From positions 879,345-943,344 of the forward strand of contig MU004237.1 in NCBI GenBank assembly GCA_010405405.1: a stretch of 64,000 nt of DNA. The letters are read 5' to 3'. Below the pieces are notes generated by a model. That model had not been told where the DNA came from. It saw only the letters and a program-made list of their open reading frames with translations, and made no database searches. The DNA is from Microthyrium microscopicum. Lineage: Eukaryota. Made by a program: the position numbers and the translations under genes. The first letter of the stretch is position 1. Every line of letters starts with the position of its first letter. Below are positions 1 to 64,000 of the stretch, in pieces.

Positions 1-1080
1 AATTAGCTAATCTACCTAAATCTAGCTAAGCTAGCTTACTCTAGGCCTAAGGCCTAGTCTAGCTTTAGCTAACCCCTATATATTTAGTAAACTAAAGCGC
101 TAACTATATAAGAGAAAACCCTACTATTATATTCTATATACTAATTTGTACTAAGGCTAATAATATACCCTACTAAGCCCTATTAACCTCCTAAGCTATA
201 AAAGCTTTAGTAGGTTAGGAATAGCTAAATTCTAGGGAGTATCTAGCCCGTTAGTACTTCTCTAGGCATATTATCTATTATGGGGGGGTATATTCTTCTA
301 ATTGGTCTACTACTTTAAGTTCCTAAAGTTGCTAATATTATCGTCCCCAAGGGGCTAAGATTCCTTCCTTGTTATTATGTTAGATTCCTCTATTTGTGCT
401 ATAATACTAAGTCTAAGGCAGCGCCAACGGTCTACTAAAAGCTATCCGTCTATACTATGCTTTGCTTTTAAGCCGTAATCTAAGTCCTTTAGCCTAGCGT
501 ATTCTAGGTTACCTCCTCTAAGTCTGCCAGCTTATTTCTATAGCGCCGTTATGCTAACCTAAAGGTACTATACTTACTAAGTTATAGTGTCCTAAATTTT
601 GTAATTTACTACTATATCTTTTAGTCTAATCTTTACTTTCCGTAACTAGATTTTGGGCTTACTAAGCTAGGGCCGCTTGTCTAATCTAATTGCTAAGAGC
701 TATAAAAGAATTAGCTTTAGTATACTAAATTTGCTACGCTTTAGCGATATTGTAGCTTTATTTATATATAGCTTTGCGTGCCATGTAACTAGTAGCTAGT
801 TTCTAATTATATAATTTTTAACGCTAGTCCGTTATTATTAGTAGGGCTTTAATAAGGATAATCTTATAGCTACATATAGTAGTTACGTAATATAAAAATT
901 TGTACCTTTTACGATATATTAAAAAGAGCTATAGCTCGTCCTCTACACCTACTAAAAAGGAAAGATAAACCTTTTCTAAAAAGGGGTGATTATAGCTTTA
1001 AAAGCAAGGAACGATTACCTTTTTAGGGTAGTAAAGGAGACGGGAATTGAACTTGTGCCTTATGGAAAAGTAATACTAAT

Positions 1081-2976
1081 AGTTTTAGGTTTAGGTTTAA
1101 AATTAGTTCTATATCTAATTCTAAATTTTCTTTAAGTCTTTTCTATTTAGACTATATTTATATATATATTTATAGGGACCTATTTATTCTAAGGTATTAT
1201 AATAGTACTATCTAAGTACTATTTAGTTTTATCTAAATAGGCTTATCTTAATTATAAGTAAAGTAAATTATTATTATATATTTATATATATTATAAAGTA
1301 ACTACGCTTTTATACTTATTTTCTTTATAAAAAGAGGCTTGTCTTAAGTCTTATTATAATTATTTTAGTTTACTTAGTTCTCTCTTAGCTAGTATAGGTT
1401 TAGTAAGTACTTAAGATTTTTTTAAATATTCTCTTAGCTTCTTAGGCTCTAGATAGAGTTTATTTAAGTTAAGTTATTCTAATTTATATTTAGTTACTTC
1501 TATTAGAGCTAATTTAGCTAAGAAGATACTCTTTTTCTTTAACTTTTCTTAATAGTACTTTAGTATAATTAAGGAGAGGTTACTAATAAGTTCTTAACTT
1601 ACTTTAGACGTAGGGTAGTTTTTTTACTTTATTTTATAGTAATAGATACTATCTTTATTAACCTTATATCTAATTACGTCTTTAACCTTATAGTAGTTAG
1701 TCTCTTTAAAGTCTAAGATTTTCTAAAGTAAAATTATTTACTATAGAAAGTATATATTAAATATATATTATTATAATAAGAAGATATAGAAGACGTTATA
1801 AACTTAAGCGTCTTTAGGTAAGTTAATATAGTACGTATTATAGTTAATAACTTCTATTACTTTAAAAAGGCCTATATACTTAATATTTAGTTTCTTTTTA
1901 GACTTAGCTATTCTAATATTCTTTATATTAAGTAGAACTTAGTTATTTACCTTTAAGGTAATGTCCTTATAGCCTTTATTATAGTATTTAGCTTATAGGG
2001 TTTAAATATTTTTTAGATAAGCCTAAAGGGCTTTCTAAAGAAATAGAATATATTTTACTAGTTTTTTTACGTTAGGAGTAGTACTTATTAAATACTCTTT
2101 AGGTACTTCTAGTATATATAAGTATTTACTTATATATACTATAAATAAAGTAATACTAGTTAAGCTATATATACTATTATTATATATAAACTTAGTAGGA
2201 TTAAGCTTTTTAGCTTAATTGTTCTACTTCTAGCTATAGTAGATATATAAATAGTGCTTAATCTCTTAGTTTTAACGCTCTATTTATCTATCTATCTAAA
2301 ATTAGAATGTAGTAAATAGCTTTTATTAGATCTCTAAGTAGTAGAGGAATATATTCTAAAACTTAGAGATAAATATAAAGCCTTTATTAGATATAATTAT
2401 ATTTAATATGCTATAGAGTTATACTACTTTATATAAGAAGAGCTTAGTAAGATTATTTATATCTATATTTTTATAATAAGGTATATAATAAGCTATTTTA
2501 GTTAGCTTATAAATAACTACTATAATAGAGTTATATAGCTACTCTTAGAAGATGCTTAGAGGTAAGTTAGTAATAAAATTAACTATAATATCTTTCTAAG
2601 GAGCTATTAGTACTAGTAGGAGTAAAAGGAGCCTATTTTAGTCTTATTTAATAGACGTGTTTTATTTATATTCTAAATAAGCTACGTAGTACTCTTAGAT
2701 ATTTTTATTAATATTATTTTAAATATAATAGCGTTAAATCTTTTTTAATATTTTATATTAGCCTTTATAGCCTTTTTCTAGAAGGTTATTATAGAAATAT
2801 TAGAAGATTTAGACTTTACTATCTTTTATAGTAACCTCTATCTATAGATAGGTCTATTTATTTTTTATTAGCTTAATAGAGAAGCTATTAAGTACGTCTA
2901 ACGTAGTAATAATATCTATTTTCTAAGAATTATTTCTTAAGTACTATAATAAGGTACTAATAGATATAATTAAGAC
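1081..2976 (-). mobile_element. Chromoviral Ty3/gypsy element B, 3' part (integrase and chromodomain relic)
   Basis: Minus-strand ~2240-2400 reads IISNKGFIFISKF*...KLFTTF*F*IDR*IER*N (RIP of IVSDRG.FTSKFW..KLSTAFHPQTDGQTERQN); GPF motif ~1865; chromodomain-like YKVKDV...YKIK*KNYP...S*ELISNL at ~1575-1700. Left boundary is approximate. Confidence 0.88.
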
Positions 2977-2981
2977 GTTAA

Positions 2982-3299
2982 TGTTACGGACCTCTGCAGA
3001 CTTGCCATAAAGGCGTAGGCATCCTATTACCTCCTTGCTCTCTTTATTCTTATAGTACGCTATAAGAAAGCTCTTTGCTAGTAAACTGCTAAATTAATAT
3101 AAATAATGCCTACCTTCTATTATAATAAGACGAAGCTAAATATAGCTAAGGATAAGAAGGAGAGGTAGCCTTATTAAAAAAAAGATAGAGAGGAGTATAA
3201 GTAAAGAGGTAGATTTAATTTTTAAAGAGATTAAGTATTAGTCTTGTTTTAATACTAGTTTTTAAAATCTATTTTTCTTACTTTAAATTATTCTTTATA
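2982..3299 (+). repeat. 5' LTR of element A
   Basis: Starts TGTTACGG, ends ...TTCTTTATA (RIP of ...CA); collinear with 11424-11741. Confidence 0.95.
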
Positions 3300-5299
3300 A
3301 TTCTAATACTTCTTAACGTACTATATAGTAATAAGTCTAATAGATCCTTATAATAATAAGAGGTATAAGGAACTTTAATAAAAGCTAAAACGAAGGCGAA
3401 GATAAAGATAAAGATTTAGATAATAATTTAGATAATAATTTAGATAATAACTTAAGTTAATATAATAGCCTATTATTATTAATAAACCTAGAAGCTGCTT
3501 TAGCTATTTTTTATATAGTAACGGCTCGAATTAATAAATAAGAATAGACACGTATAGCTAAGATGTAATAGTTCCGTAACGAGATTATAGTTTTATCGCA
3601 AGCTTTTTAATAAAATTCTTCTCTTCCTTCTTGACTAAGAGAACTAAAACCTACTAACTTTACAATCCTTTAATATAAGACTTAATAAAAACTTATCGAC
3701 TAGACTATAGGTATAGAAAACGCTTTCTACTTAGTACTCTCTTAATTCGTTACGTAAGAAAGCTATATTAGATAGGCTAGCTAGTTTATAAGTTCTAACC
3801 TATAAACTTAATAGAATCTAAAAAAGAAGAAGATTAAGCTACTAACTTAGACTTAGGAAAAGTTTATAAAATAGCTTTAATATTAATACGCTTATTCTAC
3901 TATAACTAAACTTTTAGTTACTAAGAAACTTAAAGAAGCTAAGTAGTATTCTACTTAGATTTCTATAGAATTTAACGCCTACTTAAACTTACTAGAGACC
4001 TAACTTAATATTAATATAATTTACGAAAAAGATAAATAATACTTAAAATTCCTTACTAAGCTAATCCTAGAACTATAGAAATAAATTAAATTAATAAAGT
4101 ATATTCTAACTACTAGATTAGATATAGTTAACGCTACTAAACGCTTTTAGTAAATTACTTATAAATGCTTATAAAAAGACTTATTAAATAACGTTAATTC
4201 TTAACTTCTATAATTGAATTATAATCTATAAGGTGGTTAAAGTAAATAATAAGAACGTAAAGGTTATATAGAATATATGCTATTAATTTGCTTACTAGTA
4301 AGTATAAAGCCTAAAAAAGATAGTAAGACGTATAAGGAAATTACTTATTATAATTATAACTTATTTAGACATTATACGAATAAGTATAATAAGCCTCTAT
4401 AAGGCTCTTAGGCTACCTAAAAGTGAGGAGGTTTTTTAAGACATAGAGGCTAGAGAAAGAACCTAAATACTATCTCTTTCTTATTAAGATCTAGAATTGA
4501 CCTAAGAAAAGAGTAAGTATTGCGAAAGTTAAGAACCCTATTCCTATAATACTAGATTAGACTATAAAAACATAAATTTGGATAATAACTAACCTTTCTC
4601 TTACTATAAGAGACTAATCTATAAATGTTCTTTTAAATATTAGTAGTTAAATTAATATTATTAATAAATAATTTATATAATGTTATAGCCTTAAGAAAGT
4701 AACTATAGAAAGCATCTAAGTTATAGATTTTACTAATAATATAATAAGAAATAAATATTATAATACGTATTAGCTATGTTTTTATTATAAAAATTCTTTT
4801 AATATTTATAAGAATATTAAATACTATTTCTTCTCTTTTAATTAAACTAAATATACTTGCCTTGTAGTATAGGGAACTTTTTTATAAAAGAAATATGATA
4901 TTTCTATTTACTTAAGGTAAAAGAAGTGGCTATTTAGGAAAGAGAAGCTAAAATATAAGATTATAAACTAGAATATATTTAAGAAAAAACTACAAAAATA
5001 TAATAAGGTATTTAAACTAACTATAAAATTTAATAAGCACTTATACTTAAATAGTAGAAAGGTAAAGATTTTTAATATTAGCTTTAAGCTAAGCTTGTAG
5101 ATAGATATTAATTTAAAGAATAGACTATCGTAAGAGCTATAGGATTTAGCTTCTTAAGTTAAGGCTAGAGATAAGAATAAACCTATTCTTAAAGGTATTA
5201 AATATACTATTAAGATAACTACGAACCCTTTTTTTAGACTTATTTATAACTTATTAGTAATAGAATTTAAGGCACTATAGGAATACCTTAAGTTAGCCT

Positions 5300-8200
5300 T
5301 TGTAAAAGGTTAGATTTAAGAATTAACTAGCCTAGCTAAAGTATTTATACTCTTTGTGCCTAAGAAAGATAAAAAATTATGACTTTATATAGACTACTAC
5401 CTACTTAATGCGGTTATTATTAAAAACTATTACTTGCTTTTTTTAATAAGTGAGATATTAAATCAACTTAGTAGAATAGTATATTATACTAAGATAAACC
5501 TTAAAGACGCTTATACCTAAATACTTGTTAGAGAATAAGATTAATAAAAGATAGTATTCTATACGTAATACAAATATTATAAATACTAAGTTATGCTTTT
5601 TAGACTTACTAATATTCTAGCTACGTTCTAAGCTTATATTTATAAAGTATTAGTAGAATTCTTAAATATTATTTATATTATCTACTTTAATAATATCTTT
5701 ATTTTTTCTAAAATATATAAAGATTATATTTGTAACGTATGTATTATATTAGAATATTTACTAGCTACTAAGCTTTATATTAATCTTAAAAAGTACTAAT
5801 TTTTTATTAATAAGGTAGAATTCCTTAGTTTTATAGTCTTTATAAAAAGAGTAAAAATAAATCTTAATTAAGTTAAGTCTATTACGAAATAGCTAAAGCT
5901 TAGGAGCTATAATAATATATAAGTATTTATTAGCTTTATAAATTTTTACTATAAGTTTATTAAAAGCTACTCGAAAGTAATAAAACTCTTAATTAACTCG
6001 CTTAAGAATATATAACTTAGAAAGAAATATAAACTTTTTATTTAAATAAAGGAAGTAACGTAAATATTTTGTACGCTTTATATAGCTTTTAGCAAAGTTT
6101 TTATTTTTGTATATTTTAACTTAAAAAAGAAAATCTATTTTAAAACTAACGTATTCTAATATACTATCGTAAGTATCCTTTCTTAGCTATAAAAAGATAG
6201 CTAATAGTATTTTATTACTTTTTAGTTAAAGAAATTAATAAAGGCTAAGATTAACTATTAAACTTATAACTAAAAGCTCCTTATTATTATTAAAGCTATA
6301 GAATATTAGTAATATTACCTTAAGAGTAGTTATTATTTTATTAAGATTTTGACTAATTATAATAACCTAATAAGGTTTATAAAATAGAAAAACTTAAATA
6401 AGTACTAAGCGTATTAGGTAATTATATTAGCAAAGTATAACTTTTATATTAGGTATTAAAGTAGAAAGATAAATCTTATAAATACGTTATTAAGATGACC
6501 TAATTATACTACTATAGAATAAGCTATAAATAACTTACTACCTACTTTTTAGAAGAAACTAAGACTCTTTTTAAAAAAGGAATAGAAAAAGCTAATCTTC
6601 GTAAATAGTTTTAAGTTAATAAAATAACTTACTAGTAAGATACTAATAATAAATAAGTATAACCTTATAGATAAGATGTCTAATATTAAGTACTACTTAA
6701 TACTAAACGTATTAAGAATAGGCAAGATGTCTTATAAATAAATAAGTAGCTAAAATATTATAAATAAAAAAAGCGAAAACTTTTTTAGTTCTTAGAAAGT
6801 AGTTACTACTCTAGACTACGTTTGTATCTTAAGAACTATAGCGAGAGAAGTAATATAAGACTTATATATTATAAATAGAGAAGCTTTAAATACGCTAATT
6901 ACCTTAGTCTAAGTCGTCTAAGATAGTAATAAGGAACTTAAATATATCTAAGAAGTACTTAATACGTAGCTAGAATTTAAAGAGACTTAATAATTAAAGA
7001 ATATTTAATTAGTCTAAAAAGACTACTTCTATTATAAAGGCTAACTATATATACCTTATAAGCCTACCTTAAAAGACAAACTCTTAATAATATACTATAA
7101 TAATCTACTAGTAGAATACTTAGAGGTTTAAGATATTATAAAACTATTCTATAAATAGTTTTACTAGTTAAAAATAAAAAAGGACGTATAAGCGTACATA
7201 AAGACTTACTTAGTTTACTAAAGAATAAAAGTAAGATAGTATTAATTTTATAGTAAGTTAAAGTCTTTATCTTAATTAACTTAACTATAATAAGAAATTA
7301 CTATAGACTTTATTATAAGTTTACTACCTTATAAATATAGACTTATAACGTTTAACGTTATACTAGTAATTATAGATTAGTATACTAAATAAATAAGGTA
7401 TATTAAAACTATAAAAGATATAATTATTAAAAAGCTAGCGAAACTTATAGAAAGAAGAGTTTTCTTAGAAAAAGGTTTATTAGTAAGTATTATATTAAAT
7501 AGAGGATCTATCTTTATAAGTAAATTTTAGACTAAACTATACTAAGTAAGAAAGGTAAAACGTAAGCTATTTATAGCTTAGTATTTATAAACTAATAGCT
7601 AAATTAAGTAATAAAACTTAGTACTAAGATATTACTTATAAGCCTTTACTACTAAAAACTAAACGAATTAGTTAAGCCTCCTACCTATAGTATAATAGGT
7701 AATAAATACGTCTTATAATAAGATACTTAACTATACTCTAAATATAGCTAAAATAGGATATAAACTAACTTTCTTAATAAATCTTTTTATAGACCTTAAA
7801 AATAAGTTTAAAGAAAAAGGAAGCAAGGTAACGATAGTAAAACAAAGAGTAGTAAGAATAAAATAAGACTAAGAAAAGATAGTAGAACGCTAAAAAAAAG
7901 TAGTAGAATACTAAGCTAAGTTTTATAATAAGAAGTATACTCTAATATTATTCTATATAGAAGATAAGGTCCTACTATTAATAAAAAATATTAAACTTAA
8001 ACTACTAAATAAGAAGCTAGCTCCTTACTATATAAAACTATTTAATATCTAAGACATAGTTAGAGAATAAGCTTATTAACTAAACTTTTTAATAAGCTAT
8101 TAAATTTACGACGTTTTCTATATATCTAAACTTAAGCTATATTATTAAAAAGAAGGTTAAGAAGAATTAAAGCTTTTTATAGCTATTAAGCTAAAAGACG

Positions 8201-8400
8201 AAGAAGAATAAGAAGTAAAAACTATTTTAGATAAGAAGAAACGAAAAGGGAAAGTTAAATACTTTATTTATTAACAAAGTTACTTCCTAATTTATAATTT
8301 TTAGAAATAAGAAGAAGATTATAAAAATGTATAAAACTTAATTAAGGTTTTTAAAGAAGTTAGTAGACTTAAGTTTATTATTATAAAGAAAAGAAAAAAA
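5300..8400 (+). pseudogene. pol relic of element A (RT-RNaseH-integrase-chromodomain)
   Basis: LFVPKKD..L.L..DY..LN at ~5350; YFNNIFI (=YLDDILI) at 5683; ETDAS-like at ~6142; H...GH zinc-finger start at ~7095; E*EVKTILD...Y...*..Y chromodomain at ~8205-8340; stops are mostly RIP-type TAA/TAG. Confidence 0.93.
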
Positions 8401-8469
8401 GAAGAATAAAATTATAAAAAAAAATATTATAAGAGAGAGAAAATTTTTATATATTTTTTATTCATTATA

Positions 8470-11011
8470 GAAAAGTAATTAACTAGCAAAATAAAAAATA
8501 AAAAACTAAAAATAGAAATAATAAAAATTATAGCTAGACGAACTATTAATAAGACGTAAATAAAACCTAAATAAAATTAAGGAATCTTATGAGAGACTAG
8601 TAAGCTAGTACTATAAAAAAAGGACCCTTTTTTATAAAAATAGAAGGAGTGGACTATTAGTAAATATAATAAAAAATAAGAATTTTTCTTAAACGCTATA
8701 ACTATAAATAATAAGTTGATAAAAAGGCTAATTCTAAAAGATATTAAAATTAGTAATTCGCGCCTAAAGAAATAAATAAATGTAGTATTTATATAACTAA
8801 AATGTAATCTAATTATTAAACTCTAACTCTATATATTAAGATGCTATAACTTTGAAAGTAAGTATTAGATATTATTAGTTACTCTAAGATTACTAAAAAA
8901 GGAGTACGTAATAGATATAGCTAGGGTAATTAATATGCTATTAGTAAATAGGTAAGTAGGTAAAGGAATATTATGAATTATAAGTGCTATAAGTATAGAA
9001 GAAGGATAAAGATAGCTAAGATTAGTACTAATAGAATTAATATTACTATTTAGGTTATAGTAGGTAGTTATTTTACTAATAGTATAACGTTATTAGAATT
9101 AGTAGAGAGAGTAAGCTATTTTGTTAATATATTAAGCTTAAGCTTAGGTAGCTAAAGAGAAGCTATAAAAAGATAGTATAGTTTTTTTATTAAACTATTT
9201 GGTTTATATACTATTTACTTCTTTGTTCTCGATTTTTTTTATAATAAGTAAATATACTATAGAGCGTAAGATATTAATATTTAGAATAAATTTAGGAGGC
9301 ATATAGGCTTTAAATATAGTAATGTTTTTTCTGTTTTAAACTAAGAAAGATAAGAAGCAAACGTAAGGATAATCGCTTTATATAGGTGGACTACTAATAG
9401 ATAAAAATAACGAAGGGTTATTAATAGTAAGACTTAGCTTTTAGTAAGGATTAAATAGTTTAAAACCTTCTAAGTAGATTCTTATAAACTAGACAAGTAC
9501 TTAAACTTATAATTAAGTATAGAATATAGATAGAAGATAATTCTAAGAATAATAATTAGTAAAAGTATAACTTATAAATAAAATATAAAAAAACCTATAC
9601 TAAGACGCTAAATATTATTAGCTTATTCTAATGTATCTCTAATATAATTAAGTATAACGTAAATATAGAATACTATATCTAAAACTACGAGATAACTATA
9701 GTCTTCTAAGTAACTCTCTATATAATACTAAGCTATAATAAAAGTATTATAGGCTTATTAATAACGTATTAACTTCTTATTATAAATATAGTATATATTA
9801 CTACGCTAATAAAACTTAATAAAAAAACTTAAAGGCATAATAACTATAATAAAACTTATAAAGTTAAGAAATATAAAATAAATATATAAGTAGATTAGAT
9901 TATTTATAACCTTATTAAAGACTATAAATATCTAAATAGAGGATAGTACGTAAGCTATATCTAAGTTACTAATAAAATATTTATAATATTATAATAATAC
10001 TTTTAATAGATATAATAATAATACTTAGTAAAGTTATCTTTATAACTATATATAATACTTTATAAGATATAGCTACTATTAAGACGATAATAGATTATAT
10101 TATTAACAATATTTTATAAATATTAGAAATAATACGAAAAGAGAAGTAAAGTAGGTATAGTTTAAGAATAGAATATAATCTAAATAATATTCTATAAAGG
10201 TATAAGTTAGTAAAAAAATTAGGTAAGTCGCTTATAATATACTTACTATAAAGGCTTACTACTAAGTAGTCTAAGCTATAGAACCTAGGTCTATATCTCT
10301 TAGCTTACTAAGTAACTTATTTAACTTAGACTCCTTACTATCTAAAAATAATATATAAGATAGTATAAGAATACTTTAGTAAGTAATTTACTTCTTAATT
10401 ATAGAACGAGTAGTAAATAGCTATAAAGGCTTTAGTAATAAAGTATTCTTATAACAACGTTTTCTATTAACTTAAGAAATATAGGCTAGTTATAGAATAG
10501 GTTTAGTAGTTAAGTTAACTATTATAATACTAATAAGTACTTAAATAGAGTAAATAAAGTTATTTATATTACGTTAAGCTAAATGAGAAATAAATAGCGA
10601 ATTAGTACTAATAATAATATAGCCTAAAAATAATAAGACGTAAAAAGTTAATAAGCCTTCTTAAGGCTCTAAGAAGGTTACCTAGTTAGTAAGTTAAACT
10701 AAGTTATAATTATATAATTTAAGCTTTTTAAAGACGTATTAAGAATTTTACGGAGTATAAGGAGCAGTAGAATATTAATAAATTATATACTTAGAAGATT
10801 AGCTACTTTACTATTAAGACTATTAGAACTCTTAAAAAGTATAATATATTTTTAGGAAATAATTACTTAGGTTAAGATTAATTAACTACTTACTTTTTTA
10901 TAAATCGCTATTATTAATAAAATTATTATTATTAAAGGAATTAATGTTAATAAGGTTTTAATAAGATAAATTACTACTACGTAAACTACTAGAATAATAA
11001 TAAGAAGATAT
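8470..11011 (-). pseudogene. Relic antisense extra ORF in the 3' region of element A
   Basis: About 3 kb lies between the chromodomain and the 3' LTR. A minus frame from ~11011 reads ISSYYYSSSLRSSNLSY*NLININSFNNNN (restorable to MSS...PIDIDS.DDDD) and is relatively stop-poor; MPPK at 9302. Boundaries are approximate. Confidence 0.5.
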
Positions 11012-11423
11012 TATAAGAGAATAATTAAAATGTTATTAAAATGCACGTTAAAAGACTAAAAGTATTAAAAATAAGTAAAAAGAGTATAAATAGAGTATAA
11101 AAAAGATATAAGTTAAATTAAGAATTTTAAAAAGACGTAGTTTTTAAAAACTTTTAAGATTTTAGATAAGTAATATACTTATAAATTACTTATAAGAAAA
11201 AGAAGTTATAGTATTAAAAAGGTAAAGTATTATAATTTTAAAATATTTTAGTATTATATATACGCGCAATACTATTATAATAAATAGAGTTATTATTACC
11301 TATATAGTAGGTATCATAATAACTCTAAAGGTAAGAATATTATAATTTAAAACTATACCTACTAAAAAAGGAAAGCATAATAGCTAGGTTATTAGGGGTA
11401 ACTTCCTTTAAAGAAAAAGGCTC

Positions 11424-11741
11424 TATTATAAACTCTTATAAACTCGTTATAGAGGTATAAGCATTTTGCTATTTTCTTACTCTCTTTACTCTTATAGTAC
11501 GCTATAAAAAGACTCTTTATTAATAAACTACTAGATTAATATAAATAGTACTTACTTTTTATTATAATAAGACAAAGCTAAATATAGCTAAGGATAAGAA
11601 AGAGAGGTAGTTTTACTAAAAAGAAGATAGAGAGAAGTATAAGTAAAAAGGTAGATTTAATCTTTAGAGAGATTAAGTATTAGTCTTGTCTTGATACTAG
11701 TTCTTAGAATCTATTTCCCTTGCTTTAAACTATCCTTTATA
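11424..11741 (+). repeat. 3' LTR of element A
   Basis: Same length as the 5' LTR; all differences in the first ~40 aligned positions are transitions. Confidence 0.95.
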
Positions 11742-11746
11742 GTTAA

Positions 11747-14700
11747 TAAATCTAGTTAGGTCTTTATTAGGCTTAAGGGCTTTAGATAGTTATAGTTTAT
11801 CTTAAATAAAGTTTAATAAGATATTTATAGTTTTTTTCTACTTTATATTATTTAAGAAGACGTAGTCTAGCCTTTATAAGAGTCTATCTATAGAGTTTAT
11901 CTTTCCTAAATAGTGCTTAATATTAAACTTAAACTTAGTAAAGAAATCTACTTATTTTATATATATAGTAAAGATATTTTAGAACGTATTAAGTAAATAA
12001 AGGTTTATATAATTTATTAGGACTAAGAACTTTAGAATACTATATAAGTACTTATAAAAGACTCTTATAAAGTTAATAATAGCTAGGAACTCTTACTATA
12101 GGGTTCTATAGTAACTCTTAGGTCTTAATAGTTTCCTTAAGTAAAATACTATAGGTTACTATTAGCTCTTTTAGCTTAGCTTAGTTTACTTTTAGCTTAA
12201 AATATTATAGATTACTTACCTAGAGGTATCTATTTCTAAATAAGTTTCTAATATAGGATTATAGTAAGTAAGGATTAGTATATATATAAAGATAGTCTTT
12301 AGGTTATTAAAGAATTAAATAGCTTTAGGAGAGAGGTTAATAGGAACTAATTTTTTATTATATAGCTATTAGTCTTTTAGGGCTTATCCTAGAAGCTTCT
12401 TAGTTAAAGAGTTTAATAGGAAAGTAATATAAAAGAAGTTAGTAATAAAATATTAATAGTAGTTTATAAAGCTAATAAACTTTCTTACTTAGTATATATT
12501 ATATAGCGTTAGCTAATCTATAATTATTATAATCTATTCTAGTTCTACTATAGTATTATTTAAAATTATAATATACTTAAGATACTTAGTTTAGTCTATA
12601 TAGAAGCTATACTTTAATAGCTTAGTATATAACTTAAACTTAATAAGTCTTTTAAGTATCTCTTTTATATATTTAATATAATCTTTTTTATTCTTAAAGA
12701 AAATAAGAATATTATTAAGATAAATAATATAAATTATATTAATAAAGCTATATAGAGCTTAGTTAATATATACTTAGAAAGTAGTAAGAGCATTAGTAAG
12801 CCTAAAAGGTATTATTTAATACTTAAAGAACTTATATTTAGTTTAGAATGCTATCTTCTACTTATTATTAGTATAAATATAGATATAATAATATACTTTA
12901 TAAAGATTTAGGCTTATAAAGAGCTTAGCTCTTAATAGTTAGTTTAATAACTCTTTAATTAGTAGTAAAGTATAGTAGTTCTTAACTATAATATTATTTA
13001 AGCTTTTATAATCTATATATAAATATAAGGTACTATTCTTCTTCTTTATAAAGATAATTAGGGCTTTAATAAAAGACTAAGATTTATAAATAAATTTCTT
13101 CTTAAGATTTCTCTTAAGGTATTTATATAGAATAACTAGTTCTACTTTTAATAGGCTATAAATAGGCTAATAGAGTATAGTTATATCTAGCTTAAGATTA
13201 ATAGCTAAGTCTTATAGACTATATTCTACTAAATTCTATACTTTATTCTTACTAAAGACCTTTATAAGCTTCTTATAGTAATATAGTAAGTCTTATAGGC
13301 TAATATAGTCTAATAAACTTACTAAATACTTAAAGAGCTAAGTAGATCTATCTTAACTTAATTAGAGTAACTTCTTTAAAGAGATAAAGCTAATCTTACT
13401 ATAATAGTTATTTTTTAGATAAATAAAAGATAAAGTCTTAGCTTTAAAGTCTAGTAAGGGATTCTAGTTCTTAAGCTAAGATATTCTTATAATAATTATA
13501 TAATATAGTAAGTTTATAATATAAAATAATACTTTATTAGTCTTTAGAATCCTATTAGAGTTAACTACTATTATTTTAGTAGTTACTACTTTATAGATAG
13601 TTATAGGTATACTATTTAGGTACTTAGCTAACTCTTTTAAGAGATAATATATCTTTAGTTAAAGCTTCTTAGCTAAGGTATAGTTTATAATATTAAAATA
13701 AGTTTTACTATCTATTATTATGCTCTATAGTATATAATCTTAGTCTATTTAATTCTAAGTAGTCCTTTATAAGATAATTTAGTATAATTTTTTTAATTAG
13801 TATACCTTTTTATTTAGAATCTTCTTATTTCTTATTACTTTTAGGACTTAAGTAATAATAACCTTATAGAAGTTACTAAGAAGGTTAAGGACTAGATTAT
13901 TTATAATAGAAGCTATAAGATTCTAGTTAACTACTTTATAGCTTAGTCTTTTCTCTTAATTCTCTTTAGCTTTAAGTTAGAGTAGTTATAGGCTATATAG
14001 CTTACCTTATTATAGTTTTAGTACTTACCTTTATTAGAGTTACTAGGAAATAGCTATTTAACTTTAAGTATTATATTACTCTTTAGTTTATTTAGCTTTA
14101 AAGCCTTATTAAGAAGGCTTAGTTTAGACTTTTTTAACTTATTTCTCTAAGAACCTTATTAAGTCTTATCCTTTAAATTTATAGACGTTAAACGCTATTT
14201 AGAAGATTTACTATCTTTAGTATCTTTCTTAAGAGTAGTTAGTATCTTTTAATTACTAATAAGTCTTAAGTACTTTAAAATATATTAAGATAAGGCTTTT
14301 TTAGCTATCTTAACTATATAGTCTAGGTTAAAAATTATATTATTTTTAAGGTAAGTAGATAGTCTATTACTAAAGAATAATAGGTAAATTAATATATTAT
14401 TAATCTTATACTTATAAAAGAGAAGTATAAGCTTATTAAAGTATTCTTAGAAAGTCTTTTTCTCTATTATAGTAGTTAAGAGGCTCTAAAAAGCCTTATA
14501 ATGCTTCTTAATAGATAGATTAAAGAGTTTAAGAGCTTATTATTCTATAAAGGCCTATATAGGTTTGTATTAGTTTAGTTTAGCTAATTAGGTTTAAAAA
14601 TTAACGTAATTATTCTAGGTAGGTTATATAATCTTCTTATTAAGGTAATTATAGGCTTAGAGGACTACTAAGTATAGGTCCTCTTTATATTTCTTTATAG

Positions 14701-15574
14701 TAAGTATATTAGTTATATTAAAGACTTAATCCTTATACTCTTATAGACTTTTAGCTTTATATATCTATAGTTTATTATTACTATAAGCTAATTTAAAGCT
14801 ATTATATTTAATATAGGCTAAGATAGCTAAGCTAATATTATATTAACTCTATTTATTAATCTATTTAACTAAGTAGAGTTCTTTACGTTTATAGACTATT
14901 TTTATTATTTTAAGTTATTTAATTTTAAGTATATTATATATTTACTATATTTTAGCTTATAGCTATTCTAGCGTCTCTTTTATATTTATTACTAATTCTA
15001 GATAAGCTTATTCTATATTAGTAGAATTACTTATAGGGCTATTTAGTCCTATTAGAGTTAGTATAGCTATATTTAGTATAACTAGATTTAGTCTAGCTAG
15101 TTTTACTTTAGGGGCTTTACCCTTAGGTTTTATTAGTTTGTTACTTATAATTAATTATAGTATTTTAAAGGAAAAAACTTTATAAGTACTTTATTAGTAA
15201 GAAATAATTATAATATTAGAGATTAAAGTTATAAAGTAGGTAAGAAGGTTATAAGATATTTAATAGATTAGATATATAGAAATAGGAATAAGAGTAATTA
15301 CTAAAGAATTATAAAGAGATTCCTTAGCCTCTATCTTATTATTTAGAAACTTCTAAGATTTTTCTCTAAGTTAGAGTAGTCTATCTATAAGCTAAGGTAC
15401 CTTAGAGGTATACTTAGCTACTAATTATAATAGTTAAGAACTTATTAGTTCTTTTAACTATAGAATGTACTTAAAGCTAAAGAAGTAGCTCTACTAGCTT
15501 CTAATAGCTATTAAGCTAAGGTACTTAGGCTATAATACCTATCTTAGAGAGTCTGTTAGGTTTAATTCCTAATA
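11747..15574 (-). mobile_element. Chromoviral Ty3/gypsy element B, 5' part (candidate LTR, gag, protease, RT, RNase H)
   Basis: Minus-strand relics: IYLNNILIF (YLDD) ~12700-12730; PFRLTNA ~12790-12812; *KIAF*T ~12840-12862; protease IDS-like ~13710; CCHC knuckle relic GKY*NYNKVSYIAYN ~13985-14028. Candidate 5' LTR ~15250-15574 begins TATTAGG (=TGTTAGG); its partner LTR was not found in the window. Confidence 0.88.
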
Positions 15575-16818
15575 TCTAGCCCTTTTTAATTATTCCTAAT
15601 TTTATTGTTTTATAGTAGATCTTTATAATCTAATCTAAAAAGTTGACTTTAGTAATACTAGAGACTTTAAGCCTTACTAAATTACTAATAGCCTTTTTAT
15701 ACTAGTACTTATAAGGCTAAAATACTAAGACGTCTAGAGGTTATAGAATCTATAAAGTATAAGGTAATAAAAAGAAGGGAATTATTTTATTATTAAGGTA
15801 AAAGAAGAGGAAATTCTTTATAGTTTAACTCTTATAGCTATTAAGAATTAAGAGCCTAAATTTACTCTTTTAAAACGTCTTTATAGCTTTATTAAAGTGC
15901 TTTATCTAACTAAGAAGGATCTTATTATTTATATAAGCTAATTCTAAAATATTAAGATACTAATTATTAAGTAGGGATATTAAATAAACTTAATCTTTTT
16001 ATACTTTGCTAGATTTTAATTATAGAATAACTTATAGAGGAATATAATTACTAGTAATACTTATATACTCTACTATAGTAATAAGTTTCTAATTTAATTC
16101 CTTTAGAGCTATAATTTATTACCTCTTTTTACTTAAAGTTATAAGAATAATAATACTCTCTTTACTACTAATTTTAATATAGAATCCTCCTTTATTAATA
16201 TTCTAAAGATCTTTAGCCTAAATTCTAAGTCTCTAAAGCTTTCTTTTTAATTTATTATACTAATCTTTTATATCTTTTAGGTCTTTAGCTACTACTTATT
16301 TAAAATCTTTTAGATTATTAGTTTAGAGGGATAATTTAACGTAGAATTGCTTTATAAAGTAGCGCAATTAGTAATCTCTAAGTAGTAAAGGTTTAAAATC
16401 TAGTAGATTATTTAGATAGTCTTTAAGTAACTTATAAGTAGCTATTTTAATTATAAGAATATTCCTATTAATACCTAGCTTATAGAGATCCTTTATAAAT
16501 AAAATAATTGCTTATTCTTTATATTCTTAAAGATATATATTAGCTCTATATTATTTACTTCTTATTTTTACTCCTTAAAAGTAATTATTAAAGGTCTACA
16601 GATTTATACTATATATGCGCGTATATTCTAATTTAGACTTCTAACTATTACGTTTCTATATAGATAAAGCTTTAAGTATAATAATAAGACGTAAATTAAA
16701 ATAATAATATAATAGAGAATATGTAGGGAAATAGGATTAAGAAGATATATTTATTTTAGGCTAATTCTTAGCATTCTGGCGGGTGAACTAGCTAGCGGGT
16801 GAGCTGGCAGGCATCCCC
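15575..16818 (-). mobile_element. Fot1/pogo-like (Tc1/mariner) DNA transposon, 5' portion, RIP-inactivated
   Basis: Minus-strand relic shows an HTH/CENP-B-like N-terminus, *NINKGGF (=WN.DE.GF) at ~16182-16206, LNSYKS* (=LDGH.SH) ~15825-15845 and L*PLDV ~15727-15747. The terminus GGGGATGCC is flanked by TA (16819-16820) and has an internal direct repeat C(C/T)AG(C/T)TCACCCGC. Confidence 0.88.
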
Positions 16819-17968
16819 TAGCGGGGATGTCTAGTCTTAGGGATGGGTACTATAATGAATTCAATGCGCCACAGGGCTTTTTTTTTGGAGGACGTTCACC
16901 TCAGCCTTGAGCTTTGTGGTTCTATCCCTTGATTCATCTTGATGTAAGGCTGTCAGGCTTTAATACGTGGTTAAAACGCATGTACTTCAATTAGTACTTA
17001 ATACATAAGAGCTTTCATTTTTGCCGTTTGTTAGCGTCTAGAAAACTAAACCTTTGCCGTTGTTTACCACAGATTGAGCAGGCAGAGGTTGTGGAAGGAG
17101 TAAAATATGCTAACGACCATGATTTTTGCGAAGAAGCTGTAAAAACCTTTTTGGCAATGTAAACCACTGTACCTTCTATACCCAGCTTTCTAGTCGTTGA
17201 TACTGCACCCGATAATCATTCATATTGATTTACTTGTTCGCGGAACGAGTGAGAACACGTCAGAATTGTACTATCAAAACTCTAACACGTCTGGATTTGC
17301 AAAGAACTGGCAGAAAGACCTAGTCTAAGCACTTGTAAGGTTCAAAGCAGCCTCGCACTTGTACAGTCTCGGCAAGAAAATTTGCCTTTATATCAAAGAG
17401 ATTTCTCCTTATTATTTGGAGCCACGACCAATTCCGTATCCTTAACAAAGACCTTCCTTCCTCTTTAAACACCCATGCAGAAAATCCAAAAATGTTTCAA
17501 CTCCAAGCGCCTGTCAAAAGCGCGTTTGTTTCGGCTACCTCCCCAGCCGAACCCACTGATTTGTCGGCCCCAACTTCCCCAACCACGCCAGCCCACAAAC
17601 AGCCTTTTGCGCTGTTGGATATTAAGAGCGACAAGCGGAAGCGCCAAGTTCCGATCTTCAAACTTCATGTGGTTGAGAAGTTCGGAACATAAGCTATCCG
17701 TTTCACAGATGACCTTCACTGGCTGAACAACCACTGGCCCTGCGTTTGTGCCCCCGCCTAGCTCAGTATTTTAAGCGAACGTTGAATTGTTTTGGCTGGC
17801 GTTGATTTGGTTAAATTGGCTCGTTGGGTATAAGATGCGAGAAATGGTCATCTGCCGGTGAGAACGTGATTGTTTGTTGGTCTTTGTTGAAGACGTTGCT
17901 TTCTTGTTCTTCCGAGACTGCTTCTGTTGCTTTTATTCTACGTTGTGCGAATTGAAGATTTGGTCAAT

Positions 17969-19031
17969 ATGAAGTTCTTGCTCACTGCCTTGTTGGCGGG
18001 TTTCGTGGCTGCAGATGCGCACGATGAGAGGGCAAAGTGCATTTCGCAGAGTCAACCGAATCCGATTTGGGATGTGTATCCAGGAAATATCACTGGAACG
18101 ATCAATTCGACAATTGCGATTCTTCCTATTCCATATTCACTCGCACGATCAATAATTCCGGCCAAATACACTATCTTGAAGAATGCCTACCAATCGCTTC
18201 TTCCACATCTGGCACACGACATGTACCCAGCTGTTTTGCAGACAGTCAGAGACCACGAAGTTCGATTCGGAGAATACAAGATCGACGACTTTTCGGTAAG
18301 ATGAATATTGGCATGAGGTGAGTTGAAGCTAACCTTTCCAGCGCGCATCCATCGATTTCCCTTTCGTCGACCTGCTCGGAGACGGCCATACGTCATTTCG
18401 ATGGTCCCCTACAATGCTCATCACCGCCGCAAACCAAATGGCTCAACACGGAGCCGGTGAATACGGAACGACAGTGTATCCAGCAACCTTCGAGCCAGAG
18501 TGCAATGCGTATGAGTTCACTGAAGACGGACAATCCACATATTTCCGAGCACGAGGAGAGATTGATGGCAAGGAAGGGCTTGTCGACACCATTTTCAAGA
18601 GTGCAGAGCGTCAGCCAGCTGATTATGCTGGGTTCATGAGCTTTTTGATCAATGCGACGAACCAGCCCAGTTTCGCAGATGGAAAGCAGTGTGACTACTA
18701 CGTTCGACTGTTCAACACAACGCTGTCCACTGGCGAGAATGCTGCTGTTCCTGTGCAAGGATCAGTGCGGGCAAAGATGAATCTCTTCGACGAAGAGATG
18801 AAATGGGACAGCGTTTTTGGCGTGCGAGTCGACACTGCGTTCATCGAGAACCATTTGTATAGCTGTGAGGGCTTACGCGGATTTGATGGCATTGGTGAAC
18901 AAAAGATGGAAATTGCCTGGCCTCATGAGCCAGCAACGACCAACTCGACTTTCTTGCCAGCTTTCAGTCTTTCTGGAATGCAGGTGTTGGCCAACTATCT
19001 CATATCTCCAATCAAGCGTGTGGTAGCTTGA
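17969..19031 (+). CDS. Secreted protein of unknown function
   Basis: Signal peptide MKFLLTALLAGFVAA; intron 18296-18341 (GTAAG..GCTAAC..CAG) joins the two ORF-track pieces in frame. Confidence 0.8.
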
Positions 19032-19324
19032 ATCTGAAAACGATACGATCAACCCAAAACCCAGAGGCCTTGAAGAAATAGCGCGCCGATCTCTCTGAAG
19101 CAACAAAATGCTGGTCCGCGGGAAAACTCGTTGATCTGATAAGCCCACATCATACAGCGTAAATCAGTCGATGCGCATGAATCTAGATATCAACCAGCTG
19201 GAAACGCCGGATCGCGACGAATGAAGAGCTAGAGAGCCATAGATAAGATGGGTGCATCCGCAATTTGACTCGAGTTAGCGGTGGAAATTCTGGGAAACTG
19301 GAGGAGTGCGGCGGTTTGCAGATG

Positions 19325-19338
19325 TCGGCACCCTCCGA
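19325..19338. promoter_or_regulatory. UaY/Pco-1-type purine-induction site TCGG-N6-CCGA
   Basis: TCGGcaccctCCGA lies ~265 bp upstream of the xanA ATG, with several GATA cores nearby. Confidence 0.75.
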
Positions 19339-19602
19339 TGGCCAGTTTGGCAGGGGTTGATTGGAGTGGCAATCTGGCAATCTTCTTCAATCCTCCCCCA
19401 CACCACAGCACCATGTCACTGTTGAAGATAGAAGCTCTAAGAGCTCATCTGATACTCTAAAGTAGAGTAGAAGCAGATATAAGGATAGCAATGTCTCTAC
19501 AATCCAGAGTTTCATTCTTCCAGCCACAAATACAAACAACTTCATACAACATACACATCACTTCCTATCCATCTCTCATCTCAAAGACATCCCTCAATCA
19601 CA

Positions 19603-20848
19603 ATGACTGTCGACACCACTATTCGAGTCCAGCCTTTGGAAGCTCCCAAGGGTTCAGAAATTGACTTTGGTGCTGCCATCTCTGGCATCAACCTTGAGAA
19701 ACTCACTGGTAAGCTTTACATTCTGACGAAATGAGATCACATATAATGGAGCACTCCGTGGATCGGTAACCTCCTTTGGTAAGCGAAATGGGACAATCAA
19801 CAACACAACAGCAAACTGACCCATCATAGACGCCGACTTTGACCTCATCCGCGATACCCTCTTCAAGAACCAAGTCGTTCTATTCAAAGGCCAGGGCCAC
19901 ATCAGCCCCAAAGCCCAATTTGAGCTCACAAACCGCTTCGACCCCGAAGCCACCTCTTACGGCCACGGCAAGACCCTCGATGCTAAACGCTCGATTCTCC
20001 ACCCCGATCTTAAGACCATCCCACATCAGCCTCAAGTCCAAGTCATTGGCAATGGAAAGATCGAGGAGTACGAAGGCCTCAAGAACATCCAGCTCCGCCA
20101 CCCACACCACCGTACATTCCACAAGACCATCATCCCAGACGCTGATGACCTCGACTTCACCCGCTTCTACCGCTGGCACATTGACGCCGCCCTCTATGGT
20201 CTCGCACCACCAGTCGTCACCACCCTTCTCGCTGTAAAGGTCCCCGCCGGCCGCCGCCAGACACTCCGCTACGACGATGGAACTGGCGAGGAGCTAGATG
20301 TCCCACTTGGCACAACCGCTTTTGTCTCCGGCTACGCCATGTATGACCGTCTATCCGAGGAAGACAAGGCATATGTGCGCGGCACCAAGGTTGAATACGC
20401 ACCACACCCATACGTCTGGATGAGCGGTGCCAAGAGCCGGCCAACCGGTCTTGGAATGGAGAGCGACAACCTCGAAATCGCCCTCAAGGATTTGCCAGAA
20501 ATCGAGGAAGACAAGATCCAGATCCTACCCATGTGCTGGCGCAACCCTGTCACCGGCAAACTTGCTGTGCAGATCCACCCCAGTGCTGTCCGCAAGCTAC
20601 ATTTGGCTGACGGCACTGTCATTGACGATCTCAAGGAGGTGCGCGAGATTGTTTACAACATCCAGCGCCCTGCTATCGCGCCACAACATGTCTATGCGCA
20701 TGACTGGGAGGAGGGTGATCTTGTGCTATTCCATAACCGTGGAACTCTCCACTCTGTCGTTGGCGCTTTTGCTGAGGATGAGGTACGCTTGTTCAGACAG
20801 TGCAATGTTGCTGGCTCTTCTTTCCCAGAAGGACCAAAGGACGAGTAA
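19603..20848 (+). CDS. xanA: Alpha-ketoglutarate/Fe(II)-dependent xanthine dioxygenase (TauD family)
   Basis: Intron 19709-19829; motifs FYRWHIDAALY, RYDDGTGEELDVPLGTTAFVSG and HDWEEGDLVLFHNRGTLHSVVGAF. Confidence 0.92.
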
Positions 20849-21316
20849 CTCGATTTTTCGACTGGACATTGGATACACTGCTAGATTGCGATTGTTAGAC
20901 AGCATCATTTCATTACGACCTTATGATATACACTTGTAGAATATTAGAAACAAATAGAATCCTTCACTATCTCAATTCGCTACACTTCTTCAAAAATGAT
21001 TTTCTCTATCAACACTTGCTAATCGCTAAATGGTCAAATGGCTTATAGCAGGAAATGTATTAGCACGTCTTTTTGAGATCTTAGGACATGAAATTAAAGC
21101 CCCATCGGTCAAGCTCCAAGTCAACCTACGACCTATCAGCTGTGGAGATTGTTGCCTTAGAATCCTGAGTTCATCTCCCCCAAGCAACTAGTGCTGAGGA
21201 TCATTTTCAGAAGTAACATCAACATCGCAGCTCCATCCAAAACTCCGTTACAAATCACAGCTGATTACTCCCGCCTTCTCAACGCTTCATAGCAACCTCT
21301 CGCCCTGAAAGTCATC

Positions 21317-22207
21317 ATGTCACAAGTAACCAAATCTCTCTACATCAGCGCCTACCCTCTAGCCACAAATCTCAACCTCCTAAAAAGACTGGGCATAACC
21401 AACGTTATCAACATGACCTACGAATTCCCCAACGCCTTTCCAGACGACTTTGAATACCTACACATACCCGCAAAAGACACGCTTTCCGAACGCTTGACTT
21501 CAACATTTCCAGAAATCGCTGCCTTCGTGTCAAAAGCTACAGAAAGCGGCGGCAAAGCTCTCATTCATTGCCAAGAAGGCGTTTCGAGAAGTGCGACTGC
21601 TGTTTTAGCTTGTTTGATCATTAATCAACATATGAGTCTCGGAGCAGCGTTCAAGTTGTTGAAGGAAGCGAAAGGGGATGTGGAGCCAAATAACACGTTT
21701 TTGAAAGAGTTGAGGAGGTTGGAGTTTGAGACACTGGGTAGCTGGACGAGGGAGAAGTTGACGCCGCTTGATTTGTGTGAAGATGTGAGACCGCTGGATT
21801 GGAGGGAGAGTTTGGCGATTATACAGGCTAATGCTGTAAGATCGGAAGTTCCTGTTGATAGCAATGAGAAGGAACTGGAAGTTATCAAACAGACTTTTGG
21901 AGAAGTCATGAAGGAAGGAAAAGACGCGGTGGCTAAGCTTATCTTGGAGTTTATATTTGCTGGTGTGGAGAACTTTGGAGGCTTGAATAGGAGCGCTGGT
22001 GCGGCTTTGGAGGAGTGTATCATACGGGGAGCTGAAGGGTCGGCGAAGCTATCTTCGTTGGAGTTGAGGGATATGCTGCATGGCCTGGAGAGGAGTGAAG
22101 ACTTTAGAGATTTGCTTATTGATGTGCCGAGTGCAAAGCGCTGGCTTGATGGATTTATGGATTTGCTACAGAGAAATCATGAGAAGATATTGGCTATAGA
22201 GGATTAA
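21317..22207 (+). CDS. Dual-specificity protein phosphatase with MA3-like C-terminal helical domain
   Basis: Intronless 296-aa ORF with catalytic IHCQEGVSRSAT and EPNNTF; the C-terminus has DLLIDVPSA..WL. Confidence 0.88.
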   Translation: MSQVTKSLYISAYPLATNLNLLKRLGITNVINMTYEFPNAFPDDFEYLHIPAKDTLSERLTSTFPEIAAFVSKATESGGKALIHCQEGVSRSATAVLACLIINQHMSLGAAFKLLKEAKGDVEPNNTFLKELRRLEFETLGSWTREKLTPLDLCEDVRPLDWRESLAIIQANAVRSEVPVDSNEKELEVIKQTFGEVMKEGKDAVAKLILEFIFAGVENFGGLNRSAGAALEECIIRGAEGSAKLSSLELRDMLHGLERSEDFRDLLIDVPSAKRWLDGFMDLLQRNHEKILAIED

Positions 22208-22287
22208 ATGTATACTGGAAGCATTTTGCGTCCTATCTGATTCTCATGGACCTCATCACATCTATAATATGAGTGGTTTCAAATTTC

Positions 22288-23088
22288 TCACGTCTCTGGT
22301 TCTCTCGTCAAGAATGTGAGCTTCGGTTTTTGTCTGCCATTGAACTTCTCATCGGTAGCGAAAGCCATTTCCTCAATCTGTGAATGGAAACCACATTTTT
22401 CATAAAGAGGTACTCCGAATGATGTAGCTTCAACGACGCCCTGTATAGCCTCTACGTTAGTCTACATAGAGAACAGAGAGAATAGAAAGCATTGGAAGTA
22501 TGAATTCTTACCTGAAGTCTCAGCTCATCCGCCTTCTTGTTTCCCCAGTCGACAAGAGCTTTCCCAGCACCCATTCTTTGATAGTCAGGATGGATCGCCA
22601 GTAACTCCAGAGCTATCGAACATGAGATATAACAACTCTCTCGGGCGATAACTTCACTAACCATAAACGCCTTTGCCGTTAGATTCCGTAATTGCTTGGT
22701 TTCGCGGATAGACGAAATTTTTCCACAACTGTACTACAAACTCGCGATTCTCTCCATCTGGCCAATGCTTTTCGAGATTTTCGATATCTCCAAGATATGA
22801 GGGCAGTGGCTTAGCGAGATGAGCCCAGATAGCAATCCCGATGATCTTTGAAGGTTCGCCAGAGTCAGAGTCCAGCACGGCTTTCAAGAAGGTTGTATCC
22901 TTGCCCACCAGCTTCCAGGCCAGAAACCGTTCGGAGCCACTGGCTCGGCCTGCTGGCGTATCGTGGTTGGGATAGAGATTGTTGACCAATGGAGCGTTGT
23001 GGGAGAAACTCTCGGAGAGGACCTGGAAGGCTGTTGGGACGTCGTCGTCTTCGAGAAGGGCGACTGTGACCTTGGGTCTGGAATTCAT
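22288..23088 (-). CDS. GNAT-family acetyltransferase
   Basis: Three exons; LELLAIHPDYQRMGAGKALVDWG (motif A) and EATSFGVPLYEKCGF. Confidence 0.9.
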
Positions 23089-24598
23089 CGTGGCTCTTAT
23101 CAAAGAAGTCAGTCTGGTTGATCGATTGGGTTCCGAGTCTTGAAAGTAAGTAGGCTGAGGATTAGAGGTTGTCTGAAGAATGAGAGGCTTCATGTAAGAT
23201 GGCAGTAGCCTGTAACCACCTGCATCATTTCATGCTGACGCGAAGCAAAGAGCAGACAAGAGCTTTGAACCCCTGGGAAGCTCACAGCGAGACCATCGAG
23301 TTTTGATAAAAACATTACATTAAATTCGACATATGTATACGCCAGTATCCCCATAAAATTCGCGTTCCCTTATTGCTGTGGAATAATGTACATTAAAGAT
23401 GCAGAGCCGCATGCAACAGGGGGCCTCCCAGCTCTCGCGCAACTTCAATTGTCCAGGGCCCTTGTCGCATCTCTTCATCCATCTCAACCTCATTCTCTGT
23501 ATCGGTAGTAGTCTCGATCTCTCTGCGCTCTGATGATCATCTGGGGTATTTTCGATCGGAGACGAGCTACACCCTTGGCCCCGCATAGGGATTCAAGGTC
23601 TGGTCGATCAAGGTAGAATCGGCGGGTCATTGGACGTGGTCGCGACATGATTGATGGAAGCTATCAATGTGTTAATTGTCCGCTGAATGTTACACGAACA
23701 TATGATGAATATGAACTTTGGAGCACTGATTGCTTACTTTCGGGACGTCGGGTAGCACGGCGTTCAATCGCGACGAGTCTAACTCTTGTACGTGTTCTCC
23801 AGACATGATGGCTTGTATGTGCTGGTTTTCTGATGAGGTTTTCGATTCAACGCGTTGTATTGCTGTTGGTATCCTTGGGTCAATTGATTAGAGCAGGATT
23901 ATTGAAGGTGAAAGGATGGCTTCCGGATATACCCCATGTTATCAATCCAGAATTCCTTGAATCAGGGGTCCCATTTGCGCCACCACCGTTCGAATTGTGG
24001 TTAGCGCAATCGACGACGACATCGAAACTCAGCTTTATCTTCCGCGTGATCGTCATTCATACTGTGAGTGTTACAACTAACCTTTATCATTGCATATATT
24101 TGTTTCAAGAGCTTGGAAAACTTGGAACTAGATTGTAGCGGTGTCTGCTTACACGAAAGTCCGGCAAAATATTCATGGAGTTATCCATATTCGGCCTCCT
24201 CCTTTTTCGACGAGGTCCGATCTACTCCGCTTGTCGCGTAACGCGTCGTCAGATGCTCATCTTTCAATAACTGAGCGCTGAAAGCTTGCAAATAGCCCAA
24301 GGTTCATTTCGTCGAGCTTTGAAACCTTTATGTCGACTACTCTCGAGAAACCGAGTGTCAGGTACCTGAATCCAATGCGATGCGTAAGGTTTTCCAGCAA
24401 CACATCTCAACAATGAGTCGAGCCGCAGAGATAGCTCCTGCACCTACGTCGCACCTTGACTAGTTTGGTTTTGAGTTTCTTGACCAACATCATGATCTGA
24501 TGACGAATTATTGGATTCTCAACGAAAATGTTGCCCAAGAATTACAAGCTCCACGTGGAACTCTGATATGCAGCATGTTAACTATCAGTAACAGGCCA

Positions 24599-26214
24599 TT
24601 ACAGTATGACACAAGAGCCTGCCGCTATTTCTGGCAACGGCTCATTGTCTATCAGTGTCAATCTTTCCTTCTCCGGTAGAGAGATTAGTTCTAACCGCGC
24701 TTTTTCCATCGCAACCCTTGCTTTCAATCGCTTCAAATATGCTCTTAGCCATATGGCACCAGAGTACCAATTCTGAGCTGGGGCCGGGAATTCGTTGTAC
24801 TCGGCTAGCACATTCTCTAGTTCCTCACGCTTTGCTTGCTCACTCTCCAAAGTCCATGCCATAATCATGGGATTCAGCACTCCCGCCCCGTACAGTGGTC
24901 GCAAGCCCAACATATCATGTCCTAGCTTCAGGGCCTCTTCTCTAAGCGAAACACATTCATCGACCAGTGGCCACTCAAGATCTTGCGCATCGCTGAGCGC
25001 ATCGAGAAGGCCGTTCATGAAGAGAGCGAGCCCAAGTAAAATGCCGTAGACGATTTGGAACCGGGCATGTTGTTTCTCAATTGTTGACTTCATTGCGGAT
25101 GCCAGTTCTATTTCAACGCTATTTCGTTCAGCCAGCCGTGCAAGACGATTCCGCGCTTCTGGTATGTCTTCCCGAAGGATGGCGTATGCCTCTCGAATGT
25201 CTGGCCCATACTTCTCCGGCTCCCGTAGGTAGTACGGGAGATTGAGTAGCTTATGTATCTCTATACTTCTGAAAGGGTTGCCGTGGTTAGACTTCCAAGG
25301 CCGAGGTCCTGTGTATTGACGGAGGAGGGGAGTCAAGCTCTCATGAAGTGGTATGTCGTGTCTGAAAATGCATATGTAGATCTGTTGACGGCCAGTCAGA
25401 ATTTCATGAACTTGTGACGAGTTATGCTTACAAGAGACACAGATGCCGTTATGAGAACTTCGTGGTCGAAACGACTAGTCCAACCTTGCTCGATTATGCC
25501 GGGCAGTATATGAGCGAGTACCGCTGTATGATTGACATATGGATCTGGTGGTTTGACAACCATGGTCTATGGAGAAGTTCATCAGCTGTCAAGGTCGAAT
25601 ATCGCGATTACCAACCTGAGTTATTGCTAGAATGGACACTGCACACAAGACATTACCCGTGTATGCCTGCTTTGGGTCGCTCAATGCAGCTTGAGTACTT
25701 CTCAGAGCCTTTCCAAAAGCGGCAAGTGACTCTATGGATATATTCCTGCTCAAAGTATTTCGATGCCCTTGTAGGAAAGCCGCTACAGCAGTGTCAAGAG
25801 CTTCACATGTCCCCATTCGCCGAGGTATCCTGTCCCAGTAGGTGCCATAAACGCTGATATCATATCGCAGGTCCGTAATCTGTAGGAGTGCCACCAAGCC
25901 ACCGCTTGTCATTGTACTGCTATTACTCAAGTTGGCGTTCGGCGACTGTGATGGTTGACCATTGTGCAAAGCTTGAGATTGCGCCGTCAAACTTTGGCCA
26001 TGGATGGTCTGTTCTTGGAACTTCCATCGCTGCTGCCCTGCTCCTGTGCATTCAATGCCTAGTCGCATGCATCTTGAGCATTTTGGCTTTTCCTGGTCAC
26101 ACTATTTCCCGCGTGTCAGCAATCATTCATTAGTGAATGTGGACACGAGAAGATTACTTTTTTCTTTTGCCGACGACAATTATCGCAGCCGCGGCTTCTC
26201 GGTGTTCCAGGCAT
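24599..26214 (-). CDS. Zn(II)2Cys6 transcription factor
   Basis: Spliced N-terminus MPGTPRSRGCDNCRRQKK/CDQEKPKCSRCMRLGIEC, followed by fungal TF helical region exons. Confidence 0.9.
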
Positions 26215-27129
26215 GTTGGTAGAAAATCGGGCGTTATGCTGCGCATGATTTTGCAGAACGATCAAGCCTCCAACGGCTTTATATCGCGCTCTTCAAAGAA
26301 TTCTGGGTGGCGGCAGCCAATGCTGCGGCTCAAGCATTCAGCACACATGAACAGCATAGAATAGGCTGTGTTGTATTATGATTTGATGTCCTTGATTTCT
26401 TAAAGTACAAAGTCCCTTTCCCCTGACGTATGCAAGTCCGCCTCGCAGCATTGTGCACGCAGTCCCGAGCTGCCGATCATTGCCAAAACTGGCGAGATAT
26501 TGCGCTCCCCAGGTTTTCTGGGGAGGTGGCGCATTAGCAGATGAGGCGGGATACAACATATACCGATGCACTTGGGATATTTGCCTTTTGTTGGGCCTTA
26601 TGGCACACGAAGTCGAGGATCTTTGGCCAGTCAATGACCTCAAATGCTCCTTACCAGGCCAGTTGCGTGTCTGCATTCTGTACTCCGGCCATCATTACAT
26701 CTTACTTACCGCTATTGACTTGTCTAATACTCGCCAGATCAACATGTCAATCATGGACCTGCCTTCATGTGTTATCTACGGGCGGACTATTCCCGTAAGA
26801 CCAGAGGTAGCTTCTTCAAGTCACCCAGCCACCAACCTCATTTGGCCATCAGTCCTCCAAGTTTTCAACAATCCACATCGACGATGGCTAAAATTGGAAG
26901 GGGTACAGCTGAACCTTGGCAGCAATGCAGAGAAGATCGTCTTCACTCTGGTGTCTGACTCTTCGAATGATCAAGGCAGACACTCAGGCCAAGGGACCCA
27001 AATCTTGAGGATTAAAGAAGGTATAAAGCTCACTCGAGCTCCCGCTGCGATCTAACACTTCGAGCACTTGCGATTCACTGATATATTTCCATCCTCAAAT
27101 CCTTCTTTGACTGCCGACAAACCCGCATT

Positions 27130-28972
27130 ATGCGTACTTCCTCGCTACTCTACTTGAGCATTTCCTGTCTGGCCATCAATGCCAGTCCGGTTATCTCTGC
27201 TTCTAATGGCACTATGATCCAAGACTGGAAAGACATAACCTCAACACCAGATCTCAACTGGGTTCCATGCTTTGACAACTTCACATGCACAATTCTTCAG
27301 GTAATACTGGACCTCAACTCCAAGTATGTTGTTTGATTTTATCAGGTTCCATTAGACTACACCGACCTTTCCATTGGTAACACGACAGTTCCATTTATCA
27401 AATTTTCGTCCACAAATGCTTCTGCAGAAGACGTCCTTTTCAATCCAGGTATGTACTCATTCTCAGTGACGTCCAGCCATCAGGTGTTGCATTCATGCTA
27501 AATATCTATTAGGTGGCCCCGGCGCATCCGGTATCATCGCAGTCAAGAATGGGTACAAGACTATTCTCTCGGTTATTGGCTCACGAAATAATCTCGTTGG
27601 TTTTGATCCGCGAGGCGTGAACAACAGCGGTCTTTCTCTCGAGTGTTTTCCCAACAACCTGGGTGCCAAAATCGACTTCATCATCGAAACACTCAACAGA
27701 CCCATCGATGATTCTTCCGAGGCAGCAATATATGACACTTACTTGAAAGAAATGGGCTGGGGCGAGCGATGTACTGCGCATCAAGATCCAAAGCAGCCCA
27801 AGCAGTATGCCAATACTGTAGCCGTAGCCAACGACATGAGATACTACTCTGAGCTCCGTGCAAAGAGTCTTGGGTTGCCAGTTGAGACGTCCAAACTTTG
27901 GTATTATGGCACAAGCTATGGCACCATCTTAGGCGAGACATACGCGACTCTGTTCCCAGACCGAATTGGACGGATGTTACTGGACGGCGTGGTTGATAGC
28001 GAAGAGTGGTACTCAGGCTCATTTCTCGGTTCACTTGTGCATGCCGATGCGGGAATGAAAACCTTCTTCGCAGACTGCTTTGCCGCTGGACCAGCTCACT
28101 GTTCGTTTTCAGGAAATTCAACTAGCGCAGATGACATTGAAAGGCGTTTCTACACCCTTTTTGAACAAATCCAGAAGCGGCCCCTGCTTGCTGATGTGGC
28201 CTTGACTGCCACGCCAGTCACTGTTACCTGGCGCGAGATCAAGTACGTCTTTTTCGAAGCACTGTATGATCCATCTCTGTCATTTGCCGGACTGGCGGAC
28301 ACTTTGGCAGATCTGGAGCAAGGAAACGGAACATCTCTGGCCATGCTTTCGTCTCAGGCCGACTTGCAACTGGCCTACAACAATAGCCAGGTAGTTTATG
28401 CAGATGTTCTAGCGCTATCAGAGATCGGCTGTATTGACGCAGCTGGACGACACAATGTTTCAGCTTTCGAGGATTACCTGGACTATGTCCACGAGCAGGT
28501 CAATATAAGCTGGATTGGTGGCGGTCAGTGGGCGGTAGCAACGGCAGGTGCATGTACGAGGCTCGATATAAAGCCACCACAGAGTCAATTATTCCAAGGT
28601 TAGTGACAATTAATTATGTCTAGGCGATGTACTAATCAATTTAGGTACCTCTGGGTCCAACCACACTTCAGTGCCTATTCTTTTTCTCAGTAATACGTTG
28701 GATCCGGTTGCACCAATTGAGAGTGCAAGAAAAGAGTCTTCCCGTTTCGCCGGCTCCACCGTACTTACTCTGAATGGTACAGCCGTAAGTACTCCATCTC
28801 TCTGCTTGAGGATACCCAAACTAATCAATGGTGATTCTCATAGCACTGTGGTCTTCAAAATCCATCCGTTTGCCAGCATCAGCATACCCAGAAGTACATG
28901 CTTGATGCAACCTTGCCTCCTGCCGGAACTGTCTGCGGACGTACAGCTATACCGTTTGGTTCGACTACATAA
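27130..28972 (+). CDS. Secreted alpha/beta hydrolase, TAP-like (peptidase S33)
   Basis: Signal peptide; NPG/GPGASG, GFDPRGV, nucleophile GTSYG, LDGVV, NTLDPVAP, C-terminal HC and LPPAGTVC; four introns. Confidence 0.9.
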
Positions 28973-29467
28973 AGAGCGGTGTCAATTAGAGCTTGAGTCA
29001 AGGATGGTTTCTGCGACTATGATTTAGTTCCTTTGGACTTTGCCCAAGCAGATAAACTGATGAAAGTCAGGTCAAACAGTTGAGTGTGCTCAAGGGGCGG
29101 CGAGGTCTCCATCACTTTTAAAGTAATTTAATTTCGAAATTAGCCATGATGGTCTGATAGTTACATCTATGGAAGATATCTCTCATTCAATCCCCATCAA
29201 GTTCTAATTTCATCAATTTTCTTCACAGCAGATCATCATTCTTTGAACAGTTTCACTCGGATTCTTGACTTATCCATCCCGGATCACGGAGAACACACTA
29301 CTAGGATAGCAATCAATCAAGAGAACTGATAGCTCGCAGTCACCAGGCCTGTACTATTTCAACCTGTTCCAACCCGCTCAATCGACACTACAAGCGCTGG
29401 TCTCCTGGTCCTTCTGGAAATCCTTCTGGCTTGCAACGTCGAACTCAGCTCAGAGTCGAAGCTTGTA

Positions 29468-30618
29468 TCAAAGCCGCGCTCTGGTTTCATAATTCTATTA
29501 CTGATCAGCGGTATGAACAAGCACAAAGTAGTCTCACCTACCGTCTCCTCAACATAATCCAACCCCAAAACATCAAGAAGTCCCTTCTCTTGCAGCTTCA
29601 GCTCCTCATTTACCTTCCTCCACACTCTTTGCCGGCAATCTGGATCCTTTGCGTGCGGCATTGGTTCTGCTATCGTCGTTCGGCTAACATATTTTCCTCC
29701 TTCAGACATGCCTGTGACGCCTTTGAGAATACACAAGCTGCCTTGCTGAGAGTTAATAGCCATAAGCCTTGTGGCCAGCCTGAAAGCGGTAATTTTCAGA
29801 AGACCCATCAAGCCCTCCAGTTTCAAGTTCCAGATTTCCGAGTTGACCCATCCTGGATGGACACCATTGATGATGATGTGTTTGTATTGATCATTCTGTA
29901 GCAAGCGGCGTTGCATCTCTGTCAGCCAGACTTGGAACCATAACTTGTTGTTGGAGTAGAAGTGTGCTCCATCTCGACTGGGCAACTTTATTTCGCCATT
30001 GCAATTTCTCAAGTCAAAATCTCCGTTGAACTGCATGGACGAGACTGTACAAGTAACCCGTGGCTGAGGTGCCCTGGCCAGCGCAGGGAGAAGTCGTAAG
30101 GTACACAGAACATGCGAGAGAAAGTTCACCTGGTGATGAATCTCAAACCCGTCCGAAGTTTTGAACAGATCCGCGCCATTCGGAGTTCCTCCAATTCCAG
30201 CATTGTTGCAAAGTACATCCAGTGGTCGTCCTGTATCGAGCCATCTTTGCGCAAATGCTTCAACGCTGTCTAATTTGCTGTAGTCCGTCTCCCACCATTC
30301 GAAGGTTGTGTTGTGATGGCCATGAGCTTTGGCTGCTTCCTGGCACTCTTTTACTACTTGGTCTGGGTGAGGCTCATATGGAGGAGGACTTCGACATCCC
30401 AGAATGATATTGGCGCCCCATTTTGCGAATTGCAAAGTTGCTTCTCGACCGATTCCACTGTTGGCTCCTACGACTATGATCCATTTGCCAGTCAAATCTG
30501 CGTCTGGTACTGATAGTGTCTCTCTAGACAAGCCGGCCTTGTTCTGTTGGTCCCTCCATGCCTTAGAAGGCTCTTCAAATGACAACGGAGCGCCAAGGGG
30601 GATCTGGTTGATGTCCAT
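29468..30618 (-). CDS. Short-chain dehydrogenase/reductase (retinol dehydrogenase/WWOX-like), probably peroxisomal
   Basis: GANSGIG, NNAG, YSNNK, VHPG. A predicted phase-0 intron 29495-29541 gives the C-terminus NYETRARL*. Confidence 0.88.
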
Positions 30619-32437
30619 CCTATTTTCTGACCGAAACTAATTGGTTACAGCTGGTCATACACAGAACATATTTACCGGCCAAAAACGAGGAAGCAAGGTT
30701 TCTGGCCCTGGGTACTTTATATTGTTGCCCCACGATTTCACGTTATAGTGTTTCTGGCATTACCGAGTTCAATTTATGTAGCTTTGTATTTGACTGGCCC
30801 TATTTTACGAGTATGTTCCCACTGGTGTACTTCGCGACAACTACGCGATGGCTACAGCCTAATACTTCACCGGATCATAGAATACATGCAAAAGGAGACC
30901 AAATAAACCCATTTAAACTTACATAATGAAGCCATCGTTCGCAACCCAGATGACAAATAACCCTTTTTGAAACCCTTCTCAAATCTTCAATTGAATTCAT
31001 GTTGCGTATGAATAATTAATGATCTTATTTCAGGCTAGAGTAACTTATTCGACGCCACCGCTATAATTCACCCTTTCCTACCTGTTACTCTCGACTCTCG
31101 AGATTCAGCACAAAACGAAATGCAGACAAATTATGCGAACTGGAGTATTATGCTTGTTATAATTAAAATTCTTGTCTTAGCAAGACTGTGATATCTCTGC
31201 ATAGGGGTACCAAGAAGCTCATTTTGAGAGGTAAATTGCCGCCAAAGAAGGATTCAGCCACACCCCCTGTTCTCGCCGTTAACAAGATTATCTGTACACG
31301 CCCCGATAAATTCTCAAAGACCTCCCTTCAGTGCCGCTGTCTTGATTATTCATCGTCTCAGAGGCCAGAACGGTCGGTCTGCAACAGAGCGCTAATGTGA
31401 GCTTGACTGGCCATGTGTCTCTGTCGTACTTGCTGGGTGAACGATCTGATCCAGGATAAAATCTCGCGATAAGACTTGGGTCACTCGAAAACGGTCGCTT
31501 TCCTCTGACTGGCGTTTGAACTGACCAGCGCATAGAGCGCGACCCAGAATTCGCGATGACGCTCAGGCGCTGCAGCAGAATATCTGTTATTGACAAAAGA
31601 GAGATATAAACATGAAAGATGTTTCGTTCTGGAAAGGAAACAATTATCCTCCGAAATGCAGGTACCGGCATATACCGTACCAGGGCCCTTGCGGAGATTG
31701 GAATATCTTAGCCTGATTTGAGTTGTGCGCTGACTTTGACTGAGTCGACTTCAAAAGCAAGGAAAATTTCTAAAATACTGCAAAGTCAGTCTCAACTGAA
31801 TTGTCTTGCATTCGACCTGTAGACAGAATCAAAAGATCTCTGCCCTCCGGAAATACCCAAGCATAGATTGTGTAGTGTTCTTTCAATCTTTCTCATTTCC
31901 GAGTCTGACGATAGCAATTGGATTGCAAAAGAGATGTGGAATCTGAGTTAGCCGCCATCGCAGGTGGAGCAGAATGTCAGAAACGTCAGAAATGTAAAAG
32001 TTGACGGGCGCATCTGACATTTTGTGAAACCGTTGAGGCTGTTCCCTGCGAATTTCTTGCGTTGTTGGTAAAACGACGACCCACGCCATTCTAATCTTAA
32101 TCAGGGGTAGGCTGTATTTAGTGCACAACAAGATGAGATACAATCAGAAAAGTAGGAGAACAACCGTTGATGCGGATCCTTGGCTGAGAATGTCACATTT
32201 TGGCGCCTTGGAGAGATAAGCACACAAAAATGTAATGCGACTGTTATAAACTGCTGCATATCGAACCTGTTTTCGACCTCATTTGACAACACACTCCTTT
32301 GAATGTTCAAGTCGCTCTTTTGACAATCGATATACCTCTATTGAAGGCTGGCCTCTCCTTCACTTTTTTCTTTCTAACACACACTCTTTTATAACCCAAT
32401 CACACTCGTTTTTCGCAGGATTTCGAAATATTTCAAC

Positions 32438-34640
32438 ATGTTCTTTGGTCGGGTATCAATCGTGCTGTTGGCCACTTCCAGGCCAGTCCTTGGATTCATT
32501 CGATTTGGATGTGGAAACAATTTGGTAATTATACGGCGCATTCATGAATGTCACTATTATCAATTGACATTTCCTAGGTAGAAGAGCGAGCCGATCCCAT
32601 TGTCGCCCCAGGCCAAGTTGCCGGCCATGTGCACAAAATTGCTGGGTACAAAATGAGCTTTCCAACTTTACGACGCAAGTGCTAATCACCATTTACAGTG
32701 GAAGCGGATTTGGGTTCTCAATGGATTACGCCCAGGCCCGTTCCTCTAGCTGCTCTTCGTGCCCTATCAAAGAAGACTTCTCGAATTACTGGACTCCAAA
32801 GCTCTATTACCAATATCAGAACGGCACATTTCAGTCCGTTCCTACCGTTGGAGATAGCATGGCCGACTTGAACGGTGGTATGACCGTCTATTATCGTATG
32901 TCATCTTCCAGTGGAGATGTCCCGTTTCCGATTCGCTGACAGAAAATCCAGTACAACGTGGTCCAGCAGCAGACTCGAAGACATTGAAGGCTTTTCCAGA
33001 AGGGTTTCGCATGCTGGCCGGAGATAGCTCGAAGCGCAGCTTCTCCAACGACTTTGCCGGTCAAGCTATCAGCTACAGTTGCCTTGGTGGCAACCAGCCG
33101 GAGACAAATGCCATGCCCAACTACAACTGCCCTGGAGGTTTGAGAGCGCAGGTCTTCTTTCCATCTTGCTGGGACGGAGTGAATCTAGACTCAACTGACC
33201 ACAAGTCTCATCTCTCGTATCCATCCACTGGCGCTTACAACAGTGGTGGATGTCCTTCAACTCACCCTGTACAGCTCATCAGCTTGTTCTTCGAAGTTTT
33301 GTATGATACCAACCAGTTCGCATCTATGTGGTATGGTCAGAACCACCCGTTCGTTTTTGCCAATGGAGATCCTACAGGATATGGGTTCCATGGTGATTTT
33401 GTAAGTACACTAAGGGGATTTTCAATACCGACTAACATCTTTAGGTCAACGGCTGGGATATCGGTGTTCTGCAGAATGTTGTTGATCAATGCGACGATCT
33501 CTCTGCTCAAGGTGTGGTTGACGCATGCAGTGCGGTCACACAATTCACTCAAGCAGAGCAGAACGCCTGTAGGCTTCCATCTCAAATCAACGAACAAGTG
33601 GCAGGATATTTGCCAGCGCTCCCCGGTTGCAATCCAGTGACTCCTGGGCCCGGCCCTGCAGCAGCGGCGAGTTGTCCAGGCGCGGTCAGAGCCGTAATTG
33701 GTTCTGGTCCAAGCTATTTCACAGACGCAACATCGAAAGGCTGGGCGTTCCAAGGCTGCGCTACGGATGGCTCTACTCGCACATTGACTGATAAGACCAC
33801 CCTTTACACCGCTGGTGCTGGTGACACTATGACGGTCGAGACGTGCTTGACGTTTTGTCAGGGATATACCTTTGCTGGGCTGGAATATGGACAAGAGTGA
33901 GATTATCATAAACTCGCCACTGACATATTGCTAACTTATCGCAGATGCTATTGCGGCAATACAGTGGCTGCCGATCGAGCCCCTCAGGCCGGTATTTTGG
34001 GAGAGTGTAACATGAAGTGCAAGGTAAGCTTTTCCTTTCCAAGACCAATCATGGTTCTTGACCATACACGATCATGCCAACGCGTGGGCACGACGGCGCA
34101 AGTTGGCTCGGCATTTCATCTTAGACTGATACTATACAGGGTGACTCCACAGAATTCTGCGGTGGTCCAGCGGCTCTGTCCTTATATAAAGCATGTGCCT
34201 CTACCAGCAATTGCCAAAACGTGCCATTCGAAGGCTCAACAGGAGCCATCAACTCCACGCTGCCAATTGCCAATCCAGTGGCTGTATCCTCTGCCCCATA
34301 CTCCATAATATCATCGACAATACCTTCTTGGAACTACACTGGGGTTGCATCCATACCTACACCATCCACTCTATTAGTTTTGTCCACATCAGTATTGGCA
34401 GGAAAGCAGCCATCTGTGGTTCCGGTCTCAAAGCCTGCTGCTCCAGTCGCAGTGCCAGTATCAGAGCCAGTAACTTCAATCGCTGTACCTGTACCTTCAG
34501 TCGCTGTGCCAGTCTCGCCAATTGCTTTGCCAGCATCGAAATCCCTTGCAACAACAGCAGCGCCAGTCGCAGCATCGAGTGTCTGCAAGGCTAAGACGGT
34601 GACTGTGATCAAACAGTACACAGTCTACACTCATATTTGA
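32438..34640 (+). CDS. Secreted DUF1996 + WSC domain protein with Ser/Pro/Val-rich tail
   Basis: ERADPIV.PG...HVH, DFSNYWTPKLY, FPSCWDG.NLDS.DHKSH, GYGFHGDF; WSC motif MTVETC..FC.GY.FAGLEYGQECYCG; multiple introns. Confidence 0.92.
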
Positions 34641-34939
34641 TTGACCACTTCTCATGATACACCAAAAAGCCTATCATACACTTCTATTTCATGTTCACTT
34701 CTCAACCATAGATCAGCACTCTGATCCGGGTCTTGCTGGCACACACCTGTTGGTTTCATCATCATTGTTCGAGCTATACCGAAGCCAATGGCTATGACAT
34801 TCAACGACGAGACCATTTACGGTTCTTGGTGGAATAAGATTTTGTTATATTTCAATTACATACTACAGAAGCCTTTGAAGTCACCATATATCATGAAGAG
34901 TACCAACTACTCTCATCAAGCGCTATGTATATTCATTCT

Positions 34940-35309
34940 TTAGCAGCGGCCACCAGTGCGGCACTCTCTGCCTTGTCCACGCCCTATGTCATGAGCACCC
35001 TTCTCAATGTTGTTGATTCCTTTGCCGATTTGACCACGCTCAATCTCGCGCTCGCCCCTGCGCTCCTCAGCGCGGCCATCGTGCTTTTGGTCTCGGCCAC
35101 GCTCACAAGCGGAGTGTTCTCCTCGGTCTGAGATGTAATTAGCTTTTGTTCCTAGAAAGATATATTGAAGGTGTCTAGAACTTACAGGCTCCATTGCAGC
35201 CATCTTGGGCATCTTGTGGGGCAGCAGCTACGGCATTGGTAGCGACATCGACTGGTGCGGCGATAGCAAGGCCGAGGATGGCGAAGAGGATGGTCTTGGT
35301 GAAAAGCAT
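34940..35309 (-). CDS. Small secreted Gly/Arg/Glu-rich protein with 4 Cys (103 aa), candidate effector
   Basis: MLFTKTILFAILGLAIAAP signal peptide; intron 35128-35185 keeps the frame; ends GRECRTGGRC*. Confidence 0.82.
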
Positions 35310-37141
35310 TTTGAAAGAGTGTTGGTTGGTTTAAAAGATTGTGGTTTGGTTGTGTTGTTTGGTTGTTTGAATGCTGTGATGTAGTGATGTGTTGATGTCC
35401 TGAAGTTGAGAAGCCATCGTGGTCTTATATACACCAACGGCTCTTGCCACCCTCGAAGATATAAAAAAAGATCCACACTATCGCATCTATTTACTACACA
35501 TTATGACAGGTTCAATATACCAACTTTCAATCTAATCGTCACTGTTCATTGTCAGAACAGTCCTTGGCAGGTGGATCATGATGTTGAAAATGCTATCACC
35601 CTTGTCTTACAATATACTCCTTACTCCGTCACTGGTGGAAAAGAAATTACAATGTCTCCATTTTGGTTGTTTTGGGGGCCTATATGGCAATATGTTATCT
35701 TGAAAGACCTCAAATTCGGACTTTCGAGCTAATATAAGACCGTACATCACAGGGCAAGGTGTCTATAAATCGATCAGAAAACCCCTGTTATTATTCACAT
35801 CCACGGGAGCTTGTGGTCAAAGAGTCAATCGAATATTTCGGAAACCAATGCATTCCCGAAGCTTGATCGAGCCAAGATCGGCTTATTCTGAACGCTCGAG
35901 ATGGTAATGCTCTGCAGGACTTTACATCCAGAGGCACAATTGGTAACTTCGTGCTTGTTCATAGCTTCAACGACATGCTCATGCTATTCAGAAGCAATGG
36001 GACAGAGCTTTACTGTTTCTACTATCTTGTGCTCGTGAGCAAAATCTTCCTCTCTACAGACTAATGCTCGGAATAAACTATCCCTCTAAGCTCTCTCAAG
36101 CTTTGTGGTGCAGGGACATGTAATTTAAAACCAGTTGATCTACACCAGGCGTATCGGAACTTGCGAATAGGAAGACGGGGTAACATGAAACTCCCAATTG
36201 TACGGTTAGCACTATACACTTAAACGCCATGATACATAACGGCAGCAGCAGATACTACTTGTCAAACCCATTCAGAGTCTAGTCCTCAAACTAAATTTAG
36301 AAATACTTGGTATAAACGCTCGAGGATAATAACTCGATCCCTAAACATTAACGTCATAAATAATAAGCTGCAATTACCATTTCACAAATAGTGTTTCAGC
36401 CTTTCTCAACTTATATGACCATTTTGGTCTAGACATGTCTGTTGATGCTAGATTGACGTATAGCCAAGCTTTTGAATGAACTTCATAAAGATAAATGTTG
36501 TTTGAGGTCTAAGGTGAAAGGGGAAATGTCAATATTTTCTTTCATGCTAGAACATACAAAGATATACATAGATCTATTAGATTGAGATGCCCTCATGGTA
36601 CCGGATAAACCCACCTGTCAGTCGATCGCGAGAGACTACGTCCGCTAGACTTTTGAAGTCAAAGCTAATTACGGCCCGCTCAGTCTTAAACAAAGTTTTC
36701 AAAGTTCCGTTCCTATCTCAAAATAGAAAAGATTTAGGTCTTTGACCGAATGACGCCCGAGCGAGTTTGTTCATTGTTTGACTGTCAAGAGTCAAACAGC
36801 ATGTTTGTCTCCATGGAAAGCGGACGAAATACCCGATGTATTAGTGCTTCAAGAAGATGCTCACTAACGATCAGCTTCAATACAGCGAGATACTGCTTCG
36901 TTGCTCACATTCGAAAATTTCTCCCAAATCAACCACTGGGAGACAAGTCATCACTGCCAGGAAGGCATTTGTACGATATTATAATGGAATATCTTCTAAC
37001 TATAGTATGCTCAACTGCTCTCAACTTCTTTACTCAGACATATTTTCATCATGGTAATACCCAAAGCCTGTACTCGAATTTATCGTGGTTGATCACAATA
37101 TAAGATATCAACGCCAACGCCAATTTCTTTCAAAAAAGAAT

Positions 37142-38019
37142 TTACATGACCAGAGCTGCCAGCCCTATAAGCAACCCCAAGGCACCAGGTACAGTCTTTT
37201 CTGCTCCATTGCCCTTGGCCGTCGCTCCGTTTCCTGTATTCGCTCCTGCTGAGCCTGTCGCTGCTGGAGGAGCTGCACTTGGAGCCAGACTACTCATGAC
37301 TATCGTTCCGTTCAGTCCACCAGAGCTACCAGCGCTGAAGCCTGTGCCAGATGGTGGGAAGCTCGATGATGAAGCTGATGCGCTAGTGTTCTGGACTGTG
37401 ATATAGTTGGCCGCCAGCGGCAGGCTGAGGCTTGTTTGCGCAGCAAAGCTGGTCAGATCAAAGCCAACTCGGGCAGCGCTGGAGGACGGTGGGTTGATGT
37501 TGTCAAAAGTTGATGGGATGGTGAAACCGTCAGGTTGAGCGAATAGCAGGAAGACATAGCGATGGGGGCTGTCGCCGGCTGGTGGAGATGGTGGTAGATA
37601 TGGTGCGCCTTGACTGGAGGAGAAGCTAGCTGGTGTGGTAGAGAGGTCGATGTTGGGCGAGAGCCAGTGGAGGAGAGTGGTGCGAGTGCCGTTACGAGGG
37701 ACATCGAGATCCATCATTATGAGTAGGCCGGTGGTGGCATTGGCGACGAATGTCGTGGCATTAGGTGGAGTGGTGAGAAGTGAGGAGTCGATGTTGATTT
37801 CTGGTTCTGCAGATATGCCTGGTTGATGTTAGTGGGCTTCTCCTTGACATTTTTAGATCGCATACCTGATTGGGGTAGTTGTTGGCCAGCTGGTATACTG
37901 GAGCCATCGTAGACTATTGTTAATGAAGTATCGACCTCTGGTATGAAGCCATTTGGTGTTTGTGCGGCGACGAGGCTGAGCAAGGCTGCTAATAGCGAAC
38001 CCAAACGAATTGGACCCAT
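37142..38019 (-). CDS. PEBP-family protein, secreted, probably GPI-anchored
   Basis: Signal peptide; intron 37819-37865; MMDLDVP...LLHWL, PYLPPSPPAGDSPHRYVFLLF; Ser/Gly/Ala stalk and hydrophobic C-terminus. Confidence 0.9.
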
Positions 38020-39704
38020 GCTGAAAAGTACTTCTGGAGTTTAGGTAGAAATTCGATCGGCAGGTTTGCGAAAGACAGGTCAGGGCAGTTGAATATGTAC
38101 TTGCCCAGAAATCCTTATTCCAAGGTCGGAGTCGAGGTCTAGATGTCCGAAGAGTATGATACTAATGCAAGGCAGACGTAAGCCAAACTAAAAAGCTTCG
38201 TTTTGCGCGTGGAAAAGTTCGAAGCACCAGTTAAAACAAGCACAGCATGAGAACAGGTGGGGACATCTATTTCTAAACACCATGCAGTAGTGCTGTCTCC
38301 GATGGTGTTGCAGGCCTCGTGCGATCTTCAAGCTGGGGTACAAAAACAGCAAGTTTCCAATCGCAGGCTGCTTTTTACATGTATGATGACTTTGTGACTT
38401 CGAATTATTTTGACATGTTTGAAGAACAATTTCCTAACCGTTGGACTAAATCATTTCCATGAAAACGTACTGACGGCGTCCAATAGTCGTTTAAACTGGA
38501 GCACGTTTCCTGACATACATTGCGCTTTCACCACTTCTGCTTGGCACACCTTGGAACTTATAGCTACAAAATTGTGAATTAACTCATTCAGTGGTTGCGC
38601 TGGTCGGAGATCGTCCGAAAACGCCATCTTCTCACCACGATCAATGACGTGTTGGTTCGAGTGCCAATATTTCGCCAAGCGATAACCAAGTCCAATAGCT
38701 GAAGCTTTTCATGAGCTGCGCCATCAGTTTGAGGGCATTCGAGTGTGCAGCGGCGGAGACGTCTAGGGCCTTGACAATCCGGGAGTTTTCTAGGAAAAAA
38801 GTGATGGGTGAAGAGGCAATCCCTCAGCAGTTGTAGCGGCTGGTGTTTTACATGATTCAGGGGAGCTGTGGAGTCGGAACCACGGTGCGGGTTCCAAACC
38901 GAAACACCACAGACGTCGGAGTGACTTTGCGTAAGAAAACAATTCAGGGTATTTGAAACAAAATTCATGGTGAAAGTCACCGCTTCAAAAACAAAGTCTT
39001 GTAATCCAAGAACAATTGAACAGTTTTCTTTGTCAAAATGAGTTTCATTTGGTTGAAAACATCTATAACACAAGGTAAATATGAAAGATTTCGATGACTT
39101 CAGCCTCGCTCCCTGCTCAGGTAGTAAAAACAGGCGCCATCGAATGGCCAATAACTTTGGTTAACTACCATCATAATCCAATAACACTATCAGCACTTGC
39201 TGTCGCTTCTTCGGTTACATTCATGTCGGACAGTATTTTCCTTATCGAAATCTCATTCCATTCATGAATTCAACCGGAAGTCTACAAGCCATTGATATTG
39301 GAGGCAGTCTTGGTGGGAGACTCGGTATGCTTGTTTTCAATCGCGCTGCACATAAGCACTTGCGTGTTCATGCACTTATCCGCAATTAAAATTGAGGCGA
39401 CACCTGCAGGGACAGCTTGGCGAAGTTGGAAGTCAATAGTCTCGAGATTAGAGTCTAATTAGATTCATATGAGAAAGCTTTATATACGGCTTTCATAACT
39501 ACAGCAGATGTGGTTGATTCGTATGGTGAAGTCGTTCTTCCGTCAAACAAGGCTGAACAAGGCTGAGATGTGAGAGACTAAGCCTGTTATAGCTAGCGTA
39601 CCTTGGCACTAGGCTCGAAGTCACATTTTCAAATTCAACTCTCATTTATCGAACAACTCGACATATTCTCCCCGCCATAACCTCATCCTCGATATCACAA
39701 CAAG

Positions 39705-41270
39705 ATGGCCGAAGTATCACAATCGCCTGAATCGATACAACCTCATCTCCAAGTTTGTCGCCCCTCGGAAAAACCAAGCATGACTAACCCGCCATCTCAG
39801 TCTCTTCTGCGGACCTCTGCTAAACGAACTCGCGATCTCTTCGCTGCAGACTTTTCGTCGCCTTCCACCCTCTCGGCGCTCCCAGCCGTACCGTACTCCA
39901 TCGCACCGCCTCTAAACCCTCCACAAGAAGTCGCTGAGCGCGCAAGTCTCGCCACGCGAATACATACAGAATACCGCACCCTTAAAGACCTGCCACCAGC
40001 ACTCGAAGCAAAACAAGCCAGTGCCACCGCCGCAACAGCTGCTGCGCGCCGCGCCAAAAAGGCCAAAGTTGCCGCTGAGGGTAATCAGGCCTCGGATACG
40101 AAAGTCGCGAGATTAATCGACGGCATCAATGAGTCGAGTCGCACCTCATCCTCTACACAACAATCGCAAGCACTCGTGCTAAATAGGAAGAATCCAAACA
40201 GTTTACCGCCGAATGCCAACGGGCCGACAGTGAATCGGAATTTGCCATCGAGTGCGCTTGTACGCAAGGATACCGTACGGCAAATCAAACCAGAATGGCA
40301 TGCACCATGGAAGCTCATGCGCGTTATATCAGGTCATTTGGGCTGGGTGCGGAGCTTGGCTGTAGAACCAGGAAATCAATGGTTCGCATCGGGAGCAGGC
40401 GACCGGACCATTAAGATCTGGGATCTTGTGAGCGGAACGCTGAAGCTCACACTCACAGGCCACATCTCAACAGTACGCGGACTAGCAGTCTCTCCACGAC
40501 ATCCATATCTTTTTTCATGTGGAGAAGATAAGATGGTAAAGTGCTGGGATTTGGAGACCAACAAAGTCATTCGCCATTACCACGGCCATCTTAGCGGCGT
40601 TTATACTATGGACATACATCCAACTCTAGATGTGCTTGTTACCGGTGGTCGTGACGGTGTCGCTCGTGTCTGGGATATGCGGACGCGAAGCAACATTCAC
40701 GTACTTAGTGGTCACAAGGGCACTGTCGCCGATGTCAAGTGTCAAGAGGCAGACCCACAGGTGATATCTGCATCACTGGATAGTACAGTACGGCTGTGGG
40801 ATCTGGCAGCTGGCAAGACGATGGGAGTATTGACCCATCACAAAAAGGGTGTCAGAACGTTGGCAACTCATCCAAACGAGTTTACATTTGCAAGTGGCAG
40901 CACAAACAGCATTAAACAGTGGAAATGCCCGGAAGCTGCGTTCATGCAAAACTTTGATGGACACAACTCGATTGTCAACACACTATCAGTCAATGCTGAG
41001 AATGTCATGTTTTCAGGAGGTGATGATGGAAGCATGTACTTTTGGGATTGGAAGACGGGTCATTCGTTCCAAAATACAGCGAGTATGGCTCAACCTGGTT
41101 CATTAGATGCCGAGCAAGGAATCTTCACATCTACCTTCGATCAGACTGGCCTCCGGTTGATCACAGGAGAGGCAGACAAGACTATCAAGGTATGGAAACC
41201 CGATGATGAGGCAACAGAACAGTCGCACCCACTGGATTGGAAACCGACTTTGGGACGACAAAAGTTCTAG
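39705..41270 (+). CDS. PRP46: Pre-mRNA splicing factor Prp46/PLRG1 (WD40)
   Basis: [23 protein letters not shown]40 repeats, [20 protein letters not shown]. The start could instead be 39780. Confidence 0.97.
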
Positions 41271-41346
41271 TTTATCTTGTATACATTCAATCATAATACC
41301 CTTCATGTCTAATTATATCGCGTCCAGCGCTGCTCTATTTGAGGCC

Positions 41347-43647
41347 TCAATTGAAACCTAAATTACGAACTTCCACGTCGTCCTTTAATGCCAGTCCGAC
41401 TTCTTCATCCCCAACGTTCAACCGTACTCGTCGTCCTCGTTCTCCTTTTCTCGTCTCCGCTGCTACAATCCCAGCCTCCGTAAGACATACCACTGCTCCC
41501 TCCATGCCCACCATACGTGACGCCAGTGCCTTGCCCTTTCCTTTTCGTGACACTTCCCCATCCTGTCGCTCGCCCAGCAGGACTTGCCGTAAAGCTGTAA
41601 GCTCACTCAACACTCCCATCCGCCGCGCCTCGTCCAGCACATCACCAACCAGCGCCTCTGCCACCCCCGTCCGTCGATTCCGCGCCAATAGCGCCGCCAA
41701 AAACACCTTGCTCGCCAGTGGTAGCGAGCGCAAATACTGCTGCAGCGGACTGCTGGTCGCCTCCGCAATGGCCTCCTTGATCGTCGCAATCGTCACAATC
41801 GGACTCTTTCTCGCCTCCCGTCGTGCCGCCGCGTTCTTTCCACGCGCGCTTTTACTCGGTGAATTCGGCGTCTCATCTTCTGCACCGCCAGCCACAAATG
41901 CTTGAGCTTCAGCGATTTCTACTGCTCGCCGACAAATGTCAAGGGCACGTCGAGCATCGCCGCTGACGGCGGCGACCTTACGACTGGCGAACTGGATGGC
42001 GTCAGGATGGACGATGTTGTTAGGTACATTGGCGAGGCGGGATTCAATGATCTGGATGAGTTGTGCGTGAGTGTAGCCGCGGAAGGTGATGCGGTGGAGA
42101 CCGAGACGGGAGGAGATTTTGTTGGAGAGGGTACGTTCAGGTAGATCCATGGTGTTGGCGACGGCGAGAACAATTAGGCGAGAGTGACGGAGACCAGGCC
42201 AGTTGAAGAAGTTGTACATGACGCTCTGGTTCTTGGTGACGAGTTGGTCGAGCTCGTCCATGAGGACGACTACGGGCACGCGACGGGGAGAGGGAGTGCT
42301 GAATTCGCGTTCGAGAAGGTCGAGAGCGTGGGAAGGTGAGACGCGGTCGCCACGAAGGGCCTCCCAGAGGAGAGAGTAGCTTTGATGAGGATCGGTGACT
42401 TTCATGCCGTTGATCTCGACGAAAATGAAGTCGTCGAGTTCTTCAGCTATGACTGCGGCGTTAAGCTGGGCAACGACTTCGCGGACTGTGGCGGTTTTGC
42501 CAGTTCCCGGGGTGCCGGCGATGTAGATGCAGGATCCAGTGCCTGCAGTGATGGCGGATTCAAGGTGAGTATATACTTCTGCAAACTCTTCCTCGCGGCA
42601 AGGAAGAGCAGTGGGGACCGAAGATACATGCAAATGATTACGTGCAAGTGCGTAAGGTGATGCAAGGACGCTGGGGGATAATATCCGAGTCCCGAGTGGA
42701 GTAATCTCAAGAGCCTTTTTTATAACAATGCGTTTATGCGTTGGCGTGAGAAACTTTCGCGATGCTGGAGTTTTGTGATGTGACTTGGGTGTAATAGCGT
42801 CATTGAACTTGCGCTTCTTGCGTGGTGTATGTGGAAGACCTTGTTCAGGATCAGACTGACCAGCCATATAGTCGTCCTGGTCATCCTCATCCTTGGGCTG
42901 CTTTGTGCGTGGCCCACTTCGTTTTCGTGTTGCTTTTGTCTGGCCATTGACTAGTTCTACAAGTGCGGGAATATCTTGTTCTCCTTTATATATCTTTTCC
43001 CACACAAATTCCTCAGTATAAGTTGCGGTCCGAGTATTGCATCCTCGACGGCAGATAAAGACTTTGCCATATTCTTTAGCGTTGCGTGGGACTGTTCCTT
43101 TTGGGAAGCGCTTGTTATAGACACCAGGAGACATGATATACGAGGTTCCATTGATCGATGAGAGTGGATTGACGTCGTACGAGGGAGATATATAGAGTTC
43201 ATTCTGCACACATTAGCATTGATGTAATAACATAGGATCTCCGGGAAATCTCACCTTGTAGAAATCAGTCCGCTTCTTAGTCTTGTTTCGGATCTCATCA
43301 GGTGCGGAAAACCACATGAAATTGGCACACTTGTCGCCATCCTCATCTTCGGTGAATTCGCAAATGATTCCGATCCAAGCTTGGTTGTCGGAGGATTTGA
43401 GGAAGACTGTGTCGCCAACTTTGCATTCGAAAGTTCCCATGCGAGCGCCTATAATTTCTGGTTCCTCAACACTTTGTCCGCGTTTTCGTTTCTTAGAACC
43501 AGACTGCTTCTCGGAGGTTTTGGCGTGTATCCATTCCCAGGGGAGGTCTTCTTCACCCAGCTCATCGTCTGAATCCTCTCGTGTGACGGCACCACCAGAT
43601 AGCCAGCGTCGAGCTTTCTGTAAATTTGATTCCTTTCGACCAGGCAT
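41347..43647 (-). CDS. ORC1: Origin recognition complex subunit 1
   Basis: N-terminal BAH-like region (REDSDDELGEEDLPWEWI), LPCREEEF, Walker A GTPGTGKT, Walker B VLMDELD, NTMDLPER, VSGDARRALDICRRA; one intron near 43205-43254. Confidence 0.97.
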
Positions 43648-43732
43648 CTTGATGTCGTAGCTTGTCGAAGTGGGGTGGTGGAGAATTGGGTTTATAGGAG
43701 TCAGCACCAAAACTCGATCTCGAAGTTTAGAG

Positions 43733-43748
43733 ACGCGTTCTGGACGCG
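43733..43748. promoter_or_regulatory. MCB elements upstream of ORC1
   Basis: ACGCGT at 43733-43738 and ACGCG at 43744-43748, ~90 bp upstream of a replication gene. Confidence 0.6.
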
Positions 43749-43827
43749 CCGCGCTAATGCAACCACTTTAACGTCTTGGCAACGAGGGGGGCTACTAAAA
43801 GTGAATGGGGGCTGCAGACACCTACCA

Positions 43828-43838
43828 GGGTTAGGGCT
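43828..43838 (-). promoter_or_regulatory. Tbf1-type/telobox site (AGCCCTAACCC)
   Basis: Matches the aRCCCTaa motif known from yeast snoRNA promoters; followed by a poly(T) tract and the candidate snoRNA. Confidence 0.55.
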
Positions 43839-43904
43839 GTCACTGCAACTACTTCAGATTTTTTTTTGCTGGCGATTTCTTCGTTTTCCTTTTCTTTCCA
43901 TCAG

Positions 43905-44253
43905 TAGAAAACTAAACCTTCGAGGCTCCGCTTCGGCGGCTTGCTGAGGATTATTCACGGTTTCGACCGACATGAGTTCTCTTCCGTTCCCGGCCTTGTA
44001 GAGTGACGCGCCCGTCACCTATCAATTGTGCGTCTTCTTCAGTGGACCAGAGTTGTGGGATGGTTGCAACAATCCCGATTTCCATAGTCACATTTTTTTG
44101 TTTGTTCTTGTGTGCGACTCGAGCTTCATATCGCTGCTACTACGACCAAATTCAACAGTGTCATCCTTTATTACCGACTTCATGCACCGGACTCGCTGGC
44201 GGCGAGAGAAGATAGAGAAATTTTCGTTATGAGCCACGATGGGAATCTGACGC
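43905..44253 (+). ncRNA. Candidate snR4-like box C/D snoRNA (guide for 18S helix-34 cytidine acetylation)
   Basis: Box C-like TGAGGA 43945-43950 pairs with box D AATCTGA 44244-44250; AACTAA (43910) and CATGCACC (44181) are complementary to both flanks of the 18S h34 CCG; several hairpins, two with UUCG loops. Confidence 0.68.
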
Positions 44254-44843
44254 TCTGGGTTGTGCCATCGCATCAAATCCCAGGCTGAGCATGACGCTAT
44301 CGTTATTACTTGCTTAGACGTTGGCCGTGCGGTACATGAGATGCCGAGTCAAACAGACATCTCTCATATAACTTGGTGCTTTGGATATACTTGGTTGATA
44401 GCAGCACCCACTCGTAATGGACGATCGAAGGTGGAAATTATCCACACGAATTCTACCCATTAGCTACCACTGAGTGATCGTGATTCGACGCAAGTCCAGC
44501 TTGAAAGCTTGGAGGCATTCTGCGATTCTTGCTCTTCCAAAAGACCTCACTTTGGCTTGTCTATTTTAGTGAAGCCTACTGGCGCTCAATTAAAGCGATC
44601 AAGGCACGAACGGAATCATATAATCCTAAGGTCAGTTGCGTGTCCAGCAGAATTTGCACTCGTTAATGATAGATGTCATCAAGGTAAATGAAATTGTTTC
44701 CACGAAATAGGTTCATATCATAATCCATGCAAATTGTTTAGAGAAGATGTACTTAGTACCTGTATTGAAACAGACTATCTACTTCTCTATCGCTTTTCTG
44801 ACACCGGTGATCCGTAGATCATTTCACGAGGCCCAATAGCCGT

Positions 44844-45600
44844 CTAGTATAGACGCTTAGGAGGAGACATGGTAGCCTTGATGGTCAAGCTACCAACGTT
44901 CTGCCAGCCCTTCTTCAATAGAGAGACGAGGTAGTTGATGGCCAACATGATGTTTCCGATGAGCTCATCCTCAGTCATTCCGACATTGCCGACAGCGACA
45001 CCCATGCAGAGAACCTTCTTGAGCTGGAACTTGATGGTGGACTTGACCTCGTTGACCTTGTTGTTGAGGTCATCAGCGTGGGAGACGGGAGTAGGGAATT
45101 TGCCGGCTGTATGAGCTGTTAGCGAAGTTCTATGACTGAGGAAATTGAAGTGGACATTACCCTTGGAGAGACCTGGACCCAAGAGACGAGGAATCTGCTT
45201 GATGAGGGTCTCGGAAGACATGAAGGCATCGTACTTGCGAGCAAGCTCTGTATATCGTTAGCTCATTCTGCCTCGATACCGAGTGCTATGACATACTCTT
45301 GATGAGCTTCTTGTTCTTGTTCAACTTCTTCAAATCCTCAGCGGACATGGAGTCGAGGCCCAAATGCTTGGCACGATCGATATCGTGCTGGTCACCAAGA
45401 ACACACACGCTCATTCCTGGGCGTGGGATGGTGGGCAATCTAACGGTTCCCGAGAAACGCTTGTCACGCTGAGGGTCATAGTTCTTGAGGCCAATTTGGA
45501 GCTCAACAGTCTCGAGAAAGTTTCGCTTCTTGGTCTCGGTGGAGTATTCAAGGAGATCCTTGACATTGGATCGGACGCCGGCGACTGAGATTTTGGACAT
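44844..45600 (-). CDS. RPL1: 60S ribosomal protein uL1 (L10a)
   Basis: [64 protein letters not shown]; two coding introns plus a 5'-UTR intron 45664-45716. Confidence 0.98.
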
Positions 45601-45618
45601 GATTGCAGTCTTCCAGAG

Positions 45619-45664
45619 GACGGTTTATGGAGTTTCCTTTGGTGGGGCTTGCCGATAAAACGTC
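45619..45664 (-). promoter_or_regulatory. 5'-UTR hairpin overlapping the 3' splice site of RPL1
   Basis: GACGtTTTATcGG ... CCATAAAcCGTC; the first G is the last base of the intron AG. Confidence 0.5.
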
Positions 45665-46301
45665 TAGATTGGTTAGTTGATGCGATAGAGGGTTATTGCA
45701 GACGAGGAGAGCATACCAGACGATGGAATTGATGATGTTGGTTTCTTTAGATTTGGTGGAAGAATTGGTGTCAAATTGTGGGTGGCGTTTTGGTGGAGGG
45801 GTGAGGGAGCTGACTAAGCATCTACTGTCTCTCTTCGCTATCTTCTGATGCATGTGCTACAAGGTACTTCTAGGAGCAAACTTTGACTCCATCCTTTTTA
45901 TCAACACATTCAAAACCGCTTGTCGCAAAATACGTCTTACCAAATTAGGAAAAGCGACGTCCATCTGGATCTCAGTCAAATCTATGTACAAAACGCATCA
46001 AGCTTTTATTTTAAAGTATCATATGAAGTAGTCTTCGAAGTTCGAATACACAGTTCCCAAAGCCACAGGATGTTCAAGTCATTCAAAACAACCTGATTAG
46101 AACCAATCAAACAAAGGTCATACTTCACCTTGCTCTAAAACCGAAAATCGGCCAGAAATGACAGCGCAATCCGGATACTGGGATAACTCAACAGGTCATC
46201 ATTTCTCAAGTTGGTGAAACATGACTTCTGTTCTCGAGAACCATTCCTTTACCGAACGAAGCACCACTCGTCCTAGTCATGGCTTTTGGCTTTGTCAAAG
46301 T

Positions 46302-49300
46302 TCACTCGGTTCCAACGATGGGCACATTGGTATTGATAGCGCCGGTAATACCAGCCGTAATGACCAAAGGACCCGCTGCAGCAGTTGCTACAACCCCATC
46401 CATGCCGACAGTATCATCTTCCGCAGCATCGGAATCATTAGCAATGACGTTGCCAGGAAACGTTGGAGGTGCGTTGAGATCTGACTTGAACATGCCTTCT
46501 GGAAGCCATGTACGCTCCTTGCAGAATAAACGAATCTCTTGCTCTTCCTTGGACATTATCTTTCCAGGCTTGACGGTAATATCTCCGATCTCCTGTCGGT
46601 AGTCAAACTCCGCTTGGTGGTAGATTTCGTCTACAACAGTGTTCATTTCTTTCGCAACTTCAGTCCCCAGGATGCCAAGTTTGATTCGAACCTCATTCGC
46701 TGCGTCATGAAACATCACAGTCACCTTGTCTTGAACTGCATTCTCCATGATAGATTTGATCTGTCGCCAAACTCCCTGGCCAGCCGCTGCCGCGCATTGC
46801 TTATAAGCTTGGGCTAATGTCTGCTGTATGGACGGCGCAAACATTCGGTTGGCATTCTTTTGATGTTCAGTTATGACCTCATTCATGTGTGCCTCAGTGA
46901 TCTCTAAGCCATTACGGTGATGCATCATTTGGCTGGCCAGAAGCTCTGTACGGACAGAATTTGTACCATGCTTTCGCACATAACTCGTTACGTCGTCATG
47001 AAACTCCTGGAGCACGAGCTTTGCCTTTTCTTCGAACGACCGAACGACTGCCGGGAGGGCAGTTCCGAAGGCATTCATCCAAGGACGCGCAATCTTCTTG
47101 GTCATTGGTGCCACCAGGGCTTCATTGAAATCAATATCATGGTCGTCGGTACTGTATCTCCCAGCGCGTCTGACAACAGCCCGATACGTCTGGAAATGTA
47201 GCCCACCTTTCGATTGCGGAAGTCCCCAGCCTTTCGCCGTGCTGACTGCCGCAGACTGAGCCACGAAAGAGGCGCTGACATATCGCTTGTATATTGTTTG
47301 CTTGAGTATGCTTTCGAACGCGTCCTTGCTCTCATGAACCTCCTTCTTAAGACTACTTTTCAGCTGATATAGCTTCTTTTCCAGATGCATTGCTGGGGAG
47401 TTGCGCAATCGTTCTTCTGCATCAACACCAGCTCCGTCATTGGCGGCCCATAGCTCCAAGGACGTAACGAGCTTGAGGAAAGAATTCAAGAAACGTCGGG
47501 AGACTGCCATTCTCCCAGATCTCGTCAGCTCTCGACAATGTGCTTGGAGTTGGGGTATCTCAGTCTGCTCCAAGGTTTGGAATCCAACAACTGGAGTTTC
47601 ATTCTGCATTCTACCATTGAGCTGTTGGAAGCCCCAACTTGAGACGCAGTACACGGGCAACGATTTTGCTAGTGCTTCATAATCGTATTGATCCTCATTT
47701 GGGTCGAATGTAGTATCGTCTTTCTCCGATTCTAGTCGTTGGTAGTGCTCTTTCATACCAAGGGCATAATCTGCACGGATTGAATCCTTGGAATATGCAT
47801 TGCGTTTGACAATACAGGTGGTGACTATGCCAGCCTTGATATCACTCATTTCTTTTTGCATTTGACTGATCGAGTTTTGCAACTGAAGATTTCCGGTTAG
47901 TATAAAAGCATTCCATGGGGTCCGTCAACCACATTATTCACAGTAGCTTTGACGGGTAAAACTTACCTCTTTCATGTTCTTCTCGATATCCTTCAGCTCC
48001 GTACGACAAGCGCTCTTCTCGGACTTCAGGTCTTTGACTTTCTCTTCGGCTTCTTCGCCTGTGATAGGAACCCGCTTCAAACTGTTAGTTTCCTTCGGAG
48101 CATAAACAGTCTCTCCCTTCTTAATCTCGTCCGCGAGATCAAGCCACTTATCCAAGTCGTCGTCAACCTCGTCGAACTTGTCTTTACGTCCCTGCTTTTC
48201 CTTCTTTAGCCCTTCGAAATTGGCTTTGGCAGTATTGATCTCTTTCTGACGCTTGCGGCTTTTTTCTCGTTGGGCCGAAATTTCTGGCTCTATCTTCAGG
48301 GATTTGGGCGCTTCGTCGACCGAGATGCGATCCGTCTGAGAGCAGATAAAAGTGACTGCAGAAGCTTGACCATCAAGTAAGAGCTGTGTCTTGAATGCAT
48401 CGCCAAGGAGATTCTTGGCCACTTTGTTGTCAACAGCTCGATGGATACTTGCGACAACCCAGAAGCCGGTGCAGTCTTTGAGCCAATTTTTCATCACAGC
48501 TGCCCGAGCAGCATTGGCGTCCGAGAGCCCGGGACAGTCGGCAATTTCCATTCCAGTTTCCAGAACGGGCGATTTGAGGTACACCCGTACGCATTTGATG
48601 AGCGGCCAATATTCTCCAGGCCACTCGCTTGTGTCAGTTTGAGCCGGCTTCGAGCTTTCGCCTGCCGATTTTTCTTTACTGTCCACATAGTCTGATAGCT
48701 TGCGACGAAACGCTTCCGGCGTTGAATCTTGAATATGCACAACCCGATCAAGGCGTTTGCTTAAGGCAACGTCCGATGCCAAAAATGCGGGAATATCGCT
48801 CAAAGCTCGTTCTATGTCCGTCTATAAGTCGTTAGCCGAACATTCGGTGGCATTTAAAATGGCAATTAATTTATGCGATGGCAATTCACTGCTGCATTAA
48901 CCAAGTATCGAACTTACTTGTTTAGTCAAATGAGGATAGACAGCCTTGAACCTCGCATAAGCCTCTTCCTCTTCCGTGTCTGGGACATTGAAGTTCCGCG
49001 AAAGCCGGCCTTCCTCGAGTAAAATGCTCCCTATCGTTGATAGCTCTTCTGTCCAATCGCTCATTCGCATGAACACAATCGCTCCCTTGAATTTCGCGGC
49101 AGGGTCGTTGCTGTGATTGAAAGCAAAAACCGTTATCACGGCAGTGCAAGCTCGTATGCAATTTGTGGGCGCGAGACTGCTCTATGTTAGACATGAAGCC
49201 AGGCAGCTGCTGATATTGACTTACTGCTCCACCCCCAACAGTGCATTGAGAAGGCTGCTCTTCCCATCTCCTGTACCACCAATCACTCCAATGAGTGTAC

Positions 49301-49908
49301 GGTGTTGTGTCGGTAGATTCATCAATTCTTTGATCGAGACACTCCATCGATTAGCATCAACCCCATTCAATGCTTCCAACTCTTGAATTCGGCTAAGAAG
49401 GGCCGGGAGACAACCTTTGATACGACGTACAGCCTGCTCCATTTCCTCTGGGCGATTGCTGGACTCCAGTTTTGTCAGGTATTGAAGGTTCGACATTTGT
49501 TTGGATTTCGAAATGTCCACGATTTGGCTGTTCTCCCCCACAGCGCGGAGGACAATGAGGCCATCTTTGCAGTGGTCGAATTTGTCCACAGTGGCATAGT
49601 CTGAGCCGCACAAGCCAAATGAATGGAACAATTGGACTCGGTGACCAACCATGTTCTCGCAACGGTTCATAACTTCTGTGATCGAATCATCCTAGGCAAA
49701 ATTAACTCTGTACTGGGAGACATAAACGTGGGCATACCTTTTTGCACTGGAACCAGAGGAAGTCTTCTGCTTGTAAGGTATCCGGAGTAATCTTTTTATT
49801 GTGCTCAGGACGCAGGATGGCAACCTGACAGGAGTCGGTTTCCAAGTATGGTTTTTGTCGCCAACGCTTCGCGGCTTGGCGTAGCTGCTCCGTAATAGCC
49901 GGATCCAT
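46302..49908 (-). CDS. Dynamin-superfamily GTPase (SLIP-GC/NUGGC-like) with coiled coil and helical stalk
   Basis: G1 GGTGDGKSSLLNALL, G2 PTNCIRACTAV, G3 ADCPGLSD, G4 CSQTD, YWPLIKCVRVY; exon 1 49738-49908 splices in frame to 49691; the exact C-terminus is uncertain. Confidence 0.87.
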
Positions 49909-50759
49909 GGCTATGATAGTATTCCACCAACAGTCCTGGGTACTCAAGGGGGAACTATGGTAGAATATGTATGTATCACGATTAAGAAGTGTTGTAGTAT
50001 ATCTATTGTAGGAGCGGTTGATGTTTCTAAGGATGAGAATGTTGTATGATAGGTTTTTGGTTGGAGAGCAAGAAGTGGATGGAGGAGCAAAGGCTTTATA
50101 GAAACGAAGACGCGATTCGAGCACAAGTGAAATGCTACAAGTGAAAATCGAGGCTCACGCTATGAGACCAACGTAAGAAGTAGTGTTCGTAAGAGAAGGA
50201 CGCGTTGCCTAGATAGTGATTTTCCTCAGATCAAATGGGAGGAGCGAAAGAAAGCGAATGCCAGATGAGGCGGTAATGGCAAGCAAAATGAAGATGGAAG
50301 TTGATCCAGTGAGTTACTGAGCGATCTCTCAAGATGTCGTTGATGAGAGTATTATAGCGTAACTTCTGATTTAGAGAGTCTGGACGGACAGTTGCCATAT
50401 TAGGAGAAGCGAAGTGATCGCGTGTTATATCTTAAAACCTGTCATATTTAGGCAGCTACATATCAGAAAAAGACACGCTAATTCAAAAAAGTCTTTGTCT
50501 TATGTCTCAAGTCTCTTCTTGGGATGCATAAGCTCCTGCCATCGCTGAGGAACAGTGATATATCAGATACCTGCTGCAATACGTTAGATATCCCCAAGGA
50601 AAAGCTTTCGCACTCGCATGCCATACACATTCCTTGCTGAACATGTTTTCTCGGTGTTGTAGATCCAATAGCGCCGCTTTATTTCATTGTCGGATAGATA
50701 CATGATATATGAGACATGACATTAGAGATCAACATCCCTGGCTAGGAACAAGTCAGACA

Positions 50760-51968
50760 TTACCGTGATCCGCCTCCAACCTTCGCTCCAGCTCCTCCAC
50801 CCGCATTAGCTTGAGGTTGAGCAGGCTGAGCCGGCGCGGCAGCAGGACTTCCAGACTGAGCCGGTGGAGCAGTGCCCTGGTTTCCTCCTCCTCCACCACT
50901 ATCTTGCTTCCCAACGACCGCCGACACCAGCTGGCCAGCAGCATTGAAGACAATGTTGACCAACGCATTCAGTGGACCGTACTTGTACGTCTTCTGGATC
51001 AAGTTGTTGGGTAACATTTGACTTTTGCCCGTATATGTCATGTTTTGCTGATAATTTCCTACAATTGAATTGACTGTTTGTCCTGCATCGCTTACAACTT
51101 GTTGCACGATATTTCCCAGATTGTCGATTAAGAAGTTCAACACTGTACCGCCCCGTGTGATAGAACCCAGTAGACCGTCGACTTGACCGATGACATTGTC
51201 TAGGATGTTTGTGACGTTGTTGATTGTCGCGATTAGCAGTGGATTCAGATCCAAGGACTGGAATACACGATTGATGATATCTGCCAAATGGCCTAGACGC
51301 ACGACGAGCTCGAGTTCAGCGCCTACGTCGGAGATGGTGAGGTTTACTTTGGTGATGGAGGCATAAACGCCAGCATTCACCGTGACGAGGTTGGCGACTT
51401 GTGCGTTCAGGTTGATGTCGACTTGTAGGTTGTCAACATCGAGCTCGATACGCTTGACACCAATGGTGGGAACTTGAAGAAGGACATCGGGTGGTGTCAC
51501 TGAGGAAGAAGTTGCGAATGCTGGGAGAGGCTGAGGGCTGAAGGAGTAGGATGAGGTTGGCGAGCTTCTGGTCGATCCTGAAGTCGACGATCCCCCTGGC
51601 TTTGTCGTTGAAGATGGTCCTTTTGGCGCAGAACTTGTTGGTACGGAACTCTTCGGCGCTGATGCTGGTGGTTGTGATCCTGGCGATTGTGCTGGAGGTG
51701 CTGATGCTGGCGGTGCGGAACTGGCCGGTGGTGTCGCAGAGACAGGAGGAGCAGTTGTAGCTGGTGGAGCACTCGCAGGAGGAGGTTGAGTAGTGTCTTC
51801 CACAGCAAGCCGGTTGAAAGTCGATAACGAAGAATAAGTTTCAACTTTCTGATTGCCCCAGTCTACAACAGGGTTATAGCTCTCGGCTCTGGCCGCTGGA
51901 GTATCCTGGGCGATGGTCCTGCCTACAAGCAGGAGAGTAGCAAGAGCTATTATCCTTTGGCCTGCCAT
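50760..51968 (-). CDS. Secreted protein of unknown function (PDV...LDLNP domain), paralog 1
   Basis: Intronless 402-aa ORF; signal peptide, Pro/Ser/Thr linker, PPDVLLQVP...NAGV...RL...SLDLNP domain. Confidence 0.9.
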   Translation of the reverse strand: MAGQRIIALATLLLVGRTIAQDTPAARAESYNPVVDWGNQKVETYSSLSTFNRLAVEDTTQPPPASAPPATTAPPVSATPPASSAPPASAPPAQSPGSQPPASAPKSSVPTSSAPKGPSSTTKPGGSSTSGSTRSSPTSSYSFSPQPLPAFATSSSVTPPDVLLQVPTIGVKRIELDVDNLQVDINLNAQVANLVTVNAGVYASITKVNLTISDVGAELELVVRLGHLADIINRVFQSLDLNPLLIATINNVTNILDNVIGQVDGLLGSITRGGTVLNFLIDNLGNIVQQVVSDAGQTVNSIVGNYQQNMTYTGKSQMLPNNLIQKTYKYGPLNALVNIVFNAAGQLVSAVVGKQDSGGGGGNQGTAPPAQSGSPAAAPAQPAQPQANAGGGAGAKVGGGSR

Positions 51969-52503
51969 CTTGTTGTCTGCGTAAAAGACTGAAGATCAGA
52001 CCAAAAAGAAGTCTTGGAGATTCAAAAAAATCCGGGACGGGAGGGGTGTCGCAATCGGCGTTCCATTTCGAAAATTCCAATGGCACTGACATGGGCATTT
52101 TGATTATATTGCCATATACGGTGGAGGCTCTTCGACCTCTCTTGTCAATGGTCAACTGTAATTCCGAATTGGTTTATGCCAACTTCTTTGGAATGTAGTC
52201 TATTTGGTGCAGGGATTTCCACAAATCATATCCAATCTCAGCCTTGTGGCCGTTTCAAGGATATTGTACTCAATGCAAAAGTCCAACGTCTAGGGCCGGC
52301 TTGCCCATAGTTTTACGTCTACAAGTGAGTGATTGCAGATGAATAGCATATTCCCTTGTACGAATATAGCTAATCAAGTAATTATGCCACTTTCTTTTTC
52401 GCTAGCCCTTTGGTTTTTCGCATCTCACCCATTGCCCACCTCTATCTTGACTGCAGTCTGACGGCATGCTCTGAACACCAAAGACACTGCACACTCAGCC
52501 AAG

Positions 52504-53604
52504 ATGCATAACCGATGGGCGTTCATAATCCTGGCCATCTGCTATCCAGCACTAATAGCAGCTCAATCCACAGCCCAACCTACACCCGCCCAACCAGCGC
52601 CCGGTCCAGCACCAGGCGGTCAAACTCCCTCCCAAGCGTCATCCGCCCAACAACCACAAGCCCAAGGTGACATCCCCACCAATCCAAAAGGCGTTCCCAA
52701 AGGATCCGGCGTCGCAGGAAACTCCACCCGCCCACCACCGAAAGGCGGCAAAGGCCAAGATCCCGCCACAGGCTACTTCGGCTATGACCTGCAGCAAAAA
52801 GGCGATCCCAACTCAACACACTATGAGACCGCCAACACCAACAACACCGACGACCGCAATGTCACCATGTTCGCCGAGCCAGACGTCCACCTAAACGCCT
52901 CCGTGCACGTTGGCGAAATTTTGCTAGAAGTGCTGAACATCACCGCAAAAGTCAACCTCGACGCCGAAGTCCGCGGCCTAGTAAAGTTCAACGCCGGTGT
53001 CAACGCGCACATTGACCGCGTTCGTCTACTGATCCAAGGAGTCGAGGCGCGAGTGCTGCTGGAAGCACGGTTAGGCAATCTGGTACAAATCGTCAGTGAT
53101 GTACTCGACAGTCTTGATTTGAACCCTATTATCGCCACACTGGCCAATGATGTCAATAAGATTGTGAATACGACGGTTGGGCAGTTGACGGGGCCACCGC
53201 CGAAGCAGAAAATTCAGAAGCGGTCGAGTAGGATTGACTATAATATTTTATACTCTGTCAACGATTATGGTGGGAACACGCATACGAATCGGATACTGGA
53301 GCAAAATGGCGAGATTGTGGATGAGTACTTGGATAACCAGGGCAATCGACATGGGGTGGAAGTCATCGGATACTATGAGCGGGATATGGAGTTCAATGGG
53401 CATGATTTCCCTATGTCGAGGAATGGGCAAGCTGTGAGGGAGCGGGAGTATGTGTATGCGCCGTTTCCGGGGTTGAGTGTGGTGAGTGCGGTGTATATAA
53501 CCGATGATGGGAAGGTGATTGGGACGCAAGTGATTAGTGAGAGTTTTGGCGGTGGAACAACGTCGATCGAAAATAAGGAAGAAAAGAAGCTGAGGCAAAG
53601 GTAG
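52504..53604 (+). CDS. Secreted protein of unknown function (PDV...LDLNP domain), paralog 2
   Basis: Intronless 366-aa ORF; signal peptide, Pro/Gln linker, EPDVHLNASV...NAGV...RL...SLDLNP domain. Confidence 0.9.
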   Translation: MHNRWAFIILAICYPALIAAQSTAQPTPAQPAPGPAPGGQTPSQASSAQQPQAQGDIPTNPKGVPKGSGVAGNSTRPPPKGGKGQDPATGYFGYDLQQKGDPNSTHYETANTNNTDDRNVTMFAEPDVHLNASVHVGEILLEVLNITAKVNLDAEVRGLVKFNAGVNAHIDRVRLLIQGVEARVLLEARLGNLVQIVSDVLDSLDLNPIIATLANDVNKIVNTTVGQLTGPPPKQKIQKRSSRIDYNILYSVNDYGGNTHTNRILEQNGEIVDEYLDNQGNRHGVEVIGYYERDMEFNGHDFPMSRNGQAVREREYVYAPFPGLSVVSAVYITDDGKVIGTQVISESFGGGTTSIENKEEKKLRQR

Positions 53605-53838
53605 ACTGGTAGTGCTATTGATTGGCGAGTAGTTCGAGCTCGATCGCGAAACTGGAGATGATTCCTAATGTTGGGACAGCTGAGCGCCTTTGCTATAAGC
53701 TATGTACAAAAATCTATTGACTCATTAGCACGTTCTTCTCTCGTTAATTTGCCGGAATTTGCATAGAAGTCCAAAAGACTTATATTGTATATCGGGTCTA
53801 TCTGGCGTCTGGAAGGCTATCGATCGTTCTCACAGCAA

Positions 53839-55566
53839 TCATGGTGCGTCGTCAAACACCAACATACACTTCATCCCCTTGGCTACAAGCGCAAAGTGAT
53901 CCGTATGCTCCATATCATCATGAGTTTGCTCATTTTCAACGCGGACTTGGAGTTTCGAGATGATTCTTGCAACCATAATACGAATATTATTTGTCGCCAT
54001 TTGTTGACCAAGACAAGCTCGCGCTCCTTTACCCCATACCAATATGGCGTCCTGCATATCTCGAGTTCCATATTCAGATCCACCCCAGCGCGTTGGGTCA
54101 AAGGTATCGGGATTTTTGAACACTTCTGGATTTCTTTGGCTGGTGAAGGGACCGACGCTTAGGTAAACCTATCAAATATCAGTTCTGTGTCACCTTGAGG
54201 TTTGGAATCCTTACATTGCCAGGTACGTAGAGACCATCAATCGTTGCTCCCTCTGGTGGTGTGACTCGAGGTAGACCAGACATGACAGGTGGATGAAGTC
54301 GTAGAACTTCATGAATGCAGCCATTCAGGAGTGGGAGGTCTCTCAATAGTTGCATTGGGTAGCCTTTGCCATCGACATCTGCTTCGCGTAGCTCGGCTCT
54401 AACCTTTTCTTGCCACTCAGGGTGACGGGAAAATTCGTACATGAGGTAAGTCATTGCGTTGCTGGTTGTATCGGTTGCCGCAAAAGTGAAGCCGGTACAT
54501 TCGTTTTGAATAACCTGATCGTCAACGGGTTTGCCTCCAGTGACACGATCACCAACGAGCATTTTAGTCAGAATGTCGCGTTTTCCAGAGTCTCGACCGT
54601 TGCGTTCAATATATGAGGCTATTGCCTTTTTCGCGTACTGCAGATTTCCATTAGCGCTGTCTGGACTAAGAAAGGATCTATACTTGCATTGTCTAAGTAA
54701 TCGGAAGAATCTACTAGATCTTTCAGTGTTAGAGGGAGGAAACTTCTTGTTGCTTTAAGCAATGCGAGGACTGGGCTCATGGTTTCTCGAATCATATAAT
54801 GAAGGAATGCAAAGTCGACCATATGTGAGAACTTCTTTGCACCAGGATCTCCATTGAGACCGCCAAATCGTTTACCAAAGAACAATTCACCTATTATATA
54901 TCAGTAAGCGTCCTTTGCTGACAGCATTGAGAACCAACCAGCAAGATCGAGATTCAGCATTCGATCGTAGTACAACAGATCAATCGGCTCTCCCTTATGA
55001 GCATTGACATTGTCAAAGAGTTTTCCAGAAAGCTCTTGCAAAGAAGGTTCCAGTTCCAGTAGAGTTTGTTTCGAAAACAAGTGAGTAAATCGCTTCTTCA
55101 TCTCTCGATGTCGCGGTTCTCTCTGCAAGAACATTTGACCAGTATTCCCAAACCGATTGTACACGTATGAAATTGGGCAGGCGGTTGGACCAGCGTAGAT
55201 ATCTCGAATGGCATTGTTGGTCATGAACGAGAGCTCGTCAGGGCCAACTTGTACAACAGGTCCATATTTCTTGTGCAACTCATATTCTTCACGATGGCGA
55301 TATCCTGCGAGATCTCGTAGACTGTATGGCAGACCGGTATATTTTGCCCATTTTGGACCAGGAATGTTCATTCCCCGAAGCGGCGATGTGACGATTGTGA
55401 TGATGGGCTGTCATAAATCAGCTTTTGTACACGTAATGGGTTTCTTGTCCATGGGAAAGGCAAATCTTACTCTGACAATGATGTAGACCAGCAACGCGCC
55501 GGCCAGCAAATTGATATAGGTGCGAACCTGAGTAAACTCAGAACGAAGAGCTTCGGCGCCATCCAT
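53839..55566 (-). CDS. Cytochrome P450 monooxygenase
   Basis: N-terminal TM then IPGP; I-helix AATDTT; EVLR (ExxR); FDPTRW; heme motif WGKGARACLG; four introns. Confidence 0.95.
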
Positions 55567-56609
55567 ACTCGCGACTGTCATCCTGTAAATTCAAGACACT
55601 GAGACAAACGCGAGCGAATCCTCGATATAAAGCTCTTACAGGTAGTAGCAAACAATCAAACAACTGTCCCCAGTCGATTTCGTATACCTTGTCACGCCCG
55701 CGGCCACACCACCAGGTGGGGTCGAGCTTTAATACCTGGACAAACATCACTTTCGCTACAAGGACAAGCTAGAGATGCGTGGTGGCATGCCGCCTCAAAG
55801 TCGTCTCCGCGACCTGCAGAAAAGCACCCGCCTCTGCTTGACCTGCCTTGACCTGCCACCACGGTATAAACACCATATCGCCACGCATCCAATCACACGG
55901 ACAGCAATGTGCTACCACAGACCTGGGCTTGACCGGGGGGACGGCTATTGCATCCGCCAAACCAGCGAGGTGCAGAGACCTTGACGATGGAAGTGCTTGT
56001 GGTTGGTTGGGTGCGTGGGTGGTTGATCAACTTGCAGCGGACCTGACTGTCCAAAAGACCGGCCGCGGGTGGACGTGCGGCTGCATCGCGTGTCGCGACT
56101 ACGATTGAGCAGAAGCGAGGAGACTGCGAAGGCTGGAAGAGATCATTGTATCTCGAGATTTACATCGGGATATGATTGTACAATAAGAGATCCAAATGAA
56201 TGGTAGACAAGGTTTATGTTGTTGTCGGGAATGGTACGGGAGGAGCCGCAAAGCAAAGCCCGTGTCATCCGCCCAGTATATCGGGTTTCTCCAATTATTT
56301 ATCCTTTGACGATGTAGTTCCTGAAATTACGACATGAATCCAGTAGAGATAATATGAATCTATGAGATATGACCTCTGTGGACTCCATTTCAAATTGATG
56401 CTCTCTGGAGACCAACAAATATAGCGTGCTTATTAAGCAAGCAAACCCTCACATGCCAGCAGCCAATTCAAGACTTCCAAATTTATACTCCGCATCAAAT
56501 CCTCCAAACACACCAAAAAAAATAACCTATCACCACAAGTAAAAACTCACAAATCCACTTCTTACAATCCACGCCAAACCGCCATTCCCATAACCACCTA
56601 CCAACAAAA

Positions 56610-57332
56610 ATGCCATCCCAGCACGACATCCTCCTCCGCCTAACCCCCGACGCCCCCACCCGCGTCCTCTCCGCCCTCTCCACCTCCCCCAACCCATCAA
56701 CCCTCGCAAGCGCCGCCGACTCCAACGGCTACACGCTAATCCACGCCGCCGCCTCGTACGCCCATCTCGACATGTTACGCACACTCGTACGGACCTATGG
56801 TGTCAACGTAAACACGCGTGACAACGATGGGCAGACACCGCTATTCCATGCGGAAACGCTGGAGGTCGCGAAGTGTCTGGTGGAGGAGTTGGGTGCGGAT
56901 GTGGGGGTGGTGGATGGGGAGGGGTTGAGTGTGTTGGATAGTGCGAGGGCGGATGGGGAGGGGGAGGGGTTGGTGGGGTATTTGGAGGGTGTGGTTGGTC
57001 GGGCTGGAGCGAGGAATGGGATGATAGAGGGCGGTGGTGAGAACGTAAATGGAGAGAGAGAGGCAGAGGCGGTGGAAGTGCCGGTGCAGACGGAGGCGTT
57101 GGCGCGGACGCGAGTACCGGAGAATGTGCAGGTGAATTTTGGCACGATGCCTGAGTTACCGCCGTCTGAGATGGCGGATCCGCGGATTCGTGCGAAGATT
57201 GAGGAGTTGGCGGCGCGCGGGGACTTTGAGAGTGAGGAGGCGCAGAGGGAGTTGAGGAATTTGGTGGCGGAGGTGGTGACGGGGATACAGGAGGAGGGAC
57301 CGGACCGATCGAGAAGGAGGACGGGTGATTGA
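56610..57332 (+). CDS. Ankyrin repeat protein (resembles the yeast YCR051W family)
   Basis: DSNGYTLIHAAASY, VNTRDNDGQTPLFHAET; acidic C-terminus ELRNLV. Confidence 0.88.
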   Translation: MPSQHDILLRLTPDAPTRVLSALSTSPNPSTLASAADSNGYTLIHAAASYAHLDMLRTLVRTYGVNVNTRDNDGQTPLFHAETLEVAKCLVEELGADVGVVDGEGLSVLDSARADGEGEGLVGYLEGVVGRAGARNGMIEGGGENVNGEREAEAVEVPVQTEALARTRVPENVQVNFGTMPELPPSEMADPRIRAKIEELAARGDFESEEAQRELRNLVAEVVTGIQEEGPDRSRRRTGD

Positions 57333-57832
57333 AATGTTGATGAGGAGGATTGATGAAAGAAAATTCGAAGATTCCTAAGCTGCTTATCTTCACGAGAGAT
57401 TGCATTGCTTTCCCCGAGATGCAATCGGAGACACCCCAGATTGAGCGAAGCGAACTATCACTAGCTGATACCATACCAGCCAGACAGTTCTTCGACTGCG
57501 GACTGAAAAGATGCGATTGGATTCAACTATACACGGGTATACAATGCACAAGTAGTAGTAATGAGCCTCGCGCCTTGAGTCCAACTCGCAAAGCGCCAGA
57601 ACACAACCAGGGCCGTCAGATCCCAACCACAGGATAACAAAGTATATATAACGCTCCACGTGCCGTAACCGCAAAGCAACAAGAGCGCCGAGCAATACGC
57701 AAAGAGGTATGTATATTACATGGTAAGATTTCAAAAGGGCCAGGGGTTCCTCAAGCATCGGCGGTAAGAGCAGTACAAGAACAGTTTTACGTAGGTCCGT
57801 ATAAATGAATACATGAAGTCTTCAACCACCAA

Positions 57833-58934
57833 CTAGGCTGATGCGGATGAAGCTCGACTGGAAGCAGATGGTGGTTTGTCGTAGCCATAAGCAGCTTTGA
57901 ACTCGCGCTGGTAGCGCAGCTTATCGGCATCTGCGAGATCTTGATGTTGCTGGAGTTTTCGTTAGTAGCTGTCGGTGACTTGGATAGAATCTTGAGTGCT
58001 TACCTTCTTCTCTGCGACCGACATTTCTTTCCACTCCTTGGCGATGAGTTTCAAAGCTTCCGTAGTAGTGGAAGATGCGAACGCTTCGCCGCTTCTGCGT
58101 TCAACCAAATACATCGTCCAGGCGGATAATGGCCGTTTGGGTTGACGATCATCTTTGAGTTTGGAATATAGAATGTTGCGTGTGGTTGGTGCTTTGCGCT
58201 TTGGGTAGGCTTGTACCACGCGTCGCCGTAAGAGCTTACGTGCGGAGTTGGCTTCCTTGATCTGCTCTGGTGTGTATTGAAGGATCCAATTGGCGGAATC
58301 TAGCTCGTTCTCTTTCTTGTTATGCTGTGCTTGCTTATCAAGCTCCTTTTTCTCGTTGTTAGTGAATGAAAAATTGAGAATATTATGAGATTCAACATAC
58401 CTCTCTCTGGTCAGCCGTCAAAGCCTTGAATTTAGCTTGCATGTCTACAATGCTCATTTTAGAGCCCTTTTGTTGTTGGGCAAATATGGCGAGGATAGTT
58501 ATGGGCTTTCGGGGTGGTGGTGTGAGAGTTTTTGCGCGCAGTGTCTTGATTTCGTCCAGAACTTTTGTCCTAGCTATCTTGGCCTTTTGCAGTTCGGATA
58601 GAACCCTCTTCTTTGGAGCAGGCTTCTTCTTTGCGATCACCTTCTTCTTGGGCTTGGGCTTTGCCTTTGCTTTCGCCTTGGTTTTCTTAACGACCGCATT
58701 TTTCGTAGTAGTCACAGTCTTTTTCGCTGCTACGACCCGTTTCTTAGTGGGAGCTGCTCTTCTTCCGGCTTTTGGTTTGGCTGTTGCAATTGTACGAATA
58801 GCAAGCGATCGAGCGAGGTTTCGGGCAATGTATGTGCGTTGGAACTGGGGGAGTGCATTGAATGATCTTGTCAACAAAGTAGCATCGGCGGATCGCGCGG
58901 CGGTGAAGCCCACGCGGGCCAGAAATGCGGGCAT
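57833..58934 (-). CDS. Mitochondrial HMG-box protein (Abf2/TFAM-like)
   Basis: Arg-rich presequence, Lys/Ala-rich segment, two HMG boxes (PPPRKP...; QPKRPLSAW...AKEWKEMS.AEK...RYQRE); two introns. Confidence 0.88.
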
Positions 58935-60795
58935 TTTCGAAGGAGTGGAGAGCGGAGAGCAAATGCGATTCGAGTATTCAATGAATTCAATTGATCAGTG
59001 TAATGGGAAGACAGTGGTAGAATTAAAGTGGTGGCTGGTCGCGTGTATGGCATCAGGAGTTGGAGTTGGAACAAGAGCTTGGACCAGTAATATTTTGCGC
59101 CAACCAATAAGCTGCGTGTATTCCAACTTCTCATCCAATTATCTTAGGCACCTGCGACGACAGTTTGAATGACTTGAATTTCATGATTTATCGAGAGGAA
59201 TATCTCAAAATGCATGGAGCATAATAGATCGCACTTGAAAGAGTTCTAGAGCATGTATCATTTTCCTTGCTCAACTTTAACATATGAAGTACTCCGTACC
59301 TACAATAAATTTAGGTACTAGCAGTAGAAGAGAAGGTTAGATGAGGACAAGAACGGTTCGGTTCGGGTTGCTCAAAATGGTATTGATATGAATTGAACCA
59401 TGGGTTGTAAATAACATCAGAAAAAATAGGGAGATGATCTATCGTGGGAAAAGCGAAAGACCTTAGACGATGAAGTTCAAAGCTCGACTCAGATAGCAAC
59501 AACATCCCTTAACCTCTAGATCTCTAGAACGACACTGCATTAGTGCGCGGGCACCTTACCCAAGAAGGCAATGAAAATACGCCTCAGCCCCGAAAACACT
59601 GCCAAAATCACCCCCTCTCATACAAAATCTTGGACGCTAGTGGCTGACAATCTGCTTTGTCACTGGCTGTCGCTGAACGCTAAACCTTCATGCAATGTCG
59701 CAAGAGGTTAAGGGATGAACCTACTCTAGCAAATGATGCCCCTGAGCAATGATGTCGTGGTGCATCCCTAGCGTTTTTATATCTGGGACCTTTGAATATT
59801 CAATGCTATGTACAACTCCCTTTTGATATCAATCAAATTCTTAGGGTTTCAGGGCTCTGTTGTCATTTTTACCTAACTGCGTATTGTTATCCATGTTACC
59901 ACACATATACCTGACTCTTTATATCCTTTCTTTCTACTGATTTACATCGCCATGTTTGATCTGCTACCACTACTCAGCAGGTAGGATGCACGCGGATATT
60001 TCGGACTTTGTTTTCTCTTCAATCCCACTCTGTCAAATCCGATTTATTCCAACACTTTTTATGCCGGCCTTGCCGAATCCCGTCTTTTACCATCAATCAA
60101 TGCAGCACGGTTAGATCCCTTTTCCGCATCCCGAGTGGCGGTCAAATCTCAAGACCCAATCATTTGAAAGAGTTCTTTGACATCACTTGCATCATCTTCA
60201 ATGTTAGGAATCCAATCCACGTTTTTGATCCAACTAACCTGATCGACCAACTAAACCCTCTTTCAAACTCGAGTGATCAACCTGAGGAAGAATGATGTAT
60301 CGCTACTGAATATGTCCAATTGCAATAGAATTGACTTATTCAAGCTCCAGACCTGAATAAAATTGATCAAGCATAACAACAGTTACAACACCAACAAGAT
60401 CAACGACGTAACTAACCCCTGGTCCTCGGCGCCGACCGCACAACCACACGGGAACCACGCGCCTCAAACCCAAAGCTCCCATGAAAACTGTGGATATTTT
60501 CCAGCTCAAATCGTGCAAAATATGTATTCCCAAGCCGATCTAACCGTTAGCCTTGTCCCAAAATGTACCGGCTCATGAATCTTTCCGCGCTGTTGGATCC
60601 AACGGCGCTGTTGAATCATGAAGCTGTCTTCAACAGTGGAATGCTATAAAATGCGCTTGCCACAAGCGCTTTTCCCTTTCCATGTGTGACGTCGACCAGT
60701 CTGTGACACCATAAAGTACCCAGGTCCCCATTCTTCTCCCATATCAAAGTGTAGTTCACAGCATTAGCGATCTTTTCTTCTTTACGTTTTCTATC

Positions 60796-62842
60796 ATGGC
60801 GCATTCGCCAAACTCTTCAAGCCCTGATCTGGAGGCTGCTGATCTCACAAAGACGAAAAGTCGACCAAATGGCAAACTATCGCATTGGCGGATGTTGGTT
60901 GATCAAGGGATTTTGAGTAATGAGATGGAAACACATCATTATAAGGGATCGGGGACTGAGGATGATCCATTTGCTGTTACTTGGCTGGATAATGATCCGA
61001 GAAATCCAATGACTTGGCCTTCACATTATAGATGGATGATTGTTTTGGCTATGGCGTTGTCTGTTCTTGGAGTGTCGCTGAATTCGTCCATGTACTCTGG
61101 TGGTAAGTGATACAATTACTGTTCTTGGGACATGTGTGAACTTTCTAACTTTGACAGGTGTCGCTGAATTGGATGCTCAGTATGGCGCCAGTCAGGAAGT
61201 TGGGACTCTGGGTTTATCCCTTTTCGTGTTAGGTTTTGCTATTGGCCGTAAGTCTTCAAGTATGATCAAAGCTGTCCTATACTGATTCCTTGATAGCTCT
61301 TTTCTGGGCACCACTGTCCGAAATGTTCGGTCGACAACTTCTCTTCTTTATCACCTATGGCGTCTTCACTGCGTTTAATGCTGGAGTCTGTGGTTCACAG
61401 AACATCTGGACAGTCATCATTCTACGATTCTTCGCCGGCTCCTTTGGATCCTCCCCTCTTACAAACGCCGGCGGTGTTATAGCAGATTGTTTTCCGGCCC
61501 GCGACCGTGGTCTCGCAACATCGATATTCGCCGCCGCGCCTTTCCTCGGACCTGCATTGGGCCCTATCATCGGCGGTTTCCTGGGCGAGGCAGCTGGCTG
61601 GAGATGGGTCATGGGCTTCATGGCAGCGTTTTCCGGCCTCGCCTTGATAGTCGGTGTCCTAGGTGTCCCAGAAACCTACGCTCCAGTTCTATTGCGGCAA
61701 CGAGCTAAAGCGCTCTCCAAACTTACCGGAAAACACTATGAATCGCAACTCGATATCGATCGCGGCAAGACGACACTCCCCGAAGTACTCAAGACGTCCC
61801 TCACACGCCCTTGGGTTCTGCTTTTCCGCGAGCCAATCGTCATGATCATGAGTATCTACATGGCAATCATTTACGGCACGCTCTACATGCTCTTCTCCGC
61901 ATTCCCAATCGTATACCAAGAAGGACGCGGCTGGAGCCAAGGAATCGGTGGTCTCGCGTTCATTGGCGTTCTGATCGGCATGATTGGAGCAGTAGCCTAC
62001 TCCATCTGGATCGAAAACCCACGCTACCAAAAAGTCGTCGACGCCCACGACGGCGTCGCACCACCCGAAGCCCGTCTCCCACCCGCAATCCTCGGCGGCA
62101 TCCTCCTACCCATCGGCCTCTTCTGGTTCGCATGGACGAATTCGCCAACTCTACCATGGGCCGCTAGCATTGCTGCCGGAATCCCCTTTGGATTAGGCAT
62201 GGTTCTCGTCTTCCTCAGCATAATGGTACATACCCGCCCCTCCATTTTCCCAATATCACGCACTAACATATCCAACAGAACTATCTAATAGATTCCTACA
62301 CAATCTTCGCCGCCTCCGTCCTAGCCGCCAATGCCGTCCTGCGCTCCACCTTCGGCGCTGTCTTCCCCCTCTTCACCACACAAATGTACAACGGGCTCGG
62401 CACCCATTGGGCGTCCTCCGTGCCCGGATTCCTCGCCCTCGCATGTGTGCCCGCGCCCTTTATCTTCTACAAATACGGCGCAGCCATCCGCGCGCGCTGC
62501 AAGTTTGCGGCGGAGGCGGAGGCGTTTATGACGAAGATGCGGGGCGATGCGGCGGATCATGAGGCGGAGATGCGGGCGGAGAAGGAGCCGGAGGCGTTGA
62601 CGGAGGAGGAGGAGAATGAGGAGTTGTGGGCGGAGAAACAGAGGCAGAAGGAGTTGCAGGCGGGTAATGGTGGAGAGGATGGGGCGAGGTTTGAGAGGAT
62701 TCAGACGGGTCGGAGTGGGAGGTCTCTAAGGCAGACGCAGAGTAGGGCGAGTCAGAGACAGTGGGATGATAATCCGTATACGATGGATCGGGTTAATACG
62801 AGGGAGAGCTTTCATACTAGGAAGTCTTCTTCAAGGCGGTAA
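60796..62842 (+). CDS. MFS multidrug transporter, DHA1 family
   Basis: [50 protein letters not shown]; three introns. Confidence 0.95.
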
Positions 62843-63397
62843 TGGTGGGTTGTAATTCTGGGCGCTGGTGGTGGGGGGTTTGAGATTGTATGATACCCTG
62901 ACGAAGTTGCATTTTGGAGCGTTGGAGCTTGTATTTATATGTACTAGTAATTCAAAATAATGTCTGATATTAACAGATAATAGTGTTCATGTCAATTATC
63001 TTCGAGCATCAATCGAAACCGTGAATAGTATCGGCCCGAAAAGACGTCTCCGATGCAGGCCGTTTCGGCTCAACGTTTATATTCAATGCAAACCTAACAG
63101 TGGCTGGCAATCTGTTGATAAAAAGTCATGAGTTAGAAAATGATGAGCAATAATAAAGAGACAGTTAATGATAAACCATCTGAAAAATAATTGACGATTG
63201 GATTGCTGGGTGAAAAAAGGTCTAAGTAGCTCTACGTAATTGCTGACTACGCACAACCAGAGCTCATGGTTTGTGTGCCTCCACATTTTGGCGCAACACT
63301 TTGAACCTCGACATCACCTCTACGGATCTCGCTCTGGATTTTACGCACCACTCCACAGAGCCTTTCCCGGGCTCCTGGTATCCCTCCTGCCGTCATC

Positions 63398-64000
63398 ATG
63401 CCTCAAACACTCAGCTCGAAAGACCAGGCCAATTTCCGCTCTCTGGTTCGGCTATACGAAGCAAAGCAGTACAAGAAAGGTATGTCGGCAAGCTTCTGGC
63501 CCAATAAACTCGGTTTTAAAAGACTAACCTACTGAAAATAGCTATTAAAACTGCCGACCAAATCCTCAAAAAGAACGCGAACCATGGAGAGACTGAGGCT
63601 ATGAAAGCCTTAACCATCAACTCTCAAGGAAATCAAGAAGAAGGTACATATCCTAGTCGAATATTTGTTCAATGATGAGATCGGACATTCGCGACAGTCA
63701 GAAAGGATACACGGAGAAATTGGTCGTTTCTGAGAATCATCCACTCTCTAGCCAGTAACAATTCTGGTTGAGGGTGGACGGTTTTTCAGCTGCCACTATT
63801 TTGAGCTGTCTTCACCTGCATCACGCATTCTACTGAACCTTAAACTGACAACTTCATCGCATAGCTTTCGCACTCGGAAAAGTCGCTCTCCAACATGACA
63901 TGAAAAGCCACATCACCTGGCACGTATACGGCATTCTATGGCGCAGTGTCAAGAACTACGATGAAGCCATTCGCGCCTACAAAATGGCCTTGAGAATAGA
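63398..64000 (+). CDS. NAT1: NatA auxiliary subunit (Nat1/NAA15), 5' part, runs off the window
   Basis: YEAKQYKK/AIKTADQILKK..NHGET.AMKAL; DMKSHITWHVYGIL.R..KNYDEAI.AY..AL; introns ~63480-63541 and 63645-63864. Confidence 0.95.
63667..63838 (+). ncRNA. Candidate intronic box C/D snoRNA in NAT1 intron 2
   Basis: ATGATGA 63672-63678; CTGA at 63730 and 63833; terminal stem GTTCA/TGAAC; internal hairpin 63740-63778; the intron is unusually long (220 nt). Confidence 0.5.

Follow-up and report, generated by a model that had tools for sequence, protein, structure and literature searches.

In proteins of the TULIP group (BPI/LBP/CETP, Takeout/JHBP and SMP), antiparallel strands that are long and bulged, and hydrophobic on the inner face, lead into a long helix, and the proteins are secreted and glycosylated. 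GvpA and the hydrophobins also have amphipathic beta structure, turned towards a hydrophobic phase. The gvp operon of S. coelicolor is controlled by SigB, according to PMC5733086. Pairs of divergent fungal genes are known from two further systems: the aegerolysin/MACPF bicomponent pairs PlyA/PlyB, Asp-HS/Asp-HSB, NigA2/NigB1 and BlyA/BlyB are given in 5'-5' orientation in PMC9505663, and PMC10346447 describes AvrLm10A/AvrLm10B and SIX5/Avr2 as co-expressed pairs, several of which bind each other.

The locus described here is found in a window of 64,000 nucleotides, by which is meant the whole stretch of Microthyrium microscopicum contig MU004237.1 that was analysed, from a host genome of 37 Mb. 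Two genes, here called A and B, stand head to head with 535 bp between their starts, and the features of the pair are as follows, with signal peptides called by hydropathy and by eye.

50760..51968, minus strand: gene A, the type-A member, 402 aa in one open frame
51909..51968, minus strand: predicted signal peptide of A, residues 1-20, from hydropathy and similar N-termini in homologues
51495..51908, minus strand: low-complexity linker of A, of a length that varies among homologues
51294..51491, minus strand: long amphipathic beta-hairpin of A, residues 160-225, with Pro-bulge register and sequon N-L-T at residue 209, from the AF2 model and covariation
51168..51293, minus strand: amphipathic helices of A around the invariant D-x-N-P motif, from the AF2 model
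50904..51167, minus strand: C-terminal beta-meander of A, two four-stranded units, N/Q-rich and near neutral
51969..52503, no strand: shared upstream region of A and B, 535 bp, putatively a bidirectional promoter
52504..53604, plus strand: gene B, the type-B member, 366 aa in one open frame
52504..52563, plus strand: predicted signal peptide of B, residues 1-20, from hydropathy
52771..52842, plus strand: B-specific N-terminal segment G-Y-x-G-Y-x-L...G-D-P...Y-E-T, from the consensus of the B alignment
52879..53073, plus strand: long amphipathic beta-hairpin of B, residues 126-190, with sequons N-A-S and N-I-T, from the AF2 model and covariation
53074..53217, plus strand: amphipathic helices and linker of B, from the AF2 model
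53218..53223, plus strand: Lys-Arg of B, residues 239-240, a candidate Kex2-type site from linker comparison
53233..53547, plus strand: acidic C-terminal beta-meander of B, homologous to that of A, from the AF2 model and profile alignment

That the two are divergent paralogues 535 bp apart was proposed in an initial annotation made from the sequence, and the open reading frames, BLASTP (27% identity over 313 columns, E 6e-25) and the alignment of the two family profiles (207 columns, probability 100%, E 1.3e-44, both shared domains covered) agree on this, with all of the A and B motifs it quoted found at matching places. Composition counts also agree with its distinction between a neutral N/Q-rich C-terminal domain in A and an acidic one preceded by KR in B, the A domain (86 aa) having 2 D/E, 4 K/R and 19 N/Q and that of B (106 aa) having 17 D/E, 7 K/R and a pI of 4.4. 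The linker of A, which it described as Pro-rich, is rich in Ser, Pro, Ala and Thr and not in Pro alone. The same annotation set an intronless pair against mostly intron-bearing neighbours. Both genes are indeed single frames, and contigs of run X1, which is only guessed to be RNA, span A and B without a joint, but the ankyrin-repeat neighbour (56610-57332, plus strand, with a high GC3 of 0.73) is also a single ORF. Nor is the lack of introns a distinctive trait of the family, the core being interrupted in 10 of the 37 A and 5 of the 37 B representatives, and intron absence is thus no argument on origin. The GC content of both genes is that of the host.

The surroundings of the pair within the window can be described briefly. 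A cytochrome P450 gene lies at 54179-55471 (minus strand), its four introns confirmed by joints of run X1, in which one contig skips all four. A dynamin-like GTPase gene with DUF7605 is found at 46302-49670 (minus strand) as three separate ORFs, with one X1 contig crossing 46000-50121 without a splice joint, and it may be that the transcript is unspliced there, that the contig is DNA or that the gene is broken. Positions 1-16500 form an AT-rich block (GC 22.5%, TpA/ApT 1.71, (CpA+TpG)/(ApC+GpT) 0.12), which is the signature of RIP-mutated repeats.

The AlphaFold2 model of each core consists of a very long hairpin followed by one helix or two and then a beta-meander at the C-terminus, with mean pLDDT of 77 for A and 68 for B, pTM of 0.45 and 0.43, and the B hairpin at just 50-70. 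The monomer models each have a single open hairpin and their fold-search matches are filled by the C-domain, one unit of which in either protein is similar to a propeller blade, the scores being ones that common arrangements attain as well. In an alignment of 468 distinct rows (effective number 139) nine of the top 60 covarying pairs, the first three among them, lie on one antiparallel ladder with i+j of 67-69, the remaining list being noisy, and this ladder argues for two strands of approximately 33 residues. Over the same 468 rows mean hydropathy alternates along the full length of the hairpin, with regular register shifts, and strand 1 of B is one residue shorter than that of A. Sequons at polar positions are near-invariant, being present in 105 of 106 rows at column 50 of A and in 109 and 112 of 114 rows at columns 6 and 21 of B. 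Such sequons suggest that the polar face points outward, and thus a hydrophobic face of approximately 100 Angstrom would have to be buried. Cysteine occurs after residue 30 in 6/121 A and 17/121 B proteins, at no position conserved in either family, and the mature A and B chains of the window have none; a GPI-like tail was found in neither protein. Of 121 B proteins 110 had linkers that could be parsed, all with Arg and 60 with KR or RR, which is found in 0/108 parsed linkers of A, and cleavage of B at KR by a Kex2-type protease is suggested as a candidate.

Within the same genome a second A/B pair is found on another contig (C13), again divergent and 585 bp apart, with core identities to the first of 66% for the A type and 54% for the B type, although the two cassettes are not each other's nearest relatives. 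Adjoining this second pair is a dynamin-family gene (Dynamin_N, Dynamin_M and GED; locus L005, 1348-3491, minus strand), a type of neighbour not seen in common with other A/B loci among the 37 representatives, and downstream of its B there is a 238-aa hydrophilic ORF rich in Ser, Asn and Thr (8242-8958, plus strand), which has no Pfam match and a hydrophilin-like composition. Searching metagenome contigs with the A alignment gave 142 confirmed stretches, the best 80 of which were kept; as the sample was anchored on A it covers B only where B is beside A. B lies upstream on the opposite strand at 50 of the 80 loci, the remaining 30 ending within 1,316 bp upstream, and among these best 80 of 142 stretches none had B in tandem or tail-to-tail with A. 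Where at least 1.5 kb of upstream sequence was present a head-to-head B was found in 44/44 loci, or 32/32 once collapsed at 90% identity. The divergent pairing pointed out in the initial annotation is borne out by the second pair and by these 44 loci as a conserved arrangement and not a chance one, the old duplication it proposed is likewise supported, and in none of the 32 non-redundant loci is A an unlinked singleton. Start-to-start distances range from 380 to 1,153 bp with a median of 646 in 33 of 37 representative pairs, three of the other four being without a usable start and one over the filter. No strong motif was common to the 33 intergenic regions, the commonest 7-mer occurring in only 10 of them, and no flanking gene was common to more than two of the 37 loci, which argues that the A/B pair itself is the unit that is kept. 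Consecutive tags or accessions, in which orientation is not visible, are carried by A and B in Hyphodiscus (D0Z07_4264/4265), Bifiguratus (BZG36_05548/05549), Xylographa bjoerkii (MMC18_007028/007027), Tricladium (KAH8687620/621) and many strains of Friedmanniomyces. The pair of the mucoromycete Bifiguratus adelaidae (P0057, P0144) is 56% and 69% identical to the ascomycete proteins and lies on a 21-kb contig, either by transfer or as contamination; its B model also includes a PF05544 domain, which is probably a gene-model artefact.

Searches with A and B gave 790 and 824 matches respectively at E<=0.001, and 846 were obtained in a search of 50% representatives. All of the named homologues among the 120 matches listed per search are hypothetical or uncharacterised, save two automatic labels, in line with an uncharacterised family. 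Named members come from many classes of Pezizomycotina, from Mycena, Bifiguratus and a chytrid, and also from the amoebozoan Cavostelium and two bdelloid rotifers; lichens and saprotrophs are among the fungi that carry the family, which bacteria have as well. The rotifer homologues (P0306, P0392 and P0396) are candidates for horizontally acquired genes, and some have two repeats per gene model. Two such models carry short- and long-register repeats in one chain, and these may be true fusions or joined neighbours. One rotifer homologue has the automatic UniRef name 'lipid-binding serum glycoprotein N-terminal domain', which points towards the TULIP group but is a label and not a test.

Amongst bacteria, the family is matched in at least 28/401 genomes of Actinomycetota and, with one query, in 4/301 of Acidobacteriota, and copies are also carried on two Deinococcus plasmids and one Streptomyces plasmid. 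Tandem paralogues are found in genomes G003, G172, G229 and G507. No signal peptide is present in the actinobacterial forms, which have apolipoprotein-like repeats as well as E3-binding domains, and usually two paralogues share a cluster with CsbD and ParA. This cluster is conserved (L120-L132): its proteins are Gln-rich or have E3-binding domains or apolipoprotein-like repeats, CsbD and ParA accompany them, a tyrosine recombinase is often included, and a glutamate-synthase-like gene marks the end. Other neighbours of bacterial homologues are SRPBCC, HSP20, topoisomerase IB and, at just one annotated locus, gas-vesicle genes of the gvpA/J, gvpL/F and gvpK types. A sigma-B-like pattern is upstream of 10/38 family genes and 18/330 others (Fisher p 1.4e-4), in genomes that are related to one another.

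A second bacterial family, here called C, travels with the hairpin family; it is undescribed, has a core of 75-115 aa and no Pfam match, and is found at L120-L134, L008, L009, L139, L148-L153 and L167:8880, being unannotated on the Streptomyces plasmid record. This small partner is present in 21/401 actinobacterial genomes, 20 of them among the 28 that are family-positive, several of which supplied the query. It lies within 1 kb of the family gene in 5/5 Acidobacteriota loci, where both have secretion-like N-termini. C starts with a short register like that of B, but sequence comparison does not establish that the two are homologous (E of approximately 0.02 over 15 columns, with 1/40 shuffles as high). 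At each of the two Deinococcus plasmid loci just one secreted copy is present, and C is absent from the sequence read there; together with the near-identical long-register copies of many bacteria these suggest that the hairpin may self-assemble. Both of these plasmids also have, tail-to-tail with the family gene, a conserved hypothetical secreted protein of 168 aa (L166 7884-8390, L168 6798-7304).

In an unrooted tree of 85 rows and 93 columns, in which most row labels were assigned by resemblance, fungal A forms a clade of 19 rows (support 100/99) and fungal B one of 21 rows (100/98). The register of strand 1 is long and Pro-containing in 103/103 A rows and short in 113/113 B rows, differences of this kind are held across Asco- and Basidiomycota, and A is 64-84% identical to its best 119 matches. 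By sequence, A and B belong to two distinct and ancient clades, and the differences between them are fixed. A group of 31 bacterial-type rows (94/96, not starred) stands apart from every fungal row, with no clear placement of other eukaryotes. A tree constrained to unite Actinobacteria with A and B is worse by 51.5 log units with p-AU of 0.055, and such a grouping is neither formally rejected nor supported. The initial annotation had mentioned similar proteins in Actinobacteria and suggested a horizontal origin: the homologues are real, but an actinobacterial origin is not supported, with the bacterial rows apart and the actinobacterial forms lacking signal peptides. The patchy range suggests old transfers, in either direction.

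The explanation that is tentatively favoured, at a little under an even chance, is that A and B are co-secreted and form a hetero-oligomer with their hydrophobic faces buried around a putative lipid cargo, in the manner of a TULIP-type tube made from halves. The shared upstream region would drive both genes, and both proteins would enter the ER and be N-glycosylated on the polar face of the hairpin. A lone hairpin of approximately 100 Angstrom with one wholly hydrophobic face would be unstable, and A and B hairpins may thus pair edge to edge, with the one-residue difference in register favouring A-B over A-A or B-B contacts. The bulged sheet and the helices that follow could then curl into a tube or trough, with lipid or other hydrophobic cargo held inside. 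The C-terminal beta-meanders would act as binding heads, and cleavage at the Arg/KR linker may detach or release that of B. If the bacterial homologues are a guide, the likely setting would be protection of the cell surface in stress or dormancy, although the stress link is bacterial, comes from related genomes and is presumed for fungi. A stoichiometric, co-expressed hetero-oligomer had already been suggested, and the anatomy suits an oligomer with a buried hydrophobic face, but binding and co-expression are presumed. Against such a hetero-oligomer, many bacteria use near-identical long-register copies, and linkage alone would also fit proteins that are co-regulated and act apart.

This last possibility, in which A and B each form their own homo-oligomer in one process, draws on the fact that bidirectional promoters keep genes linked without any binding, and single-type bacterial copies do exist. 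It is nevertheless decidedly unlikely, as the differences in register, sequon, C-domain charge and cleavage site are fixed and complementary across Asco- and Basidiomycota, both types occur inside one rotifer gene model and the entire cassette is duplicated in this genome. It is also possible, though rather unlikely, that A and B make an open amphipathic sheet or fibre, either a coat on air, wax or a lipid body or a two-layer fibre with a hydrophobic core between proteins. The same strict amphipathicity and polar-face glycans would suit such a coat, as would actinobacterial homologues with long apolipoprotein-like repeats, one of them beside gvp-type genes. However, gas-vesicle genes are beside only that one bacterial locus, there is no hydrophobin cysteine pattern, a coat has no obvious need for two fixed subunit types and the regular register shifts suggest a sheet that is coiled and not flat.

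Long amphipathic hairpins with a cleavable linker are typical of beta-pore formers, and a two-component pore-forming or membrane-attacking toxin of the aegerolysin/MACPF kind, with B activated by Kex2-type cleavage, has also to be considered. The cassette moves among unrelated neighbourhoods, dynamin-like genes are near both loci of this genome, and fungal bicomponent toxins are likewise 5'-5' pairs (PMC9505663). Yet the lumen of a pore would have to hold the polar face with its near-invariant N-glycans, a point that weakens the pore-forming idea of the initial annotation, and the hydrophobic face of approximately 33 residues per strand is three times the span of a bilayer. Furthermore, there is no aegerolysin or MACPF profile match for A, B or among the families listed for the alignment members, the actinobacterial homologues are cytoplasmic and A is highly conserved, unlike most conflict proteins, which leaves a toxin unlikely to the point of being improbable.

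This self-contained and highly conserved cassette is present in hundreds of fungal genomes, where its products are annotated as hypothetical proteins and nothing more. Should they form a tube that holds lipid or a shell on a surface, this would be a new fungal extracellular assembly, linked to a bacterial stress cluster and to rotifers. A broader proposal, possible but doubtful, is that of a cross-kingdom class of lipid-holding tubes or shells made from unlike half subunits, each one a single amphipathic hairpin of 100 Angstrom. In Actinobacteria the class would be cytoplasmic and under stress-sigma control, in Acidobacteriota it would be secreted together with a small partner, and in fungi it would be fixed as an obligate A/B pair on one bidirectional promoter. 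Were this true, it could represent a split tube that still exists and is either ancestral or analogous to that of the TULIP proteins, or else, alongside the hydrophobins, a new kind of assembly outside the cell in filamentous fungi.

No paper on the family was found in the literature searched. The arrangement is of a known kind, a divergent two-component secreted pair; for the family of proteins, and for the assembly it probably forms, the sources searched gave no description. Like A and B, the aegerolysin/MACPF systems have two fungal 5'-5' genes for one system, but their partners are unrelated proteins of known families whereas A and B are paralogues with neither profile, no Pfam match to these domains being found for A or B or among the top families listed for the alignment members. 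AvrLm10A/AvrLm10B and SIX5/Avr2 are also divergent genes for secreted proteins with several pairs per genome; these however encode effectors of plant pathogens that are small, show cysteine patterns and vary in their partners, whereas the A and B proteins are of 280-400 aa (402 and 366 aa in the window), almost cysteine-free, lack the AvrLm10/SIX5 cysteine pattern and are always paired with each other. Compared with GvpA the hairpin is approximately three times longer and there is an extra C-terminal domain; no family protein matches PF00741, which does match a neighbouring gene in L007, and the eight-cysteine pattern of hydrophobins is absent from the A and B families. The actinobacterial homologues share the hairpin core, but are cytoplasmic, with amphipathic repeats, E3-binding tails and co-directional clusters, whereas the fungal forms are secreted, predicted to be glycosylated and divided into two fixed types, A and B. 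No TULIP profile (BPI, JHBP or other) was matched by the window proteins or the rotifer homologues, nor does one appear among the top 25 families listed for 137 and 133 alignment members, and whilst a TULIP protein has the whole tube in one chain, A and B each provide one hairpin and helix per chain.
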